From: Trypanosoma brucei | Taxonomy: Eukaryota | Assembly: GCA_000002445.1 (NCBI GenBank) | Contig: CH464491.1 | Span: 4,096,001-4,160,000 of the forward strand | Reading direction: 5' to 3' | DNA length: 64,000 nt | Shown here: positions 1-64,000 of the stretch, piece by piece | Layout: each line of letters begins with the position of its first letter | How positions within the stretch are numbered: the first letter of the stretch is position 1 | Notes under the pieces: model-generated | What the model saw: only the letters and a program-made list of their open reading frames with translations | Databases searched by the model: none | Told to the model about the DNA's origin: nothing | Made by a program: the position numbers and the translations under genes

Positions 1-2950
1 GGTCCCGTGACTTGGACACATATATCCAAAGCGGCCCGGAATTGGGCTTAGGTGGTTCAGAGTGCGTTGCGGATTCTGTGGACCCTTTCATGTCTTCCAT
101 TGCCTCACTGCCGGAGGTTCCGCCAGAACTGCCATTTGCTAACTGTTTCCACAGCCATGCCAACAGCACGCCATTTTGAAGGGCAGTCTCTTCCTCATTG
201 GATTCATCCTTGACAGTAAGCCCCATCTTTTCCATAACTATCTTCCTGTAGGTGAACATGGATGCAAGCTTAAGCCACAGTGCCACAGCATCGCCACAGC
301 GACCCTTACTCATTTGGACTGCCTTCATTGCTTGCTCCAGTGCTTTTTCATGCCTTCCTGCTGCGTGGTACAACTTTGCAACCGATGAAAACACAAGGGG
401 GTCACGTACGCGCCAGTGTTGCACTGCCTGAGCAGCTGCACGCCCTCGCGTCGCGGGGTTTTCCAAGTCAATGGAAAGTGCCACGAGTTCCCCCACCGAA
501 ACCGTAAAGCAGCCGTCAACCTTAGGAAGTTGCTGAAGCACCTCCTTCACGGTTTCAAGGGCCGTCTCGCTACCGGCATGCCGCAATTCAACATGACATC
601 TCGCCAGCCCAAAAGTCGCACGCACCTCAGCCCGTTTTGTGCTGCCATTGTGATGAAGATGTTGGCACCCTTTTTCGCACACGACAAGCCCCTCCAGGAG
701 TAGGGCTCTAGCGGCCCCGGCGTCACTAAACAAATTGGACTCTAGCTTCACTGCCGCGTAGCACCATATGGTAGGGGAGAGTCGGCAGTGCTCTGACGAT
801 AGTGCTTTACCGTATACCCTACGCAGTCCATTGATAGTGGGCGCAGTACTGGAACCGCGCGCCATAGCGTCCTCCAGCAGCTGCTGCGCTTTCATTCCTT
901 CAGCCTCCAATCTCATAAGCCACAGCCGTTCAGACGTGGGAAAGTGAACAAGTGCTTCATCAAGCAGAGGCACGATGTCCTCACGATTACTGCGGCGGTG
1001 TACTGCCAACTTCACCCAGGCGATATCTGAGTCAGACGGATCTATGGCCGTCCCTTTCAGAAGGAGTTCCTCCGCCCCTTTGCGGCAGCCCATGGCCATT
1101 TTTGTCTTCGCCGCAGCTGTAAAAAGAAGCGCATTCACCGGATACCGCGTGATGGCGAGCATCAAAACACGGTGTGCCCCGTCGTAGAAGTGATGGTCAT
1201 AAAAAACCTTTGCAACAGAAAGCATCACATCGATTGTGTTGAACGCGGGAGCACGGAACAACGTATATAGTAGTACCGATACAAGCGGCAACGGAAGACA
1301 CTGCGAAGCGGCGGTGGCTGAGGTTGAACAGGTTGGCGGCGCTGCCTGGATGGTAGCCACTGGCCTTCCCAACTCCTCTTCTTCTTCCTCCTCCTTTATC
1401 CCTTCCTTTTTCATGCCGTCTTCTACTCTGCTCGTGTATGACACGGTAGTCGAAGAAATGTACCTCGTCACAGCAGAAACCGCAGTCTCTAGTGATGTGA
1501 AGGGTGCTGAGCGGAGAGCAAATCCTATAATTTGCACGTCCTTCTCTGTCACTGCTTCATTTGTCCCTTTTACTGCGGCATCACGGCCAATGAGCATTGT
1601 GGCCCATGCGGCACAGAGGACATCATGTGCCCTCCACATATCAGGAACAAGGGCCGCCAAATCCTCAAGCCATGTAACCGGGATAGTAAGAGTTGCCGCT
1701 CCCGTATCACAAACGAAGTGCAAGAGCATGTACGCAGAAGTTAATATGTAACGCTCAGATACAGCCACTCGGGCTGCGTCAAGCCACTCGGTTCTCGATT
1801 TTTCTTCGTCCATTAGGAGAAAACGCTGAGCTGCCTGTCGCACCAGTGAGTGGATCTTCGCATTATGTAACTGCTCGTTGCCTCCCTCTTTTTCACTGCC
1901 TACCTGACCCCTGAGATGAAACTCCTCAAACTTCGCACCCTCAATAATGATTTTCATTGACGGATGCTCTGCAGCCGCGGCATTGAAAATAGCCTTCCCA
2001 CGTTCGTAGTCCTCTAGCCGCGCCAACATTGCCCAAAGTGACGGAAGGGTAGGAGTAACCTCAAGTGCCTTACGAATAATTTTCCTCTGATCCCGCGGTG
2101 CAGTAACATAACCTAATATACGAAGCCAAAGACTTTCGCTTGCAGGACAGGCCATTACAGCTTTCTGCAACCAGTGGAGCTGTTCGTGTGGCGGTTGGTA
2201 TTGCAGCAGTAAAAACCAAAGCTCTTCACACGTTTTGCATGCTGCTACAGCCTGCTCTAGCAGCTGTCGTTGGGCTGCTGGATCGTTAAGATGCTGGAGT
2301 TGCTCTTTCCAAATAAGTGGGCCTTTACTTCCGGTTAGTCTTGATCCTTCCACTAACGTTTGTTGAGCCTTCTTTGTCATACCCATTTCACGGAGTGCGC
2401 GAGAATGTGTAATCCACGTCGTTTGCTCCGATGAAGAGCCCATGTTAAGAATATTTTCCAGCGTCTGATTCGCTGCGAGGGCTCTGCCACGCAATAGATC
2501 ACTTGCTGTCACCACGGCAGTTTCATCATCGAAAGCGTATCCGTCCACAACGTCCATATCTTCTGTACGCGCCTTGCGTTTCACCAGTGATTGATTGGAA
2601 GCACCACTTCCCACTGTTGCGATATCCTCCATCGAAAGCAAGAGTTTTGGTTTCTTACCCTCACGAGATGTGGCTCCACCCTTCACATCCTCCCTCCTAC
2701 GCTTGTGACGGCGCTCCTCGAGACGATCAAGCGCATCAAGCATGGCACTCTGCTCACCACCTAACGCCAACAGCGGGGCAGAGACGCCCGTCGTCGCACT
2801 TAACTCTGCTGAAGTGATGAATGCCTTTGCACCACGGCCGATACCATATTGGTATCCACGCGGTGGGAACGGCGATCGCCAATCATACTTGGCTAATACC
2901 TGCTCGTATTTATCCACCTTAGTGGAAAGGACAGGTGCCGCAGCGCTCAT
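1..2950 (-). CDS. PRP6: pre-mRNA splicing factor PRP6-like protein (HAT/TPR repeats); 5' end at 2950, 3' end runs off the window
   Basis: ATG at 2950..2948. Reverse-complement translation begins MSAAAPVLSTKVDKYEQVLAKYDWRSPFPPRGYQYGIGRGAKAF..., matching the PRP6 N-terminal motif (PxGY.xG.GRGA.GFTT). The frame stays open to position 1, which explains why the ORF track does not list it. Downstream repeats look HAT-like (e.g. ..SLWLRIL..., ..ERLWLMRLEAEG..) in my by-eye translation, which I could not verify at every position. Confidence 0.6.
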   Translation of the reverse strand, partial: MSAAAPVLSTKVDKYEQVLAKYDWRSPFPPRGYQYGIGRGAKAFITSAELSATTGVSAPLLALGGEQSAMLDALDRLEERRHKRRREDVKGGATSREGKKPKLLLSMEDIATVGSGASNQSLVKRKARTEDMDVVDGYAFDDETAVVTASDLLRGRALAANQTLENILNMGSSSEQTTWITHSRALREMGMTKKAQQTLVEGSRLTGSKGPLIWKEQLQHLNDPAAQRQLLEQAVAACKTCEELWFLLLQYQPPHEQLHWLQKAVMACPASESLWLRILGYVTAPRDQRKIIRKALEVTPTLPSLWAMLARLEDYERGKAIFNAAAAEHPSMKIIIEGAKFEEFHLRGQVGSEKEGGNEQLHNAKIHSLVRQAAQRFLLMDEEKSRTEWLDAARVAVSERYILTSAYMLLHFVCDTGAATLTIPVTWLEDLAALVPDMWRAHDVLCAAWATMLIGRDAAVKGTNEAVTEKDVQIIGFALRSAPFTSLETAVSAVTRYISSTTVSYTSRVEDGMKKEGIKEEEEEEELGRPVATIQAAPPTCSTSATAASQCLPLPLVSVLLYTLFRAPAFNTIDVMLSVAKVFYDHHFYDGAHRVLMLAITRYPVNALLFTAAAKTKMAMGCRKGAEELLLKGTAIDPSDSDIAWVKLAVHRRSNREDIVPLLDEALVHFPTSERLWLMRLEAEGMKAQQLLEDAMARGSSTAPTINGLRRVYGKALSSEHCRLSPTIWCYAAVKLESNLFSDAGAARALLLEGLVVCEKGCQHLHHNGSTKRAEVRATFGLARCHVELRHAGSETALETVKEVLQQLPKVDGCFTVSVGELVALSIDLENPATRGRAAAQAVQHWRVRDPLVFSSVAKLYHAAGRHEKALEQAMKAVQMSKGRCGDAVALWLKLASMFTYRKIVMEKMGLTVKDESNEEETALQNGVLLAWLWKQLANGSSGGTSGSEAMEDMKGSTESATHSEPPKPNSGPLWIYVSKSRD

Positions 2951-3309
2951 CCCTAATAACAGCACGCACTGGTACCACTACTTCGTGAACTGATTCTCAC
3001 AAAGCGCTACCAAACCATGGAGAAAGGCGTGGTGAGGGGAAACAATGAAAAGGGACAACGCAGCGCATGTTCGCAATGGCAAGTAATTCCCACCCAATGA
3101 AGAGGAGCAAATACATAATAACAGTGACGATGACAATAATGATTTTTTTTGTTTTTATAAATTATAACGACCGCAGGCACCGGTAGCGTAAGCTACCAAA
3201 AAAAAAACGATAAAAGGAATGTTATTTTCCTCCCTTCCCATTCTCAAATGAAATGATGAGAAACTAAAAAGTAACCATCCCCTCCCCCCAGAGACCGACC
3301 CATGGGTTC

Positions 3310-3795
3310 TTACTGAGGTCGTAAGTCTTCCTCGTAGTCATCATCAAACATACTCCGCCGTTTGTCCAAAGATACACCACTGCGGTCTATCTTTTCCTCC
3401 AGCATCCTATTGAGCGCTAAACCTTGCCAGAACACATAACCAATCATAAGGACATACATCCAATAAAACACTCTAAAGTCGATTTTCTGCAGCGGTCCTT
3501 TCCACTGCGCGTACCGAATAAGAGACTCCCGCAACACATTGGTATCCACGTCGCGAAAATCCTCCGGGTTCACCTTTCCCTTATTGATACGTGCCTGACG
3601 TATGTAACGCCGCATTGCTCCGTAAGCTCCATGTGTGTACATGAAGAATTTGGGGCAGTCCATAACCAAGTAAACTGCATCACGCGCTGCGCAGTGCACT
3701 TTGTTACCTATTGGGTCCCATACGGTAAAAGTACGTACATCATGCTGTAGCGATGTGCCTACTCTTTTAACAAAATTTGTGATGCTTGTCGACAT
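3310..3795 (-). CDS. hypothetical small membrane protein (161 aa) with one C-terminal transmembrane segment
   Basis: ORF with a true ATG (cat at 3793..3795 on +). Composition is non-repetitive. Hydrophobic stretch FYWMYVLMIGYVFWQGLAL followed by an acidic tail. No family recognised. Confidence 0.4.
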   Translation of the reverse strand: MSTSITNFVKRVGTSLQHDVRTFTVWDPIGNKVHCAARDAVYLVMDCPKFFMYTHGAYGAMRRYIRQARINKGKVNPEDFRDVDTNVLRESLIRYAQWKGPLQKIDFRVFYWMYVLMIGYVFWQGLALNRMLEEKIDRSGVSLDKRRSMFDDDYEEDLRPQ

Positions 3796-4195
3796 ACCCC
3801 TAATTTGCTGGTTGTGTCTTTACGCTTGGTTTACCGTACCAGCCTCCCTGACCCCCTCCAGAAGCGACAATAACAGGACGGGTTCGCACAGTTTGCCCTT
3901 TTTGACTTTCAATTTTTCTGTAAGCGACGACGGTGAGGGTACTATCACTACTACGAAAGAGGAGGCAACGACAAAAAAAACATATGAAAGAGGTCGTACG
4001 ATGGAGTGGAGCAGGGATCAGTGACAGATTAACTTAAGTAATCAAAGCATAGATACCCCAAGTGAGGACAGGCAGGGTATAGACAGTGAGATCTGCTAAT
4101 TTCTCAGTGTATATTACATGGAGTGGCCAGCATAACTAATGCGCTCCACCTCACGAACCAACGGAAAACAGAGCAATGATCGCCAAGGGGCAAAA

Positions 4196-5737
4196 TCACG
4201 CACAGATAAACTGCCACAACTGACGTTCAATATCAACAACGACAACCGACTGTCCGTCATCGATGGTCAAGCAATCGGTGTAGAAGTCAGATTGAACAGC
4301 TGCCTGGGTGTCAGTACCTCTCCTCTTCTCAAACACGACAGTGCCGTTACGCAATTTGTACTTGAGGTACAATGGGCCACCACCTTCTTCGTTTAACGGC
4401 GCCGTGGTTGAGTAAAAGGACGAATTGTGAGGCCAGTTCAATGCCAGTGATACGTGTGTTCCTGGTCGCACATCCAAAGCAAAGGATGGTTCCAACGGCC
4501 CAACAAAAAAGTTCTCCTTAAGTTCCCTGCACTGAGTTTCAATGACCTCCATCGTCACCGCGTCCGCCAAACGTAGGGCTCCCACAGCACCGCCCTCGAG
4601 GCCAGTTTCAAAACAGTTGGTCAAAAAACGCAACGCAGCCTCATAGTACGCCGGCTCAACGCGGAGAGTGGTGGCACGGAGGGAAGATGCCTTCTCTTTC
4701 CAGAGGTTGCTTGTGTCTTCACATCCGCCTGAACCGAGAGGAAGCAGAAATGCCGGTGGTGGACGGGTTTTCAATAACCAATGCAGGCCAAGTACCCGCC
4801 AGCGCCCACTCTGCAGCAACTCCCACGTAAAATCCACTGCCAGTACATGCTTCACAATCATTCGTACAACACCATTATCTGTGAATGGGAACTCAAACCA
4901 GCGTAACTGCCCCTCCAAATTCTCCCGTTTCATCGCTTCACTGGGAATAAATCGCACACCCTCAGCGCGCAAGAGACCCTGAAGATGTTCAACGGTACTA
5001 AAAAGTGAAGGCCACTCCCGAAGTAGTTCCGCTTTCGTGTCTAACCTATAAAACGACCCAAACATCTCCCGCTCCGCTTCAACGTTGAGATCCGCAAACT
5101 CTCTCACGGCAGGTGACACAAATGGTCGCATCTCGCCTTCACCACCTTCTTGGGACAACGTCGGGGTATGAAAAACATCAGGGAATAAAGCCACCCGAGC
5201 TGTATATAAGGCAAACCGCCGCTTACGTTGTGAGGTAGCTAACCGAGAGTATACCGTGCCACGTCGTTCGGTTTTGCCCTCAACAATCGCTGCATCACGA
5301 GGTCGTTTATCCTTTCTTCGAAAAATAATTTTTGTATTGTGCCCAAATAATTCCAATGCCGCTTCCGCTAACGAAACGGGCTTTCCAAGTGGTTGAACCG
5401 TGAGCTCCCGTCTCTGTCCTTCTCTTCCCATTGGCGCTGAGCCGATGTCTGGGAGCCCAGTGAATTCATGAATAAGATGACCCAAACCTCTCAGGGCAAC
5501 TTCTATGGGTTTGGGTGACTCGCAACCTCCTAAAGTGGCATTCCCCCCTTCGGCTGAAGACTGTCGGTGCGCGCTCTCGCGAATGATCCGAAGAATCACA
5601 CAAATGCGCTTGGCCTGGCAATCCAGTTCGTTTATATCCTCCTCGAACTCATCCGATATATCGTGTGCGGCACCCAGGGCCTGAGATGTGTAGTCTGCCA
5701 GCACCTGCAGTAAATTATTGGGAATCCTGAAGGACAT
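4196..5737 (-). CDS. hypothetical protein (~513 aa)
   Basis: Long minus ORF. The ORF-track start at 5782 is a GTG inside the (CA)n microsatellite (MCVCVCC...), so I trimmed to the first ATG (MSFRIPNN..., cat at 5735..5737). No recognisable domain. Confidence 0.5.
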   Translation of the reverse strand: MSFRIPNNLLQVLADYTSQALGAAHDISDEFEEDINELDCQAKRICVILRIIRESAHRQSSAEGGNATLGGCESPKPIEVALRGLGHLIHEFTGLPDIGSAPMGREGQRRELTVQPLGKPVSLAEAALELFGHNTKIIFRRKDKRPRDAAIVEGKTERRGTVYSRLATSQRKRRFALYTARVALFPDVFHTPTLSQEGGEGEMRPFVSPAVREFADLNVEAEREMFGSFYRLDTKAELLREWPSLFSTVEHLQGLLRAEGVRFIPSEAMKRENLEGQLRWFEFPFTDNGVVRMIVKHVLAVDFTWELLQSGRWRVLGLHWLLKTRPPPAFLLPLGSGGCEDTSNLWKEKASSLRATTLRVEPAYYEAALRFLTNCFETGLEGGAVGALRLADAVTMEVIETQCRELKENFFVGPLEPSFALDVRPGTHVSLALNWPHNSSFYSTTAPLNEEGGGPLYLKYKLRNGTVVFEKRRGTDTQAAVQSDFYTDCLTIDDGQSVVVVDIERQLWQFICA

Positions 5738-5764
5738 TTTCAATGCGACAAATATCACAGTGCA

Positions 5765-5792
5765 ACACACACACACACACACGCACGCACGC
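5765..5792. repeat. (CA)n/(GCAC)n microsatellite
   Basis: acacacacacacacacacgcacgcacgcgc read directly. Confidence 0.8.
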
Positions 5793-7812
5793 GCTACTGC
5801 TCTCTTTCACCTTTTCTCCCTTCAACACGGTCCTCGCTTGGACTACACTTTGCCGTCACCACTTCCGTAATTTGAACAGTATAAATGATAACAACGATAA
5901 CAGTACTGACAATAGAAACAGTGGAAAGAGGAGATAAGGAAATTTGACGACGCGACTTCCTGTGTTTTTTTTATTATATTGCATATGGCGCACGTATCAC
6001 AATAACCGGAACGGCGTGAATAAACTATTTAAAAATATATATGAAAAATTAGCCTGTTAGTACAACGAAAGCTTTTTCCTTCAGCCCACTGGAATCAACC
6101 CTTTACAAATCGGTGTATAAAATTATGCTTCGCAACGGCGCCTGCTTCTCTCACCCCTTTTTTTTCTTAGCACTTCGTAAAACTTCTGGCGAAAAGTGTC
6201 CAACTTTGCCCATCCCCCTTCCAACTAATCCACAACAAGCCCACAAAAGGAAAAAGAGATAATAACTTTTTTTTCAAACAAAATAAAAAAGGAAAAAAAT
6301 GGAAAATTGGGCGGTTACATATATATATATATATATAGTATGTTCTATGTTTCTCATTTATCTTTCTTTTTTTCCCCTCCTTTACATTTATGGGGAGTAC
6401 AACTGTTCAAAAAAAAAAAAAGAAATAGTCAGCAACGGTAGGGGGGCACTGCGAAATATGAAGTGAATATTAGGAGATGGGTGACGTAGGGCTCGTATCA
6501 TTGTGTTCAACTGCAGCAACAAAACGAAGATAAGACGGAAATTTTCCTATGAGGAAGGATGAGGAATTCACTTTCACCTAACTCAGTGAAGGTACAACAA
6601 CTAAAAGATAAAAAAGAAAAAATAAACAGGACAAACAAACAAACAAACAAAAAAATGGAACAAACTTGTTGTATTATACGTTTTCTTTACCTTCCACCGA
6701 CCCTCAGGACATCTAACTCACTCCTATGCGCACATTAAAAGTTTGTTTTGTCCTTTTATTTTATTTTCTTTTTTTCTCCATTCATTATTTTCATTCACTG
6801 ATTTCCCACCCTATTTACACCTTTAAATGCCGTTACCGTATACCACATAATGATTTGCCACGCGATTTGGCAAGGAAGTGAGGTGAAGGGGGAAATAGGC
6901 GAATGGGATTAAAAAAAAAAAAGGGCAGCCGCTTTGCACCGATACAATTGAGTTTTTTTTTTTTTTAACGGAAAATAAAGTGCGGAAAAATGACGGTGCA
7001 CGTACCAGCACAAACAAAACGCGTGTGTGTTGCCGGAGGAGAAAAGTAAAATAACCCAAAATAAAATAAAGAAAGCTCAACAGGTGCCGTAGCAACAGTT
7101 TTTTTTTTTTTTTTGGGGGGGATTTCCTCAATTTTTACCTCCTTTGCTTTTCTCGAAAGGTCGGATCTCCTGCACATATTTAGCCGAGATTGAGAAGACC
7201 ACACTAAAGGAAAATACAAGGAGAATAAAGAAAAAAAAAAGAAAGCCAAGAAAGAAAGAAACAAAATCAAGGGGGTGGGGGAGCGCAGGAGGTAAGGAGA
7301 GCACCAGATGGAAAAATAAAAGATTCAAAAAGGACGTAAAACAAACAAAAATAAGAATAATAAGAACAAAAATAATAACCTGCAACTGATGATAGACGTC
7401 TCACTGGGTGCTTTACTAACAAATAAGTAACTATATAAACAAAAACATAAAGGTTTAATCAATTAGTCCCCTTCGTTCCTTCCTTTCCTTTCTTTCGACT
7501 GGCCCTCAACCGTTCCGTCACGAATCATCATATAAATTTATTTTCGCAGAAAGTAACTGTTTCAACCCTTTATTTTGCTTCTATTGTTTTTTTCTATTAT
7601 TATAATAATAATATATATATGTATTTTTTTTCTGTTCAAGTATCATTTCAACCAATGGCTAACTCGTACGGAAAACGTTGTCATTACCGTGCGTCAGTTC
7701 GTCTATTTCGCTAACCCTTGTAACAATGCATAAATATATACGTATACATATAATCAATTTAAATATCTGATCTCAAGAATAAAAAACAGAGTGAAATAAC
7801 AAGGAATTTTAC

Positions 7813-7816
7813 TATA

Positions 7817-7848
<32 letters not shown>
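7813..7848. repeat. (TA)n microsatellite, about 18 units, inside a 3.1-kb gene-free AT-rich spacer
   Basis: tatatatatatatatatatatatatatatatata read directly. The same spacer holds further TA, CAAA and homopolymer runs at 6318-6336, 6629-6650 and 6401-6420. Confidence 0.8.
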
Positions 7849-7851
<3 letters not shown>

Positions 7852-8886
7852 GATCAGGTCAATATCATGATTTCGTTGAGAATCCATTGAGTAAATGATT
7901 TCCTTTGATATAGAGAAGTTGATGCGATGTTTTATATTTATTTATACATGTCGCCGCTTCATCCTTTGCAAAGCACCTCCTTTTACCTTCTCTCCTTTCT
8001 CCTAATTGCTACCAACATAATAGTTGTTATTTCAATTGTTCTTCCGTTTTGGTTCCCGCTGAAACGAAACAAAGTTAATTAATTTCCTCCATTTATTTTG
8101 ATTTATGAAGTTTCCCGCGACAATCAAAAAAAAAAAAAACACAAGACTCTCTTTCTTTCCTGCAATCATAAAGTGACTAATTTAATCTTTATTTATTATA
8201 TTTCCCCCTTCTCTGTAGCTCCTTCTTCATGGAAATTATTATTCATTATCATTGGTGCCTTTTATTATGATTCACCAGTGGTGCACAACAGTCGTTGCGA
8301 TATTTGAGGCTTACCACTGGGAAAAGGTAAAACAACACATACAAAAAGAGAGATACAATGATGGCATTGATGGTGGCGGTGGAACAAGGTGATTAAAAAA
8401 AAAAAACAATAAACGAAAAGTAAAAAAAAAGCAGGAAGTGATACAACACAGTGCCACGAATACCAAAAACGCATTCGTAGACGCGTAGAGGTCGAACTAA
8501 CGTCGCGCACGTAAAGGAGAGAGAGAAAAAAAAAAGAAGGAGAGTACAGAGACGAGGGTAAATGAGAACGACAGTGGAGGGTATAAAGACGAATGCGTGT
8601 ACGCGCGGGTGAAGAAGGAAGAAAAGGGAAAGGGAAAGGAAGTGAAGAGAAGTGAGGGAAGGGAAGGGAAGGAAAAGCACAGCGATGAGGAAAATAAGTT
8701 GAAACGAAACAGATGGGCCGAAGGAAAATGTTGTAGGGATAAACAGACAAAAAAGTCTGTGCATACGCACTCTTACACCTGTGCATGAAACTTATCCCGT
8801 GTGCACAGCGGATATCCTAGACCACAATGACACGCCTACATTAAAGAGTCAAATATGATTAAAATAACCGTCCTGCTTCCCTTGAG

Positions 8887-11004
8887 TTACACCACACTCG
8901 ACCGCCGCCACTGAGGAGTTGCCTCCAACATTGTTTCATCCTCTTTCCATATGGGAAAGCGTGGCGTCTCGGATAGAATAACTGGATGCATGTTGGGCAA
9001 CCGGTACTCGCTCCACAATGAGTTTGGTGATGGGGTCAAAAGCGGCTGCGTGTCCAGCAACGGGTCTCGGGTTTCCACTGAACTAAGCGGTTGCATGAGC
9101 TGTAACACGAGTTCGTGCATTTGTCGCTCTATTCTATGCTTACGGAGCACGTCTACGAAATTGACTCGGTTGAGCTCCCACACTTCTGTTCCATCATCAG
9201 GTGCAACAATGCTACACGTCCACGGGTGACGTCGCACACAGGTGTAGCCAACGATGCTTCCATCAGGAACGCGTGGCAGACTCGCCCACTCCCTTGCCTG
9301 CACAGTGCCTTCCGCATTACGTTGCACTACACCTTCGTCTTCCACTACAACTGCACCGCCTTGGCAGAAAAGAATGACGGAGTTGCACTCACTTCCACGC
9401 TCCACGATGCATTGCCCCGCTTCGTATCTCATCAATTTAAAACGTGCTGCGCAATCCGTATAGAAGCTGTCATGGGGACCGCAGAGACCCACCAACGGCA
9501 TTTTCCGCAACTGCTCTATAAAAAATGGTGAAACATTCACTCGGTCTGTTTTGTTATCGCGCGGTCGGAAGACATGGCTGGCGATGGAATTGTTGGCAAT
9601 TGTAACACGTTTACTGAAAACACCTGCAGCACCTTGCCCGCGTTGTATCAACTTAGGCACCTGTGAGGGGCTCAAAACGACAGTTTTGAGTACATCGAGA
9701 GAAGGAGGAACGAAACGCATCCCGTCAAAGCACTTATCGGCAGTCAGACTGATGACTTTAGCAGCGCGATGAATCTGTTGTCGGATATTTTGATCCCGTT
9801 TCATGAACGAAGAAAGAACAGAAAACGGCAGAAGGTAGAGGTCCACATTGGTCAGGGTAAAAAATTTATCGCCTAGTCCCTCATGGAACATGCACTGCCA
9901 TTCGCCAAAGGTATGTCCTTCCGAAAATAATGTGCGGCTCCTTGGTTGTGACGGAGGAGCACCGCCCATGGGAATAACCGCCTCCTCCTGCTGGAGGCAC
10001 ACTACGCCACGCCAAATAAAGAATATGTGTCGGGGAGCTTCCCGTTCTCCTATTTGCACACCAGCGGGCCTTACACGAGGCACGAGATGCTCCATCAACT
10101 GCAACAAATCTCTATCGCTGAGTGACACCAGCAGTGGGCAGATTCGCATACGGTTGCATGTCATACATCCAAAGTGCGGGAGCAGCCGCTCCCTCGTCTC
10201 GAGTGCTTTCATAAGAAGAGATCTGTGAATCTGCGGGGGAAACGATCCTAGCAGGGTGCAGTAGGCGCTTTTTGGTATCCATCCAATCAACACTACAGAA
10301 GACTCCGCCAGTAAGTACTCCGTACAGGGAAAACTCCCTACAGCAGAGCATTCCCCAAGTATAGTCGGGGCAGACAACAACGTGTTCCTCTGAGTTCGCA
10401 GAGCCTCAGACTCAATACTTCCTACACTCATTTTTTCACTGCACTGAGTCGATGGCGTAGCAACAATAGGACCCTCGTCGTCATCGTACGTGATAGAGAC
10501 TTCCACGTGAGAACTAGACAACCTCCTATCGTGTGACACCCTCCCTCTAGTTTGGCTAACAGTTGAGCATTTCTTAACAATACCTTTCGCCACGAATACT
10601 ACCGCGTTTGAGGGTTCTCTGCTGTACTGGATAAACTCACCTCGTAGATATACTCTATAGCTTATAGAATCCAGTAGCCTCTTGAGTTGCTCGTTGTTAT
10701 TCTCTAGTTCATCCACCGCGTTGGATTTTTTTAGGCAGGAACCCAACACGGAACGCTGCCTGAGAGCCCTGAAAAGCAACGGTTCCATTTTCACCTCCTT
10801 GCTCATATCCCTCGCGACTCGTTCCCGATACCACCTGGCAATATATCGACGAGCAATGGGATATAACAACCGCCGTAACGCTGCAAAAGCAATGGCTCGC
10901 ACCTCCTCACGGGTGGCGGACGGGTATTGCATCAGCTGCCATCCGAAAGGTACCGTTACCTGCGAGGCCGCGACACGCCTGGAAGCCGCCCACCTGCTGT
11001 CCAT
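8887..11004 (-). CDS. hypothetical protein (~705 aa), possibly with degenerate cyclic-nucleotide-binding-like repeats
   Basis: Long minus ORF. The ORF-track first codon at 11020..11022 is TTG, so I trimmed to the ATG of MDSRWAAS.. at 11004. Internal segments such as ..HTFGEWQCMF.. and ..GQCIVERGSECNSVILFCQGGAVVV.. weakly resemble cNMP-binding beta-barrel motifs. The domain call is tentative. Confidence 0.45.
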   Translation of the reverse strand: MDSRWAASRRVAASQVTVPFGWQLMQYPSATREEVRAIAFAALRRLLYPIARRYIARWYRERVARDMSKEVKMEPLLFRALRQRSVLGSCLKKSNAVDELENNNEQLKRLLDSISYRVYLRGEFIQYSREPSNAVVFVAKGIVKKCSTVSQTRGRVSHDRRLSSSHVEVSITYDDDEGPIVATPSTQCSEKMSVGSIESEALRTQRNTLLSAPTILGECSAVGSFPCTEYLLAESSVVLIGWIPKSAYCTLLGSFPPQIHRSLLMKALETRERLLPHFGCMTCNRMRICPLLVSLSDRDLLQLMEHLVPRVRPAGVQIGEREAPRHIFFIWRGVVCLQQEEAVIPMGGAPPSQPRSRTLFSEGHTFGEWQCMFHEGLGDKFFTLTNVDLYLLPFSVLSSFMKRDQNIRQQIHRAAKVISLTADKCFDGMRFVPPSLDVLKTVVLSPSQVPKLIQRGQGAAGVFSKRVTIANNSIASHVFRPRDNKTDRVNVSPFFIEQLRKMPLVGLCGPHDSFYTDCAARFKLMRYEAGQCIVERGSECNSVILFCQGGAVVVEDEGVVQRNAEGTVQAREWASLPRVPDGSIVGYTCVRRHPWTCSIVAPDDGTEVWELNRVNFVDVLRKHRIERQMHELVLQLMQPLSSVETRDPLLDTQPLLTPSPNSLWSEYRLPNMHPVILSETPRFPIWKEDETMLEATPQWRRSSVV

Positions 11005-11165
11005 TGGCTGGTTAACACTCAAACAGTAACAACAACGGCGACGCGCTCACGAACAACACAATACCAGAGCGGAAGAAGGAGGAATGAGGCCGCGGATTGT
11101 GCTGAACGGCCAATGAAATGGCGCGCGAAGGTGCAAAAACACGGCAGAGAGTATGTTCAAGCGTG

Positions 11166-11186
11166 CGTGTGTGTGTGTGTGTGTGT
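11166..11186. repeat. (GT)n microsatellite
   Basis: gtgtgtgtgtgtgtgtgtgtg in the spacer between two genes. Confidence 0.8.
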
Positions 11187-11832
11187 AACCAACGAAGTGA
11201 GGTTGGGGGTATCAATACAAAATGCCTACGAGAGTCGCAATAAAAACGTAAAAAAGCAGTAGCACTACGGGGGGGGGGAATGTAAAGTAGGGAAAAAAGA
11301 AGACGGGATTCCGTACTGGGCATAGTTATTTCATTTTGGTGCAATCATAAAATTTGCAGGTTAGTGTACTGAGAGCAGGCTAAACAGTGGTGACTATCCT
11401 CGCTGTTGTCACCTTTCCCCAACCCCTTTCACTTTTTTATTGGTATAATACGGATAAGGGAAGAGGGAGGTAGAAAAATAAAATCGTTCTTTGGTGAGGC
11501 GAAACACAATATTAAAGTGTAAAGAAAGTCGTGAGAAAGGGGTGCGAAAAAATGTTAGTGGACGAGCCACAAAGTGATATTCCTATCGTTTCCATCTTCC
11601 CCCCTCCATCTAAAGGCTGTGACTACACTCAACGGTGCAGATTCGGAGAAAACGCTAAAGGTAGAAAATCGTTAGATGCTTCTGTCACCAACGGCGGCAT
11701 TACTGAGCTTACGCACATACAATCTATCCTAACACTTTTGATGGAGTTGTTATATACATCAAAACAATGAAAAAAAAACAAAATGAAGTCAAAAGAACCA
11801 GGGACGGGCCCCTAGACACGATTACGTGGCCA

Positions 11833-13461
11833 CTACTGGGGCACACCGGTGAGGTGGAAAATTGTTGCCGCTTGAGTGGTGAGAGCAACATCCAAAGGAG
11901 GCGGTGCCCGCAACTTATGCTTTGGAATGTGCATATCTTTTATATCATCATGTTGCAGCAATATTTCTTTCGCTTCTTTAACGCGAACGGAAAGTTTGTT
12001 GATACGCCTGCCAGCCTCCTTCGTTTTTCCGAGCAACTGCCGCTCAGTTTCCCTCAACGTATCAATACTACGCTTTACCAAGTGACAGTGAAAGTAACTC
12101 CTGGCAAGGTTATTCCTCTTGCGGATGTCAGCTACATTTATCGTACCATCTGCCGTGCCGAAGAGAACACCCGCACGATCCTTTTGGGCAAGCTTTTCCA
12201 CAAGTTCATTCTCGGCTGCTGTGACAGCTCCCTCTAACGCTGCCTTCTCACGTCGCAGGGCTGCCCGCTGACCCAGAAGACACAAATTGGAGAGGAATCC
12301 GTCCGCTTCCCCAAGATCCCTCTCGCCGAAAACACGTGCGGATACCTGTCCGGAATCTCTCGATGAACAGAGACGATCCACCGTATCTTTACACTTCACA
12401 GCAACTTTCTCTAGTCTCTGGCTCTCCTTCTCTTCGCGGGCCACGTTAGCCCGAAGCTTCGTGTGAGACCTGGCCGCTCGAGACATTTTCTTGTGGAGCG
12501 CTCGCATTCCTGCAACAGCTTCGGCTGTCTCACGCGCCATGGATCTAAGGCGGAAGAGTTCTTTCTTTACACTTTTCTTCTGATCTGTACTTCCTCGACT
12601 TTCGGTACCGGTGTTCTCCCATCTATTAATATCGTCCTGCCCTTCCATATCCTTTCTTGTTTCACCAGTGACTTCCTTAGGGCTTTTTCGCTTTCTTCGG
12701 GGGCTAGCTGACCCACGAGCAGTTCTGTAGCTTTTGATCGCCGCTGCTCGTTTGGCTGCACTACCAGCCCACAGACTATTGATAACCGCTGAGGCCTCTA
12801 CGCTCTGAACATGTGACGCAGGTGTCCTTTTGCCGCCAGGGTCCTCAACACTTGGAGCAATCAACTTATCCCTGGAAGTACGCGCCACACATGAAACCCG
12901 CCGCGGTTCGTACGCAAGAAGTTCAAACAGGCGAGATCCTGCTGATCGCCTTCCGCGAGAATTTGCTCGACGTGCATGATACACATGTTCGTGGCGCTTG
13001 ATTTGACTCATACAGTTAGCAAGGCAATCGTCTATGCTGTTCCTTTGGGTGGAGATAAAGTTTTTCTTCGGCACACCAAGCGGATGCCATGGTGTCACGT
13101 GTCTGCTCACACGCCGCCGTCCCGGTGTGAAAGATGTGCGTGACAAAGATCTATTTCTGCCTAACCTCCCTCTCTGGGAGGCGTAGGGACCAAAGTTATT
13201 CGACAAATACCCTGATTCCCCCCGCTGGTACACTGATACCGGTGAAGACCTTCGAAGCACAGCAAAATAGTCAGTGCTTGGCCGCTGTTCATGCTTCAGT
13301 GACCGACTGGAAGATCTAGAAACTCCCTTCCCCCTCCCCCGTCGCACGGTCGCGGCATATGAGCCGGCAAATGTGCTGGTTGGCATTCCGCCCTCCCTGC
13401 TCCCTGACACATCCACCCTCCCACCTACATCATTCCAGCTAGTCAAGGGACCACCTTTCAT
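11833..13461 (-). CDS. hypothetical basic, Ser/Arg-rich coiled-coil protein (~542 aa)
   Basis: Long minus ORF. First codon is TTG; I trimmed to the ATG at 13459..13461 (MKGGPLTSWND..). Highly basic, with predicted coiled-coil segments (..LEGAVTAAENELVEKLAQKD..). No family recognised. Confidence 0.45.
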   Translation of the reverse strand: MKGGPLTSWNDVGGRVDVSGSREGGMPTSTFAGSYAATVRRGRGKGVSRSSSRSLKHEQRPSTDYFAVLRRSSPVSVYQRGESGYLSNNFGPYASQRGRLGRNRSLSRTSFTPGRRRVSRHVTPWHPLGVPKKNFISTQRNSIDDCLANCMSQIKRHEHVYHARRANSRGRRSAGSRLFELLAYEPRRVSCVARTSRDKLIAPSVEDPGGKRTPASHVQSVEASAVINSLWAGSAAKRAAAIKSYRTARGSASPRRKRKSPKEVTGETRKDMEGQDDINRWENTGTESRGSTDQKKSVKKELFRLRSMARETAEAVAGMRALHKKMSRAARSHTKLRANVAREEKESQRLEKVAVKCKDTVDRLCSSRDSGQVSARVFGERDLGEADGFLSNLCLLGQRAALRREKAALEGAVTAAENELVEKLAQKDRAGVLFGTADGTINVADIRKRNNLARSYFHCHLVKRSIDTLRETERQLLGKTKEAGRRINKLSVRVKEAKEILLQHDDIKDMHIPKHKLRAPPPLDVALTTQAATIFHLTGVPQ

Positions 13462-13787
13462 GTACAAGCCGCTGCGTTAAGAGAAGCGATGCGTAAATAA
13501 AATAAGCCCAATTAGGACTCGCTATTCAAAAATTAAAAAAAAAGTATATGTGAGGGGAAACTACAAGGCTTAATTACCAAAAAAGAAACCGAAGGGAAGG
13601 AAGAAGTGGTGGACTCTAGGAAACAGCTTCGCAGTGGTGATACGTGAAATTAGTACAAAGAGGTTTAAAAATGGGGGAAAAAAGTACAAAGCACTCACCA
13701 CATCAAAGGATGTCATTGTGCTCTATAGTTTACACCCATCCAACATTAACAGAGGTACCTCTCCGCGATCTGTAACTATCCGACGGC

Positions 13788-16700
13788 TTAAGAATCCCTG
13801 CTCTCGTCGTTACATAACGAAGCAACGTTACCTCGTTCATCAGAACTTTCAATGTCCATCTGCTCGTACTTGCGACTCAGATTACCCATCACCACGAAGC
13901 TGCTGCTAGCAAGCCGACTTCGTATACGGTTAAAGTGTTCTACAATGCAATTGTTTTCCTTCCTGTAGGTTGAGATAACCGAATTTGAATGCAGTATCTT
14001 CCTCTGCAAATATTCCACCTCTTCCCGTAGCCGCGCAACGGTCTTGGGTGGGTCCTTGGGAAGACTTCCATCATCAAGCTTCAACAAAGATGGCATATCT
14101 ACCCTTTTCCCAGTTTCTTTTTCGTAAACAGCGATCTCTTCTTCTAGAAGCGTCATCGCCCGGGGTATCTTCTCATCCCTGTCCAGTTGTTCCGACAGAA
14201 AGTTCATTTCCTCATGATATGCCTCGTAGCGGTAGGCAACACGTATGTCAGAGACTCGGCTCTTGCGTGCATCATTTCCAAGTGTCGAATTGAGGTAATA
14301 CAAATTCCCGAGGGCGTTCTTCTTCCATGCGTGAGGGAAGCCACTCTGTAGCACACTGTTACGTGCAATCTCTGACAAATCATTGAATTCAAACTTCCAA
14401 AGTTTGGCGGCAATAGAGTATTCTTCAATAAGCGGTTCCCGTGTGAAGTGGAAGTAAAGCGGTTGATTGGTCGCAAGGCTAACATTTAGCCCACGGCGAA
14501 AAAATAGAGGAAAGGGGTTCAAAAGATACTCTGAGGCGGCCGCGGTATTGCTCAACGGCGACATCGCCACACCCACCTGAGTTATATAGTACATGTATTC
14601 TAGCACGGGGTTGTTACGCAGCGTCACACCATGGTTAATGCCATCGGCCAGCAAAAATCCCCCAATGAGATGTTCAATGTCCCCCAACTCACCGCATTGG
14701 GGTCGAAACGCGAAGGTGCTAAGTCCGCGCGATGCGCGGAACTGATTCAATGTTGTAATGTTTGCCCAATAGTAGTAGAGATACATGTTATATGGCGGGT
14801 TTAACTCACTATTCCAGTCGTGTGGGTACTTGCAGGTGAGTGGAAGATCAATTTTCGTTTCATCATCAACGCAGTCCATCCCTGATACGTGTGTGAGAAA
14901 ATAGTGAAATCTCGTGTCTTTGGCGGGATGAAGACTGACTTCCCACAAGGGCTGGAAGATATTGTCCAAGTACTCGCCGAAGTTACGCACGATCCCCTGC
15001 TGACGGAGCCGACGGTAGCACCGGGGCAAACTAATCATCCAACGGTTCTGCCTGCTCGCCATGCCATAGCGATCAAACCAGTGTGCCAACAAGGCCCATT
15101 CACTCTTTGATTTGCCACCAATAACCAAACGGTTTTCAGAAAAACTGAAAGCATCCTCCTGATACAGCTCTAGTGTGCGTTTTGTCAGTTCAGCAAAATA
15201 GCGTCCCTTCATAAAGTTATCCGGGTCCAAAAAAGTTGTGCGCAGCTGCGGGTTCGTGTTTAACAAATGATTCAATTCATCGACGGTAATGCGCGTGGGA
15301 TTAATCTTGTGCCGCTCCAGCACTTGCCTTAATGTCACCGGCTGGTTGTCCTCCTCAAACACTACATCATGTCCATGATGAAGCGCCTTCTCCACGAAGA
15401 ACTCCAGCAGCGTACGGGCATTCATACCGGCCGCCGTTTGCACGTTAGTATCCACCTTATGCGCGGTGAAAAAGTCCCTGTTATTCCATTCCTTTTCCTC
15501 CTTCTTACCAGCTTCTTTAGAAATGTTAAGGGCCAGGTGAAGATGGAACTTCCGCTCCAGAAGATTCAACCGCTGCGTAGCGAGATTCCGCAGCTTTTGG
15601 TGACCCATAACCGCACCCCGGACGGTGTACACGTCACGTATGAACTCCTTAACAGGAGGAATGAAACTTGGCCACTGTGGCGCCAACCCACTGCGACACG
15701 TGAGAAAAACACCATAGTAGTTGTTATATTCCCAAAGCGACTCATCGAAATTAGAGTCGTTGAATACATCCTCCACCTTTACGTCAACATATTTAACACG
15801 CGGATTAACGTACTTACTTCGGAGAACAATAATTTCGCGAAGCAGCTCGACTGCTTCTCGTTCACGGAAGCCTGTGGGCCCGTCAGTAACATCGATTCGT
15901 GAGAAGACGACACGCCAATCCGTGTGATTGGCTCGCTTTGCATTTCGCAACTGTTGAAGATCGTCGTCCAACGTCCTTGCGGCACCCGTCACGGTGACCA
16001 TGTTTATGCGTGTGGGCTGCTCTCCCTTCTTAGCCACCTGCGAAAGGACAAGGTTCAGCACCGCCTCTTCGTGTACTAAACATTCTTGGCGGAATTGTAA
16101 ACGGGAATCACAGGCACCCAAGCGGCGAACATCACCTCCACCAAACTCCAGGTGCTGAAAGATGTCACCCAACCACTTTTGCTTTACCGCGTCAGGAAAG
16201 TTACTGTTGAGAACACTGTTCCGCGACAGTTCATACACAGCCATTGGCGTCATGGAAAACAACTTCATCAGCGTTGCGTATTCCTCCAGCAGTGGATTGA
16301 TTGAGTGGTGCACATAAAGAGGATCGGATGTTGTTATAGATACCACCAATCCCCGGAGAAAGTATCGAACAATGGGATGGTCAAAGTAAGACATGCTCAG
16401 CGCATTGTCACGCAGAGGTGACATAACAATACCAATCCGACAGTACATGAAGAGGTACTGCATGATCCAGCTACTTTGCAGCGTGTTGGCGTGGTACACT
16501 ACGTCACCTAGTAGGAAACTGGATATCAGTTGCTCGTACATGGGGGCCCGCTCGAACACGGAGGGACTGAAGTTGAGTGTGTTTAAGTCATACCGCGCGC
16601 GCAGGCAGTTCAGCGCTAAAAGGTTAGACCATATGTAGTAAAAGAAGTAGCAGTCGCTAATGGAAGCTGTGTATTTCACTTGCTCCGGACTTACAGCATC

Positions 16701-18041
16701 CAATGTAATGCTCTGCGATTGCGTTTGAGACCCCGTTAGAATGCTGATGGAGCCTGTTTTCTTCAGTAATAAGGCGACGTCCACCCACCGCTGTTCTGAT
16801 GGGTGCAATGTAGCCATAAACATCGGATAGAAAATATTCTTTAGTTGGTCGGAAAAGGTGTCACATGTAATAGGTTGCATGTTTGGCCCTTCAGGGGGTG
16901 CAGTACGGGGGATGCAAATTGTCCAGCTGTTTAGGGTGAATGAGTTAAACCCTTGTCGACTCACCCACGCAGCAAGTTTCTCTAGTTCCTCCGCATTGTG
17001 TCCATAAACCTTAAGTTGCATTTCTGTGGCAAAGGTCTGTCGCCCCCGGAACTCCCGCTGTTCGAACTCTGGACGAATGATAGACCCAAGGAGATCACCA
17101 TCTCTCGAACCGTTTGTAGAGAGAAATGACTGAAGCAAATCGGTGGCAAAACGGCCTCCTGGGTTGAGCGCCGAGTCAAACGCATCGTATTGCTGAAATT
17201 TGTTGTGATACTTGGGCGGGTGCATCCCAAGTCCTTGCACTGTTAGCTGACGTGGGTCCTTCACACCATGAGATTCCAAGTATTCATGCAGCAGTACGGT
17301 TTTCCCCTTCTCCCGGAATAGCGGGGTACGTGGTTGTTCAGTGGCTGTTGAGATGATGAACTCAAGCACAACCTGAGCTATGACAGAAGTGTTCAACTGT
17401 AGTGCGTTGTCAACGCGCGTACACTGGACATACATATTGTCACCACACACAGGTCTATCTACATTGGACTCTATTTTCCAATTCAACAATGCAAATAACT
17501 GTGACTTTCTCTCCAAAGTAAGGAGTCGGGACCTCGCCGCTGAAAGACAGGGGCCAGATTCAATCACACTGTAGACCAACCGCACGTCCCGTACATACGT
17601 TTCCCACGGTATTACATGCGTCTTCATGCCGCCAAACCGATAAACGCCCCGGTCAAATACTAGTGTTGTCTCGTCGTCCCCTGGGGTAATGTCAGAGGAT
17701 TCTTCCTCGTCGCCCTCTTTTGTTAGGCTATCAAACTCACCCTTGTCTCGTTGCTTGTATTTCTGCCTCGCAAGAATGACATTGGCGATCATCTCTGCAC
17801 ACTTTGCAAAGTCTCTATCGCCGTCATCCTCGCCTATAATAACCCTCTGGTATCGACTCGACGGATTCTTTCTAATATTCTTTCTTCCTGCATCGGCGTT
17901 GAATGCTGTCTTTTCTCTCTGCCACGCAGACTGCTCCGTGCGTGAGAGTTCCGGCTGGGGGCCAGTCTTGATGGAAGTAGGTGATCGGTCACGAGGCGAA
18001 GCAACCGGCCCCGACATGGGAAGGGGCGTTGGATCCGACAT
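13788..18041 (-). CDS. AMP deaminase-like protein (1417 aa) with two tandem AMP/adenosine-deaminase-fold domains, both apparently missing the catalytic zinc ligands (candidate pseudoenzyme)
   Basis: True ATG (cat at 18039..18041; MSDPTPLP..). The C-terminal domain aligns block for block with canonical AMPD ([16 protein letters not shown] vs [25 protein letters not shown] vs [66 protein letters not shown] vs [46 protein letters not shown]). The N-terminal domain is a second, more diverged copy (..[42 protein letters not shown]..). Confidence 0.8.
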   Translation of the reverse strand: [1417 protein letters not shown]

Positions 18042-18385
18042 CTCTAATTGTTGAAAATGGCGCTACCTAAGGGGGACCAACGATTTGAGTTTCTTTTTAT
18101 TTTTCTAATGGGGAAGAATGGGGAGAAAATGAGGAGATGACGAGAAAATTAGTGCACTTGCGTTATCATCAGAGTTCGGCTGTACAACTAGGGCGATGCA
18201 GCACGATGAAACAACAAATACAACAACGCGAGGCGTGGCAGTAGTTGGCGTCGCTGCTGGTGGAATGGAAATTAGCCAATTACACTACAGAAAACAGGAA
18301 TGAAACAAGAGCGTACGAGACGGGAAAATACCAATGGCAAACAAAAAGCAACACCACCGGCTTAACCTAACGTTCTTATCCGCTC

Positions 18386-19519
18386 CTACGAGTTTTGAAC
18401 AACCTGCGCTCTCTTTCGGTTCTCCTTGATCAAGCGCACGGCGAGAGTTATTACACCATAGACAGGCATCAAAATGGAGAGGTGGTTTACCACAGCTTGA
18501 TCCCATGGAATGTAAATCTGTGGCAACAGTAGTTGATGAAACTGCAGGTCGGCCGCAGCTCGCGCAAGTTTGGTGAAGTCACTTTCATGGACAAGTTTTT
18601 CAAGACGATCGACAGCTCCCCTAACACCCTCTGGCACGGGCATTTCGGGGTGAGCATCCACCGACATCTTCAGCTGCCTGAGTGCACGAAGGGCGTAATG
18701 GCAACCACGAACTTTACGCATCATCGCCCATCGTTGGGTTGCATTGGCGTCACGGAAGTTTTCAATCTCTAACCAGTCTGCTAGAAGTGTCGCCACCGCA
18801 GCCTCCACTTCACGCTTCGTGGTCTCCATCCCCATTTCAGTGGGAACGGTGCAGTACGCGCGCTTGTCATCGAAGAGAAAGCAGCGAACAGACTTGGCCG
18901 CAGACGGGGGCGCAGCGAAAAAGCTGATCGTGTGCATTAAGAGTTCTTCTTTCAAGCTAACGGCGTATGCATGCTTAGCGACGGAGAGTCCGAGCTGTTG
19001 CTTGATAGCGGCATTTGCCAACGGATCTTGACTCACCTTACCGCTCCCACTCCACTTCGTGCTGCTACTACTGCTTTTCTCCAGGTTCCCATCGGAACCC
19101 AACTGCGAAACCCTTACAATGCGCTGTATGAACTGTTGCTTCCGATTGCCCGCACCAGACACCACCTTTTCGATGCGATCAAGGGTGTCGTGAACGGGCA
19201 ACGACCACTCCTCGCGCGCCACCCAGATGGCAACACCAATCTGTGTGGGTACAGGGTGAAGCACAGACTCAGGTGCCGACGCATTGAAGGCGTCTCCCAA
19301 AGAACGACACTTAGATTCTATCGATTCCATGAGGGTTGGCAACGAGATATCTGTGCGGTCCTTGCAAATTGAAATGTAGTGCACCCCCAGTACAACAGCA
19401 CCTGTTAGCAGGCAAGCGGCAATTAATGGAGTGTTGTCGGTAAACCTCCAATCGCACCTTTTTTTTTCATCATCCAATTTCCGTTCGGCGGAATTCGCCA
19501 GATCACCGCTGCTCCTCAT
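18386..19519 (-). CDS. hypothetical protein (377 aa) with a predicted transmembrane segment near the N-terminus
   Basis: True ATG (cat at 19517..19519). Hydrophobic segment LIAACLLTGAVVLGVHYI. No family recognised. Confidence 0.45.
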   Translation of the reverse strand: MRSSGDLANSAERKLDDEKKRCDWRFTDNTPLIAACLLTGAVVLGVHYISICKDRTDISLPTLMESIESKCRSLGDAFNASAPESVLHPVPTQIGVAIWVAREEWSLPVHDTLDRIEKVVSGAGNRKQQFIQRIVRVSQLGSDGNLEKSSSSSTKWSGSGKVSQDPLANAAIKQQLGLSVAKHAYAVSLKEELLMHTISFFAAPPSAAKSVRCFLFDDKRAYCTVPTEMGMETTKREVEAAVATLLADWLEIENFRDANATQRWAMMRKVRGCHYALRALRQLKMSVDAHPEMPVPEGVRGAVDRLEKLVHESDFTKLARAAADLQFHQLLLPQIYIPWDQAVVNHLSILMPVYGVITLAVRLIKENRKRAQVVQNS

Positions 19520-20443
19520 TGGTTACAGATTGTCCTTTTCCTCGCTCCAGCCGGAGTATTTAACGACACCACTGATGCCACCAACTGGTGTGCCACAAGA
19601 GGGGGTTAAATCAAAGAAAACCCTCCCCTTAGTTCTTAAATTTCCCTGCGTATCAAGCCGCCTGAGCTACCTACACCCTTTTCGACTGCTTTCCCTGTCA
19701 AGTCGTTACCACCAATACCGGAGTTCGTTTATCTTGCTACTTGCACATGTCGGTGATGTAGTGAAAAAATAATGCAGAGTAACAGGTGGCAAATGCTCGC
19801 ATTAGTTCAGGGTTTCTGGTACCAACTATGCCAATACATAACAAAACGGAGGAGCCCATAGCTGAGGAAGCAAAATCGCACATTATGTAACTGTGTTACG
19901 TTTCGTTTAGCATTTATGATGAAAAGGGGAGTCAAGAAGCGCCGACACTGCATCGTGGAGCGTATCCAAATAAAAATCTCTTGCCATTTAAACGGTAAGA
20001 CACCACAGCTCCCACCTATTCCCCCCTCTCTTATGCAAGCACACACAACCACACAAGCGAAGACCGCTTAGTGGGGCTGTGTGGCGTTGTGGCAAAGTCA
20101 ATGACTTTCGCTTTCTTTGTTGTTGCTGCCCGTGCCGGGTGCTCCAGTGGGGTGTACATCTAAAGGGGAGTACGAAAACGTGTACGACCCCCTTGTTACG
20201 AAGATAGGCCGAGCGAGAGCAACAACTGGGGAGCCGGCGGCTTCGGACCTTCTGCCGGCTAGACCCGTCCAGTAAGACAACACGCCCACTGAAGCGCAAA
20301 AAACGAAATGCGTGGAACCAGGAGGGAGGCACGGTGGTCGTTGAATCAGCTGTATTTCGAGCATGACGCGACACTGATAGCGATGACACTTGTTATATTC
20401 AACGTACACTTATTCGCCGCTCTCCTAACCGGGAATTTGTCAT

Positions 20444-21517
20444 TCAGCTGGCTCCCTTAATATACGGCACAAACTTTTGAGTTCTGGAGCCGCGAGGAAG
20501 GGGTTTGAGCTTCTGGGGAGGATGACCCACTGAAGTACAAGAGGACGCAGCCCCTGTAAGCTCTACATTCCCTCCACCAGACACGGGCCCCTCCCTCCAA
20601 AAAGCGAGAACATTGTCCTCACCCCCAGTAATCAAACAATCCTCTACGCCAATGGCGACGCGGCTGATCTCTTTGTGAAACTGAGGAAGTGCTACCCGCT
20701 CGCGAGTGGCCACATCCATGACGCTAAGCGGACCCGCATTGCCATCCTCGTCCCGCACCCCAGTTACGAGGTAAAGCCGCCCCCTGAGAGAACAAATATC
20801 TACGCAATACGTCGCATCATCAGGCCTCTCGTATCGCACCTCCTGTTGTTGAAGAACATACGGGAAGGTGTAGGCGTTTTCACATGATCCGACGATCCCA
20901 AGCGTAGCATGCTCGGGGAACGCGTTCATCTTTGTTGCCACCTCCCCACAGGAGAGCGCCTGGAGAAGCATATCATTTTCCTTGACAACTGGTGAAGAAT
21001 CGATAAAGTTGATCATTTGATCTTCTCCAGCGGAGCAGTACACTGACTCGCTAATGAAACGCACACGAGTTATCTCGTCAAGGTGCATTGTACCTATAAT
21101 CCTTTTGGTGTTCCAGGTTCGTGTGTCAACGATATGTATGTCACCGTTAACAGCAACCGCAATATCGTCTCCATTGGGAGACGTAGCCACCGCCCCACCA
21201 GTAGCCCCGGTGCCGCAGTACTCGCTAAGAAAGTGCGCAGGAGACTGTTGCCTTATGTCGCTCACCATAACCCCCGTATCCTCTTGTGCGCTATATAGTA
21301 CGTGGGGTTGAGTAGGTGAAGAAGTGACATCCCGTATTGTACACGTGTGACCGCGTATTGTGCACAGAGCTGAAGCTGTGCAGGCGTCATAGCACTGAAT
21401 GGTTTGGTTGGAGAGGGAAAGGCAGAGTGCAACACTACCACTACCCGTGCACAGGCAACCGTCGAGAGCGTACACTCCTTCCTGATCAGATATTCTCACA
21501 CTGTGATGCACCTGCAT
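20444..21517 (-). CDS. hypothetical protein (~357 aa), possibly a WD40-like beta-propeller
   Basis: The ORF-track start is GTG; I trimmed to the ATG at 21515..21517 (MQVHHSVRISDQEG..). Repeated ..GH.C.I.DV..S....LYSA.ED..V.V.D.. type strands are suggestive of WD repeats. Weak call. Confidence 0.4.
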   Translation of the reverse strand: MQVHHSVRISDQEGVYALDGCLCTGSGSVALCLSLSNQTIQCYDACTASALCTIRGHTCTIRDVTSSPTQPHVLYSAQEDTGVMVSDIRQQSPAHFLSEYCGTGATGGAVATSPNGDDIAVAVNGDIHIVDTRTWNTKRIIGTMHLDEITRVRFISESVYCSAGEDQMINFIDSSPVVKENDMLLQALSCGEVATKMNAFPEHATLGIVGSCENAYTFPYVLQQQEVRYERPDDATYCVDICSLRGRLYLVTGVRDEDGNAGPLSVMDVATRERVALPQFHKEISRVAIGVEDCLITGGEDNVLAFWREGPVSGGGNVELTGAASSCTSVGHPPQKLKPLPRGSRTQKFVPYIKGAS

Positions 21518-22633
21518 GTTATATATATCGCAGCACAACGCAAATACTCGGCCACTGTATGAAACCACAGGTTCAGCTCTGCTTCGCCACTGTGGATTGG
21601 CAATGCGCTAAACACCTCCCCCCTCTCCGTGCTGTCAGTCAATATATTGCACCGCCGCAAGCTGACGAACACAATCGTTACAGCCGCTCCGTGTCAAGTG
21701 TGGAGCGTTTACGCGGCTCCACACGTGTCTTTTCCTTAATAACGAAAGCAGACACTAAAGCGGGAAAGAACAAGAGTTAATTGGATCCCATCCAACGCAT
21801 AAGGATAAAAAGAGGGCAAAGAATAACTGTCATTGTTTCCACTTTCTCGCTTGGATAAAATACAGCTCGATAACGCCAATCCTTCCTACAAGATTAAGAA
21901 TAAAGAAGGCTTGTTTATGGATCGTTCCTTTCTCAGATACGTCACAGCTCTCTCAAGCACAAACAGTGCTGCATACGTTTTTACGCTAACGTATCAGCGT
22001 GGATAACGCTGACAAGCATGTATTGACTAAAACAATAGTCAAAAAGCTCCCCCCAGCTACATTCCCCCCCCCCGCAGCACCACAACGAAAGTGGCACTTC
22101 GGTGAAAAGGACAATCGCAGTAATTGCACAAAGAGGCCTCGTGACGATAGGACAAGCTGCAGTGGAGAACTACTACATGGAAAGCAAGGTACAAGACAAC
22201 ACAAAACAGCAATATACATGTATATACATATATACATATGTATATATACGATATCATCACTGCAAGTCGTCCCTTTGCTCCTTCGCAATGTCGACATGGC
22301 CGCCACCTGGTGATTTCAGCAATAACTCCGCCTGAAGGGTCGTTCGAAGCCGAATATAATAAGAAGGTTTGTACCGCCCCAATCAGGCATTCCGGAGGAT
22401 ATGGGCGTAAGTCATTGTGTACAACCCCTCCCCAACACAATACAAATACCTTAGCAATACATAACGACGTAAAAAAAAAAAAAGAACTAAAGCAACGACA
22501 CATGTCTATTCTCCCAACGCCACTTTGCAAGCGTATGTGCGCATGTGTACCTTCTCCTGCAGTGCGAGCATACGCCAAAACTCCCCAAAATAACACGTAA
22601 TTACCAAGTAAAATAAGACACTAGTGAAAAACG

Positions 22634-22930
22634 CTACAGACCTAACTCCTTTAGGCACGATTGCAAAAGAGCCAACTTCGACTGGCAAAAATCCACATTA
22701 TTGCCATTTCTGTCAAGACATTCGTGCACCTGCCGACTGAAAGCCTTGCACGGGTGACCGCGTTCGGGTGGTTTGTATGGTTCCGGCTCGTTTGCACCGA
22801 AGAAAGGTGTCAACCATGAGGGCCGCAACTCCTTAAAGGTTGTTGGACGCCTCTCTTCACTGCCCTCAGTCTGTGGCTTCAACCCCTCATTCACCGTAGT
22901 CGATACCGATTCAACTCCACTTGTTGTCAT
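22634..22930 (-). CDS. small twin-Cx9C (CHCH-domain) protein, ~98 aa
   Basis: The C-terminus carries CKAFSRQVHEC ... CQSKLALLQSC, two Cx9C pairs typical of mitochondrial intermembrane-space CHCH proteins. The N-terminal 60 codons of the 158-aa ORF translate a pyrimidine tract (FFFLSFF), so the start was moved to the internal ATG (MTTSGVESV..). Confidence 0.45.
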   Translation of the reverse strand: MTTSGVESVSTTVNEGLKPQTEGSEERRPTTFKELRPSWLTPFFGANEPEPYKPPERGHPCKAFSRQVHECLDRNGNNVDFCQSKLALLQSCLKELGL

Positions 22931-23851
22931 GGATCCCTTTCCTTTATATTCCCCTATGGCCTCCGCGCGGACTTCTGCTTTTATATGGAATCTCTCTCCT
23001 CCCTTTCTGCGCCCCAAAGAGGGAAAATGAGTAAACCTGCTTGTACGCTGAAAGAAAGAAAGAAAAAAAAATCTGGCCGTAATAAGAAACGGAAGCGCAG
23101 AAAGTGGCAAGAGATAAAGAAAAAATTAGTGCCAACTAACAAAAACGTAACCCAGTACTGTAAAATATGTGAAATCATTTGCTGGTAAACAAAACGAGGG
23201 TTATATAGCAATTCCAGACGAAGCAAGAAGGAACTGGTACACACCTTCTTCGAAAATTTAGGTAAGTAAACCCTGCGGGATGAGAGGCAGGTGTAATCTG
23301 GAGCGAGACCAACAAATGACGAAGAGATGACCAATCCAAAAAAAAATTATAACGTCTCGGTAAAGTTGCGCAACTGTACAACCAAGGCACCTCTCCATCA
23401 CGCAAGCAACGGGTAAATGACGGGAGGAACAGCACAAACTGAGGGAAAGGTGGGGCACTTTAGGTTTGTTACTCCCATCTTTTGGCAAATGCGCACATGA
23501 ACAAACCCGTGTCGTCCCGAACTAACACCTAAAGCAACATTAATCAGTCACATGCATTTGCAAAGCGGCGAATGTTGTAGCTCGGTTTAGCACAACGGTA
23601 CAAAATTCTAATGGCCGCCTAATTATGGAATAATCCAAGAACGCTCCAGACAGCGTCACTTATTGAATTGTCCACTAATTAGTGGATGTATATGATTGAG
23701 AAAAGGAAGGATGTTCTGAGTAATCACCGCTCGCCTTTGAAGGTTTCAAACCGCTGTTGATCTTAGTTCGCCTGACTTCACTTATCTGGCCTCTACGATA
23801 GCTGCCGTCATCTGTGGTCGTAGCCGACGCATGACCCCCGCGATACTCATC

Positions 23852-25048
23852 TCATTGTGTTACACTTGAGGCTGCGGTGCTGGAGGGTTCAGTTCCGGGG
23901 TATAATTGACTCTCAGAAAGGGTGGAGGTGGAGGTACTGCTGCTACTAGTAGTAACGGTTTGAGAAGGGCTCTCCCGGCTACCGTGTGTATCATTCCCGT
24001 CCCCAGTGCTGGGGTTGCACGGGAGTGCGCTGCCAACACCAGGGCGCACAACAAACTGCAGCCACTCCTTCGTGGACGGTTCAGCCAAGGGGAGGCCCAA
24101 ATCACCCAACGTCACCAACGTAGGTGTAGAGAGCATTGGAAGAAATCGATTATTGTCCGCCAACGCTCGAAGTTCGTCAAGCAGCCTTGACTGCAGAAGA
24201 TGCTCTCCCTTGATGATGGCTTCGCCCAGCACCAAGTAGACTTGGTTTCCGCTGGCACGGTCATTACACGTACGATGTCTCTGCTGAACGGCAGACGGAC
24301 GCCAACACTCACCAACTGCTACCAAAGCGTTAGAACAACCACGAGGGTCACCGGTAAGGCATCCGTAACGATGGTCTCCTGACGGAATCTGAAAGCCCCT
24401 CCCCACGATATGATCACACAGGTCAGACGTCGTCACCTGATGGGCGCCAAGTGGGTGGTCACTCAGTCGCAGTTTGAGTGCTTTGCCCAAGGAACTAGCG
24501 TCCAGTAATTCACAATCTTCTAATATGCGGTAGATGTAGTTTTCATCTGAAACGTTAAAGGCGAACGGGCGTGTGAGTTGTTCTCGCCAGTGGAATATTC
24601 CTTCAACAAGTTGCCCCGTTAGAAACTGGTGTGCTGTAAGGGCACCCCGGAAAAAATGGAAAAAGTGGCGTTCGTTATCATCGATCGGAGCTACCTCATG
24701 AGCTATTACCCGCAACAAACGGGGACGAATAACACTTTCCTCGAACTTTTCACAGCAAGTTAACAACCACTCGACGAGTTGATCACGACGTTCGCAAAGT
24801 TCTAGCACTTCCACGGTACGGCAACGGTGTTTCTCTAAATAGTCACACAGCGTGGTGAGCGCGTCTTCCAGTCTGCGGTCCTTCGGATGCCTCAGCAGCG
24901 GCTCGACGAAGCAAGAATCATAAAAGGACAGATCAATAACGGGGAGTTGAAGCCTACCAACGAGTTCCCTGTACCGCCCAACCAGTTTCGCCACTTTTAC
25001 CTTCTGGGCCTCCTTGAAACAACGTTCTTTAACTGCCTTGCCCTTCAT
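23852..25048 (-). CDS. hypothetical protein (~398 aa) with a Ser/Thr-rich C-terminal tail
   Basis: The ORF-track start is GTG; I trimmed to the ATG at 25046..25048 (MKGKAVKERCF..). Non-repetitive composition. No family recognised. Confidence 0.45.
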   Translation of the reverse strand: MKGKAVKERCFKEAQKVKVAKLVGRYRELVGRLQLPVIDLSFYDSCFVEPLLRHPKDRRLEDALTTLCDYLEKHRCRTVEVLELCERRDQLVEWLLTCCEKFEESVIRPRLLRVIAHEVAPIDDNERHFFHFFRGALTAHQFLTGQLVEGIFHWREQLTRPFAFNVSDENYIYRILEDCELLDASSLGKALKLRLSDHPLGAHQVTTSDLCDHIVGRGFQIPSGDHRYGCLTGDPRGCSNALVAVGECWRPSAVQQRHRTCNDRASGNQVYLVLGEAIIKGEHLLQSRLLDELRALADNNRFLPMLSTPTLVTLGDLGLPLAEPSTKEWLQFVVRPGVGSALPCNPSTGDGNDTHGSRESPSQTVTTSSSSTSTSTLSESQLYPGTEPSSTAASSVTQ

Positions 25049-26468
25049 TTTTTTTTCTACACTCGAGGGCAAAGGATTCACGTTATTCCCGCAATGTAAC
25101 TATGTACGACAATCTACCGCTGTAGAGCAAAGCAGCAGTTCGGGACCCTCTATTATGCCTTTTCCCACGCCCCGTCGCACCCGCTGGTCCCCTTCCTTAA
25201 CTTGCGCACAACTTCTTTTGACACCCCTCTCCCGAGTCCCTCAAGATCGGTGGCGCACTCCTTTTGGCGCAGGGGATCCCTCCCACAGTCCTGCTGCACA
25301 CCCTTCCGGTATTCAACAAAACAGGAAAATAAGTGAATAACCATGACAACATATAAATAAAATATGGGTACAGAAGTAAAAGCAACAATGACTCAGTGAA
25401 CAAAGAGGAGACGATGTAAAATCGGGTATTCACCATATAGAGACATGAGAGGTTGGATTCTTTAAGATGGGACACACGTATCTTCGCAACACCCTTCGCC
25501 TCTAGACGAGTTATCACTACTGTGAGCGCACTGAATCCTTTTCCCTTCCTCTTTACCGTCCTCACCTCCTTCCTCCCTTTCACTCTCATAATTCTTTCTT
25601 TTTTTTTATTGTCTTTCACTTTTTCCTTTCTCCTCTATCTATTTAATATCTTTCGCCACCGGTAAATTAATGTGGGGGACAGTCTTATGCGGTCTTTCCC
25701 GAAAGAATGTGTTCGTAATTCATAAGCCAAAATAGAAATATGTGCGGAAAGAAGTAAAAACAATAAAACTAAAAAGACACAAAAACGATGAGGCGAATAT
25801 TGTAGCACGAAATGCACATTTTTCGCCAAGGAGCCTTTCACGTGGGAGGCAGTTGTGCGAATGCGTGTGCACTGCATGTACTCGGCACAAAACGGAGTAA
25901 AATGGAGAGGTCACCGCCTCCCCACATCCGTTACGCAAAAAAGGAAACCAAAAAAAAAAAAGCAAACAAAACAATTATTTTCTTGTTTTCTTCACTGCGT
26001 CGAATCTAAACCCACCTCGCTTCCCAACTCTATCATCTATATTGTATCCTTCCCCCTTCCCCCACCTTCAAAACAGTTTCTTTAGTAGACTAATCCCTTC
26101 CATCCCCCAAACCAAAAATAGCGAAAAATTAAAAAAGGGGGATCTAAACCCTCCATTCCCCTTAGGCGGACAAAATAATTCATAAAACAAAAGCGGGTAT
26201 TACGGCATTGCGTGAAAGCAACCGGTAAACCAAAAAAAAAGTAAGGAAAATGTGAAATATTTAAACATCAACAACAAAGAGGTGGCAAATCACTTTAAAA
26301 TTACGATATGTTAAAGGAACGGGGGGAAGGGGCAAATGTTTCTAAAACGCCGCTGGTGGTCTCTACTGCTCTAGTATTTTGAAAATTGAGGGAGAGAGTG
26401 TGTGAAATATATATATATATATATAACTTAGTAACTTCCTTTGCACGCCCGGCGACACAAGCACTGTG

Positions 26469-28850
26469 CTACGATTTGGAAGAAACTGTCGTCCTACGAC
26501 CTGAATTTGCACCGCTCTTGCAGGCTTCCGCGTGTTCAGGAAGATCGTGCACGCGCATGTGTGTGCCACATCCTGGACAGGGAATGATTGACACCTTCAC
26601 ACATTCATAACAAGCGCGGGTAAAGGCGTCAAGTTCTTCTCTTGTAGCTTCAGACACGGCCTCTGGAATGCACCGAGTCGGTATTCCCATATTGAGGCGC
26701 AGCGTACTGAGACCATACCGCCTATACAGAGCCGTTGTTTTGGTGCGGCAAAAATCTAAATGCAGGGAATACGTTTTTAGGGGTTGCATTTCACCACAAT
26801 AGTAACAGGGAACCACTTCACGAGACCTCCTGAGCATCCCTTGAAGAACTGCTGCTGCCGAAGCGATGCAGGAGCCCCTGTTGGTTTGTGTACCGAAAAC
26901 AGTGGAGCGACGGGTAGGGGACACGCGCACTGAAGGTTCGGTGGAGGAGGAAACTCCTTTTTGTGACTCTCGAAGTAGGAGTAGCAGCTCCTCTTCCATC
27001 GTGGAACCTGCAGGCGCGCGCGCAGGTAGAACACTGGATAGATTTGTAGATACAGTTCTCGTATCAAATTTACTAGCATGGAAGGCATCTTCGGGATCAA
27101 CCCTCGGCGCCTCCGATCCCATTTTACCGTCACGAGATTTGGCCTGGGGCGCCGGTTCGTGTACCGTTGTTGGCAACCGGGGTGCCCACTCGCTTTGGCG
27201 ACTGCTGCTCTCATTACTGATGCTATGACAAGCACCATCAACGGCATCGGCAGCAACGGCCTGGGAACGAGGTCCTTCACGAGAGGGAGTCGAGACTTTG
27301 ATGGTGTGTGCGGTTGCCGAAGTAAGCAATGACGGGTCCTCCACCTCACGAATGGCTTGTTGGCGTTGCTTGATATTTTGCTGAGACCTCGGTTGCAGTT
27401 CACTCTGTTCTTTCCCTCCGTGTGTGGAACGCTTCGTGGAACTCTTTGTCTCGCTGCTCATGGTACCGCTACGTTTCGTACTGCTCTTCGCAACCGATGT
27501 GGGGGTGGGCGCACGTTTGTGCGTTGACGATGACACGGACGCCTTCGCTGCTGGCTTCTCCACATTATTTTCTTCACGCACAGCAACCTTACTGTTATGC
27601 GCAGTGCTCTGCTTGCTTGTGGAGATGACACTGTCTGGTGTGTCCCCCGGATGTTTTTCACTCCGTGAATTTGCGCGAGCCGATGGATTGGTTACTGGCG
27701 AAAGTGTTGCCGTTGTAGGTGAGACAAGTGGGTATACGAGGCTTTGTCGTACTCTAGTGCTCCCGCTGTTTTCTCCCTCACGTCGACGCGAAGACTCTAA
27801 AGGGTGCTGCTCGGATGGTTTTTTCATGGCCACTACACTCATTGGAAGCATGCTAATGCCGCCATGGGATGCACGCCACGAGGAGGGGCTGCTGCTTCGG
27901 AGGGAGGACATTACGGCGGCACCAGAGGCAAGTTGAGCTGAGGCACGTGACGTGGCAGTTGTTCGTGGAGATACACTCCGATTATCGCTCTCCGCACTCA
28001 TGGTCCTTCTGGGAACAGCGCTTTGTGATTGCCGATTGTGCTCTTCTTCACCCCTTAACTCGGGCTCCTGCCCTTCTTCTTGCTGCAGTCGAAGTTGCAG
28101 ATCCATCTCCTCTTTTAAATGAAGCTCCCGTTTCACTTCCTCTGTCAGTCGAAGCATGCGCTCCTCCTCTTGTTCCACTTGGACCTTCAGCTCTACTTCA
28201 TCTTTTGGCCTGTTCCTCCGCTTATCTTCCTCCCTCTGCCTGCGCTTCCATTCTTCCTCTTCCTCCTTTTGTTTACGCTTGCGCTCTTCCTCTTCCCTCT
28301 GCTTGCGCTTGCGGTCCTCTTCCTCTTCCCTCTGCTTGCGCTTGCGGTCCTCTTCCTCTTCTTCCCTTTGTTTACGCTTGCGCTCTTCCTCTTCCCTCTG
28401 CTTGCGCTTGCGGTCCTCTTCCTCTTCCTTCGCCCTGAGTTCCCTGTCTTCCTCCACCTCCTCCTTTTGTTTAAGAATCACTTCTCCCTCTTCCCTCAAT
28501 GGAGGCTCCTGTTCTCCGTTGATACAGGAACACCGCTCTTCCTCTAGACTGAAGAGCCGATCCCACTCATCTTCCCTCAGCCAGTCACTCCGTTCTTCGT
28601 CACACACGGTGGGTTCACCCTGCCCGTTTTGTGACCTCCTGTTCATTACCAGCTGCCTATACTGCGCTATTACCTCTGCGCGTCTTGTGTGGCTGTCCAT
28701 AAGGCGTTGGTAGTCGATCCTTATACTGCTGCAGCTGCTTCCCCTGTCAACACTATCATTCCATCGTGTAGATGGGGAAATTGACGGTCTCAACGCTGAG
28801 CTTTCACTTTGGTTCCTCTCACTGACTGACTTCCGAGTTGGCTTTGACAT
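26469..28850 (-). CDS. ZC2HC-type (C2HC) zinc-finger protein with an internal Glu/Arg/Lys-rich tandem repeat (~793 aa)
   Basis: The C-terminus has two C-x2-C-x11-H-x3-C units (CYYCGEMQPLKTYSLHLDFC and CPGCGTHMRVHDLPEHAEAC), as in ZC2HC1/FAM164-family proteins. Central units EEE(E)DRKRKQREEE repeat at least five times and are encoded by a nucleotide tandem repeat at about 28200-28440. The first codon is TTG; I trimmed to the ATG at 28848..28850 (MSKPTRKS..). Confidence 0.55.
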   Translation of the reverse strand: MSKPTRKSVSERNQSESSALRPSISPSTRWNDSVDRGSSCSSIRIDYQRLMDSHTRRAEVIAQYRQLVMNRRSQNGQGEPTVCDEERSDWLREDEWDRLFSLEEERCSCINGEQEPPLREEGEVILKQKEEVEEDRELRAKEEEEDRKRKQREEEERKRKQREEEEEDRKRKQREEEEDRKRKQREEEERKRKQKEEEEEWKRRQREEDKRRNRPKDEVELKVQVEQEEERMLRLTEEVKRELHLKEEMDLQLRLQQEEGQEPELRGEEEHNRQSQSAVPRRTMSAESDNRSVSPRTTATSRASAQLASGAAVMSSLRSSSPSSWRASHGGISMLPMSVVAMKKPSEQHPLESSRRREGENSGSTRVRQSLVYPLVSPTTATLSPVTNPSARANSRSEKHPGDTPDSVISTSKQSTAHNSKVAVREENNVEKPAAKASVSSSTHKRAPTPTSVAKSSTKRSGTMSSETKSSTKRSTHGGKEQSELQPRSQQNIKQRQQAIREVEDPSLLTSATAHTIKVSTPSREGPRSQAVAADAVDGACHSISNESSSRQSEWAPRLPTTVHEPAPQAKSRDGKMGSEAPRVDPEDAFHASKFDTRTVSTNLSSVLPARAPAGSTMEEELLLLLRESQKGVSSSTEPSVRVSPTRRSTVFGTQTNRGSCIASAAAVLQGMLRRSREVVPCYYCGEMQPLKTYSLHLDFCRTKTTALYRRYGLSTLRLNMGIPTRCIPEAVSEATREELDAFTRACYECVKVSIIPCPGCGTHMRVHDLPEHAEACKSGANSGRRTTVSSKS
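28200..28440. repeat. intragenic tandem repeat (39-42 bp units) encoding the charged EEEDRKRKQREEE array
   Basis: cctcttcctcttccctctgcttgcgcttgcggtcctcttc... recurs at least five times with small variations. This is why the + strand shadow ORFs there read LCLRLRSSSS. Confidence 0.75.
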
Positions 28851-29492
28851 TGTTGGGTGCCGGAAGCTCCTTTCTCGCGTCAACTTAGAAATCCCTCCCT
28901 ACCAATATATGAGCAATGACACGGATGGGGAAATAAAGAGTGTTGATTTGTTTGCATGACAACCCAAAGGTAGAAGGGGAGAGGCTTGATGAAATGAAAA
29001 CCAACTGGAAAAGAAGGGAAGTGTCGCAATTCTCAAAGCATGAGCGCCTGTGTCACAGGCAGGATCTCTAACCCATAAAAACCAATCACGCCCCTGACCT
29101 CACCTGTCTGGCCATCTCACAGCCGTGAACAAAGATGCCTCCACTAGCCGCCTCTGACGGCAGCTGAAATTATATCCGATATCTCCTCCGCTCTCATTCC
29201 CTACTGCGACACGGGTACGAAATCCAATATCTTTTCCTTCCACAAGAATAGCCGAAAATAATGACGACGAAGTTGGTGTGAGGATGCAGATAAGGAAGTA
29301 CGTACTTGTGTGCGCGAAGAGTGGGTGGGAATAGAAGGAAAAAATGTAAAAATAATATGATAGATGCTACTATACTATGCTTCCCTTTAAATCTACACGA
29401 TACTGGCTGCACAACAAGCAATTTCAAATCCCTAATACTGCACCAATATATAAACTAGCTCGGTATCATCTCCACTATTACAATCGACACCA

Positions 29493-30407
29493 CTATCTCC
29501 TGGCAATATTACTACCTGCAGCGGCAAAGTCTACATCATAGAGATGAAAGCCCTCGTCTTGCTGTACCTTCCCCATAATTCGGTCCCAATCCCAGCCTAA
29601 CATCGACGTGTGACTCCGCGAGTTCCTTTCTGCAGCGTACAACGCACCCTTAAGGTCATCGCTGAAGGCGGAACACCACTCCTTGAAGTGCACGTCCTCG
29701 TCCCTATCAAAAAACGCTAGAAAGTTTAGGATGGCCCATAAAAACACCATCCCGAACACTACAGTTGTAAAAAAGCGAAGGTGAGGTGCTACATCCATAT
29801 CACCGAAGCGATCTGACGCCTCCCCCGCACTACCGTACATCGGGTGGTGACCTGTCCACCGGTGAAGCTTCGCATCGTCATACCACAGCACCTCGGGATG
29901 GGTCCAGTGGTCGTACACCTGCGCACCATCGGGGTGAAACATTGGGTTGGCGAGGGTGGCAGTTGACCATGGTGAGGCGTTGTTGCGCCGCAAGTAGTAA
30001 AAGCACGCGTTCTCTCGTAGGTATTTCTGTGTCTGACGCACCATCATGTCACACGTCGCAGGGTCAGTGACGTACCGATACATCTCAAAGCGACGACGAA
30101 CGACTTTGTAGGCGAGATTGAATTTATGGGCGTTGAGCTGGACGAGCCACATTTGCAGTTCTTTAAGGGCCCAACGGTAAAGTCGACACACACGCTGCTT
30201 ATGTGTGAGCCGCGGGTCATCAATGATGGGGTCCAGGTGACGCACACAACCGGTAAAATCGTAGATATACGCATCGGATTTACGCTCATATTTTGGGTTG
30301 TCAAGAATACGCCACCCTTCATAATTCTGCAGCAGTGGTTCGTGCAAGTGCCACTCGTGGTACTCCACCATACCAGCACTTAGCAACGGAAAGCAACGGC
30401 GCATCAT
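29493..30407 (-). CDS. LYR-motif-containing protein (304 aa), possibly a mitochondrial complex-I or Fe-S accessory LYR protein
   Basis: Starts ATGATG (MMRRCF..). Contains ..KQRVCRLYRWALKEL.., which matches the L-x-x-LY-R/K signature of the Complex1_LYR family. The rest of the protein is unassigned. Confidence 0.4.
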   Translation of the reverse strand: MMRRCFPLLSAGMVEYHEWHLHEPLLQNYEGWRILDNPKYERKSDAYIYDFTGCVRHLDPIIDDPRLTHKQRVCRLYRWALKELQMWLVQLNAHKFNLAYKVVRRRFEMYRYVTDPATCDMMVRQTQKYLRENACFYYLRRNNASPWSTATLANPMFHPDGAQVYDHWTHPEVLWYDDAKLHRWTGHHPMYGSAGEASDRFGDMDVAPHLRFFTTVVFGMVFLWAILNFLAFFDRDEDVHFKEWCSAFSDDLKGALYAAERNSRSHTSMLGWDWDRIMGKVQQDEGFHLYDVDFAAAGSNIARR

Positions 30408-31390
30408 GATGACAAAGAGGCTAACAGACCAATGTTACTTCCACCAATCCCCACACTGATCTTTTCCGCCCTTTACCCCGCCTTACCTCTCTCCGTTCGA
30501 ACCGAATATGAGTTACACTTCCCTATTTCTTTGGATTTTACCCGTGCGATATCACCAACAACTACCGAGTATTGAGGCTACCTTGCAGAAAAAGGCAACA
30601 GAAAAAGGGGGGAAATTGCGGACGGAAGGAAGGAGTATCAAACCACGTTTCAACTCCACTTATGCACGGTGTGCTCACGAGCGGCGCTTACGGAGAATGC
30701 TGTGCATTTCTACCCACATCCACGCTTTTCATTCCCCTACTTAATTTGTAATCACCGCTAATGATGCTTCCGCTCCCCCAACAACTCAGTACGCACACAT
30801 CCATTTGCATTCCCTCCGCGTCCTACTTTGCGAAAAAGGCATATATCATGTGGTAGCCTCACATTAAAAAAAAAAACACTTGATCCACCACTGTATAAAC
30901 AACATTTCCCCCCTCCTTTCTTAAAACACTTGCAGACAGAAGGAGGTGGTAACAGATACCTACATGTTGACCACCTACACAAGACTGTGTCCACGCAATC
31001 CACACAGGTAAAGAAAATGATGTAGATGGCCTCATGCACAAACACACAATGATGAAGGGCAATGGGCAATGGTGGCGGCAATAGCAAAAAAGGGGGCATT
31101 TCGAGCGATCGTTTACTAAGAAACTCTTTACCAACTTGATAAGTGCCGATACAACCACTGATATTATAGCACACGTGCTACTCTCACACAGTATGGTGCT
31201 TACTAAATGCATCCGTCGCCCACGGTGGTGAGCGCACACATGGACGCAGGCAGAGAGCCGAGTGGTAACTATGTGTGATACCCACAAATTGGCAATGGCA
31301 CCGGGAAATACGATACCAACGGTGGAACGAACGATAAACAATCTTTACTAGTTTTGGCGTGCCCATTCCTTCTCCCTTCGTCTCGCTCCT

Positions 31391-32320
31391 TTACCAGAAC
31401 TTCATCTCGTAGTAGTCTTGCCCAGTCGCCCGCTTCCAGTGCCGTTCCGCCCAGTGCCAGTCTACCACATCGAAATACTTGGAGAGGAACTGAGCCCTAT
31501 CGTTCTCATAGTCCACGTAGTATGCATGCTCCCATACATCGACACACAACAACGGCACGTGATCAGCGTTCGTGAGCGGACACCCAGCGTTGCTATACGC
31601 GATAACATCAAAACAACACCCTCGTTTGTCATATACCCAATACACCCAACCACTTCCAAACAGCCCAAGCCCCGCGTCAGTAAACGTTTTTTGAAATGCC
31701 TCCACCGAACTGTACTGTTGCTCCACAGCAGCCTTAAGGTCCGGTGGGATGTTGCTTCCATACGGCTGTATGCATTTCCAGTAAAAACAGTGGTTATAGT
31801 GCTGCGCAGCACTATTGTACACTCCGGCAAGAGATTCATCCCCATGGCTGCGTACGATAATCTCATCGAGGTTCAGTCCATACAATGGTGTACCTTCAAT
31901 CAGCTGGTTAAGCTTCTCCACGTAGCTACGGTGGTGACGACCGTAGTGCAGACGTATCTGGTAAGAAGAAAGTAGCGGAAGACATCCTTTGTACCACGGA
32001 AATTCTAGCGTTGGAAGGAAGAAAAAGCCTTGTGATTGAAGGTAATTCTCCGCTCTTCGAATGTACTCATCCACACGCCAGTAAGTATCGCGGTGCTTCT
32101 CTACGTAGTAATCGGGGGCCCGACCAGAGCGGTTGCGAAATTCATTGTATTGATCCATGTAATTGAAACGCCCAAGCACGATGTCGGCCTTCGGTGTGTG
32201 CATAACTAAACCGCTGCGTAATGATGCTTGCAGCGCTGTGCCAAGGAACGGATCGCCCACCCCTCCCTTTACTAGCGATACCAACGGAATCGTGCCTGCG
32301 AATGAAGCCACGCGACGCAT
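31391..32320 (-). CDS. Fe/Mn-family superoxide dismutase with a ~95-aa N-terminal extension (mitochondrial-type, SODA/SODC-like)
   Basis: True ATG (cat at 32318..32320). Hallmark blocks read directly: ..LHYGRHHRSYVEKLN.., ..AAQHYNHCFYW.., ..GSGWVYWVYD.., ..DVWEHAYYVDYENDRAQFL... An N-terminal presequence-like region precedes the SOD fold. Confidence 0.85.
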   Translation of the reverse strand: MRRVASFAGTIPLVSLVKGGVGDPFLGTALQASLRSGLVMHTPKADIVLGRFNYMDQYNEFRNRSGRAPDYYVEKHRDTYWRVDEYIRRAENYLQSQGFFFLPTLEFPWYKGCLPLLSSYQIRLHYGRHHRSYVEKLNQLIEGTPLYGLNLDEIIVRSHGDESLAGVYNSAAQHYNHCFYWKCIQPYGSNIPPDLKAAVEQQYSSVEAFQKTFTDAGLGLFGSGWVYWVYDKRGCCFDVIAYSNAGCPLTNADHVPLLCVDVWEHAYYVDYENDRAQFLSKYFDVVDWHWAERHWKRATGQDYYEMKFW

Positions 32321-32612
32321 GGCTCGAAGGTATGAATGATGCTGGAAAATGAACTGAAGGGAGAGGCGACCAATAAATATTTACGTATGCGCCCCTTCAA
32401 GCTCTGATAAAGTTTTCCACCGTAGTTGTCACTCTACTACGCTCAAAAACAAAAAAAACTTTAAAAGAAAAAGAATAAAATCGAACAACACATTCCGGTG
32501 CAGTAACACACTGAGACACTGGTACCTTGTAATGACCGCGAAGCGTACACAAGCGCAGGGAGGAGCTTTTCTTATTCGCTATACTGTCGGTTAGTTATTA
32601 GGCCCTTTTAAC

Positions 32613-35600
32613 TCAACTACTTTCGGGAGCGCCTCCCATTCGATGTTGCCGGGTGTACTCATACATAACGATAGATCCTGTCACGTGAACGTTGAGGGAG
32701 CGTATTAAACCGTACTGCGGAATCTCCACACAGACGTCGAGGACCGTGAGCAACTGCGCTGGTATACCATGCCCTTCAGCGCCAAGCACGATGACTGCCC
32801 GCTTCGGAAACTGGTACGATGACATCGGGACACTCCCCGCTGTCTGTTCGATTCCAACAAGCGTATATCCGTCCTGCCGCAGCGAGCTGAGGTAACCCGA
32901 GAGTGCCTTCACCTGGACAGCGCTCCAAGGCAGCCACAGGTCAGAGCTTCGGGCCGCCGCGACGAAGTGCGGATGCTCGAGCACAGCAGCATCTGACACA
33001 ACAACCTTCTCAACAGCGAATACCTCCCCACAACGGAAAAGTCCCGCGACGTTCACAGGGTTCTGCAACAGAGATGCAATCACAATAACGGGTTGCCGTT
33101 CCGTTTTCAACGCACGTGGATGAAGTTCGTCATAAAGTTGACTACTCCACCACGGGGTTGCCTTGCGCTGGACATTTTCATAGCCAGTAACCGACGACAT
33201 CCCTTCGGAGATGTGGGTATCAGCAGTGAGTACCGCAACCGCCTCTGGCGTGTAGTCCACACAAAACAACGCGGTGCTTTTCGTGTGAGGAATGTAAGGA
33301 AATTCTTTCAAGGGCTCTAGCACTCGCGAAGCTTCGAAGTGTTGCATGAGCACCTGAACTCGAATTTGATCTACAGGAGTAAGTACACCGGTTAGACAAG
33401 CTACCTCGCGGTCAATAAACCTCATTCGCTCAAACGCCACCGCGGGAATACTCACCAGAAGAATATTATTTCCTTCTCTCCGCTGAATGCAGAACAATTG
33501 CCGGGGAGTGCAGGCCTCTCGAACGTCAAAAAATAATTGTTCAGCGTGCTGGACACGAAACTTCACATGCTCCGGCGCATTGGCAACGTAGTCAAATATG
33601 CTCTCTTCATTAGCTGAAAACACGATCCCCCTAGCGACAGATGCTTCGCGGATGAAGTTAAGCCCTATATGACAAACCAGACGCAGCATGTGTTGATGAG
33701 ATGTACTCTGCTGAAACAGACGATGCAGAAGCGTGTCCATCAAACCATCCACGGGTTCCACCTCTCCCCGGAGTTCTCGCAGTATAACGTGTGCTGAGAT
33801 GAATACGTAGCTTCCAATCACTTGCGGCCGGAGCTGATAATTGGCCATTGCGTTATCTATGATCCAATATAACTGTGGCTGCCTCTGCAGCAGCTGCAGT
33901 GCGAAAAGTTCCATCAGCCGGCGGACACTACCCATATTTGTAAGTGTAAGGCACTTCATCACCACCACGTGCAGGAGGTCCCGCTGCACGGTAGGGCTTC
34001 GAACCATGGGCACTAGCGCACACAGTAGCTGCCAGAGACGCATGCGGGACCGATGTGCCTTCGAGTTTGGCATACAGGGCTCGTGATTTACAGCTGGATT
34101 ACTGTTGTTCCACTCCAACAGCTGCAATGTGACATCTGCCGCCCACTCTTCCTTCTTAAAACAGCAGCACAAAATTGCTGAGATCGCCATAGCCCGCCCA
34201 ACATATGATAGACGGACCGTTGGGGGATACTGCACACGTAGTGATTCGGGCCACGCCTTCAACATAAGGGGCTCCAAAGCAGCCACAAGAACCTCGGCAC
34301 CCTCCTCTTCACGACTTGGATTGTGTAAGACAGCAACATGCAGCAAAAGCTCCTTCAGTCGCAACCAGTTGGACTCCGGATCGCGCAGCACCTCCGTCGA
34401 CAAGGTTACCGCAGCTATGTATCCGGCACGTTCCGACTGTGCTTCATCAAGTAGCGTACGGTATATGTGCGTTTTGACCAATTCCTCCTCACACTCAACC
34501 CCACACCGGAGGGCGTCAAAGGCAAGAACAGTCATACGGCAGTGATCCCTCCCTCCTGCAACGCCCAGATGGCCAAACATGGCGTTAATTATAGAACGCC
34601 GGTCAATATTTACGCTGCTGTCACCTTTTGGGGAAGCCGGCGCAGACGCAACCCACGAAAGAATACCATAGATGCTAGTGAGGTTGCTTTCCCAGCACCG
34701 CTCTACCTGATCTAGACCGTATTCCTCCAGTTCGTGCACCAGCTCTGGCACCGCGCTCTGGTCCATGCAGCTGCAGAGTAAAAAAATCACGTCATAAACA
34801 CACCCGTAGTACTGTGCAAGCACATTGGACCACGAGAGGTCTGTCAAAGAACAAGGTATATCGCAGGCAGAAAGTCGCAATGCCGGACAGCGCATGAGGG
34901 TACGAATGCAACGCGCGCGGTCATTGTTTGACAGGCACCTAAGAAAAGTCTTGTCCTCATCTCTTCGCTTGTCGTTTATGGAAATATTATCTCCAGTGCC
35001 AACAAGCCCGCAGAGCATTCCCTTCAACGCACGAGACGCGTTGCGCGCCAGAACTATGTGCGCAAAATGTTGAGCGACTCTGCGCGACTCATCCTCCGGA
35101 ACAATAGCGGGGAACCCCTCGGCAACCACGCTCAGAAGCTCCACAAAGTCACTTATGCGTTTACCACTCCTCAGTACCACGGAAGCTGATGAATGATCAT
35201 ATGACACGGCAATTTGTGATATGGTAACCACAGCAGCAACAACGGCATCCCATCGCGATGTGCTCTGAAGCGCCCACGCCTCGGCAGACAAATCACCCAG
35301 GGTCGTGACCTCCTTAATCGAGTGAAATGCCTGTCGGAGGGAACTAATCGCCAACCCACTAACAGCATCTTCCACATCAAGTATGACGGACAAGGGGAAA
35401 TACCGTGTACAAGGTTGTGACCCGACCGAGTGGTGAAACTCGACAAAGGCAACCAACGCCACAAAAATGTCCTCAGCTTCACTATACGGTCTTCTGCCAA
35501 ACGAAAGAACCATTTCGGCGAGTTCCCGCGCCACATCTGCGAGCACCTGTCTGTCTTCTCCCCCCATACTATCCAATGCACCTAAGAGAAACATCAACTG

Positions 35601-37763
35601 CTTGCCTTGTACTTCATCGGAGCCTTTTGTGCGGATGAAGTTCCGGATTTTATCGAGCACGTTGTCCACTTGCAGCAAATCACGTACAAATCTGTAGTTG
35701 GACCCCCCGACCCCAGCTTCCTGCGCCACGGACAGCAAGTGCTCATTCAGGTAATATGGGCTGATACATGTCCCAGCAACCCCCACGTGGGCTATCGTGT
35801 CCACAGTCATGAAACTGCTACCGGCGGAGGTCCCAAGGGGTCCGCACATACATAATAACTTCCAGAAGTTACTGCTCTTACGCACTGTTTTTGGATCCAT
35901 CCGAGCAAACTGAAGAAGGACGTGAAAAGCGATGGCACTAAGTCGTACATCAATCCAGAATGGAACCTTCTCCTGTGCTGCATCCCTAAGCACAAGCATG
36001 AATTCCGTCAACACCACATCGTCGGTAATCATCTCTACCGTTGCACATCTGCTCACGTCATCAATTTCCAACGCGAGCGTGGTGACTACCCCGTGAAGGA
36101 TCCGAAGGATCATTGTTGCTCCATGTACGCTGGGCTTTTCCACCACACAATGCAGCATACGTCGCATGGCCTCCTTGCGCTCAACCGCACCCTGCACGAC
36201 GTCACAAAAGAGGAGTGCATAAAACTGCTCAAGCTGATCCACCAAAGGTCCAGCTGTTCCCACGAGCGGCGACACCTCCCTCCCCTCGAAGCCCTTAGGG
36301 CCAAAGAAAGATGTAAGGTGGGAGGCACGGTCAACCTCCGCGCACAGTCTCGTGTCAAGGGAAACTTCCAATACGCTGGTGAATAAAAATTTTCTGGGGA
36401 ACAACTTTAGCAGTGGGGCGGATAGAGACCACAGGCGCATGAGCCCGATTTTGCGGAATGCCACATTTGGGTGAACCAACATTTTTAAAAAGAGTAGGGT
36501 CACCCACAGGGGGTGAATACCTCCCTTGAGCTGCAGGAGTAATATCTCATCCCCAGTTTCCCCAAAATCCGCCCACACGCTAGCGTCAGCTGTCACCTTT
36601 TCCACCAAAGAATCCAGTTTGGGAAGTATCGGTTGAATAATGTGCATTCCATAATCATTAGTTACCTCCAGAATAAGAAACAACATTTCCCACAGGTTGT
36701 TACTCACCGTTGGCACCCACACAAAGAGTGGATGGTATATTCTGCTGGCATCCCACTTCTCGCGCAACTCCTGGTCACGGGTCATTGCCACTATACGCTT
36801 GAGAAGATACTCAGCTCGCGACTGCATGTTCACGCGGTTCTCCACACTGCCACTGCCCGTACAGGCTCCATAAATTGCAGCGTGAATCGTGTCCCACAGA
36901 TTTGTTGAGCATCGGTAGTCCCGCTGCCTGTCACCATCCACGCATGAAAACAAGCATTCAAACAATGCTGCAATTAGCACAACAGTGTCTATCTGACTGC
37001 CCGCATTACACGTTAGCAGTGAACAAATACGGGAATGACCATCTTCCAAGAGAGCCTTGTCACCTAACGACAGCAGCGGAATCAGCACGCGGCGACAAAG
37101 GTACGAGCCCTGTGCGGATTCTTCACGCATATAAGGGATCGCATTAAGCGCGTAATCGATCACCATGCTTCTGATCGTGATACCACGCTCCTCTTCGCTA
37201 CGAATCTTTGCTTCATCGACCTCGTCATCGTTCATCCCCCTCGGGCCCCGCTTGCATCTCTCGTTCAGAGTGACCAGTGCAGTGGCAAACTGGGCCAATA
37301 GTTCGATAGCGCACTCCTTAGGTACCGTCAAATTGGTGTCAACCCCGCGAAGTGAATCCCCTGCCGCCACCAGTATTGCAATACTGCAACCCGAGAGGGT
37401 CACTTGTACAATGGAATAAAAAACGGCAGCAAGCACAGACTTTGGGTATGGTGGATGTGCCGTTAGGATGGACACCATCTCCACTTCCCACTTTGTAGTT
37501 TCTTCCGTACCACATCCACCGCCGCCAGAGGCGTCACAAAGGATCAGTGCACCACTGCAATATATATGCGCATCTGTACACATCTCCTTCTCGCTTTCGA
37601 GTAGTGCCAAAATCCGCAAAAACTGAAGCCGCCGCTCCCGGCCGCACATCGCCATCGCCAACTCCTTTGCTACGCCGAAGGCTTTGGAAGGATGAGGCTC
37701 ATTTTCTCCCTTACAAAAGCAACGAACCAACGCAACGACAACATCCTCCACCTTCGCTTCCAT
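32613..37763 (-). CDS. Trm3/TARBP1-like giant protein with a C-terminal SpoU/TrmH-family RNA 2'-O-ribose methyltransferase domain (~1716 aa)
   Basis: The C-terminal ~150 aa (..VIVIASLLQNPVNVAGLFRCGEVFAVEKVVV.. ..AVIVLGAEGHGIPAQLL...IPQYGLIRSLNVHVTGSIVMYEY) is a SpoU methylase fold. A long alpha-helical N-terminal region fits the Trm3 (tRNA Gm18) / TARBP1 architecture. The ORF-track start is TTG followed by 51 codons of translated pyrimidine tract (LLLVFYLKKKCCCCLFLLF); I trimmed to the ATG of MEAKVEDVV.. (about 37763). Confidence 0.7.
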   Translation of the reverse strand: MEAKVEDVVVALVRCFCKGENEPHPSKAFGVAKELAMAMCGRERRLQFLRILALLESEKEMCTDAHIYCSGALILCDASGGGGCGTEETTKWEVEMVSILTAHPPYPKSVLAAVFYSIVQVTLSGCSIAILVAAGDSLRGVDTNLTVPKECAIELLAQFATALVTLNERCKRGPRGMNDDEVDEAKIRSEEERGITIRSMVIDYALNAIPYMREESAQGSYLCRRVLIPLLSLGDKALLEDGHSRICSLLTCNAGSQIDTVVLIAALFECLFSCVDGDRQRDYRCSTNLWDTIHAAIYGACTGSGSVENRVNMQSRAEYLLKRIVAMTRDQELREKWDASRIYHPLFVWVPTVSNNLWEMLFLILEVTNDYGMHIIQPILPKLDSLVEKVTADASVWADFGETGDEILLLQLKGGIHPLWVTLLFLKMLVHPNVAFRKIGLMRLWSLSAPLLKLFPRKFLFTSVLEVSLDTRLCAEVDRASHLTSFFGPKGFEGREVSPLVGTAGPLVDQLEQFYALLFCDVVQGAVERKEAMRRMLHCVVEKPSVHGATMILRILHGVVTTLALEIDDVSRCATVEMITDDVVLTEFMLVLRDAAQEKVPFWIDVRLSAIAFHVLLQFARMDPKTVRKSSNFWKLLCMCGPLGTSAGSSFMTVDTIAHVGVAGTCISPYYLNEHLLSVAQEAGVGGSNYRFVRDLLQVDNVLDKIRNFIRTKGSDEVQGKQLMFLLGALDSMGGEDRQVLADVARELAEMVLSFGRRPYSEAEDIFVALVAFVEFHHSVGSQPCTRYFPLSVILDVEDAVSGLAISSLRQAFHSIKEVTTLGDLSAEAWALQSTSRWDAVVAAVVTISQIAVSYDHSSASVVLRSGKRISDFVELLSVVAEGFPAIVPEDESRRVAQHFAHIVLARNASRALKGMLCGLVGTGDNISINDKRRDEDKTFLRCLSNNDRARCIRTLMRCPALRLSACDIPCSLTDLSWSNVLAQYYGCVYDVIFLLCSCMDQSAVPELVHELEEYGLDQVERCWESNLTSIYGILSWVASAPASPKGDSSVNIDRRSIINAMFGHLGVAGGRDHCRMTVLAFDALRCGVECEEELVKTHIYRTLLDEAQSERAGYIAAVTLSTEVLRDPESNWLRLKELLLHVAVLHNPSREEEGAEVLVAALEPLMLKAWPESLRVQYPPTVRLSYVGRAMAISAILCCCFKKEEWAADVTLQLLEWNNSNPAVNHEPCMPNSKAHRSRMRLWQLLCALVPMVRSPTVQRDLLHVVVMKCLTLTNMGSVRRLMELFALQLLQRQPQLYWIIDNAMANYQLRPQVIGSYVFISAHVILRELRGEVEPVDGLMDTLLHRLFQQSTSHQHMLRLVCHIGLNFIREASVARGIVFSANEESIFDYVANAPEHVKFRVQHAEQLFFDVREACTPRQLFCIQRREGNNILLVSIPAVAFERMRFIDREVACLTGVLTPVDQIRVQVLMQHFEASRVLEPLKEFPYIPHTKSTALFCVDYTPEAVAVLTADTHISEGMSSVTGYENVQRKATPWWSSQLYDELHPRALKTERQPVIVIASLLQNPVNVAGLFRCGEVFAVEKVVVSDAAVLEHPHFVAAARSSDLWLPWSAVQVKALSGYLSSLRQDGYTLVGIEQTAGSVPMSSYQFPKRAVIVLGAEGHGIPAQLLTVLDVCVEIPQYGLIRSLNVHVTGSIVMYEYTRQHRMGGAPESS

Positions 37764-38676
37764 TCGGAGATGGGAACCTAGTAACACACCACGGATACCC
37801 AAAAGTACGAAAGAAAAAAGAAGAGGATACAATAAATGAAACAGCAAAAACAAACAACAACAACACTTTTTCTTTAGATAGAAAACCAACAACAGGACCC
37901 GCAACAGTATCGTCAAAATCTTGTTTGCCTGCAGCCAAAAGGAGGGGAAAAAACGTTACTGCGAGTAAGAATTGAACTGACGAGACAGACAATAGAGAGA
38001 GCGACACAAAGTTCACGTTATAAGTAACAGCAGGGGTTACGAAAACATGAACAATATCACAAAAGAAATTAAACTAGAAAAAAGAAGCACATTCACGTAT
38101 TTTGGAAGAGCGTTCATTAACCGGTATCACCGACGGCAGTAGTAATAATTACACAACACGTATATATATATGAAGTACAAAGGGTATCAAGAGAAGCACA
38201 GCAACAGCTACATGAAAGCGGACACACACAGCATAACCACTTCACTCTCTTCGGTCAGCAAACCAACAAAAACCATAACATGGGTAAGTCTTGGATTAGA
38301 AACCGAATTAATCCGGATACGAAAAAGGGGGTCCAAAAAGATAGAAGAGTGTGGCGATGTAGAGAAAAAGACAAAGTGAGTTGTGTGACTCACATGACAA
38401 TAGGGAAAGCGGAAAACAGATCCGTATCCCCTCACCCAACTAATACAGCAGCTTCCCACTACTCAAATTAATGAAGGCGCTGACGCAATAAGGATGTGGA
38501 TCTGAATTATACCTCAGTGGGTGGATGCAGCAACAAGTTGCTATGATGTCATGGCAAGAAAGTGCCTAACTACGGGGAGGTACACAAACAAAGTAAACAC
38601 GGCAGCGCACATGGAGGCATTCCAAACAGTAATCCAAAACACAACATATATAGATCTTGTGGGAGGGGAATGTGCT

Positions 38677-38700
38677 ATATATATATATATATATATATAC
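38677..38700. repeat. (TA)12 microsatellite in repeat copy A, (TA)14 in copy B
   Basis: Counted directly: gc(ta)12cg in A, gc(ta)14cg at 45232..45259 in B. Confidence 0.8.
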
Positions 38701-39779
38701 GTAACCACTAATATCAAATCGAGAAGAATTAGGAAAGAGGGAAACGTGAGCAACAAATAAACCATCTGTCAGAAAACGTAACGCATCAGTGTACACAAAC
38801 ACACACAACTCTGGGGTAGTAATGTGCCACACTCCAGAAAACAAGAATCAAACTGAAGCATTTGATCATCAGTTTCACCACACACGAAGGTAAGGGGATA
38901 TATGAAACCAGATTCGCAGGGCTCCTCACAAGTACCACACTTCATCGCGCTGCCCAGTCAGACCACCAAACACCACGTGCGATGTGTGCAGACAAAAGGG
39001 AAGTTTGTGTTGGATGCAGGAAAAGGTATAGTGGCAAAGGGATTTAAAGGACAAAAAGAAGGGATAAAATAGAAAACACTATACAACACGTAATGCAACG
39101 TCTCAACCATAGGGATTAAACACCTAAAGGCTTACCCACCCACAACCCCAACCGCAGAAAATCCAATAATAATGGTGAGGAGGAGGGAAACAGCCTCTCT
39201 AAACAGCGTACCATAGAGACATTTGCGAAAAGGAAAGGGGTATTTTATTTTTGCACAAGGAAAAAAAAGAGCGAGGGAATTAACAAAAATTCAAAAAAAG
39301 GAAAAAAATAGATAGAAAATAACACAAAACCGTCAGTATCATAAGGGAAAATGTTAAAAAACAATCGTTCGCATACAAAGAACAGTAAAATAACAACAAG
39401 AAATGCTGAATTGCCCTTCCATACATTTATATATCTATGGAATTCTACGGCAAGCATCTTTAGACACTCATGAAAACTGTTATAGACATGGCTATGCAGC
39501 GTCCGCGGGGGAGAACGGCATCCAACAAACCATATAATGCAGTTTTCTTACTTCATCCACTAATATTACCAAGTTGCATCATTGATTCATAGGCCTCCCA
39601 TCATCAGTGGCATTATGTGAGACATGCATTTTCAACCCCATATCGCTGTCGCAAATGCCTAAATTCACACAAGAAAGGGGATGAACGAGAAAAATAAAAA
39701 AAACAAGAGGGAAAACAAAGAAGGAAAAGAAAAGAAAAGAGGGTATACTTCAATTAGGTCACGGGTTCTGACACATCCG

Positions 39780-41168
39780 CTACTTCTTAACCTCGTCGTA
39801 AATGGTTAATGCCGTACCAAACACAACAGCGAATACGCCGACAATGAGCAACTGGTATGTGACAGCGTAGTTGAACCACCCAACCTCTTTCAGAGAGAAG
39901 TTCCCCGCATACATGTAATACAGTGCTGGTAGAATAAAAGCAAGGAAGCCACCACAGAAACTTCCAAGAAAGTTGAAGACAACTTCAATACTGGGTAGCA
40001 CAAGTCCCAGTACGAGAGCGAGGGTAGCCAAGACACCACTCACTACGAGGTTCTTCCAGCTGTCAACATCAGACGTCTTCCCCCATCCCAATACATAATA
40101 AATCGCATCACGAGATGGCTGGATGCAAATAGCGAATCCTACGCATATCTTGATAGCGATGCCAACATACCCGATGGCCATCATCACATCATCTTGTGGT
40201 TTGTACAATTTGAGTACGGAGCCTTCTAGATCATTCCCGAAATCAAGATAACCGAAGATACCAGACAAGAAATACAGGAGACCAACCATCGACATCGCCA
40301 CACTACTGTCGCGCGTCATTCGCCGTGGGGTGGGTCCCTTCATCTCTTCATACACCTCAAAACAATTCACCTGACATATGAAGGCAAATACAAACAGTGT
40401 GAAGCCATTCAGAATCCCCCATCCATCACCGACGAGTCGAATGTCCGATCCTATCCCGTCTTTCAAGCCATTCATCGCAGCGTGTACAATCATGCATATC
40501 ACAAAGAAAACAATGAAGAAAACACCCACAGCAGAAGCATATCGAAGTGAGTTAATCTCCTTGGGAAGCGAGAGTGGTAACATGGCAACCAACCAAACTA
40601 CACCAACAATAACGTTCTTTCCCATCGATGTCCTCAGGAATCCAGTTGTTGAAGGCTGATTCAAAAGTGGAGAGAGTAAGTCACCCACTGATATCACGTA
40701 CCCAACGCAGGTTCCAAAGCAGAAAACAAACATCAAGAAAGCCGTAAAGTAGTCTGCACCGCGGCCAAGCAACCCACACGCCATCTCCTCATACGAACGG
40801 AATCCAGTTTTGTCCCTAGTGATCACGAGTATGCGGATAGAGTACACTGTGGTGAAGCAGATGTACACCAACATTAACGTGGCAATTATTATGCCAGAGT
40901 TGAGGAAACCAGAAGGCAGCATCACAATTCCAGCACCAAGGGTAGCACTCTCCAGGTTAAACACATTTGACGCCATTCCACCATATGGAACAATTCCCTT
41001 GATGGGGTCAAATACCGTGTTCAGGCAGCCCCTGTGCTCCCCGTCAGCAGCTGCTGTAGATTTATCGCTGTCTGGAGGTAATTCCAACACATTACCCTGA
41101 GACAAGCTTGGTATTAAGGTTGGGTGTTCGTCCTCGTTTATTATTGGCTCTGTTGCCCTGGGTGACAT
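39780..41168 (-). CDS. amino acid transporter (Aa_trans/AAAP family, AAT-type, ~11 TM), copy 1
   Basis: True ATG (cat at 41166..41168). 462 aa with multiple hydrophobic helices. Typical kinetoplastid AAT architecture: a hydrophilic N-terminus MSPRATEPIINEDEHPTL.. followed by ..LGAGIVMLPSGF... Confidence 0.85.
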   Translation of the reverse strand: MSPRATEPIINEDEHPTLIPSLSQGNVLELPPDSDKSTAAADGEHRGCLNTVFDPIKGIVPYGGMASNVFNLESATLGAGIVMLPSGFLNSGIIIATLMLVYICFTTVYSIRILVITRDKTGFRSYEEMACGLLGRGADYFTAFLMFVFCFGTCVGYVISVGDLLSPLLNQPSTTGFLRTSMGKNVIVGVVWLVAMLPLSLPKEINSLRYASAVGVFFIVFFVICMIVHAAMNGLKDGIGSDIRLVGDGWGILNGFTLFVFAFICQVNCFEVYEEMKGPTPRRMTRDSSVAMSMVGLLYFLSGIFGYLDFGNDLEGSVLKLYKPQDDVMMAIGYVGIAIKICVGFAICIQPSRDAIYYVLGWGKTSDVDSWKNLVVSGVLATLALVLGLVLPSIEVVFNFLGSFCGGFLAFILPALYYMYAGNFSLKEVGWFNYAVTYQLLIVGVFAVVFGTALTIYDEVKK

Positions 41169-41215
41169 CTGCAGTTAACGTGAGTACTTAACTTTACAAT
41201 ATGCGCAGTAAGTGA

Positions 41216-41262
41216 GGAAAAGTAAGAAAATAAGAAAAAAAGAAAAGGAGTCAAACGCCCTG
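41216..41262 (-). promoter_or_regulatory. polypyrimidine tract on the coding strand upstream of the transporter ATG (candidate trans-splicing / polyadenylation signal region)
   Basis: + strand reads gtaagaaaataagaaaaaaagaaaaggag, which is a C/T-rich run on the minus strand 50-100 nt 5' of the ATG. This is the standard kinetoplastid arrangement. An identical tract sits upstream of copy 2 at about 47813..47859. Confidence 0.5.
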
Positions 41263-41410
41263 GCGTAACACAACAGTATATGACACAAACAATCAGGGAG
41301 GCGTAACCACAACATAAACACACAACACACAGATGCGAAAATGAGAGTAAGGACATAGAACTCAAACAGGAGCATTATCCACGCATCTTCACGCAACGCT
41401 TCCCACAACC

Positions 41411-43675
41411 TCAGTTATTGTCATCAAGTATATCCTTCGCAAGCCGCCACCCCCACGGGTTCTCTGCACACGGGTATGGTGGGGCGAGGAGGAGACCCTG
41501 CCGCTTCCGTTCCGCATCCTCCGCAACGTGACGAAGTGCCTGTTGTACCGCAGACACTCCCGTACCCCAAAATAGCAGTGGTTTGTTAGGTACACTCCAT
41601 GCTTGACCTAGAAGTTCCGGTTGAAACGTGCGTCGCCGGCGCTCGAACGGGTTAGCAGCTTTCCGCTCATCATCTTCCCGCAATTCACGCCATGCTTGCA
41701 CATCTGCCGCAGACACGTACGACATGTTTTCTGGTATTGGTAACAGCGGTGGTCGTTCCGCCTCTTCCATGTTTTGGAGCCACTCCATTTCCGTTTTCAC
41801 ATCGTTCTCAATTATACCCAGGATACGCATTGTCATCTTTTCCTTGCGTTGTTGGTGAAGGGCACGTAACTCCTCCGCAATACTTTGTTCGCCACCTTTG
41901 AGGCTCCTTATGATTCGATTAAGCATACGTGCTTTCGTTGCCGCCGCGCTCTGCACGTGGCGGTCCCGGATAACCCTAAGAGTTATTTCACGGATCTTTT
42001 CAAAGAGGGATGATGCCTCCGCATCGTCGTACACGTTAAACATTCCTGGTCCAACCTCACAATGATCTCCCTCGGTTTTGGCGGACTGGATGGCTGATCC
42101 CTCCCCCTCAGGAGGTGACGTCATGTTGCATTGGGCTGTTTTCTTTTCCATTATCTTTTCGTACAACTCCCGACATTGTGCTGCTTCCGGCATATTTTCC
42201 ACGCCGTCGAATAGCTTGGCATTTTCCCTGACGCACCTAATCTGCCGCTCCATCTGCATATGTGCAAGATACCGGAGGCGCTTTTCGTGCAACGATTCCA
42301 GACGTTTATCTTTGGGATCCATAAACATCTTCTCAACTAGGTTGACCACCTTTTGCGTTTTTATGCGGGCGACCTCGGCTTCGGCTTCGCAAGCAAATGC
42401 ATGACCTGTACCCGCAGTTTCTTTAATGTGCTTTACCGTCGATTCATCCCGTTGTTGGATTTGGAGTAGCTTTTGGTACTCTGGCGTGCTTTGCAGTGGG
42501 AGGAGCAATGCCCTTTCGTACCAGCGCTTGGCCCAATCCACGGGGTGTGCTCCCTCTTTAGATGAATAGTACTGGACAACGTCTAATGTGCTTAGCGTGG
42601 CGGCATCCATAGAGTATAGTTTGCGCAGACTTTCAATATACGCACTAAGATTCTCATCCTTTCCCGTGTGTTTGAAGCCACTGCCGAGTGTCAGCCGTGC
42701 AAAAACTTCGCAAAACTGTAGGAACTCCTCCTGGGCTTGCATCTCCGTCAGAACAGTTTCAGCGACGGCGATATCGAGGCCCACAGCGCGGTTAATAACG
42801 CGCTTAAGTCTCTCCATGCGCGACATCTTTCTGCTCCCACCCTTACGCCCCTTCACACCGCCCCTTTGCTGCGCCATCCTTCGAAGTCTTTCGATTTCTG
42901 CCAACTGATGATGCCGTTCCTCCAGTTTAACTTGCCGTAACCGCATCTCGGCATACTTGAACATATTGGCAAGGTGCTTCTGCGTTTCCAAATTGAGTTC
43001 CGCGGTGAGATTCGCCAGCATCCGTCTCTCAGCCTCCGTGCTGACACCTTCACGCTTTTTGTGAACGTAATCTGCAAACACTTGTTTCACGTGTGTCATC
43101 GCATTTTCCAGCCGGTGAACGTTTTCGGGATCGAAAAGGGAGGCATCAGCAGCATCGTATACGGCTTGCGACACACCGAGGGAGTACTGTGGATTCTTGA
43201 GGTGCACCGGCAAACCCAGTTTGACACGCTCGTACTCGTCTCGCACCGTTTTCCGTGGATCTAACTCAAAAACGTCAGCCATTGTGGTTTCGAAATACCT
43301 TCGGCGCTGCTGCTCTGTTGTTTCTGTGGGATGCTCCTGAAGCACTTTGTGCATGTACTTCGCAAAGGCATGCTTTTCGTCAACTGGCACACCTTCCCAT
43401 TCGGCGTCCGTCATGTGCTTTGCGCGCTCCGCCACCTCGCAACCAACACGACGCGTTGCCTCCTTTGAACGCTCCCCCTTGCTCCGTGGTGCTCTCGCTG
43501 AAGGTGAGCCGCCAAGCTCGGCATACAGCGCCTGTCGCTCGAAGTTTTCGCCCTGAGCCTTCTGAGCGGCCACCATTCGACGAACTTTCGCACGTTGACT
43601 ACGGGGATTTAGCAGCGAACTTCCAGGGGCTGGAACAAAGGCAGAGCGTCGGAAAAAAGGTATTGTGTGCCGCAT
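41411..43675 (-). CDS. hypothetical protein (754 aa), charged and helical, with an N-terminus resembling a mitochondrial presequence
   Basis: True ATG (cat at 43673..43675). Starts MRHTIPFFRRSAFVPAPGS.. Non-repetitive. Its last ~68 codons lie inside duplication copy A and recur as a fragment in copy B. Confidence 0.5.
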   Translation of the reverse strand: MRHTIPFFRRSAFVPAPGSSLLNPRSQRAKVRRMVAAQKAQGENFERQALYAELGGSPSARAPRSKGERSKEATRRVGCEVAERAKHMTDAEWEGVPVDEKHAFAKYMHKVLQEHPTETTEQQRRRYFETTMADVFELDPRKTVRDEYERVKLGLPVHLKNPQYSLGVSQAVYDAADASLFDPENVHRLENAMTHVKQVFADYVHKKREGVSTEAERRMLANLTAELNLETQKHLANMFKYAEMRLRQVKLEERHHQLAEIERLRRMAQQRGGVKGRKGGSRKMSRMERLKRVINRAVGLDIAVAETVLTEMQAQEEFLQFCEVFARLTLGSGFKHTGKDENLSAYIESLRKLYSMDAATLSTLDVVQYYSSKEGAHPVDWAKRWYERALLLPLQSTPEYQKLLQIQQRDESTVKHIKETAGTGHAFACEAEAEVARIKTQKVVNLVEKMFMDPKDKRLESLHEKRLRYLAHMQMERQIRCVRENAKLFDGVENMPEAAQCRELYEKIMEKKTAQCNMTSPPEGEGSAIQSAKTEGDHCEVGPGMFNVYDDAEASSLFEKIREITLRVIRDRHVQSAAATKARMLNRIIRSLKGGEQSIAEELRALHQQRKEKMTMRILGIIENDVKTEMEWLQNMEEAERPPLLPIPENMSYVSAADVQAWRELREDDERKAANPFERRRRTFQPELLGQAWSVPNKPLLFWGTGVSAVQQALRHVAEDAERKRQGLLLAPPYPCAENPWGWRLAKDILDDNN

Positions 43676-46376
43676 ATTAGTAGAATTCTAAAAAAAAAAA
43701 CGTACGCCTTTCGAATCGTTAAATATTGGGCTCCTCCACGTAGGGGTGAGCCTGAGAAAACAAGCAGATGGGTCCGATAAATACTCTTACAATAGAGCTG
43801 TTACAAAGGTTTTATGTATTTTTCTCCCTTGAATGATCTTCTTCCCACCATTAAGTGATAAAAGAAAAGAAAGCAGGGGAGATGAGAGTCATAGTGAAGT
43901 TAAAGAAGTGCCATAAACCCCTATTAAAGGACGTCACTAAAAGGAACTGAATAGCAGGTACATCCTGATGCAAACAGGAAACACATCGCACTTGTTTACG
44001 ATGTGGAAGCACAAAATAATGGGGGTGAAAATGTACGGGAAACCACATCTATACACAAAGAATTTGTTCCAGGCACCTGTACGAAATATTTTCATAAACC
44101 CTGCGGCATTCCCAAAATGAAAGTAGTGCCTTAAGCCGAAAGCGGCATCCAAGGCGGCAAACCAAAACTGAAAAGGGGAAAAACAGCGCCTCAACGAAGC
44201 AACCATCTATCCCCATGGGAACAAGCCAACAAACTTTATCCAGGTGGTTCGGGGAGTTCTGTAGCTTCGCTACAAAACACAACGTCTGCCGGTGGCACCA
44301 GGCGCCCCACAATAACTTCCAGTGCCTTTTCAAGCGCAAGCAGGCCCTCGCCCTGCCCAGAAGTTGAACACCAACCTGCCACGTCCGGTAAAATGTAAGG
44401 TATAGGAGCATCATCCGAATGTTCAAAATCATTAAAGGAGGCATCACCGAGACATACAAATAGCGGGTTATCATCCTTCCTAACAACTTTATCGTCCCCC
44501 TGCAAGGGACAATTTACAGAGCCGTTGATATGCAGTGGCGTGGAGCAAAACATATCAACAGCAAATCGCCGCTAAAACTAAAACAAAATAGAACAAAAGC
44601 GCAAGAAGACGATAGGACACATATGCCAATACGTAAAATCAGTCACTCAATAAAAGAAACAGCCTAAAATATTAACCGGTATCACCGACGGCAGTAGTAA
44701 TAATTACACAACACGTATATATATATGAAGTACAAAGGGTATCAAGAGAAGCACAGCAACAGCTACATGAAAGCGGACACACACAGCATAACCACTTCAC
44801 TCTCTTCGGTCAGCAAACCAACAAAAACCATAACATGGGTAAGTCTTGGATTAGAAACCGAATTAATCCGGATACGAAAAAGGGGGTCCAAAAAGATAGA
44901 AGAGTGTGGCGATGTAGAGAAAAAGACAAAGTGAGTTGTGTGACTCACATGACAATAGGGAAAGCGGAAAACAGATCCGTATCCCCTCACCCAACTAATA
45001 CAGCAGCTTCCCACTACTCAAATTAATGAAGGCGCTGACGCAATAAGGATGTGGATCTGAATTATACCTCAGTGGGTGGATGCAGCAACAAGTTGCTATG
45101 ATGTCATGGCAAGAAAGTGCCTAACTACGGGGAGGTACACAAACAAAGTAAACACGGCAGCGCACATGGAGGCATTCCAAACAGTAATCCAAAACACAAC
45201 ATATATAGATCTTGTGGGAGGGGAATGTGCTATATATATATATATATATATATATATACGTAACCACTAATATCAAATCGAGAAGAATTAGGAAAGAGGG
45301 AAACGTGAGCAACAAATAAACCATCTGTCAGAAAACGTAACGCATCAGTGTACACAAACACACACAACTCTGGGGTAGTAATGTGCCACACTCCAGAAAA
45401 CAAGAATCAAACTGAAGCATTTGATCATCAGTTTCACCACACACGAAGGTAAGGGGATATATGAAACCAGATTCGCAGGGCTCCTCACAAGTACCACACT
45501 TCATCGCGCTGCCCAGTCAGACCACCAAACACCACGTGCGATGTGTGCAGACAAAAGGGAAGTTTGTGTTGGATGCAGGAAAAGGTATAGTGGCAAAGGG
45601 ATTTAAAGGACAAAAAGAAGGGATAAAATAGAAAACACTATACAACACGTAATGCAACGTCTCAACCATAGGGATTAAACACCTAAAGGCTTACCCACCC
45701 ACAACCCCAACCGCAGAAAATCCAATAATAATGGTGAGGAGGAGGGAAACAGCCTCTCTAAACAGCGTACCATAGAGACATTTGCGAAAAGGAAATATTA
45801 TTAAGCAAAAAAGCGTAAAAAGGGAGGCGAGGCAAGGAATCACAAAATACTAACTTAATTACTACAGGCAGATAAATAAGGGTAAAAAAAAACAACTATT
45901 GCCGCTACTCAGTATCATAGTCAACAAAAGTTTTTTCGTTGTGCCTCTATAACGCGATAACTAATATTTTTAAAAAACCATAAATTAATTCGTAGAGATT
46001 TCCTCAAACTCTTACATTGCGATAAAGAGATTATCCTTTTTTTTTTTACAGATATTCATCATTGACGTTAAAAAAGTTGTAGATATGGCTATGCAGCGTC
46101 CGCGGGGGAGAGCGGCATCCAACAAACCATATAATGCAGTTTTCTTACTTCATCCACTAATATTACCAAGTTGCATCATTGATTCATAGGCCTCCCATCA
46201 TCAGTGGCATTATGTGAGACATGCATTTTCAACCCCATATCGCTGTCGCAAATGCCTAAATTCACACAAGAAAGGGGATGAACGAGAAGAATAAAAAAAA
46301 CAAGAGGGAAAACAAAGAAGGAAAAGAAAAGAAAAGAGGGTATACTTCAATTAGGTCACGGGTTCTGACACATCCG

Positions 46377-47765
46377 CTACTTCTTAACCTCGTCGTAAAT
46401 GGTTAATGCCGTACCAAACACAACAGCGAATACGCCGACAATGAGCAACTGGTATGTGACAGCGTAGTTGAACCACCCAACCTCTTTCAGAGAGAAGTTC
46501 CCCGCATACATGTAATACAGTGCTGGTAGAATAAAAGCAAGGAAGCCACCACAGAAACTTCCAAGAAAGTTGAAGACAACTTCAATACTGGGTAGCACAA
46601 GTCCCAGTACGAGAGCGAGGGTAGCCAAGACACCACTCACTACGAGGTTCTTCCAGCTGTCAACATCAGACGTCTTCCCCCATCCCAATACATAATAAAT
46701 CGCATCACGAGATGGCTGGATGCAAATAGCGAACCCCCCACAAATCTTGATAGCGATGCCAACATACCCGATGGCCATCATCACATCATCTTGTGGTTTG
46801 TACAATTTGAGTACGGAGCCTTCTAGATCATTCCCGAAATCAAGATAACCGAAGATACCAGACAAGAAATACAGGAGACCAACCATCGACATCGCCACAC
46901 TACTGTCGCGCGTCATTCGCCGTGGGGTGGGTCCCTTCATCTCTTCATACACCTCAAAACAATTCACCTGACATATGAAGGCAAATACAAACAGTGTGAA
47001 GCCATTCAGAATCCCCCATCCATCACCGACGAGTCGAATGTCCGATCCTATCCCGTCTTTCAAGCCATTCATCGCAGCGTGTACAATCATGCATATCACA
47101 AAGAAAACAATGAAGAAAACACCCACAGCAGAAGCATATCGAAGTGAGTTAATCTCCTTGGGAAGCGAGAGTGGTAACATGGCAACCAACCAAACTACAC
47201 CAACAATAACGTTCTTTCCCATCGATGTCCTCAGGAATCCAGTTGTTGAAGGCTGATTCAAAAGTGGAGAGAGTAAGTCACCCACTGATATCACGTACCC
47301 AACGCAGGTTCCAAAGCAGAAAACAAACATCAAGAAAGCCGTAAAGTAGTCTGCACCGCGGCCAAGCAACCCACACGCCATCTCCTCATACGAACGGAAT
47401 CCAGTTTTGTCCCTAGTGATCACGAGTATGCGGATAGAGTACACTGTGGTGAAGCAGATGTACACCAACATTAACGTGGCAATTATTATGCCAGAGTTGA
47501 GGAAACCAGAAGGCAGCATCACAATTCCAGCACCAAGGGTAGCACTCTCCAGGTTAAACACATTTGACGCCATTCCACCAGACGGAACAACTCCCTTGAT
47601 GGGGTCAAATACCGTGTTCAGGCAGCCCCTGTGCTCCCCGTCAGCAGCTGCTGTAGATTTATCGCTGTCTGGAGGTAATTCCAACACATTACCCTGAGAC
47701 AAGCTTGGTATTAAGGTTGGGTGTTCGTCCTCGTTTATTATTGGCTCTGTTGCCCTGGGTGACAT
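46377..47765 (-). CDS. amino acid transporter (Aa_trans/AAAP family), copy 2
   Basis: 462 aa, differing from copy 1 at only about 3 residues (I/V, Y/S in ..KG(I/V)VP(Y/S)GGMASN.. and V/G in ..KIC(V/G)GFAIC..). Same flanking sequence. Confidence 0.85.
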   Translation of the reverse strand: MSPRATEPIINEDEHPTLIPSLSQGNVLELPPDSDKSTAAADGEHRGCLNTVFDPIKGVVPSGGMASNVFNLESATLGAGIVMLPSGFLNSGIIIATLMLVYICFTTVYSIRILVITRDKTGFRSYEEMACGLLGRGADYFTAFLMFVFCFGTCVGYVISVGDLLSPLLNQPSTTGFLRTSMGKNVIVGVVWLVAMLPLSLPKEINSLRYASAVGVFFIVFFVICMIVHAAMNGLKDGIGSDIRLVGDGWGILNGFTLFVFAFICQVNCFEVYEEMKGPTPRRMTRDSSVAMSMVGLLYFLSGIFGYLDFGNDLEGSVLKLYKPQDDVMMAIGYVGIAIKICGGFAICIQPSRDAIYYVLGWGKTSDVDSWKNLVVSGVLATLALVLGLVLPSIEVVFNFLGSFCGGFLAFILPALYYMYAGNFSLKEVGWFNYAVTYQLLIVGVFAVVFGTALTIYDEVKK

Positions 47766-48007
47766 CTGCAGTTAACGTGAGTACTTAACTTTACAATATG
47801 CGCAGTAAGTGAGGAAAAGTAAGAAAATAAGAAAAAAAGAAAAGGAGTCAAACGCCCTGGCGTAACACAACAGTATATGACACAAACAATCAGGGAGGCG
47901 TAACCACAACATAAACACACAACACACAGATGCGAAAATGAGAGTAAGGACATAGAACTCAAACAGGAGCATTATCCACGCATCTTCACGCAACGCTTCC
48001 CACAACC

Positions 48008-48220
48008 TCAGTTATTGTCATCAAGTATATCCTTCGCAAGCCGCCACCCCCACGGGTTCTCTGCACACGGGTATGGTGGGGCGAGGAGGAGACCCTGCCG
48101 CTTCCGTTCCGCATCCTCCGCAACGTGACGAAGTGCCTGTTGTACCGCAGACACTCCCGTACCCCAAAATAGCAGTGGTTTGTTAGGTACACTCCATGCT
48201 TGACCTAGAAGTTCCGGTTG
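48008..48220 (-). pseudogene. truncated 3' fragment of the 754-aa gene created by the duplication breakpoint (last ~68 codons + stop only)
   Basis: The translation ..QPELLGQAWSVPNKPLLFWGTGVSAVQQALRHVAEDAERKRQGLLLAPPYPCAENPWGWRLAKDILDDNN is identical to the C-terminus of the gene at 41411..43675. Upstream of the junction the sequence is unrelated. The M in the ORF track is a TTG. Confidence 0.7.
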
Positions 48221-49054
48221 CAAATTGTAGATAAAGTTTTCGTGGGTAGGGTTGCGCTAACGACTGTTATCCGTATGTTGTTTCAATGAGTATTGTTATC
48301 GCCTTGCAAATGTTCTTTTTCAAGATTTGGAGGAGAAGGAAGCTCTTCGCCTTTTTTCATCGAATCATTCTTTATAACACGAACGTTACGTTGATCCATT
48401 GCGTTTCTGTTCTTTAAATGTTTGAAATCTGAAACTTTTGTCGCATATCAATTGGAACCTATTCTTCTCGTTTGTGTGTGTGTATTTATTAAAAGCTGTC
48501 TCACTTACCTGCTTTTTCGCGTCGTGTTACCTTCCCCCACACTTTAATCACTTTTTCAAACAGCTGACTTTGATTGTTACACTTTTTCCGCAGCGTAACG
48601 CAAGGAAATGCGATAAATCTTTCCCATAACAAAATGTATTTGTTGCACAAAACGACATTTCAGTGAGATGCTACCCCGATCACATTTGTAATGCAGGTAC
48701 ATCGTGTTTTAGTTTCACTCAACCAGGGTTCCACTTGGCAATGGTCACCCGAAACCATTCTGTATATTACATAATCCGCACCGCATGAATACGAAGAGAG
48801 CATTTGTACGTGCCCAAGGGATGTTTAGTGATTTTACTATCCGTGAAAGGGGTAAAAAGGGATTGATTGAGTCCTCTTTGTTCCCTCCACCCCTTTCGGC
48901 AAATGTCAGACTTTTCCTTTCCTTTGCTCCCCCCCCCCAAGGCACACACGTGATTCGTTCAACACATTTATTGGCTAATACACATGCACCGTGCGAGGAT
49001 AGGCGTACGGGTCTAGGGTGAAGAGCACACAAATACACCCAACCATCGGATCCT

Positions 49055-50209
49055 TTACGAAGGGCTCATAAATAACTTTACTACGATAAACATAATGATC
49101 AGTAACTGCATAAAAAAGAAGGACCAAAGTTTGTCAAGGCTGGCCTCCAAGGCTACGATGCGATCACGCTGCTCCAACCATCGTTGTCGTAGTGACTGTA
49201 TGTGTACATCCCGTGCTGCGTGGTGAAGTGCCTTATCCTGGGTTAACGACGGCCTTGCAGTTTTTGTATCAGCAGACGAACCCATGTTGAGGGCGTCGGC
49301 CAAAGAACTGGGATGTGGAGCGCTGTTCATCGTTTGATCGTTCACTCGGGCTGACAATAACGAAGTCATACGCCCGATATTTTGGAGTCCGGCCAAGTGC
49401 CACAAAAGTGAAACTGCGACAACCAAAGCAAGAACAAGCAGCAGACCCTGGAAAAGTGTACTGCTTTGGCCCACTTCCTCACTAGCGGATGGTTCGCTGA
49501 CAGAAGTTTCCTTTGCTGAGTAGGTACCCTCAGATACATCTGACGTCTGCACACATAGAACATCACCGGTCAGATCCTTCGAAATCATTTCCAGCATCTG
49601 CTGATATGCCCGCGTCATCTCCTTTATTGCCCGCGGATTAGCCATATATTGGATGGCAGCAAAGCCCATACTCATTTTCTTGCAACCACCGTACACGGCC
49701 AATGTGATATCTGCATCCTCAGAGGGTGCGGTAATTTCAAGAAGTGCCTCTGTCCGGAAGGTCGTTCCCATTGGTACATTTGGTGTCTGAGAGGATACGT
49801 GATACACGAGTGTTATACCACCACTTGTTGATGACGTGTAGGCAAAACGGTGCGCCTGATTAAGGGTAGTGTCGACGGGCCCTCTGGGTAAGTCCACGGT
49901 GCATTGGAAAGTTAGCGTTCGAAACCCGCTGGCCATGTCCGGCGCGTACTCCCACTTACTCAGCTCCAAGTTCGTCTCTTTTCGACTCCCGTGGTAACGC
50001 TGCAAGAACTCAGCTTTGTCGGAGAAAATAGCATCCCACAACTTGGCTACTGTAACTCCCTTCATCAGTGCCGGTGGGATCATACACTTCTTTTCCTTTA
50101 CCTTGTCGTGTGGTGAAAACATGTTTCTCGATATGCCCATGGTGTACTGCTGCTTATCGAACAAAGCCTGGGCGCTTGCCCCAGAAGCATATCGAATCTC
50201 CCCAGACAT
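49055..50209 (-). CDS. hypothetical membrane protein (~384 aa) with one internal and one C-terminal hydrophobic segment
   Basis: The ORF-track start is GTG; I trimmed to the ATG at 50207..50209 (MSGEIRYASG..). Hydrophobic segments LLLVLALVVAVSLLW and LLIIMFIVVKLF. The N-terminal region ..VTVAKLWDAIFSDKAEFLQRY.. faintly recalls lipid-transfer (VASt-like) domains. That is speculative. Confidence 0.4.
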   Translation of the reverse strand: MSGEIRYASGASAQALFDKQQYTMGISRNMFSPHDKVKEKKCMIPPALMKGVTVAKLWDAIFSDKAEFLQRYHGSRKETNLELSKWEYAPDMASGFRTLTFQCTVDLPRGPVDTTLNQAHRFAYTSSTSGGITLVYHVSSQTPNVPMGTTFRTEALLEITAPSEDADITLAVYGGCKKMSMGFAAIQYMANPRAIKEMTRAYQQMLEMISKDLTGDVLCVQTSDVSEGTYSAKETSVSEPSASEEVGQSSTLFQGLLLVLALVVAVSLLWHLAGLQNIGRMTSLLSARVNDQTMNSAPHPSSLADALNMGSSADTKTARPSLTQDKALHHAARDVHIQSLRQRWLEQRDRIVALEASLDKLWSFFFMQLLIIMFIVVKLFMSPS

Positions 50210-50665
50210 AGCAATCACACGCCTCCAATATATATGACTGTGCTGATATCAGGCCTACCGTGGTACGGAAAAGTACAACCGCAGAATATGGTGTACTTAA
50301 AACAAGTAACAATCGTTACTAAGAGGGAAAGGTTCTCCAAGATACGGGCTAGGATGTCAAACAAAAAAAATCGTTCAACAGAGACGCCCACCCAACGATA
50401 TTAAAACCTACGGTTAAACACTAGAATTTTTTTTGAAAAAAAAAACACCTTTCCAGTGAACAAATTATAATGGTAGACGGTAAGCGAAAAAGTAGTGATA
50501 CCACAAAAAACACCAACAACAGGCATTCGAAAAGGTAAGGAAGCATAAGCAAGGCAGCGAAGACGCTACCAACAGGGCAACTATGTATTATAAAACGTTT
50601 AGGAGTGCAGCACACCTGCCACCTCGTGCGGTGGGAACCCTACCACTGTCAGCAAGAAGTGCTCC

Positions 50666-51260
50666 AAAAAAAAATCCTAAAGAACAAAAAGTACCAGAGA
50701 GGAGCCAGTGCGAGCTTAGAAGCGAAGGCGCTGGAAGAACCAACGGTTGTTACCGGCGTTGTAGCGGGCCTGAAACAGACGTTTCACCAACTGCTTCGAC
50801 TTCGCCTTCTTCGATGCGTCGGAAACATTGATGCGACCGCGCAGTTCACGCGAGAGGTCCATGTTGTATCGGGTTGGTAGAAAGTGCTTGTGATTCACAA
50901 CGCGGAGGAACACACCAACTTGCGAGCGGCGTGTGATGGAGCGCTTGCTCATCCCGCGCACAACCTTTCTTGGGTATTTTTTAATTCCGGCGAGCAACGA
51001 ATGACCGTACGGGCGCTCCTTGTTCCTCGTATCCGTGTTCTGCACGATCACAGCCTTCTTGCCGGCATACCGGCCCGAAGTCATGATCACAACCTTGCCG
51101 GGCTTCAGAAACTTCATCACTGCCAGCACACTAATCCAGTGGGAAATGACAAGAAATAAAAGGACAGCAGATGGGAGATAGCAAGGGTAATAAAGAGTGA
51201 GTATACAAACAGGTTTCAAAGGCATTGGAACGGTGCCGGTGGAAAGACCATTCGGGAAAT
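50666..51260. repeat. ~595-bp direct repeat carrying a complete L27 gene, copy A
   Basis: Identical to 54577..55171 (offset 3911 bp), apart from a mismatch near the right end. Confidence 0.9.
50716..51117 (-). CDS. RPL27: 60S ribosomal protein L27 (133 aa), copy 1
   Basis: MKFLKPGKVVIMTSGRYAGKKAVIVQNTD...RYNAGNNRWFFQRLRF is an unmistakable eukaryotic L27e sequence. The ATG (cat at 51115..51117) was chosen over the upstream in-frame extension, which reads through spacer. Confidence 0.9.
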   Translation of the reverse strand: MKFLKPGKVVIMTSGRYAGKKAVIVQNTDTRNKERPYGHSLLAGIKKYPRKVVRGMSKRSITRRSQVGVFLRVVNHKHFLPTRYNMDLSRELRGRINVSDASKKAKSKQLVKRLFQARYNAGNNRWFFQRLRF

Positions 51261-51428
51261 TGATTGTACAGCACTTTTCAGTGGTGGAGAACATTTATGT
51301 GTGAAATGTAGAAAGGGTAGTGATGGAATTGAGGGTAAAGAACGGTAACATGAAGGGGCAACGGGGGTTCAGTCACCATGTGCCTCACTCTTCAACTTTG
51401 ATGAGTTTTGTGCCCACTCCAGCCTCCA

Positions 51429-54293
51429 TTACCTGATTTTACGAAGGGACTGTTCCGGGGCGCTGACAAAGCCGTAGTGAGCAGCAAGTGCCACTTCGCG
51501 TTCACTCAACTTCTGCTTCCGATCTATTCTGCTCATATTTGCCTTCATCAACTCGCAAAGATCCTGCACTGCCGCCTCCACAGCGGAATTCACCTTGCTG
51601 TCTCTACGACGCAGGAACCCCGTGATCTCTGCACCGAGTATTAGCTCATCCTGTACGCTCAGGGAACCAAAGTTCTTCGTAGCGAAGCGAAGGATATCGA
51701 TAGCGCGAACCGCATCGACGGAAGATATGTACAGGCCTGTAACCACAGCGTTGACCACTTGGCGGGGTTTATTTAGCAACTGTGCAAGATGTTTCGTATC
51801 CAGATTTTGTGATAAACGATAAAGCTCCCCCTGCGGGACAGCGGCGCCAAGCCGGTGTCCCACTGCCATCTGACTGAAAAGAAATGTGTTAGGTTGTAAT
51901 GTCCTCGACCGTGCAATATCCAGTAGCCGCGTCGTCACAAATGCAGCGGCCATCACCTTATAAGTCCCCAGAGCATCCACGTACGCCGAATCGTCTACCT
52001 TCCCACACTCAGCACCATTCCGGCCACTACCACCACTATTTGTAGATAACTGTGGCCACGCGTCTAGTAGACGGATCCAGTAGGCTACCTCAGCTACATC
52101 GACAAAGAGACCCCGTGACGACGCTAGGAGACTTGACGCCTTGTTCAGCGTTTCACAGACAATCCGATGGCAAAAACGGTGCTGATCAGTGCGACACAAT
52201 GCAACGGAAAACTCACCCAAAAGAGCAGCAGACTGAATATCTGCAAGGTTATCAAGCCTTGACAAGGGCCCATGGAGGAGTGCAAAAAGTGTCTCGTTGG
52301 CAAATTGTCGCAAATCAGCAAGGCCGACGAAAGCGAACACGGCGTCGATGAACGGCAAGGTCGTCACCTCTTCATGGGTTAGGAAAGAGCCCACATTCAA
52401 CGATAGGTGAAGTGGGGCCCGTACAAAGCGGCTGACACCTGCCCTTCCTAAATACCTCAAGAGCAAGCACTTCTGCCGCGGCTGCAAAGAAACCGATCGG
52501 TGGGGTATGCTACTCACGGTGTCCGATAGAAAGGTAAGTGCCCGCAACTGATGTCTGGCGACAACTCCCAACACACGAAGCCGTTCAAATTCCGTGAGAC
52601 ACCGCTTCTGAACTATATTCACAACCGCGTAATAGTCCGACTTCGCCCGTATGCCAAGCTTCGACATGGACGTCAGATAACGGACCAAGTGCGATGTTGG
52701 AACCAAATGAAACCCATCTTGCTTGGCTTGTATCCGCTGCTGCAGTAAAGACAACGTAGGCCGCACCACCGAAGGGTCATAAGGTTCATGACCTCTAGCT
52801 TCCGCATACACTACGCCGCACGCTTCATTAACAATTTGCATAGCATCCAACAGATTGTAAGAGTCAGCATATCTCACGATAGCCCTGCACCACACCGCAA
52901 GGGAAAAGATGGTGGTATCGGCGCTGGTGTTGAAGTGGGGATCGACGTCACTTCGCAATCGGCGCGGCTGCCCAGGCGTTTGCTTCGAGCGAGGCTTAGC
53001 AATGCCCCACAGGAAAACTGCAGCAAAGAGTTGCGCACGTTGCCATGGTGTAAACTTCTCCAAATGATTGTACGGCATGCAAAACAAACGTTCGACCAGT
53101 GACGGGGGAAACTCTAAACACCCCACTGTAGCCTCCTCAGCGAGCAGTGTAAGTGCCGGAAGCACGTAAGTAACACAGTCACTGCAGGAGGAGCCACGCT
53201 TTACCACGTCTGCTAATAAACTGTCCAAAAGTTTCACAATAACTTGGGCTACAAACCGTTGTTCAGTGCAAGAAATATCATTGTCACTGCGAGACCATCG
53301 GAGTGCCACAATGAGCGATTCGATGGAGGTGGACAACTGCGAAGACGACATCGCACGACGCACCTGTTCGTCGTTCAACCGCTTCAGTAACGTTGCGAAA
53401 AGTACATGGTGATAAATTCGGAGACCCACGATACGCACTACCCACGCGCTCACTTGCGACGGTGAAAGCGACATAACTATCAACCTGAGACGGTCAAATA
53501 TCACAAGCACAAGCGCCCGGCACTCATCGGGAACATGGCGAAGTGGCCCGCCATCTGAATGCTTCCGATTCGTCGTAGAACATTGCTGCGCTAGGTTGGT
53601 AAGTGCATCCGGTCTCCCACTTGAAGATGTACGAACTGTCATCGCGTCAACAAGTGTGACAAGGTCCTGCTTGCCAAAGAAATCAAGCCTACATTCGATT
53701 ACTCGACACACTTCACAGAGTTCCTGTGACCTTCCAAGTTGTGTCTGATTATCTCCTGCAGCACCCTCAGTAGCGGACGGTGCCAGAGAAGGCTGCGGTT
53801 CCTGCATGGCTTCAACAATGACACGGACGATTCCGATAAGTTCAACAGGGCCACTCACCACATTTATGAGCGTCACCACACGGCTGCGCAACATCAACAC
53901 TAACTTCCTGCGCACGCACGAGTATGGCATGATTTTCAGCAACCCTTCCATAACAAGAATACACTCCGAAGGGGAAAGGTCATCCCCATCGGCAAGAATA
54001 ACGTCCTGCATATTATGCAATTGTGCAATCAGTGTCTCATCCATACCCTCGTGGACACACTCTTGTTCGCGGACACTACAGGCGAGGGCGTGAAAAATGT
54101 TAGCACGGGATCGAACATCCGTCATGGAAAACACATTATTCAGAGAGCACATGAGGCTGGTATCCCTTAGATTCAATACACCCAGCACCCTTAGAGCGTG
54201 GGTTGTCATGCCGGAGTTAACGGGGGAAATTACCCCAGGATGTCCAGCCCGCAGGGCGAGAAGCCGCAAACGTTTGGCGCTACTAAAGGTCAT
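51429..54293 (-). CDS. hypothetical large protein (~954 aa), helical repeat-like, with a possible mitochondrial presequence
   Basis: The ORF-track start is TTG followed by ~84 codons of translated pyrimidine-rich spacer (FVFFFFLCSPFLP.., VPFTLFFCLYPP). I trimmed to the ATG at 54291..54293 (MTFSSAKRLRLLALRAG..). No family recognised. Confidence 0.45.
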   Translation of the reverse strand: MTFSSAKRLRLLALRAGHPGVISPVNSGMTTHALRVLGVLNLRDTSLMCSLNNVFSMTDVRSRANIFHALACSVREQECVHEGMDETLIAQLHNMQDVILADGDDLSPSECILVMEGLLKIMPYSCVRRKLVLMLRSRVVTLINVVSGPVELIGIVRVIVEAMQEPQPSLAPSATEGAAGDNQTQLGRSQELCEVCRVIECRLDFFGKQDLVTLVDAMTVRTSSSGRPDALTNLAQQCSTTNRKHSDGGPLRHVPDECRALVLVIFDRLRLIVMSLSPSQVSAWVVRIVGLRIYHHVLFATLLKRLNDEQVRRAMSSSQLSTSIESLIVALRWSRSDNDISCTEQRFVAQVIVKLLDSLLADVVKRGSSCSDCVTYVLPALTLLAEEATVGCLEFPPSLVERLFCMPYNHLEKFTPWQRAQLFAAVFLWGIAKPRSKQTPGQPRRLRSDVDPHFNTSADTTIFSLAVWCRAIVRYADSYNLLDAMQIVNEACGVVYAEARGHEPYDPSVVRPTLSLLQQRIQAKQDGFHLVPTSHLVRYLTSMSKLGIRAKSDYYAVVNIVQKRCLTEFERLRVLGVVARHQLRALTFLSDTVSSIPHRSVSLQPRQKCLLLRYLGRAGVSRFVRAPLHLSLNVGSFLTHEEVTTLPFIDAVFAFVGLADLRQFANETLFALLHGPLSRLDNLADIQSAALLGEFSVALCRTDQHRFCHRIVCETLNKASSLLASSRGLFVDVAEVAYWIRLLDAWPQLSTNSGGSGRNGAECGKVDDSAYVDALGTYKVMAAAFVTTRLLDIARSRTLQPNTFLFSQMAVGHRLGAAVPQGELYRLSQNLDTKHLAQLLNKPRQVVNAVVTGLYISSVDAVRAIDILRFATKNFGSLSVQDELILGAEITGFLRRRDSKVNSAVEAAVQDLCELMKANMSRIDRKQKLSEREVALAAHYGFVSAPEQSLRKIR

Positions 54294-54576
54294 GGGGTCC
54301 GTAACTGAAAGAACGGGAGGATACAAACAAAAAAACAGGGTGAAGGGTACCCAAAACCCACACCACACACCAATACCCCCTCGCCCTTCTTCGACCTGAT
54401 ACAGACGCGGCAAGAAGGGAGAGCAAAGAAAAAAGAAAAAGACAAAGGAGGAGTTCAAACATGTTGGTATACTAACGAACCACAAAGCAGACCTGAGGTT
54501 GCAGAAAAATACACCCCAACACCGGGATACAGGAGGCATCACCAACGAAAATCCGCTTTACTGGGAAATAGAACAA

Positions 54577-55171
54577 GAAAAAAAATCCTAAAGAACAAAA
54601 AGTACCAGAGAGGAGCCAGTGCGAGCTTAGAAGCGAAGGCGCTGGAAGAACCAACGGTTGTTACCGGCGTTGTAGCGGGCCTGAAACAGACGTTTCACCA
54701 ACTGCTTCGACTTCGCCTTCTTCGATGCGTCGGAAACATTGATGCGACCGCGCAGTTCACGCGAGAGGTCCATGTTGTATCGGGTTGGTAGAAAGTGCTT
54801 GTGATTCACAACGCGGAGGAACACACCAACTTGCGAGCGGCGTGTGATGGAGCGCTTGCTCATCCCGCGCACAACCTTTCTTGGGTATTTTTTAATTCCG
54901 GCGAGCAACGAATGACCGTACGGGCGCTCCTTGTTCCTCGTATCCGTGTTCTGCACGATCACAGCCTTCTTGCCGGCATACCGGCCCGAAGTCATGATCA
55001 CAACCTTGCCGGGCTTCAGAAACTTCATCACTGCCAGCACACTAATCCAGTGGGAAATGACAAGAAATAAAAGGACAGCAGATGGGAGATAGCAAGGGTA
55101 ATAAAGAGTGAGTATACAAACAGGTTTCAAAGGCATTGGAACGGTGCCGGTGGAAAAACCATTCGGGAAAA
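54577..55171. repeat. ~595-bp direct repeat carrying a complete L27 gene, copy B
   Basis: See copy A. Confidence 0.9.
54627..55028 (-). CDS. RPL27: 60S ribosomal protein L27 (133 aa), copy 2
   Basis: Nucleotide-identical CDS to copy 1. ATG at 55026..55028. Confidence 0.9.
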   Translation of the reverse strand: MKFLKPGKVVIMTSGRYAGKKAVIVQNTDTRNKERPYGHSLLAGIKKYPRKVVRGMSKRSITRRSQVGVFLRVVNHKHFLPTRYNMDLSRELRGRINVSDASKKAKSKQLVKRLFQARYNAGNNRWFFQRLRF

Positions 55172-56094
55172 AGTGGTCTAACCATGCTGAAATTGACAGG
55201 GAATTTTCAGATACATGAAAGCAGAAATCAAAGGAGAAAATGGAAATGAAATCTATAAACAATGCCAAATAACAATTATAATATAAGATGGAATCCAAAC
55301 TACAAGTGGAGTGAGTGACGGCGACCAGTGACTCGGCGGTATTATTTTCCCAAAGTGCTACAAAAGTACGAGCTAAAGCTGCAAGCAGCAATGGCGAAAT
55401 CACTGGTCAGGGAAAGGAAAAGGTGTCGGTGGTGCAATAAGAGAAGCGCTAGTAAAGCGGGAGGGGAAGGCGGCAGTGAATAAGATCGTCTTAATGTCGC
55501 AAGGAACATCATTTCCCCCGTCTTTCTCTAATCTGCCGGTGCGTTTCCCACCATAACTTCCAAATCGACGCATGCACACATTTAGTTCCTTCTCACATTG
55601 TCTCAACATGTTTCTTTATTGCCAAAATCGGTGTTGCCGCGCCCCCGACTCCCTCACTAAACTCCCGTTGGTATTCACCAGTCCTTTAATGTTTAGCCCC
55701 CTCCCACTCCACACACACACACACAAGTACCTGGTAACCGCGTAATTTTTTCCTTTTTGTTTTCCTTTTGCGTTGCTTTTGTTGTTATTCCCATTGACCT
55801 GACCAGCTTTCGTCTCCGACGAAATTTAGCGGGTGCACCCGCCACCTTACAAACTGTTCAGTAAGGGGGAAAGTGAAAAAAAAAAAGAAACCAAATATAT
55901 TCATTTTGTTCGTTTGAGCTAACCGTTTGCTTTATTACGTTTTCTCACCTTTTTATTTACCTTACCTTTTTGTCCGTTTCCCTCTCTTACCATTCTTCCT
56001 CCCTATTAGCATTCTCTCAGAATATGAACACAGTCACGGCTCTCACCTCCCTTTTCCCACATCACCTGCGCGCACCTGAACACACGCATGTTCA

Positions 56095-56205
56095 CATATA
56101 TGCATGTATATATGATATATGATACATATGTATATGTATATGTATGTATATATGTATGTATATGTACGTATATATATGTATATATATATATATACAGAAG
56201 CAGCG
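56095..56205. repeat. compound (TA)n/(TATG)n/(TATGTA)n microsatellite
   Basis: tatatgcatgtatatatgatatatgatacatatgtatatgtatatgtatgtatatatgtatgtatatgtacgtatatatatgtatatatatatatata read directly. Lies in the 1.6-kb spacer upstream of L27 copy 2. Confidence 0.8.
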
Positions 56206-56639
56206 ACAAGTATGCTGGACAAAGCATTCCTTCCCGCTTCCGAGATTAATACCACCCCTCGAGCCCTCAAATTATTCCTCACACCCCGCTTCGTGACCAA
56301 CAGCATCTCCCACTCGTAACAATAGCACCTTACTCGTCCAAGAGACACCCATCCATGCGACCTCTTACACGAAAGCGAGTTGTTGCCGCCAAATGGTTTA
56401 GAATGACTTGGAAGTATGCCAACTTACATGTTTGCGCGCGGAAGCAAGGAAAACTAACGTGGCTCAGGGGGGGGGGGTACTCGAAGACAAAAATATCAGG
56501 AAAAACTCAGATGATGCAAAAGTGTGTGGACCAACAGTATTAAATAAAAGGAAGAGAGAAAGTGTGGCTGTATCAATCCTCTCCCCGTTGCAGAAACCGA
56601 GTGAGGGTTAACAACAATAGCAGAGAGAGAGAGAGCCAC

Positions 56640-57236
56640 CTAGCTTTTCAGCAGCTGCTCCTCCGCATGTGCCCAGTTTACCACGTTCCAAAATGTTTGC
56701 ACGTAGGCCGGACGGTCATTCTTGTAATCAATATAGTAAGCATGCTCCCAAACATCGCAGGCGAGAATCGGCTTGAGATCCGCTTCAGTCAGTGGGCAAC
56801 CGGCGTCATGCGTTTGAAATACTTTCAGTTTTTTTGTGGTGGTGTCCTGCACAAGCCACGCCCAACCAGAGCCGAAGTGGCCCACCGCCGCATTAGTGAA
56901 CTCCTCCTTGAATCTGGCGAAGCTGCCGAATGAGTCGGCGATGGCGTCCGCGAGTTTACCGCTGGGCTCCCCGCCGCCGTTGGGAGATATGCTCTCCCAG
57001 TAGAAGTCGTGGTTAAATATTTGCGCCGCAAGGTTGAAGATGGGGCCTTTTTCTGTTCGGATGATTTCCTCAACACTCTTCGCCGCGACAGCTGCATTGC
57101 ACGCTGCGACCGCATTCAATTTCGTCACATAACCCATGTGATGCTTGTCATAGTGAAACGTCACCTGTTCCTTCGATATGCCCTTTGCGGCTAATCCATC
57201 GTACCCCCACGGAAGTGGTGGAATGCTGAAGGTCAT
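56640..57236 (-). CDS. SODB: iron superoxide dismutase, cytosolic/glycosomal type (198 aa)
   Basis: True ATG (cat at 57234..57236). MTFSIPPLPWGYDGLAAKGISKEQVTFHYDKHHMGYV... ..AAQIFNHDFYWES.. ..GSGWAWLV.. ..DVWEHAYYIDYKNDRPAYV.. are Fe-SOD signature blocks with all metal-ligand His/Asp present. Confidence 0.9.
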   Translation of the reverse strand: MTFSIPPLPWGYDGLAAKGISKEQVTFHYDKHHMGYVTKLNAVAACNAAVAAKSVEEIIRTEKGPIFNLAAQIFNHDFYWESISPNGGGEPSGKLADAIADSFGSFARFKEEFTNAAVGHFGSGWAWLVQDTTTKKLKVFQTHDAGCPLTEADLKPILACDVWEHAYYIDYKNDRPAYVQTFWNVVNWAHAEEQLLKS

Positions 57237-57659
57237 TGTATGATTTTAGCGTCAAGAAAACGGGGTGTCCTCTGACTTGTTTTGTCAGCCTCTGTCAATC
57301 AATTTTCCAGATAAGTACTTTCCGGTATTCAGGTGTGACTCCTCTTTGCTAACACTCAACACTAGTACTACCTTAAAAGAATTGTCTTTGCTTCCTATTT
57401 CACTTTGAGGTCGTATTCCAACTGCAACATATGGGGATAGAGTGAGAAACAAAAGGAGTTGTGCCAAAACTGAATGACGCGCAGTTTAATCGAAAGAGTA
57501 GTTGGAACCATTCAACTTACATGACAAGCAAAATGCCAACCACCTAGGGTCAGACACCTGCTCTCACTAAGATGAGGTATACCAAACATGAGGGTATAAA
57601 ACATACCATGCCCCTACATACGCCCGTACGCTACAAATTATACGCTGAATGTACACCCG

Positions 57660-58130
57660 TCACTCATCGCACAACTGTGAAACATAGCGCTCAAGTTCCT
57701 CCAGCGAGCTTCCTGGCTGAAGCTTCACGCATGGGAGTCCGGCACGATTGCACACAACCTTGGTGTAATTCCACCGTATAGGTCCAAGTGACGACTGAAT
57801 CATTTGAAACAGAGGGTGTGTATTCGGCCCCTTCAGGTTAACTTTATCAAACACAGGAAAGTTAATTCCATTACGAGCCACCCAACAGCAAATCTCATCC
57901 CTCTTCTTCGGCTCTTGATTTCCAAATTGAGAGCACGGAAAGGCTAAGACAGTGAAACTTCGTGAGGCCCATTTTTGCTGAACGTGTATAAGGTGTTGAA
58001 TGTTTGAAGATGTAAAAGAGCAGAGGGACGCAGTGTTAACAAGAACCGTTACACAACCAGCATACTTGGACAGCATCACTGCGTTACCGTCCATTAGAAC
58101 CGAGTGAGAAAAAATGGCGCCGCCATTCAT
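57660..58130 (-). CDS. non-selenium glutathione peroxidase-like protein (tryparedoxin peroxidase-type), ~156 aa
   Basis: GPx blocks: VNTASLCSFT (peroxidatic Cys where Sec/Cys is expected), LAFPCSQFGNQEP (catalytic Gln), WNYTK (catalytic Trp). The ORF-track start at 58199 is GTG (cac at 58197..58199); I trimmed to the ATG of MNGGAIFSHSVLMDG.. (58130), which also restores the typical GPx N-terminus. Confidence 0.8.
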   Translation of the reverse strand: MNGGAIFSHSVLMDGNAVMLSKYAGCVTVLVNTASLCSFTSSNIQHLIHVQQKWASRSFTVLAFPCSQFGNQEPKKRDEICCWVARNGINFPVFDKVNLKGPNTHPLFQMIQSSLGPIRWNYTKVVCNRAGLPCVKLQPGSSLEELERYVSQLCDE

Positions 58131-58535
58131 AGGGCACGACTCGTTTAAAAGTACTTTACGTAACAAAGAAGAAGAGGGAAAAGAAAGCAGTCGGGTCACC
58201 GTTACTAATTCAACTGATAGTCATACGGGATTGAAGTTAAAAGCGTCGTATTGAAGGTGAAATGCAACAGCAGGCTAAACCTTTACACTTGAAAACACAC
58301 GAACGGATGCGGGAGTCCTGGATTCAAGAAATAAGCAAACAATCGGCTGCTGCTTTGTTGTTCCTGTCTTTTTCCTCACCACTTGGAAAGTCAGCTGAAG
58401 GAAACAAAAGCAGCAAAAACTCACGACAGCATGCGGAACTTCTTCAGAGATGGAGACATTTGGTTCATCCCATCGCGGTAAAACCTCCACCAGAAGCGAA
58501 AAAAATGTGATTGGCTTTGCATTCATCCTTCACAA

Positions 58536-59009
58536 TCACCTCTTCACCGCGGGCTGCTGTGTGTGGCTATGATATTTATCCACGGCCTCCTTTACTGCCT
58601 CAGTGAAGGCAGGTATGCGAATAGGTTGCCCGATGCCTCCTTCATCAATTATGTTAAACGGGTTTTTCACTACGTACTCCACATACAGTGAGTGCAACTG
58701 GCGAAAGAGCGCATTACACTCATAGGTGTGGTGGTCGGAAACGAGAACGAACTTTACAAGAGATGGGGTCTCGTAAATGTGTACATTGTGCTCCGCGAAC
58801 TCCAGTAGCGTCATCCCAGCACTATCCACAGGGTTGGCGTTCGGCGTTAATTCCTGCGACATACCGAAGGTGGAGAAGAGGATGCTAGACATTGTGAGTT
58901 GTAGATCAGGCTTTGCTCCAAGCTCTCCAATACTGTTCTGCGCGGTGAAACTGGACTTAGCAATGAGCTGACCTGACTGGTTTATGATCCAGAGCAAGTG
59001 AACTGTCAT
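58536..59009 (-). CDS. sybindin/Bet5-like TRAPP complex subunit (157 aa)
   Basis: True ATG (cat at 59007..59009). Size and pattern (MTVHLLWIINQSGQLIAKSSF... hydrophobic N-terminal strand, ..YETPSLVKFVLVSD.. longin-like core) fit TRAPPC1/Bet5. Family-level call only. Confidence 0.5.
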   Translation of the reverse strand: MTVHLLWIINQSGQLIAKSSFTAQNSIGELGAKPDLQLTMSSILFSTFGMSQELTPNANPVDSAGMTLLEFAEHNVHIYETPSLVKFVLVSDHHTYECNALFRQLHSLYVEYVVKNPFNIIDEGGIGQPIRIPAFTEAVKEAVDKYHSHTQQPAVKR

Positions 59010-59528
59010 GGCTTGTGTGGAGAAAGGGTCAGTTACCGAGATATTCTAACGTTTCTTACAACCCCGGCCCTTCCAGCTCCTTGGTTTGATCCAAATAAAC
59101 GGAAAATTCACAAAAAAAAGGCAAAGAAATTTATGCATATACTTATTTAGAATAGCCGTTATAGTTGCTGCTAATGTATATATATATATATCGATGGTAA
59201 AGAGAAACCACGAACAAGCACCATCACGAAAAGAAACATGTGATTAATTAAATACGTATTAGTTTAGTGCAAAAAGAAACTATTTTCTTTGAGCTGACTT
59301 AAAACGAACCGCTAAAAAAGCTCGCGCTCGTAAGGGAATCACGCACGAGAAGCAGTTTTTCACTGCGACTGTTACCCGTCCATGCTTTCAGCCACCTGCA
59401 CAATACCAATACCCACCAATTCAACTATACCAAGACCTCAGCGCAGAGGGTATTGTTAGCGTAATAAAGAAGGAAAGGTTCACCCCCTTTACTTTTTCAC
59501 CTTGGGTACTCGTGTGGAGACAGGTTAC

Positions 59529-62411
59529 TCACTCCCACGGTGGCAGTCCATCGTCGACCTCCCCTACCTTAGCGCCCTCTGAAATGCCACGTGGTAAAGG
59601 ACTTGCGGTACACAGAACTGGCTCCCAAATGGTATTAATGGTTCCCCTCACTGCGTCTCTACCCGCGGCAGTGGCCCATACATACACAGTGATCACATTT
59701 TGCCGCTTATCTTCACCCTTCCCCGCACGGTCATCACCTTCGTCATCCTCCCAAGGTTCGCCTTCTTCCAGAGTGAGGCAGCGCGACGAAATGTCAAGAG
59801 CTAAAAGACCTCTCGACTTTGGACGGCTTGCAATCCATACCTCCCCTTGAACCCACAAAACCACAGCATGGCGGTAACATTCATCTAACCCCGCAACTTC
59901 CAGCAACCTCGCCAGACGCGATGGCTCAACTGGACGACCAGTGCAGGTGACGGTTATCTCGTGCAGCGAAGATTCATCATACGACGTCTGATCACCACCG
60001 TCCCCTTCCTTTCCAATGGGTGGCGTTTCGATAGGGCGCCGCGAAACAATGCCAGCGCAGAGCATAAGTTCACCGTTCAGTTCATGTGCAAGCTGCAGCA
60101 GACCCCACATCTCCGACGTGAACTTCTGCTGATCTTCCTCTGCGGTCACAAGCACATCCGATAGCATTATACTATAGATGAAGGCAGAGGCCGAATCGGC
60201 TCCATCGTCGGCTCCCTGAAGGATCATTTCACTCACACCTGAAAAAAGAAGAGTCACCAACCGTGGCCGAGCTCCCTTCTCGGACCAGTACGTCAACTGT
60301 TCCTCGGAAAAAACATTCACGTCTACATCACACTGAAGGCAAAGGACGAGAGTAGTTTTCCCCGCCTGCATCGTCTCCCGAGCACCCTGGAGGATTTCGC
60401 AACGAGGGGTTTCGTTCCCTACACGTAACACACATTCAGTGAGATGCTCCCGAGCCACTTGCATGGATTGCCCTGAGGTGTCACCAGGGGAACAAACAAC
60501 CAACAGCTCGAGCCCTTCTAACGGCCTCCTCATTCCCGAAGCCGGTTCCACCTCAGATGTTCTCCTGCCTGCCACACCCAAAACATCGTCTCCAAATACG
60601 CCAAGCCCCTTTAGAGGAATATATAGCCCAACATCGTAGGCACTGCGAACGGCGCATTGCAACTGCTGCACTATCTTCCTATCTGCACACGACTGCAACA
60701 TCCTAAGTGCTCTTGTGTAGCCAAACCAGTCATACGGTTCATTGAAGTCCTCCTCATCCTCCACGGCATCACCCGCACCCTCTGCAGGTGGTGTCACTGC
60801 CAGGGCAACATACATCATCCTACTGGTGGTTATTCCCGTATCCGCGTCCTTCTCATAGACACACGTCGGTGGAATATAACTTGGCAAGTAGAAATTATCT
60901 GGGCTGATATCACAGTGCTCACAGAGGGCACGCTCCGCACACTCCATCGAGGATTCCTCCGAGGATGTGTGAAGCAAGTAAGGCAGCCGCACTCCCTCGT
61001 ATTCTTCATCCAAACTACGTACAAGCACGCATTTTCGACCGCGAACAAGTAAAGCACCATACGCATGGGCCACCTCAGACACGTTGTATGCAGGCACCTG
61101 GGCCATTGAACACACCGTCATTGAGCGTCGTTCTTGATTCTTTGTGAGAAACACGGCACTCGTCACCTGCAGCGAGGTGCGGCCCTGCTCATCCCGTTTA
61201 ACGAAGGACCGAAGACGAACTGCCACGCCTTTGATAGACTTGTGTACGGATGACGTGCCACTACTGGAACACTTGAGCACCTCATGCATCCCTGTAACGT
61301 ACACCCGACCTTGCGTCGTGCCCAACGTCGTCGCCGCTGCATCCATGATGCGCCCTTCGACGACAACGCAGGTAGAACGTTTACAGTTCGGCAGAGACAT
61401 GAGTCCAAATACCTCTTCCGAGGTTCCCACCCCTCTGCAAACTGGTGGAAACTCACTTTTCCCCAAACCCCGCTCATGGTCTCCGCATTCATATTCTTCT
61501 TCATCCTCGCACTCTTCCCCATCATCGCTTTCCAGGGGACTGCTTCCCATGTCTTCTTCACCGCAACCTGAAGATGACAGAGGGCTGAGTGTCACCTGCT
61601 GCTCTGTTCGTTTCGTAACGGCGCTCAGAACAAAGTCAATGCGATAAACACGTGGGGCACTGTGCCGGGTCTCAAGAGCCACCTTCGTCCCATCAGCACT
61701 GATACCCGCTTCCCTCAGTATAGCAGCAAAAAGTGATGGTTCGACGTTGCTCGAGACTGACCACGATTCGAGGGCAGATGTGGCGGCAAAATCTGTCAGA
61801 AACTCATTCCAACCATTCACAGCGGATACATCGGAAAGTACGACAACGATCTCTGGCTTTGGATAACCACGTTCAGGGACTCGCTTTCCCATCACTTGGA
61901 ACAACGCCAGAAACGGGTGTATAGATGGTGGGCAAACGAGAAGCAGGCGCTGTACAAGCCGATCTGTGTGTCCCAGTGTCTTTTCGCCCATAAAAATATA
62001 CTTAAAGGCGAGCACGCCTGACACGCCAGCGGCAACCATGGTTCCGTTGTGGGGGTTGAGCTTCGCAACGACGTTGGCGAGTCGCTTCACTATGGGACCC
62101 ACCGTTGTTGAAACCTGCTCCTCACGCTCCATCGAATCCGGAAGTCCCGTAGTGTCCGCAACGTACATGGCGTGTGTTGTGTTTGGCAGCTGGACAAAGA
62201 GCAGTGAGGCAAGCGGAGACCATTGCATACATGGATGTTGTCGTGGTTTGTCAGCAGACTTGCGGGTTTTCAAAACGATAAGTGGCTGCTCAGGGGAAAA
62301 CACCACTTGATATCCCGGCCTGGTATTTGCAAATGCGTAAAGCCTCACGGACTCGTCCTTAGTTGTGCCAACGACACAGTCGCGATGCCGTCTCTTATCA
62401 GGCCGGCTCAT
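59529..62411 (-). CDS. hypothetical large protein (960 aa)
   Basis: True ATG (cat at 62409..62411; MSRPDKRRHRDC..). Long non-repetitive ORF. No family recognised. Confidence 0.5.
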   Translation of the reverse strand: MSRPDKRRHRDCVVGTTKDESVRLYAFANTRPGYQVVFSPEQPLIVLKTRKSADKPRQHPCMQWSPLASLLFVQLPNTTHAMYVADTTGLPDSMEREEQVSTTVGPIVKRLANVVAKLNPHNGTMVAAGVSGVLAFKYIFMGEKTLGHTDRLVQRLLLVCPPSIHPFLALFQVMGKRVPERGYPKPEIVVVLSDVSAVNGWNEFLTDFAATSALESWSVSSNVEPSLFAAILREAGISADGTKVALETRHSAPRVYRIDFVLSAVTKRTEQQVTLSPLSSSGCGEEDMGSSPLESDDGEECEDEEEYECGDHERGLGKSEFPPVCRGVGTSEEVFGLMSLPNCKRSTCVVVEGRIMDAAATTLGTTQGRVYVTGMHEVLKCSSSGTSSVHKSIKGVAVRLRSFVKRDEQGRTSLQVTSAVFLTKNQERRSMTVCSMAQVPAYNVSEVAHAYGALLVRGRKCVLVRSLDEEYEGVRLPYLLHTSSEESSMECAERALCEHCDISPDNFYLPSYIPPTCVYEKDADTGITTSRMMYVALAVTPPAEGAGDAVEDEEDFNEPYDWFGYTRALRMLQSCADRKIVQQLQCAVRSAYDVGLYIPLKGLGVFGDDVLGVAGRRTSEVEPASGMRRPLEGLELLVVCSPGDTSGQSMQVAREHLTECVLRVGNETPRCEILQGARETMQAGKTTLVLCLQCDVDVNVFSEEQLTYWSEKGARPRLVTLLFSGVSEMILQGADDGADSASAFIYSIMLSDVLVTAEEDQQKFTSEMWGLLQLAHELNGELMLCAGIVSRRPIETPPIGKEGDGGDQTSYDESSLHEITVTCTGRPVEPSRLARLLEVAGLDECYRHAVVLWVQGEVWIASRPKSRGLLALDISSRCLTLEEGEPWEDDEGDDRAGKGEDKRQNVITVYVWATAAGRDAVRGTINTIWEPVLCTASPLPRGISEGAKVGEVDDGLPPWE

Positions 62412-64000
62412 GATTCCCTGGGACGAGTGTGAAACAAAAAGAAGCTACCTGTCAAACTGCACGAAACCGGAAGGAAACACGCCAGAGTTCAGCGCCCGGT
62501 TTTATTCTAGTTCACAGTTTACGCGCAATGAACGCCACTGCCCATTTTAAGGAGAAAACGAACCGACAAAAAAAGAAGAGGAGAGGAGAGAAAAAACGTA
62601 TACGAGTGAAGTTTATTCACCAGGTGCACACGGCAACCACGACACTGCACCACGTCATAATGAGCACCGAGAGCTCAACCATGTACATCAACAATGACAA
62701 CAGAGGAAGGATCAGTTTCTCTCTTTTAAGAAAAAAAAAAAAGAAAACAACAACGAAACGAAGAAACAAAGGCGATGTTGCCCTATGCCACCGGAGAACT
62801 GTAAGTCTCGAAGATGTCTGGTGGGTCAAAATCGTTTTGCACCTCCGCTTTACAGGTTGAATCTTATCACATCATGCACTAATCAAAAGTAAAAGAAAAA
62901 GAGTTCTCCTATTCACGGCTGAGCACTGTAAACGCTTGCTGTTAACATATATTTTCCTTCACCGTCGCGAAAATTAAAAAAAAAGGAATATGACAGAAAT
63001 AACAACTGGATAATTAAAAATGAAAAGACATCCTCTAATGCAGTTTAATCGCCAAAACTTCCGCTGCGTTTCATTTTTCCTTCCCTCCAAACTGCTTTCC
63101 GATCAGTTACGCTCCGTTCAAGCCACCTGCTTCGTCTTTTCTGTTCCACTGTGAAGCAGCGCTTTTTTACACACAGACAAACATGCACGAAAATTTGGAT
63201 GGGCAAAAGAAATTTGCAGCAAATCACAAAGATGCGAATTCTGTTACGAAAACGAGCTGAAGAGACTTCGGCCGCTGCATTTATCGACCACCGTCACTTC
63301 TTTTCTTTTCTTTTCTTTTTTTTTTGAATAATTTACCCCTTTTTCTTTTCCTTTCATTCCCTCCTCCCCGACCCCAAAACCCCTCCCTCCTCTTTACTTT
63401 TCTCCTGTTTCCTTTTCTTTCCTTTCCTTTCCTTCTTTCTTTTGATGACGCACTTCAACTCTCCCTCTCTCCCTTTTTTTTTTCGACATTTACTCCATTC
63501 ATCATTCGACACGTCACACCTTCTTACTTTCTCCTTCAAGTGGCCCAACCAAACAGACGTACTGCCCCCAATATGCACTTCTTTTTTTTTTTCTTCAACA
63601 AAAGAAAAAACAATCATTTTCCCTCTATTTTAAAGATCACTAATTATATGCTTATTACTAATTATTATTGTTATTTGTGCATCTGACCCTTAACGATCCT
63701 CACATTTATATGAATATTTATGCGAGTGTAAATATGTGCATGCGGAGTATTACCGTCACAATCATCTTCACTGGCGCCATTCCATCCCTCCGTCCATTAT
63801 ATATCCTCCAACTCTGCTGTATTCTTTTTTTTTTCCTTCTTTTTTTTCTTTTCTCCCCTTCAGCTCTCCCCGTTACTTAAACGCGTTTTGTTTATTTCAT
63901 TAATTTAATGACGCTAATATTAATAATTCTCTACCCGATGTACACTAGCCGTATTTTTCCCCCCCCTTGCATTATTACACTTTATTACTAAAATATGTCT
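62412..64000. promoter_or_regulatory. candidate strand-switch / transcription-unit boundary region upstream of the first minus-strand gene in the window
   Basis: No credible ORF on either strand. Purine-rich + strand (polyY on the minus strand) at about 62690..62770, immediately 5' of the 960-aa gene. Further out the polarity flips to long pyrimidine tracts on the + strand (63300..63480 ttttcttttcttttctttttttttt...ccctccctcctctttacttttctcctgtttccttttctttcctttcc; 63795..63860), as expected 5' of a + strand gene lying beyond the window. Confidence 0.35.

What the first reader, a model, noticed from the sequence alone, without database searches (positions are those of the whole stretch)
13788..18041. 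Double AMP-deaminase-like protein with every zinc ligand swapped to Asn/Gln (candidate pseudoenzyme)
The 1417-aa product contains two deaminase-fold domains in tandem. The C-terminal one is conserved block for block with catalytic AMPD, yet the residues that coordinate the catalytic zinc are replaced by amides. The His-x-His motif (VDTHIH) reads VDTNVQ. The third His (RPHCGE) reads RPQCGE. The Asp-Asp pair of the SLSTDDP signature reads SLATNQP. Four out of four metal-binding or catalytic side chains become Asn/Gln while flanking residues are preserved. That pattern suggests selection to keep the fold and substrate pocket while abolishing catalysis, for example an AMP-binding regulator or a scaffold, rather than simple decay. 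The N-terminal domain is a further diverged copy that also lacks the HxH and His triad positions (SITTSDP, no RPHCGE). I am not aware of any characterisation of this architecture and cannot check.
Basis: partly seen in the sequence, partly recalled or inferred. Interest (0 to 1): 0.7.

Follow-up and report, generated by a model that had tools for sequence, protein, structure and literature searches.

The report
Doubly dead tandem AMP-deaminase paralogue
This Trypanosoma brucei gene, labelled "AMP deaminase", encodes two AMP-deaminase-like barrels that have both lost the catalytic zinc site (the second also lost the loop that holds AMP's ribose-phosphate), yet it is strongly conserved in all trypanosomatids, so it is most likely a working non-catalytic relative of a purine-salvage enzyme.

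Summary
The 1417-aa ORF (minus strand, 13788-18041) is T. brucei Q381L1/XP_829632.1 and holds two complete AMP-deaminase units. Profile and PDB alignments place N866, Q868, Q1115 and N1192 at the four zinc-ligand positions of the C-terminal unit, and Q1193 at the adjacent catalytic Asp. The N-terminal unit has A, Q, S and S at the ligand positions.

- The C-unit has also deleted the 17-residue loop that holds the ribose and 5'-phosphate of AMP. The "AMP-binding regulator" idea is therefore weakened.
- The dead C-unit is the best-conserved part of the protein: 85% identity to T. cruzi, 71% to Leishmania. N866, Q1115 and N1192 are invariant in all orthologues examined.
- The tandem layout is not unique. 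Euglenozoan AMP deaminases generally carry a degenerate N-unit. Trypanosomatids have one paralogue with an active C-unit (Tb927.9.9740 type) and two fully dead ones (this gene and the Tb927.9.7180 type).

Best reading: a selected pseudoenzyme that acts through protein contacts, possibly as a prozyme-like partner of the active paralogue. That last step is inferred. I found no paper describing this. It is a new variant of a known kind, of moderate interest.

The parts
13788..18041 (-). Complete CDS (1417 aa plus stop): T. brucei 'AMP deaminase, putative', UniProt Q381L1, XP_829632.1, chromosome 11
18105..18148 (-). Polypyrimidine tract ending in AG, the likely trans-splice acceptor upstream of the ATG
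   Evidence: (sequence TTTTCTCGTCATCTCCTCATTTTCTCCCCATTCTTCCCCATTAG); function inferred from kinetoplastid gene structure
17619..17861 (-). aa 61-141: conserved N-terminal AMPD element of unit 1 ([33 protein letters not shown])
   Evidence: (matches the F-x-R-I-x-I-x-G...LR-x-KY consensus of canonical AMPDs)
16047..17618 (-). aa 142-665: N-terminal AMP-deaminase barrel (unit 1), degenerate. Ligand positions are A213, Q215, S494 and S572. E497, the catalytic-His equivalent and D573 are kept
   Evidence: 53 of 86 family-invariant columns kept
17397..17414 (-). VDNALQ, in place of the VDTHIH (HxH) motif of unit 1
16551..16568 (-). SPSVFE, in place of RPHCGE in unit 1
16320..16340 (-). SITTSDP, in place of SLSTDDP in unit 1
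15666..16046 (-). aa 666-792: linker containing the repeated N-terminal AMPD element of unit 2 ([13 protein letters not shown]...[17 protein letters not shown])
   Evidence: low pLDDT in part
14178..15665 (-). aa 793-1288: C-terminal AMP-deaminase barrel (unit 2). It is the most conserved region, with the zinc site replaced by amides
   Evidence: 70 of 86 invariant columns kept; Foldseek TM 0.84-0.86 to 8HU6 and 2A3L
15438..15455 (-). VDTNVQ: HxH motif with H391->N866 and H393->Q868
15240..15281 (-). [14 protein letters not shown]: site of the 17-residue deletion that removes or replaces the ribose/5'-phosphate residues K462, F463, K466, Y467 and R474
14688..14705 (-). RPQCGE: H659->Q1115, with the catalytic Glu E1118 retained
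14460..14480 (-). SLATNQP: D736->N1192 (Zn ligand) and D737->Q1193
13791..14177 (-). aa 1289-1417: poorly conserved, mostly helical C-terminal tail with two conserved helices (PRAMxLLEEE; QNxxIxxxxNxIRxRLxxEGLxxxGxL)
   Evidence: a coiled-coil or oligomerisation role is inferred only

Best explanation
The gene encodes a conserved pseudoenzyme: a tandem of two AMP-deaminase barrels, neither of which can bind the catalytic zinc.

Shown:
- Both units belong to the AMPD family by sequence and fold.
- All four zinc ligands are replaced in both units.
- The C-unit has also deleted the loop that holds the ribose and 5'-phosphate of AMP.
- The C-unit is nevertheless under strong purifying selection across all Trypanosomatidae, including at the replacement residues N866, Q1115 and N1192.
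- The gene descends from an ancestral euglenozoan tandem AMPD whose N-unit was already degenerate.
- Trypanosomatids keep a sister paralogue (Tb927.9.9740 type) whose C-unit is fully catalytic.

Inferred:
- The invariant amides form a hydrogen-bonded plug that replaces the metal and keeps the barrel rigid.
- The protein does not deaminate AMP and does not bind AMP in the canonical way.
- It works through protein-protein contacts as a structural or regulatory subunit.
- The most likely arrangement is that the two barrels imitate an AMPD dimer and associate with the active tandem paralogue, tuning AMP-to-IMP flux in the manner of the trypanosomatid prozymes.
For: - Family membership and fold.
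- Ligand replacement in both units.
- Mutating each of the four equivalent ligands to Ala inactivates Plasmodium AMPD (10.1101/447789, read).
- Substrate-loop deletion specific to class A and absent from the active paralogue.
- Purifying selection: (C-unit 84.7% identical to T. cruzi and 71.2% to L. donovani; 253 of 496 positions invariant in 17 species). Searches show N866, Q1115, N1192 and T1166 invariant in all class-A sequences, while position 1193 drifts.
- Orthologues across Trypanosoma, Leishmania, Leptomonas, Porcisia and Phytomonas.
- An active sister paralogue exists: L. major CBZ13110.1, the reciprocal-best hit of Tb927.9.9740 in 10.1101/2024.04.19.590284, has KVDTHIH, RPHCGE, SLSTDDP and FERFDNF.
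- Common origin of all euglenozoan N-units: 100% NJ bootstrap. Monophyly of class-A C-units: 100%.
- Precedents for dead paralogues regulating active ones in trypanosomatids: AdoMetDC and DHS prozymes (PMC3663545, PMC5201418). There is also an inactive APRT isoform in the same salvage pathway (PMC8836349).
Against: - There is no direct evidence of any partner, localisation or phenotype for this gene. I could not recover its TriTrypDB identifier from the literature.
- The relative placement of the two barrels is not confidently predicted (pTM 0.57 and 0.42), so the pseudo-dimer idea is untested.
- This protein is not among the 151 paraflagellar-rod proteins, whereas the active paralogue and the other dead paralogue are. 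Co-localisation with the active enzyme is therefore not established.
- Retention of the catalytic Glu, the catalytic His and the bracing Asp shows the pocket still matters. A ligand-binding or new catalytic role is therefore not excluded.
Confidence: 0.6

Rival explanations
1. AMP/IMP sensor. The C-unit keeps the canonical substrate pocket, binds AMP without turning it over, and signals energy charge.
For: 70 of 86 family-invariant positions are kept, including the catalytic Glu, the catalytic His and the bracing Asp. The pocket region is highly conserved.
Against: The ribose/5'-phosphate loop (K462, F463, K466, Y467, R474 of 2A3L) is deleted or replaced in all class-A C-units. The purine-N7 Asp position varies among Q, E, K, D and M. 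SNN->SNT and LF->AA changes also line the site. R386 of the allosteric phosphate site is His.
Confidence: 0.1
2. Repurposed pocket. The invariant amide-lined cavity (N866, Q1115, N1192, T1166) with retained E1118, H1137 and D1056 binds a different ligand or carries out metal-independent chemistry, so the protein is a neo-enzyme or neo-receptor rather than an inert scaffold.
For: The replacement residues are invariant over the whole family while a neighbouring position drifts, which points to constraint on the pocket itself. The acid/base pair is retained. Metal-independent members of the amidohydrolase superfamily exist (my own knowledge, e.g. LigI; not checked here).
Against: No candidate ligand is known. 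The same conservation pattern is expected if the amides simply stabilise the barrel core. H1137 is Gln in one lineage (P0009).
Confidence: 0.13
3. Still a zinc-dependent AMP deaminase, with the apparent substitutions being an alignment error or compensated by migrated ligands.
For: It is annotated 'AMP deaminase, putative' in all databases.
Against: Three independent alignments agree: the Pfam HMM, phmmer to two solved structures, and my own HMM built from 40 active AMPDs. The motifs are flanked by identical residues (KVDT-x-x, RP-x-CGE, T-x-x-P). Each single ligand-to-Ala mutation kills Plasmodium AMPD.
Confidence: 0.02
4. A decaying gene copy (pseudogene in progress) with no function.
For: Loss of catalytic residues and of a substrate loop.
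Against: The reading frame is intact at 1417 aa, and full-length orthologues exist in every trypanosomatid genus sampled. The C-unit is 71-85% identical across the family. Only 2-3 amino-acid differences separate the T. brucei subspecies.
Confidence: 0.01

Closest known systems
Canonical AMP deaminase (human AMPD2, PDB 8HU6/8HUB; Arabidopsis FAC1, PDB 2A3L; yeast Amd1)
   Same: Same family and fold for both units: PF19326 at 278 and 504 bits, phmmer E = 1e-118 for the whole protein, Foldseek TM 0.84-0.86. The N-terminal 'F-x-R-V-x-I-x-G...LR-x-KY' element is present in front of each barrel. The catalytic Glu and His are conserved.
   Different: There are two units in one chain. No zinc ligands remain in either. 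The C-unit lacks the catalytic Asp737 equivalent and the ribose/phosphate loop. The protein is therefore not expected to deaminate AMP.
Trypanosomatid tandem AMPD with an active C-unit (Tb927.9.9740 type; L. major CBZ13110.1; also Diplonema, Entosiphon, Papus)
   Same: Same two-unit architecture and size (about 1470 aa in Leishmania), with a degenerate N-unit of common origin (100% bootstrap).
   Different: Its C-unit has the full HHH-E-H-DD set and the FERFDNF...KYNP substrate loop. It localises to the outer paraflagellar rod and the cytoplasm (10.1101/2024.04.19.590284). Our protein is dead in both units and is not in that PFR list.
Second fully dead tandem paralogue (Tb927.9.7180 type; T. 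vivax KAH8604123; L. major chr 4 P0327)
   Same: Tandem architecture, zinc ligands lost in both units, H391->N shared, substrate loop degenerate.
   Different: A different replacement set (N-R-S-E-Y-D-S, with D736 kept and the catalytic His replaced by Tyr). It is larger (1690-1975 aa) and PFR-localised. Whether the two dead classes lost activity once or twice is unresolved (55% vs 41% bootstrap).
Trypanosomatid prozymes (AdoMetDC prozyme, DHSp)
   Same: A catalytically dead paralogue retained alongside an active one in the same lineage and under strong selection (PMC3663545, PMC5201418).
   Different: For prozymes, hetero-oligomer formation and activation have been demonstrated. Here neither has been tested, and the dead copy is itself a tandem of two dead units.
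Amidohydrolase-fold pseudoenzymes such as the dihydropyrimidinase-like CRMP/DPYSL proteins (my own knowledge, not tested here)
   Same: The (beta/alpha)8 metal-hydrolase fold is kept, the metal ligands are lost, and the protein acts through protein-protein interactions.
   Different: A different branch of the superfamily, single domain, in metazoa. The resemblance is an analogy only.

Membership tests
AMP deaminase family (Pfam PF19326; EC 3.5.4.6) | Sequence match above the curated threshold, and the AMPD fold | tested here: met
   777.6 bits against a 27-bit cutoff, in two stretches. Foldseek TM 0.84-0.86 to 8HU6 and 2A3L.
AMP deaminase family (Pfam PF19326; EC 3.5.4.6) | Four zinc ligands (H391, H393, H659, D736 in 2A3L numbering) | tested here: not met
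   The C-unit has N866, Q868, Q1115, N1192. The N-unit has A213, Q215, S494, S572.
AMP deaminase family (Pfam PF19326; EC 3.5.4.6) | Catalytic Glu662, His681 and Asp737 | tested here: inconclusive
   Glu and His are kept in both units. Asp737 is Q1193 in the C-unit and D573 (kept) in the N-unit.
AMP deaminase family (Pfam PF19326; EC 3.5.4.6) | Ribose/5'-phosphate loop (K462, F463, K466, Y467, R474) | tested here: not met
   There is a 17-residue deletion in the C-unit, and the Lys residues are replaced in the N-unit.
AMP deaminase family (Pfam PF19326; EC 3.5.4.6) | AMP -> IMP + NH3 activity with bound zinc | not testable with these tools
   Requires recombinant protein.
Euglenozoan tandem AMPD architecture | Two PF19326 units in one chain, with the N-unit lacking the three His ligands | tested here: met
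   The N-units of kinetoplastids, diplonemids and euglenids form one clade (100% bootstrap).
Trypanosomatid prozyme (dead paralogue that activates an active one) | Catalytic residues are lost in one paralogue while an intact paralogue exists in the same genomes | tested here: met
   Dead. The intact paralogue was shown in Leishmania and is assigned to Tb927.9.9740 through the reciprocal-best-hit table of 10.1101/2024.04.19.590284. The T. brucei sequence itself was not retrieved.
Trypanosomatid prozyme (dead paralogue that activates an active one) | Physical hetero-oligomer with the active paralogue | not testable with these tools
   No complex prediction was possible, and no interaction data were found.
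Trypanosomatid prozyme (dead paralogue that activates an active one) | Activity of the active paralogue depends on the dead one | not testable with these tools
   Requires enzymology or genetics.

The most novel reading that the evidence does not exclude
Euglenozoa run AMP deamination with obligate tandem (pseudo-dimeric) enzymes. Trypanosomatids have spun off two completely dead tandem copies that act as prozyme-like regulatory or anchoring partners of the single active tandem AMPD. This would be a third, independent 'dead paralogue controls live paralogue' system in these parasites, this time governing adenylate/energy-charge and purine interconversion. A variant of this reading is that the invariant amide-lined pocket has become a new ligand-binding site.
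Probability: 0.25. Interest if true: 0.7.

Novelty: new variant of a known kind. Interest (0 to 1): 0.5.

Why it matters
- Trypanosomatids cannot make purines de novo, so AMP deaminase sits on every purine-salvage map and on drug-target lists. At least two of the genes labelled "AMP deaminase" in T. brucei, T. cruzi and Leishmania cannot be that enzyme. Metabolic models, knock-out interpretations and target lists that count them as isoenzymes are therefore wrong.
- Strict conservation of a doubly dead enzyme, with a surgically clean H/H/H/D to N/Q/Q/N exchange, gives a natural experiment on what an amidohydrolase barrel is good for without its metal.
- It also provides a concrete candidate for a new prozyme-type regulatory pair in a lineage already known for that strategy.
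- Every euglenozoan AMPD examined carries a degenerate N-terminal copy, so a pseudo-dimeric design may be ancestral to the phylum.

Tried and rejected
- I translated the plus strand first. The gene is on the minus strand.
- The full-length homologue search returned only nine proteins, all Trypanosoma plus one unnamed. Leishmaniinae orthologues appeared only when I queried with P0009.
- My first extraction of ligand columns was shifted by hmmalign trimming and gave nonsense. I redid it from motif anchors.
- I suspected this was one of the paraflagellar-rod AMP deaminases of 10.1101/2024.04.19.590284. Accession comparison shows it is a different, chromosome-11 paralogue.
- I tried to recover the TriTrypDB gene ID, a localisation or a phenotype from the literature. 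Nothing was found.
- I followed the 'putative mitochondrial' label on some orthologues into a kinetoplastid mitochondrial complexome paper. It does not mention deaminases.
- I tried to test the intramolecular pseudo-dimer idea with AlphaFold2. The mixed alignment gave pLDDT 76 and pTM 0.57. An orthologue-only alignment was worse, at pLDDT 59 and pTM 0.42. No coordinates are exposed, so the inter-barrel geometry is undetermined.
- Independent versus single loss of activity in the two dead classes: the point NJ tree suggested independence, but the bootstrap does not resolve it (55.5% vs 41%).
- A regex tally of ligand residues was contaminated by N-unit matches at the H659 position. I rely on the HMM-aligned tables instead.
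- dN/dS was not attempted. Subspecies differ by only 2-3 residues, and other species are too far apart for unsaturated synonymous sites.

Full report
WHAT IS THERE

The finding's coordinates hold one open reading frame, but on the minus strand: 13788-18041, ATG start, 1417 codons.

All ORFs of 200 aa or more in the 64-kb window are on that strand, as expected for a kinetoplastid polycistronic unit. A 44-nt polypyrimidine tract ending in AG lies about 60 nt upstream of the ATG, which fits a trans-splice acceptor and supports the start codon.

The protein is 100% identical to 'AMP deaminase, putative' of Trypanosoma brucei TREU927 and T. equiperdum (UniProt Q381L1, XP_829632.1, EAN80520.1). The longest contig holding the gene is 5.26 Mb, and I take the locus to be chromosome 11. 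T. b. gambiense and T. b. equiperdum differ at only 2-3 residues, none in the motifs.

CHECKING THE OBSERVATION

Pfam's AMP_deaminase model (PF19326) matches twice: aa 142-663 (278 bits) and aa 793-1286 (504 bits). The two halves align with each other over about 550 residues (28% identity, E = 2e-53).

phmmer against all PDB sequences finds only human AMPD2 (8HU6/8HUB) and Arabidopsis FAC1 (2A3L), for both halves. Anchored on 2A3L numbering, the C-unit reads:
- H391 -> N866
- H393 -> Q868
- H659 -> Q1115
- D736 -> N1192
- D737 -> Q1193

The catalytic Glu (E662 -> E1118), the catalytic His (H681 -> H1137) and the Asp that braces H659 (D598 -> D1056) are retained.

The N-unit reads A213, Q215, S494 and S572 at the four ligand positions. 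It keeps the Glu, the His and the second Asp.

According to the Plasmodium AMPD study (10.1101/447789, read), those four residues coordinate the metal in 2A3L, and changing any one of the equivalents to Ala abolishes function in yeast complementation.

An AlphaFold2 model of aa 120-1300 (pLDDT 76, pTM 0.57) folds both halves as alpha/beta barrels. Its best structural matches are 8HU6 and 2A3L (TM 0.84-0.86 on the target).

I then asked which of the 86 columns that are at least 97% invariant in 202 catalytic domains survive here. The C-unit keeps 70 and the N-unit keeps 53.

The 16 differences in the C-unit are not only the five metal/catalytic residues. The others are:
- Four columns (R, F, D, F) fall in a deletion.
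- SNN becomes SNT. The Thr is invariant in all class-A sequences.
- The following L-F becomes A/G-A/S.
- SLSTDDP becomes SLATN-x-P.

The deletion removes 17 residues of the segment F-H-R-F-D-K-F-N-x-K-Y-N-P...R. In 2A3L this segment carries F463 and Y467, which position the ribose. It also carries the Lys and Arg residues that hold the 5'-phosphate of coformycin 5'-phosphate (10.1101/447789; PMC3042610). In T. brucei:
- K462 and F463 are absent.
- K466 -> N928.
- Y467 -> T929.
- R474 -> Q932.

The deletion is present in every class-A C-unit examined, from Trypanosoma to Leishmania and Phytomonas. The loop is intact (FERFDNFNSKYNP) in the active paralogue. The D737 position, which in this fold contacts the purine, varies among Q, E, K, D and M. 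Canonical AMP binding is therefore unlikely.

NOT DECAY

Full-length orthologues exist in eight Trypanosoma species. They also exist in Leishmania (six species), Leptomonas, Porcisia and Phytomonas.

Region-by-region identity of T. brucei to T. cruzi and to L. donovani:

| Region | vs T. cruzi | vs L. donovani |
|---|---|---|
| N-unit | 63.5% | 54.8% |
| Linker | 54% | 38% |
| C-unit | 84.7% | 71.2% |
| C-terminal tail | 31% | 26% |

In the C-unit, 253 of 496 positions are invariant in 17 species. N866, Q1115, N1192 and T1166 are invariant in all class-A sequences, including deeper unnamed relatives.

H->N, H->Q and D->N are each one-nucleotide steps. The T. brucei codons are AAC, CAA, CAA and AAT. 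These are the most isosteric ways to remove a metal ligand. That they have stayed fixed while the neighbouring position 1193 drifts argues for selection on the amides themselves. I infer that they form a hydrogen-bonded substitute for the metal that keeps the barrel core intact. That is inference, not a result.

THE WIDER FAMILY

An exhaustive phmmer search of 1.84 billion cluster representatives with the C-unit found 2975 relatives. Dozens of them are 1200-2300 aa long with two or more AMPD stretches.

Reading the seven key positions (H, H, H, E, H, D, D) in each unit and naming representatives gives four classes:

- **Class A (this gene).** Dead N-unit (A-x-S-E-H-S-D) plus dead C-unit (N-Q/H-Q-E-H-N-x).
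- **Class B.** Degenerate N-unit plus fully catalytic C-unit (HHHEHDD).
  - Members: Leishmania (cluster containing L. major CBZ13110.1), the prokinetoplastid Papus, Diplonema papillatum, the euglenid Entosiphon and the diplonemid Namystynia.
  - CBZ13110.1 is listed as the reciprocal-best hit of Tb927.9.9740 in the paraflagellar-rod preprint 10.1101/2024.04.19.590284.
  - I confirmed KVDTHIH, RPHCGE, SLSTDDP and FERFDNF in it.
- **Class C.** Dead N-unit plus a differently dead C-unit (N-R-S-E-Y-D-S).
  - Members: T. vivax 'adenosine monophosphate deaminase', the L. major chromosome-4 protein, and a T. congolense fragment.
  - By its name and its chromosome-4 Leishmania member this looks like the Tb927.9.7180 type, though no class-C accession was matched to that paper's table.
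- **Class D.** Proteins from unnamed organisms with an active N-unit and a near-active C-unit. They group elsewhere in the tree.

In a neighbour-joining analysis (509 columns, 200 bootstraps):
- All euglenozoan N-units form one clade (100%).
- Class-A C-units form one clade (100%).
- Class-C C-units form one clade (100%).
- Whether A and C lost activity once (41%) or separately (class C with an active Papus C-unit, 55.5%) is unresolved.

The tandem layout with a degenerate first unit is therefore ancestral to Euglenozoa. What is special about this gene is that the second unit has also been disarmed and then frozen.

SURROUNDINGS

The neighbours on the same strand are:
- a cNMP-binding-domain protein;
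- a WD40 protein;
- an Fe-superoxide dismutase;
- a TARBP1/SpoU methyltransferase;
- two 99.4%-identical amino-acid transporters;
- a VASt-domain protein;
- ribosomal protein L27.

In kinetoplastid polycistrons adjacency carries no functional implication (established knowledge), and I draw none.

HOW IT MOST LIKELY WORKS

Shown: the protein cannot coordinate the catalytic zinc in either unit, it lacks the AMP ribose-phosphate loop in the better-conserved unit, and it is under strong purifying selection.

Inferred: it is a non-catalytic protein that acts through its surfaces.

The most economical model draws on three facts:
- AMPDs are oligomeric. 8HU6 contains four chains.
- Trypanosomatids keep an active tandem paralogue.
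- This lineage has repeatedly turned dead paralogues into obligatory activators of live ones: the AdoMetDC and DHS prozymes (PMC3663545, PMC5201418). It also has an inactive APRT isoform in the same pathway (PMC8836349).

I therefore propose that the two barrels mimic an AMPD dimer and that the protein partners with, and modulates or positions, the active enzyme.

My estimates: about 0.9 that it is not an AMP deaminase, about 0.9 that it is functional, and about 0.3 for the specific partner-of-active-AMPD step.

Against the last step:
- The active class-B protein and the dead class-C protein are paraflagellar-rod components in T. brucei. This protein is not in that 151-protein list.
- AlphaFold2 did not place the two barrels confidently.

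The retained Glu/His/Asp and the invariant amides leave room for a repurposed ligand pocket, and I keep that as a rival.

NOVELTY

Full-text searches combining AMP deaminase with pseudoenzyme, catalytically inactive, prozyme, kinetoplastid, Leishmania or paraflagellar rod found no description of a dead or tandem AMPD. Purine-salvage papers treat 'AMP deaminase' as a single enzymatic step.

The library excludes most subscription journals, and I could not query TriTrypDB or TrypTag, so prior notice elsewhere cannot be excluded.

Pseudoenzymes and trypanosomatid prozymes are well known, and the gene itself is annotated. I therefore rate this a new variant of a known kind, of moderate interest. 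It corrects the annotation of at least two 'AMP deaminase' genes per trypanosomatid genome and nominates a testable regulatory pair.

Noticed in passing
window 39780-41168 and 46377-47765 (-): Two 462-aa amino-acid transporter genes (Pfam Aa_trans) are 99.4% identical at the DNA level. Each is preceded by low-GC, strongly AT-skewed intergenic DNA (38-40 kb and 44-46 kb), which suggests a recent tandem duplication or ongoing gene conversion.
   Followed up: partly
window 8887-11022 (-): A 711-aa protein with a cyclic-nucleotide-binding domain lies two genes downstream of the AMPD-like gene. No functional link is implied by adjacency in a kinetoplastid polycistron.
   Followed up: no
related proteins P0159, P0293 (T. 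vivax), P0327 (L. major chr 4), P0038 (T. congolense): The paralogue that looks like the Tb927.9.7180 type, counted as a 'metabolic' AMP deaminase of the paraflagellar rod in 10.1101/2024.04.19.590284, is also dead in both units (C-unit N-R-S-E-Y-D-S, substrate loop degenerate).
   Followed up: partly
related proteins P0156 (Entosiphon), P0162 (Diplonema), P0158/P0164 (Papus), P0174/P0300 (Leishmania): Active euglenozoan AMP deaminases are themselves tandem proteins whose N-terminal unit has lost the three His ligands. A pseudo-dimeric design appears ancestral to the phylum.
   Followed up: partly
related protein P0165 (Euglena gracilis, 1444 aa): The Euglena tandem AMPD has a degenerate C-unit as well (Y-H-H-gap-N-H-F), which suggests further independent inactivations outside kinetoplastids.
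   Followed up: no
related proteins P0161, P0168, P0169, P0171, P0173, P0184 (unnamed sources): A separate group of tandem AMPDs has an ACTIVE N-unit and a near-active C-unit (HHHEHDN or similar). They group away from the euglenozoan tandems in the NJ tree, so tandem duplication of AMPD happened more than once.
   Followed up: no
related protein P0151 (EukProt gene model, 7575 aa): A 7575-aa predicted protein ends in a class-A tandem AMPD (units at aa 6193-6753 and 6837-7374). It is probably a fused gene model.
   Followed up: no
protein cluster of P0001 (member P0010): A 57-aa bacterial lipoprotein-like peptide from an Endomicrobiaceae MAG is filed in the same 90% cluster as the T. brucei protein but shares only 10 of 57 residues. 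This is a clustering artefact of the database, not biology.
   Followed up: yes
window 15369-15902 (+): A 177-aa antisense ORF lies inside the AMPD-like gene. Nothing supports it as a gene.
   Followed up: no
literature: PMC7563732, Figure 4: The L. infantum proteome paper assigns 'AMPDA' to LINF_130014700 on chromosome 13. This points to at least one further AMPD paralogue in Leishmania, whose catalytic status I could not check.
   Followed up: no

What the first reader, a model, noticed from the sequence alone, without database searches (positions are those of the whole stretch)
38116..48220. 3.5-kb segmental duplication of an amino-acid-transporter cassette with a breakpoint inside the neighbouring gene
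Two copies sit 6.55 kb apart. Each holds the transporter 3' flank, the AAT gene, the 5' spacer and the last 210 bp of the 754-aa gene. Copy A is followed by the intact 754-aa gene. Copy B is followed by unrelated sequence, so only a C-terminal remnant survives at 48008..48220. This is not a clean tandem duplication of one unit. It looks like unequal crossover or replication-based duplication with one junction inside a coding region. The copies are nearly identical at nucleotide level, which means they are either very recent or homogenised by gene conversion, as happens in kinetoplastid transporter arrays. Copy number may vary between strains, and short-read assemblies may collapse the two copies.
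Basis: seen in the sequence. Interest (0 to 1): 0.55.

Follow-up and report, generated by a model that had tools for sequence, protein, structure and literature searches.

The report
Duplicated trypanosome lysine-transporter gene pair
This is the already published two-gene TbAAT16 lysine-transporter locus on Trypanosoma brucei chromosome 11: an old, non-tandem duplication whose copies are kept almost identical by gene conversion, so it is real but ordinary.

Summary
Copy B carries a 213-bp, 71-codon remnant of the neighbouring 754-aa gene at 48008-48220. Block 1 (1.12 kb) differs only by a TA-microsatellite indel and block 2 (2.15 kb) is 99.3% identical. Between them sits a patch that does not align (236 bp in A, 274 bp in B).

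The window is T. brucei TREU927 chromosome 11. The genes are TbAAT16 (Tb927.11.15840 and Tb927.11.15860), essential high-affinity lysine transporters that differ by 3 amino acids. They flank KPAC1/mt-SAF5. Jackson 2007 and Mathieu 2017 already describe this two-gene locus.

L. major, T. cruzi, T. conorhini, T. theileri and T. vivax have one AAT16, downstream of KPAC1. T. brucei subspecies have a second copy upstream, and T. congolense apparently does too.

Across three T. brucei-group genomes:
- 14 sites are strain-specific but shared by both copies.
- 7 sites are fixed paralogue differences, clustered in three small islands.

That pattern means an old duplication homogenised by gene conversion, not a recent one. 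A short-read assembly breaks at both ends of copy B. All four strains examined have two copies. How the duplication arose is unresolved. Interest is low.

The parts
38116..39236 (-). Copy A, distal block (block 1): far 3' flank of AAT16-A. Identical to 44671-45795 except for a TA-repeat indel.
38246..38310 (-). Conserved single-hairpin RNA-like element ending in AGAGA, copy A
39237..39472 (-). Patch A: 236 bp that do not align with the corresponding part of copy B
39473..39779 (-). Copy A, proximal 3' flank of AAT16-A (start of block 2)
39780..41168 (-). AAT16-A, 462 aa, Aa_trans (PF01490). Identical to TREU927 EAN80529 (by gene order Tb927.11.15840 = TbAAT16-1, the lysine transporter). Has I59, Y62, V343.
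41169..41410 (-). Spacer between KPAC1 and AAT16-A, with a polypyrimidine tract and AG acceptors: the inferred trans-splicing signal of AAT16. Duplicated at 47766-48007.
   Evidence: function inferred from established trypanosome mRNA processing
41411..43675 (-). KPAC1 / mt-SAF5, 754 aa, intact (identical to TREU927 EAN80530). Only its last 213 bp (41411-41623) lie inside the repeat.
43676..44670 (-). Unique spacer upstream of KPAC1, holding a 105-aa ORF (44236-44553) that is also called as a gene in related genomes
44671..45795 (-). Copy B, distal block (block 1)
44801..44865 (-). Conserved hairpin element, copy B. It lies 1126 bp upstream of the KPAC1 ATG, a position comparable to the elements of T. 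congolense (964 bp) and L. major (about 950 bp).
45796..46069 (-). Patch B: 274 bp that do not align with patch A
46070..46376 (-). Copy B, proximal 3' flank of AAT16-B
46377..47765 (-). AAT16-B, 462 aa. Identical to TREU927 EAN80531 (by gene order Tb927.11.15860). Has V59, S62, G343.
47766..48007 (-). Duplicated spacer with the polypyrimidine tract upstream of AAT16-B
48008..48220 (-). Remnant of the KPAC1 C-terminus (codons 684-754 plus stop). Identical to 41411-41623, has no ATG, and is presumably non-coding.
49055..50218 (-). VASt-domain gene, the upstream neighbour of copy B. Its 3' flank (48221-49054) is unrelated to KPAC1.

Best explanation
The window is Trypanosoma brucei TREU927 chromosome 11, and the repeat is the published two-gene TbAAT16 locus. 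TbAAT16 is a high-affinity lysine transporter that is essential by RNAi.

The ancestral trypanosomatid gene order is VASt - (small ORF) - KPAC1 - AAT16 - TARBP1-like. In the lineage leading to T. brucei, and most likely to T. congolense after T. vivax split off, a segment was copied into the VASt-KPAC1 spacer. That segment held the last 213 bp of KPAC1, the intergenic trans-splicing region, AAT16 and its 3' flank. The result is AAT16 - KPAC1 - AAT16.

The junction inside KPAC1 is an illegitimate breakpoint. It is harmless because the intact KPAC1 was untouched.

Since then the two copies have evolved in concert through repeated short-tract gene conversion, so they look recent although they are not. 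Three small islands resist homogenisation. Two of them carry the amino-acid differences I59V/Y62S and V343G, and the B-type protein has a different substrate range in yeast. A 236/274-bp stretch of the 3' flank also escaped and has diverged beyond alignment.

Shown: the structure, the synteny, the concerted site patterns and the gene identity. Inferred: the timing relative to T. congolense, selection on the islands, and the molecular mechanism of the original copying.
For: Identity of the locus:
- AAT-A, KPAC1 and AAT-B are 100% identical to TREU927 EAN80529, EAN80530 and EAN80531.
- Mathieu 2017 (PMC5207785) describes two TbAAT16 genes, Tb927.11.15840 and Tb927.11.15860, 99% identical at nucleotide level and differing by 3 aa. 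RNAi is lethal and rescued by lysine. 7520-type clones complement histidine uptake in yeast; 7500-type clones do not.
- Jackson 2007 (PMC1810246) lists AAT16 as 2 copies in T. brucei and 1 each in L. major and T. cruzi.

Synteny:
- There is a single AAT downstream of KPAC1, and none between VASt and KPAC1, in T. cruzi, T. vivax, T. theileri, L. major and T. conorhini.
- T. congolense contig L005 starts with an AAT 3' end upstream of KPAC1 that is 98.2% identical to the downstream AAT.
- Two T. congolense AAT16 proteins differ by 3 aa.
- TCIL3000_11_15770 (AAT) and TCIL3000_11_15780 (VASt) carry consecutive numbers.

Concerted evolution (six-sequence comparison, TREU927/DAL972/GCA_003543875.1 x A/B):
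- 14 sites are strain-specific but shared by both copies.
- 7 sites are paralogue-specific in all strains, confined to 41624, 40984-40994 and 40140-40146.
- 5 sites are mixed.
- Protein position 18 is L in both TREU927 copies and S in both DAL972 copies.
- Y62 is conserved in all the Trypanosoma species aligned (H in Leishmania), and V343 is ancestral.

Parallel case in the same window: the RPL27 pair flanking the 1038-aa gene is 99.8% identical. T. cruzi and T. conorhini have the same arrangement, again with near-identical copies.
Against: - The T. congolense upstream copy is seen only as a 499-bp contig-end fragment of mediocre quality (4 gaps, one N), plus an inference from gene numbering. 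Its 5' side, and any KPAC1 remnant, could not be retrieved.
- The non-homologous patch in the middle is not explained by a simple 'copy 3.5 kb once, then homogenise' model.
- The T. congolense repeat ends about 200 bp past the stop codon. This leaves open that block 1 and block 2 have separate histories.
- No population data were examined. The GCA_003543875.1 assembly also shows signs of indel errors, including a split TARBP1 gene.
- Selection on the islands rests on one yeast complementation result.
Confidence: 0.8

Rival explanations
1. A very recent, T. brucei-specific duplication. The copies are nearly identical simply because little time has passed.
For: Block 1 has no substitutions and block 2 is 99.3% identical. 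The KPAC1 remnant is identical to its source.
Against: - The boundaries and paralogue-specific sites are the same in TREU927, DAL972 and GCA_003543875.1.
- 14 strain-specific substitutions are shared by both copies. Under a pre-divergence duplication without conversion, that would need 14 parallel mutations.
- The differences are tightly clustered (5 in 10 bp, 3 in 11 bp) rather than scattered.
- The middle patch is unalignable.
- T. congolense has an AAT fragment in the same upstream position.
Confidence: 0.04
2. Independent duplications of AAT16 into the same spacer in T. brucei and in T. congolense, each homogenised or recent.
For: - The copies cluster by species.
- The 3' extent of the repeat differs: about 200 bp past the stop in T. 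congolense against 307 bp, then a patch, then 1.1 kb in T. brucei.
- T. theileri independently copied a different piece into the same VASt-KPAC1 spacer: the hairpin plus the 5' part of gene Y. The spacer therefore seems prone to receiving sequence from downstream of AAT16.
Against: - The donor, target spacer and orientation are the same, and the AAT-to-hairpin distance is similar (1465 bp vs 1470-1512 bp).
- G343 is shared by T. brucei copy B and by the T. congolense AAT16 sequences recovered.
- One event followed by concerted evolution is more parsimonious. The RPL27 pair shows such a history at this very locus.
Confidence: 0.12
3. Assembly artefact: one real copy placed twice, or a misjoin.
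For: The short-read T. equiperdum OVI assembly has only one AAT at this locus.
Against: - Three other assemblies made from different strains carry both copies with the same junctions and the same copy-specific patch.
- Both genes were PCR-cloned from Lister 427 (PMC5207785).
- The OVI contigs end 31-35 bp inside the edges of copy B, the signature of an unresolved repeat. Its AAT is an A/B chimera carrying the B-type patch.
Confidence: 0.01
4. Rival account of origin. The two deeply conserved hairpin elements already flanked [small ORF - KPAC1 - AAT16] as direct repeats, and they provided the homology for the event. There are two variants:
(i) Unequal exchange between them made a tandem duplication of the 6.5-kb unit, followed by deletion of the first unit up to KPAC1 codon 683.
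(ii) A break upstream of the upstream hairpin was repaired by invasion at the downstream hairpin, with synthesis through AAT16 into KPAC1 and end-joining to the VASt side.
For: - The hairpin lies upstream of KPAC1 at similar distances in L. major (about 950 bp), T. congolense (964 bp) and T. brucei (1126 bp).
- It lies downstream of AAT16 in T. cruzi, T. conorhini, T. theileri and T. brucei.
- The left repeat boundary is only 130 bp beyond the hairpin. The right boundary is an abrupt junction without microhomology, as expected for one homologous end and one illegitimate end.
- The T. brucei VASt-to-small-ORF spacer without the insert (831 + 117 bp) matches the T. vivax spacer (931 bp).
Against: - T. 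vivax shows no hairpin in the sequence available, and T. cruzi and T. conorhini lack the upstream one. Ancestral two-copy status therefore needs several losses.
- The internal patch is not predicted by this model.
- Nothing distinguishes it from a homology-independent insertion whose distal end simply included the hairpin.
Confidence: 0.25

Closest known systems
TbAAT16 locus (Tb927.11.15840 / Tb927.11.15860; Tb427tmp.01.7500 / .7520), described by Jackson 2007 and Mathieu et al. 2017
   Same: It is this locus. The proteins are 100% identical to the TREU927 entries. There are two genes 99% identical at nucleotide level, with 3 amino-acid differences at positions 59, 62 and 343, on chromosome 11.
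   Different: The parts of those papers I read do not give the breakpoints, the KPAC1 remnant, the non-homologous patch or the cross-strain evidence for concerted evolution. Jackson tested concerted evolution only for loci with more than two copies.
Tandem AAT arrays of T. brucei evolving in concert (AAT2, AAT5, AAT7; Jackson 2007, PMC1810246 and PMC1855330)
   Same: Same gene family and same process: gene conversion between linked paralogues, with partial short tracts and sub-lineages that stay distinct.
   Different: This is not a head-to-tail array. The two copies are separated by an unrelated single-copy gene (KPAC1). Unequal crossover between them would delete or duplicate KPAC1, so copy number is expected to be constrained.
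RPL27 - 1038-aa gene - RPL27 pair in the same window (50667-51259 / 54578-55170)
   Same: Interspersed direct duplicates flanking a unique gene, 99.8% identical within the species. The arrangement is old: T. cruzi and T. conorhini share it, each with its own near-identical pair.
   Different: The repeat is shorter (593 bp), covers a highly expressed ribosomal protein gene, and has no truncated neighbour gene at its edge.
LdAAP7 / TcAAP7 lysine transporters of Leishmania and T. cruzi
   Same: These are the positional and sequence orthologues: 58-66% identity and the same gene order, KPAC1 - AAT - TARBP1-like.
   Different: They are single-copy at this locus.
Trypanosomatid single-hairpin H/ACA-like snoRNAs with an AGA box (for the conserved element inside the repeat)
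   Same: About 65 nt, one hairpin with an internal loop, invariant loop sequences, conserved AGAGA just 3' of the basal stem, and an intergenic position within a polycistron.
   Different: No Rfam family matches. No rRNA target or expression was tested. It stands alone rather than in a snoRNA cluster.

Membership tests
AAAP amino-acid transporters (Pfam Aa_trans, PF01490) | Full-length match to the Aa_trans profile above the gathering score | tested here: met
   Both copies match: E 1.5e-58 and 2.7e-59, 199-201 bits against a cut-off of 25.6, profile positions 4/5-409 of 410
TbAAT16 (T. brucei lysine transporter locus) | Sequence identity to Tb927.11.15840/15860 products and the published 3-aa difference | tested here: met
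   100% identical to EAN80529 and EAN80531. The differences are I59V, Y62S and V343G, matching PMC5207785, which reports 3 differing residues and V343G/G343V variants.
TbAAT16 (T. brucei lysine transporter locus) | Chromosomal context: the two genes flank one unrelated gene on chromosome 11 | tested here: met
   EAN80529-80530-80531 are consecutive. The TREU927 contig is 5.26 Mb. The order is AAT - KPAC1 - AAT.
TbAAT16 (T. brucei lysine transporter locus) | High-affinity lysine transport and essentiality | not testable with these tools
   Taken from PMC5207785. Only TbAAT16-1 (7500 type) was characterised kinetically.
Concerted evolution by gene conversion between paralogues | Paralogues within a lineage share derived states that differ between lineages | tested here: met
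   14 such sites across TREU927, DAL972 and GCA_003543875.1. L18/S18 at the protein level.
Concerted evolution by gene conversion between paralogues | Mosaic pattern: conflicting site patterns in discrete tracts | tested here: met
   The 7 paralogue-specific sites sit in three islands (1, 3 and 3 sites, the latter two within 11 and 7 bp), among strain-type sites. 5 sites are mixed, for example the GCA_003543875.1 copy A at 40143 and 40137.
Concerted evolution by gene conversion between paralogues | The duplication predates the lineages compared (positional orthology of both copies in a sister species) | tested here: inconclusive
   Met among the T. brucei subspecies. For T. congolense there is only a 499-bp contig-end fragment plus gene numbering.
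Tandem gene array | Head-to-tail repeat units with no unrelated gene between them | tested here: not met
   3.0 kb of unique sequence, including the intact KPAC1 gene, separates the copies.
Microhomology-mediated (MMEJ / template-switch) junction | At least 2-5 bp shared by donor flank and target at the breakpoints | tested here: not met
   0 bp at the left junction. At the right junction only AAA, and only if a 1-bp offset is allowed. After long evolution and conversion this test is weak.
Trypanosomatid H/ACA-like snoRNA (hairpin element) | Single hairpin with conserved structure supported by compensatory changes | tested here: met
   18 pairs, 5 with changes on both sides across 6 species. 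94% of cells are paired against 18-53% when the partners are slid. With so few sequences the shuffle control is only 30/500.
Trypanosomatid H/ACA-like snoRNA (hairpin element) | AGA box a few nucleotides from the 3' end | tested here: inconclusive
   GAAGAGA is invariant directly after the basal stem in all 6 species, but the RNA's 3' end is unknown.
Trypanosomatid H/ACA-like snoRNA (hairpin element) | Guide pocket complementary to an rRNA/snRNA target; expression as a small RNA bound by Cbf5 | not tested
There was no Rfam match, and no match to the sequence in the papers or supplements searched.

The most novel reading that the evidence does not exclude
The distal block of the repeat carries an apparently uncatalogued, deeply conserved single-hairpin RNA gene, shared from Leishmania to Trypanosoma and resembling an H/ACA-like snoRNA. 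Ancient copies of it on both sides of [KPAC1 - AAT16] were the homology that seeded the AAT16 duplication in African trypanosomes. They also seeded a separate partial duplication between the same two spacers in T. theileri. Under this reading a small RNA gene pair acts as a recurrent recombination substrate that reshapes a nutrient-transporter locus.
Probability: 0.2. Interest if true: 0.4.

Novelty: already known. Interest (0 to 1): 0.15.

Why it matters
The practical value is modest.

- **Locus map.** The report gives a base-level map of a locus encoding an essential nutrient transporter of a pathogen.
- **Design of experiments.** Knock-out, RNAi or CRISPR designs and short-read variant calls at TbAAT16 must allow for two 99% identical copies, plus identical 5' and proximal 3' regulatory sequence.
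- **Assembly errors.** Draft assemblies lose one copy and produce chimeric proteins here.
- **Method.** High identity is a poor clock in trypanosome genomes. Two interspersed duplicates in this one window look 'recent' yet are shared across species.
- **Possible functional difference.** The islands that resist homogenisation (I59V/Y62S, V343G) point at residues that may matter for substrate range.

None of this changes current understanding of trypanosome genome evolution.

Tried and rejected
- **Rfam.** The gathering scan of the whole window and the permissive scan of 38000-39800 found nothing.
- **Microhomology and residual homology.** There is no microhomology at the junctions and no residual homology outside the boundaries.
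- **Gene Y remnants.** I looked for remnants of 'gene Y' (496 aa in T. cruzi, between AAT and TARBP1) in T. brucei, T. congolense and T. vivax. There are none, so the left boundary cannot be tied to a decayed gene.
- **T. congolense 5' side.** I tried to reach the 5' side of the T. congolense upstream copy through its VASt protein. The protein TCIL3000_11_15780 is on record but has no contig.
- **TREU927 contig look-up.** The exact-sequence look-up of the TREU927 contig for AAT-B found nothing on record.
- **Literature search for the hairpin.** I searched for its sequence in the paper library and in the supplements of two T. brucei snoRNA papers. There was no match, or no supplement was held.
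- **Third AAT paralogue as donor.** I considered whether a third AAT paralogue donated the clustered differences. There is no other AAT in the window, and the variant states match ancestral or T. congolense states instead.
- **Patch as mobile element.** I considered whether the patch is an inserted mobile element. It has no repeat elsewhere in the window, and it is A/T-rich low-complexity sequence of similar length in both copies.


Full report
**1. The observation**

A self-comparison of the window finds two collinear direct repeats. Block 1 is 38116-39236 = 44671-45795; it has no substitutions and one 4-bp TA-microsatellite indel. Block 2 is 39473-41626 = 46070-48224, 99.3% identical with 14 mismatches.

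A base-by-base alignment places the left boundary at 38116/44671. The right boundary is at 41623/48220, with two more matching bases after one mismatch. Sequence outside both boundaries scores no better than shuffled sequence.

All long ORFs in the window are on the - strand, which is typical of a trypanosomatid polycistron. In the direction of transcription the order is:
- RPL27
- a 1038-aa gene
- RPL27
- a VASt-domain gene (49055-50218)
- a 71-codon remnant of the 754-aa gene (48008-48220)
- AAT copy B (46377-47765)
- a 105-aa ORF
- the intact 754-aa gene (41411-43675)
- AAT copy A (39780-41168)
- a TARBP1/SpoU-like methyltransferase
- Fe-SOD

Between the two blocks, A 39237-39472 (236 bp) and B 45796-46069 (274 bp) do not align. 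Their global alignment score is only marginally above shuffled controls.

**2. What and where it is**

The three proteins are identical to consecutive T. brucei brucei TREU927 entries: EAN80529 (AAT), EAN80530 and EAN80531 (AAT), on a 5.26-Mb contig.

The 754-aa protein is annotated as 'kinetoplast poly(A) polymerase complex 1 subunit'. It is chain F5 (mt-SAF5) of the mitoribosomal small-subunit assembly intermediate 6SGA.

The transporters are Aa_trans family members. Their orthologues are named L-lysine transporter AAT16/AAP7.

Jackson 2007 lists this locus as AAT16: Tb11.01.7500, two copies in T. brucei and one each in L. major and T. cruzi (PMC1810246).

Mathieu et al. 2017 (PMC5207785) report the following:
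- The two genes are Tb927.11.15840 and Tb927.11.15860.
- They are 99% identical at nucleotide level and differ by three residues.
- TbAAT16-1 is a lysine transporter.
- Knock-down is lethal.
- 7520-type clones, but not 7500-type clones, complement histidine uptake in yeast.

The three differences I find (I59V, Y62S, V343G) include the position-343 variants those authors name. The duplication is therefore already in the reference annotation and in the literature.

**3. Not an artefact, but a trap for short reads**

T. b. gambiense DAL972 (L009) and the chromosome-scale T. b. equiperdum assembly GCA_003543875.1 (L001) have the same two copies. The outer boundaries, the KPAC1 remnant and the copy-specific patches are the same.

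- One contig ends 35 bp inside the right edge of copy B (L008).
- Another contig starts 31 bp inside its left edge (L003).
- The single AAT that remains is a chimera, with A-type residues 59/62, B-type residue 343 and the B-type patch.
- The same contig also collapses the RPL27 pair and drops the 1038-aa gene between the copies.

**4. Age**

Gene order around KPAC1 is conserved across trypanosomatids. L. major, T. cruzi, T. conorhini, T. theileri and T. vivax have a single AAT16 downstream of KPAC1 and none between VASt and KPAC1. Copy A is therefore the ancestral position and copy B is the insertion.

The T. brucei VASt-to-small-ORF spacer without the insert (831 + 117 bp) is about as long as the T. 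vivax spacer (931 bp). This argues for a clean insertion.

The evidence that T. congolense shares the arrangement has three parts:
- Contig L005 begins with the last ~300 bp of an AAT plus 200 bp of flank, upstream of KPAC1 and in the same orientation. This stretch is 98.2% identical to the complete AAT downstream of KPAC1.
- Two T. congolense AAT16 proteins differ at 3 residues.
- The AAT TCIL3000_11_15770 is numbered consecutively with the VASt gene TCIL3000_11_15780.

The AAT - KPAC1 - AAT arrangement is thus most probably shared by T. brucei and T. congolense, and arose after T. vivax branched off. T. brucei and T. congolense AAT16 differ by about 25% at nucleotide level, and their flanks no longer align. 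A 99%-identical pair of that age therefore requires homogenisation.

**5. Direct evidence for gene conversion**

I aligned copies A and B from TREU927, DAL972 and GCA_003543875.1, leaving out the patch.
- 14 sites carry a strain-specific base shared by both copies of that strain.
- 7 sites are paralogue-specific in all three strains. They fall at 41624, at 40984-40994 (codons 59-62) and at 40140-40146 (codons 341-344).
- 5 sites are mixed. For example, the GCA_003543875.1 copy A has B-type silent bases on either side of its A-type V343 codon.

One tree cannot produce both patterns, so the copies exchange short tracts.

Y62 is conserved in every Trypanosoma orthologue aligned (H in Leishmania), and V343 is the ancestral state. 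G343 is shared by T. brucei copy B and the T. congolense AAT16 sequences recovered.

The islands look like old differences protected from conversion, plausibly by selection. The 59/62 island distinguishes the clone types that behave differently in yeast. This last step is inference.

The RPL27 pair in the same window is a useful control. T. cruzi and T. conorhini share its arrangement, yet the copies are 99.8-100% identical within each species.

**6. Mechanism of origin (unresolved)**

The right junction lies after KPAC1 codon 683 and has no convincing microhomology. The left junction has none.

The duplicated segment contains the whole KPAC1-AAT16 spacer with its polypyrimidine tract and AG acceptors. 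From the established coupling of trans-splicing and polyadenylation in trypanosomes, two things can be inferred:
- Copy B inherited the same 5' processing signals as copy A.
- The VASt mRNA probably ends in or near the KPAC1 remnant.

A possible homology anchor turned up inside block 1, 130 bp from the left boundary. It is a ~65-nt element (38246-38310 and 44801-44865, - strand). It is the only part of the AAT16 flank that is conserved between species.

The element folds into one hairpin with 18 pairs. Five of them show compensatory double changes across six species, and an invariant GAAGAGA follows the basal stem. A covariance model finds it only at these places.

Its positions are:
- Upstream of KPAC1 in L. 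major, T. congolense and T. brucei, at 950-1126 bp from the ATG.
- Downstream of AAT16 in T. cruzi, T. conorhini, T. theileri and T. brucei.

T. theileri has both copies, inside its own 86-95% identical duplication. That duplication moved the hairpin plus the 5' part of a gene absent from African trypanosomes into the same VASt-KPAC1 spacer.

Two old hairpin copies flanking KPAC1-AAT16 could therefore have mediated the event. One route is unequal exchange followed by deletion. The other is one-ended homologous repair finished by end-joining inside KPAC1. I rate this at about 0.25. Equally, the hairpin may simply have been carried along in the copied segment.

The internal patch fits neither model neatly. 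It may be low-complexity 3'-flank sequence that acquired indels, became a block to conversion and then diverged. Alternatively it may mark separate histories for block 1 and block 2, because in T. congolense homology stops about 200 bp past the stop codon.

**7. Verdict**

- The duplication is old, not recent.
- All four strains examined have two copies.
- It is already described as the TbAAT16 locus.

New details from this analysis are incremental: the exact breakpoints, the KPAC1 remnant, the unconverted patch and islands, and the T. congolense and outgroup synteny. The conserved hairpin is the only item that might merit a separate look.

Noticed in passing
window 38246-38310 (-) and 44801-44865 (-); L010 8979-9052; L005 1768-1823; L004 16742-16797; L011 16460-16515; L007 7111-7166 and 16463-16518: A ~65-nt single-hairpin element followed by invariant GAAGAGA, conserved from Leishmania to Trypanosoma. 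Five of its 18 base pairs show compensatory changes. It resembles a trypanosomatid H/ACA-like snoRNA. There is no Rfam match, and no match to its sequence in the papers or supplements searched.
   Followed up: partly
window 50667-51259 and 54578-55170 (-): A second interspersed duplication: two RPL27 (L27e) genes, 99.8% identical over 593 bp, flank a 1038-aa gene. T. cruzi and T. conorhini have the same arrangement, each with its own 99.8-100% identical pair. It is therefore an old duplicate kept uniform by conversion.
   Followed up: partly
L007 (T. theileri) 6428-7630 vs 16396-17296: T. theileri has its own partial duplication into the VASt-KPAC1 spacer. It contains the hairpin and rearranged 5' pieces of a 330-aa gene that lies between AAT16 and the TARBP1-like gene, at 86-95% identity (100% around the hairpin). 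The same two spacers exchange sequence as in T. brucei, but without the AAT.
   Followed up: partly
L004 16870-18360, L011 16730-18100, L007 16606-17595 vs window 37917-39779: A gene of 330-496 aa lies between AAT16 and the TARBP1-like gene in T. cruzi, T. conorhini and T. theileri. tblastn finds no trace of it in the T. brucei, T. congolense or T. vivax sequence examined. Only the hairpin just upstream of it is retained in T. brucei.
   Followed up: partly
L003 and L008 (T. equiperdum OVI, GCA_001457755.2): The short-read assembly breaks 31-35 bp inside both edges of AAT16 copy B and yields a chimeric A/B transporter protein (SCU70202). It also collapses the RPL27 pair, dropping the 1038-aa gene. 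The same chimera (7500_V343G) was cloned by PCR from Lister 427 in PMC5207785, so it could alternatively be a real conversion allele.
   Followed up: partly
window 44236-44553 (-): A 105-aa ORF just upstream of KPAC1 is called as a gene in several related genomes (99-114 aa in T. cruzi, T. conorhini, T. theileri and T. vivax). Sequence similarity is only weak: T. vivax against T. congolense gives 33% over 45 aa. It has no Pfam family.
   Followed up: no
window 28225-28473 (-), inside the 804-aa ORF 26469-28883: A 33/99-bp imperfect tandem repeat (about 6 x 33 bp, 77-87% matches) lies within a coding region that has no Pfam match.
   Followed up: no
window 6001-8000: An AT-rich interval (GC 0.34 against about 0.48 for the window) with no ORF of 200 aa or more.
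   Followed up: no
L001 13398-18547 (GCA_003543875.1): The TARBP1/SpoU-like gene is intact in the window (1767-aa ORF) but split into 550-aa and 717-aa calls in the chromosome-scale T. b. equiperdum assembly. That assembly also shows many small indels relative to TREU927. These are probably uncorrected sequencing errors, so indel differences from it should be ignored.
   Followed up: no

Follow-up and report, generated by a model that had tools for sequence, protein, structure and literature searches.

A copy-specific block in the 3' flanks of the duplicated TbAAT16 lysine transporter genes of Trypanosoma brucei is probably a stretch that escaped gene conversion

How can two nearly identical genes be followed by flanks that agree almost letter for letter on either side of a block in which they differ, and does such a block give the two genes different regulation? 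This question is raised by a pair of transporter genes in the window analysed here, a stretch of 64,000 nucleotides from chromosome 11 of Trypanosoma brucei TREU927. Self-BLAST of the window delimits two direct repeat units of about 3.5 kb, unit A (38116-41626) and unit B (44671-48224), with one interruption each: the segments 38116-39236 and 44671-45795 share 99.6% identity, with 0 substitutions and a single 4-nt (TA)2 indel, and the segments 39473-41626 and 46070-48224 share 99.3%. Each unit carries a minus-strand ORF of 462 aa that is recognised by Pfam as an Aa_trans protein, and the two products have the same residue at 459 of 462 positions. By exact-sequence look-up the two ORFs correspond to XP_829641 and XP_829643 of T. 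brucei brucei TREU927, and the 754-aa ORF lying between them to XP_829642, which is KPAC1. The pair is the TbAAT16 lysine-transporter pair, Tb927.11.15840 (copy A) and Tb927.11.15860 (copy B), for which gene identity, high-affinity lysine transport and essentiality in bloodstream forms have been described (PMC5207785).

Read in transcript orientation, each unit comprises 458 nt of upstream sequence, the AAT16 ORF, 292 nt of shared 3' flank, the block (from +293 past the stop codon on) and a distal part of 1.12 kb. The upstream part includes the end of KPAC1, with the last 216 nt of its ORF, which in unit B are a mere gene fragment, and the proximal shared 3' flank has a 57-nt polypyrimidine tract at +37..+93. 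Base-by-base extension places the unmatched blocks, here called alpha (in unit A) and beta (in unit B), at exactly 39237-39487 and 45796-46084, neither boundary being shiftable, and identity between A and B resumes past them at ATGGCTATGCAGCGTCCGCGGGGGA. The coordinates, the lengths and the resumption point given in the original prediction are all correct by self-BLAST and by this extension, and so is its placement of the blocks in 3' flanks, behind nearly identical kinetoplastid transporter genes. Alpha and beta are the sole sizeable sequence telling unit A from unit B (Table 1). An A11 run lies inside beta. In another sample, a Logan contig terminates precisely at the proximal boundary of the block; Logan contig L002, considered as a possible transcript, has a 5' end with no preceding AG and is for this reason uninformative on RNA ends.

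Table 1. Features of the two TbAAT16 repeat units and their surroundings (positions within the window).
Feature	Coordinates	Strand	Basis and remarks
Block alpha, 251 nt	39237..39487	-	+293..+543 past copy A stop; AT-rich; polypyrimidine tract in 3' part; copy-A-specific
Block beta, 289 nt	45796..46084	-	+293..+581 past copy B stop; copy-B-specific
TbAAT16 copy A, Tb927.11.15840, 462 aa	39780..41168	-	Pfam Aa_trans; XP_829641; PMC5207785; synteny; by gene order the ancestral position, downstream of KPAC1
TbAAT16 copy B, Tb927.11.15860, 462 aa	46377..47765	-	Aa_trans; by gene order the derived copy, between VASt-domain gene and small ORF
Proximal shared 3' flank, copy A, 292 nt	39488..39779	-	Copy B counterpart 46085-46376; 2 A/B differences in 292 nt
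Distal shared module, copy A, 1121 nt	38116..39236	-	0 A/B substitutions; 0 paralogue-specific sites in three genomes
Distal shared module, copy B, 1125 nt	44671..45795	-	Self-BLAST
Shared 5' part of unit, copy A	41169..41626	-	Counterpart 47766-48224; KPAC1 ORF end at 41411-41626
KPAC1 3' fragment in copy B unit	~48009-48224		Self-BLAST, comparison
KPAC1, Tb927.11.15850-type, 754 aa, single-copy	41411..43675	-	Between AAT16 units
Conserved small ORF, 105 aa	44236..44553	-	Next gene downstream of copy B
ORF micro-island, 3 fixed A/B differences	40984..40994	-	Copy B counterpart 47581-47591
ORF micro-island, 5 differences in 10 nt, covers V/G343	40137..40146	-	Counterpart 46734-46743; partly converted in IVM-t1
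Candidate H/ACA-like snoRNA hairpin, copy A distal module	38237..38312	-	Conservation, covariance model
Second, identical candidate hairpin, copy B distal module	44792..44867	-	239-314 nt upstream of small-ORF start codon

The sharp boundaries of the blocks and the A11 run of beta could be taken as marks of a mobile or retroposed insertion (a RIME, ingi or SIDER fragment), or the whole arrangement as an artefact of assembly. We regard this as highly improbable, since self-BLAST of the 64-kb window returns no further copy of either alpha or beta, the block junctions carry no target-site duplication, and both block types recur in independent Sanger and PacBio assemblies. With KPAC1 as an anchor, orthologous loci were located in T. 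b. gambiense DAL972, T. b. equiperdum IVM-t1, T. equiperdum OVI and T. congolense. In DAL972 (a Sanger assembly) and IVM-t1 alike, copy A is followed by alpha and copy B by beta, and because these two genomes agree with TREU927 the arrangement is not an assembly error. The alpha of DAL972 has 97.6% identity to that of TREU927 and the alpha of IVM-t1 has several deletions, and beta measures 317 nt in both genomes, a 27-28-nt indel relative to TREU927. The only discordant assembly is OVI, where beta is found at the position of copy A. It was set aside, since the contig breaks off about 31 nt within the edge of the repeat and combines A-type with B-type markers, and the discordance is probably a repeat collapse. 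As judged from these assemblies the alpha/beta feature is real and predates the T. brucei subspecies.

The duplication in which the blocks lie is older still. Only one AAT is present in T. vivax and T. cruzi, in the order VASt - small ORF - KPAC1 - AAT16 - TARBP1, and T. conorhini, T. theileri and L. major likewise have one AAT16. The contig from T. congolense opens with the 3' end of an AAT and its flank upstream of KPAC1, in the layout known from T. brucei, and this 3' end has 98.2% identity to the copy downstream of KPAC1. As T. congolense has two copies and T. vivax and T. cruzi have one, the comparison dates the AAT16 duplication to before the split of T. brucei and T. congolense, and the duplicated segment takes in the 3' end of KPAC1, the ORF and about 1.7 kb of 3' flank. 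From the gene order of the outgroups, with which the KPAC1 fragment in copy B agrees, it follows that copy A occupies the ancestral position and that copy B is the derived one. In the T. congolense pair identity stops abruptly 198 nt past the stop codon, and the flanks are then unalignable for at least 777 nt, the sequence of the copy-A flank ending at 975 nt. Local alignment of alpha and of beta against both T. congolense flanks gave nothing above shuffled sequences.

Despite this age, the identity of the AAT16 paralogues is 99.3-99.6% in T. brucei and 98.2% in T. congolense; comparison across these species gives no more than about 76% for the ORFs and no alignment of the flanks. Identity of 99-100% within T. 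brucei, set against between-species ORFs at about 76% and an older duplication, is therefore evidence of concerted evolution, a process already reported for AAT loci (PMC1810246), and tandem arrays of T. brucei are known to undergo gene conversion that reaches into UTRs and leaves the histories of CDS and UTR mismatched (PMC1855330). Its traces at the present locus were sought in an alignment of six units (two each from TREU927, DAL972 and IVM-t1), in which variable sites were classed and counted by pattern. Grouping by genome, with the paralogues sharing a strain-specific state, is seen at 11 sites of the proximal module and at 3 of the distal module; grouping by position is seen at 7 and 0 sites, respectively. 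The lengths of the TA microsatellites co-vary within genomes as well. The 14 strain-specific substitutions common to both paralogues fall on both sides of the block, and conversion is therefore ongoing. The seven position-grouped sites of the proximal module cluster at 41624, 40984-40994 and 40137-40146, the last two clusters being micro-islands within the ORF (Table 1). The alignment indicates that conversion has acted on each side of the block since the strains diverged, and that alpha and beta have meanwhile kept their positions, as have the two ORF micro-islands in these three genomes.

The original prediction described the two blocks as completely unrelated, which is a fair description of the window taken alone. 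In TREU927 alpha and beta resemble each other with z = 1.5-2.6 against a null that keeps local composition and with z of about 1 by local alignment, and in DAL972 z is about 0. The description is less apt at the edges of the blocks and in other strains. The 5' edge is frayed, the first 15 nt of the blocks matching at 11 of 15 positions (GTCTATAACAGTTTT against ATCTACAACTTTTTT); the 11-mer TATGATACTGA is common to alpha and beta and collinear in them; and the copy-A block of IVM-t1, known from the PacBio assembly, is an alpha/beta mosaic that starts with about 19 nt of beta-like sequence and later contains a collinear beta-like patch, AACGAAAAACTTTT, and shows residual homology to beta, scoring up to z = 7-10. 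Conversion-tract boundaries are abrupt in TREU927, and in copy A of IVM-t1 the boundary has moved about 19 nt into the block. The frayed edge, the shared 11-mer and the mosaic, taken together, lead us to favour alpha and beta as diverged homologues, neither having been replaced by the other, and we see in this step the weakest link of the argument. The clean cassette-like replacement that had been proposed finds no support, in view of the age of the duplication, the homogenisation of its flanks through conversion, the frayed edges and the IVM-t1 mosaic.

What lies beyond the block bears on its origin as well. A patch of about 70 nt in the distal module is kept in T. congolense and T. cruzi, and a covariance model built from three species finds the corresponding hairpin in T. 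conorhini, in T. theileri (twice) and in L. major, with E-values from 1e-11 to 1e-26; searched with the same model, the T. vivax contig gave no hairpin. Paired cells make up 92.8% of the hairpin alignment, compared with 22-52% in slid controls, and among 6 distinct sequences ranging from T. brucei to L. major compensatory changes on both sides are seen at five pairs. The internal-loop strands UUCUAAUC and GUUUGCU are invariant among the aligned hairpins, as is an AGA directly 3' of the basal stem (CGAAGAGA), and the top of the pocket, counted by hand on the alignments, is about 15-16 nt ahead of this AGA. The hairpin shares with the AGA-box H/ACA-like snoRNAs found by Psiscan (PMC2613932) a single hairpin of about 60-75 nt with AGA 3' of the basal stem, covarying stems, and invariant internal-loop strands like those of a pseudouridylation pocket; it differs from them in matching no Rfam family and in being absent from the searchable supplementary snoRNA lists. 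It thus looks like a trypanosomatid single-hairpin H/ACA-like snoRNA, which we treat as a candidate, and its target would be predicted to have the form 5'-AGCAAAC(C)-UN-GGAUUAGA-3'. A search for the hairpin sequence in the searchable literature and four supplementary sets returned one full-text match, in an unrelated yeast paper. Rfam searches of 37500-48500 (E<=1) and 38050-39800 (E<=10) yielded just chance matches to TA microsatellites, and a simple regular-expression search of the distal module gave no box C/D snoRNA candidates. A weak C...C'...D arrangement was noticed by eye near 38770-38880. On the strength of conservation and the covariance model, what seemed to be a shared 1.1-kb UTR is at least partly a candidate small-RNA locus.

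The place of the hairpin varies between species. L. major has it on the upstream side of KPAC1, T. cruzi and T. conorhini have it on the downstream side of AAT, and T. theileri and T. brucei carry one at each of these places. Given its location in L. major and its two copies in T. theileri, the distal repeat could predate the AAT duplication and be independent of it, which counts against an origin of the block by escape from conversion. The block would then be the junction of two independent repeats, with alpha and beta non-homologous from the start. One repeat would be the AAT duplication, made up of the KPAC1 fragment, the ORF and about 292 nt, and the other an older hairpin locus in two copies, the first upstream of the small ORF and KPAC1, the second downstream of AAT; the absence of significant similarity between alpha and beta in TREU927 and DAL972, and the end of copy identity about 198 nt past the stop codon in T. 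congolense, agree with such a junction. We nonetheless consider it distinctly unlikely. The upstream hairpin of T. theileri bears fragments of the gene downstream of its other copy and is for this reason a lineage-specific duplication, not an ancestral second locus; the 5' edges of the blocks match at 11/15, alpha and beta have a collinear 11-mer in common, and the IVM-t1 mosaic is in register with both block types; and the distance from hairpin to stop codon is nearly equal, about 1.46-1.51 kb, in both T. brucei copies and in copy B of T. congolense.

If alpha and beta are diverged homologues, the further question is whether their difference has been kept for a purpose. The original prediction suggested that the exchange of a regulatory element, such as a protein-binding or stability site, would place the two genes under different post-transcriptional control. 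In the corresponding form of this idea, alpha and beta are alternative 3'-UTR regulatory cassettes, kept distinct by selection, that subject the lysine-transporter mRNAs to differing stage or nutrient control. This is compatible with an origin by escape from conversion and differs from it in claiming function and selection. In its favour, nothing else substantial distinguishes the units, both positions have kept their block in three genomes although conversion has reached the flanks on either side, and copy-specific 3' UTRs have a precedent in Tb927.8.4700 of the AAT5 array (PMC5207785) and in other arrays (PMC1855330). The rate of change argues the other way: between TREU927 and DAL972, 15 of 539 block sites differ (2.78%), compared with 0.32% in the distal module and 0.61% in the ORF. 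No other part of the unit changes as fast as the blocks, whose rate is about 9 times that of the distal module (Fisher p = 8.5e-7). With 2.78% divergence and a 27-28-nt indel in beta, purifying selection on each block version was not detected. Folding gave no RNA structure beyond that of shuffled sequence in either block (z = -0.56 for alpha and +0.84 for beta).

Motifs point in the same direction. A scan for UA(U)6, AUUUA, PUF, PUF9, UAU repeats and AAUAAA failed to bear out the regulatory element that had been envisaged, the sole asymmetry being that alpha has one UA(U)6 and beta two AUUUA, a difference that is neither significant nor conserved. The UA(U)6, of RBP10 type, is the only one in the copy-A flank, with 0 in beta, and could be cited for a cassette; it is, however, lost from the IVM-t1 allele, and the window as a whole holds 8 such motifs where 3.9 are expected, so that a single 8-mer in the AT-rich 251 nt of alpha is not significant and carries little weight. 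Neither block version was found to contain a conserved regulatory motif or structure, and neither has an Rfam match. Polypyrimidine tracts and a downstream snoRNA-like gene suggest, moreover, that a large part of the block may be absent from the mature mRNA. The two AAT16 copies are not told apart in published studies, neither in qPCR nor in ribosome-profiling or proteomic work (for the gene paper see PMC5207785), and the supplements of Kolev 2010 list Tb11.01.7500/7520 with abundance only. Weighing these points we hold a pair of selected cassettes to be improbable, and a strong regulatory effect of the block appears unlikely on present evidence.

The reading that we prefer, and think probable, is that the block is the one sizeable stretch of the TbAAT16 unit that escaped homogenisation by gene conversion and is thus a by-product of concerted evolution. 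The comparison of the units indicates that recurrent conversion holds the proximal module (the ORF and 292 nt) and the distal module (1.12 kb) at 99.3-100% identity, and that the spacer between them is poorly constrained. Such a spacer would drift until it is too diverged to form heteroduplex. Mismatch repair in T. brucei rejects diverged recombination partners. Conversion tracts would then end at the block edges, which would make the boundaries sharp and let the block pass for a swapped cassette. The abrupt stop of identity at 198 nt in T. congolense may be an outgroup parallel to the T. brucei block. Two observations weigh against escape from conversion, besides the possible independence of the distal repeat: TREU927 and DAL972 on their own give no statistically demonstrable homology between alpha and beta, and tracts spanning the block should sometimes copy it, so that its persistence could reflect selection.

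The 3' third of both alpha and beta is a polypyrimidine tract, after which the same first AG follows in shared sequence, at about 39196 and 45755, and on this account the block is most likely an mRNA 3'-end or inter-transcript processing region. Trypanosomes couple the polyadenylation of an upstream mRNA to polypyrimidine tracts, and it takes place roughly 100-300 nt upstream of the tract. The tract and AG at the end of the block would make a plausible spliced-leader acceptor for a downstream host transcript. Given this tract and the snoRNA-like hairpin downstream, the AAT16 mRNAs may have their poly(A) sites in or before the block, with the transcript that hosts the hairpin starting past it, and any regulatory difference between A and B would be a by-product limited to the final 100-250 nt of the 3' UTR. 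A broader combination can be imagined, in which selection keeps alpha and beta because they differ in mRNA 3'-end formation or stability, alpha contributing its RBP10-type UA(U)6, in which the block is the boundary between the AAT16 mRNA and the host transcript of a pan-trypanosomatid H/ACA-like snoRNA, and in which homology between the snoRNA copies created the AAT16 duplication and continues to remodel it; taken as a whole this is unlikely.

Duplicated trypanosome genes can be expressed differently through copy-specific 3' UTRs, as is the case for PGKB/PGKC and THT1/THT2. The AAT16 pair resembles these genes and Tb927.8.4700 in combining near-identical ORFs with a divergent 3'-flank segment in a setting of post-transcriptional regulation. 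In those genes, however, the divergent region is known to belong to the mRNA and the copies have been shown to differ in expression, whereas the AAT16 block is short and fast-evolving and may straddle a polyadenylation/trans-splicing zone. Further counterparts are the arrays of Jackson 2007 (PMC1855330, PMC1810246), in which, as at AAT16, conspecific paralogues are far closer than orthologues, conversion tracts run into UTRs, CDS and flank have different histories and some UTR segments are unalignable. Unlike those arrays, AAT16 is a dispersed two-copy pair with the single-copy KPAC1 in between, and it is outside the set of arrays tested for conversion in PMC1855330 and PMC1810246. Its unconverted piece is an internal island homogenised on both sides, where the arrays of Jackson 2007 have terminal or wholly remodelled UTRs.

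The AAT16 block is accordingly a fresh example of a mosaic already described for T. brucei arrays and AAT loci, and it leaves current understanding standing. It illustrates that homogenisation of the flanks alone can yield the look of a cassette-like replacement, and the locus as a whole offers a compact and datable case of T. brucei concerted evolution with conversion-resistant islands. The presence of a deeply conserved candidate small-RNA gene in what appeared to be a long shared 3' UTR means that the transcript map of the locus is to be reread. For work on lysine transport in this parasite, alpha and beta are the only sizeable tags by which Tb927.11.15840 and Tb927.11.15860 can be separated in RNA-seq, qPCR and genome editing.

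A hairpin of about 70 nt, lying in the distal module (the flank shared by the two AAT16 lysine transporter genes beyond the divergent blocks), is conserved from Trypanosoma brucei to Leishmania major. Its stems display compensatory changes among the species compared, the strands of its internal loop are invariant, and an equally invariant AGA is located directly 3' of the stem. The hairpin has no match in Rfam, and its sequence did not turn up in those publications that could be searched; based on the stem, loop and AGA features, it is a candidate H/ACA-like snoRNA.

Features of the AAT16 region and of related loci (window coordinates unless a locus is named)
Feature	Position	Strand	Remarks
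Hairpin, T. brucei	38237-38312; 44792-44867	-	two copies, ~70 nt
Hairpin, T. theileri	L008 7100-7175; 16452-16527		two copies
Hairpin, T. cruzi	L007 16731-16802		conserved match
Hairpin, T. conorhini	L009 16449-16520		conserved match
Hairpin, T. congolense and L. major loci	L005 1757-1832; L010 8968-9057		conserved match
KPAC1 3'-end fragment	about 48009-48224	-	final ~70 codons, not in frame; lies 5' of AAT16 copy B
Small ORF	44236-44553	-
(TA)n microsatellites	about 38161-38172; 38690-38700; 44716-44727; 45245-45258		distal module
Polypyrimidine tract	39687-39743; 46284-46340	-	57 nt, common to both AAT16 copies
AAT16 ORF micro-cluster 1	40984-40994 / 47581-47591		3 nt, paralogue-specific substitutions
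AAT16 ORF micro-cluster 2	40137-40146 / 46734-46743		5 nt, paralogue-specific substitutions
RPL27 pair (Ribosomal_L27e/KOW)	50667-51259; 54578-55170		second dispersed duplicate

The location of the hairpin varies by species: L. major has it upstream of KPAC1, T. cruzi and T. conorhini have it downstream of AAT16, and it occupies both sites in T. brucei and T. theileri. The latter species possesses its own duplication, comprising the hairpin and part of the downstream gene of 330 aa (L008 6428-7630 vs 16396-17296), which was inserted into the spacer between the VASt gene and the small ORF, the very interval in which T. brucei acquired its AAT16 copy. This spacer may be a recombination-prone site. 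The 5' edge of the AAT16 duplication is marked by the KPAC1 fragment, whose presence upstream of copy B shows that this copy derives from a KPAC1-AAT16 context.

Within the AAT16 ORF, two micro-clusters account for all three amino-acid differences between the paralogues (I59V, Y62S and V343G), and both were retained in TREU927, DAL972 (T. b. gambiense) and IVM-t1 (T. b. equiperdum) although the surrounding sequence was converted, with partial conversion of the second cluster in IVM-t1. In T. equiperdum OVI, the position of copy A on contig CZPT02001381.1 is occupied by the beta block (the copy-B version of the divergent 3' block) together with B-type markers. This contig breaks off about 31 nt into the edge of the repeat, and the two AAT16 units were probably collapsed or joined into a chimera during its assembly. 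The (TA)n lengths in the distal module are strain-variable, yet within any one genome both paralogues tend to have matching lengths. The polypyrimidine tract, positioned only 37-93 nt past the AAT16 stop codon, is unusually strong given that no gene lies directly downstream.

Elsewhere in the window, the tandem repeat at 28225-28473 is imperfect, has a period of 33/99 nt (about 6 copies of 33 nt) and shows a CT-rich plus strand. The two RPL27 genes, which are separated by an ORF of 1038 aa, share 99.8% identity over 593 nt. Because the same arrangement with near-identical copies recurs in T. cruzi and T. conorhini, comparison of these sequences suggests that the RPL27 pair, like the AAT16 pair, has undergone long-term concerted evolution.
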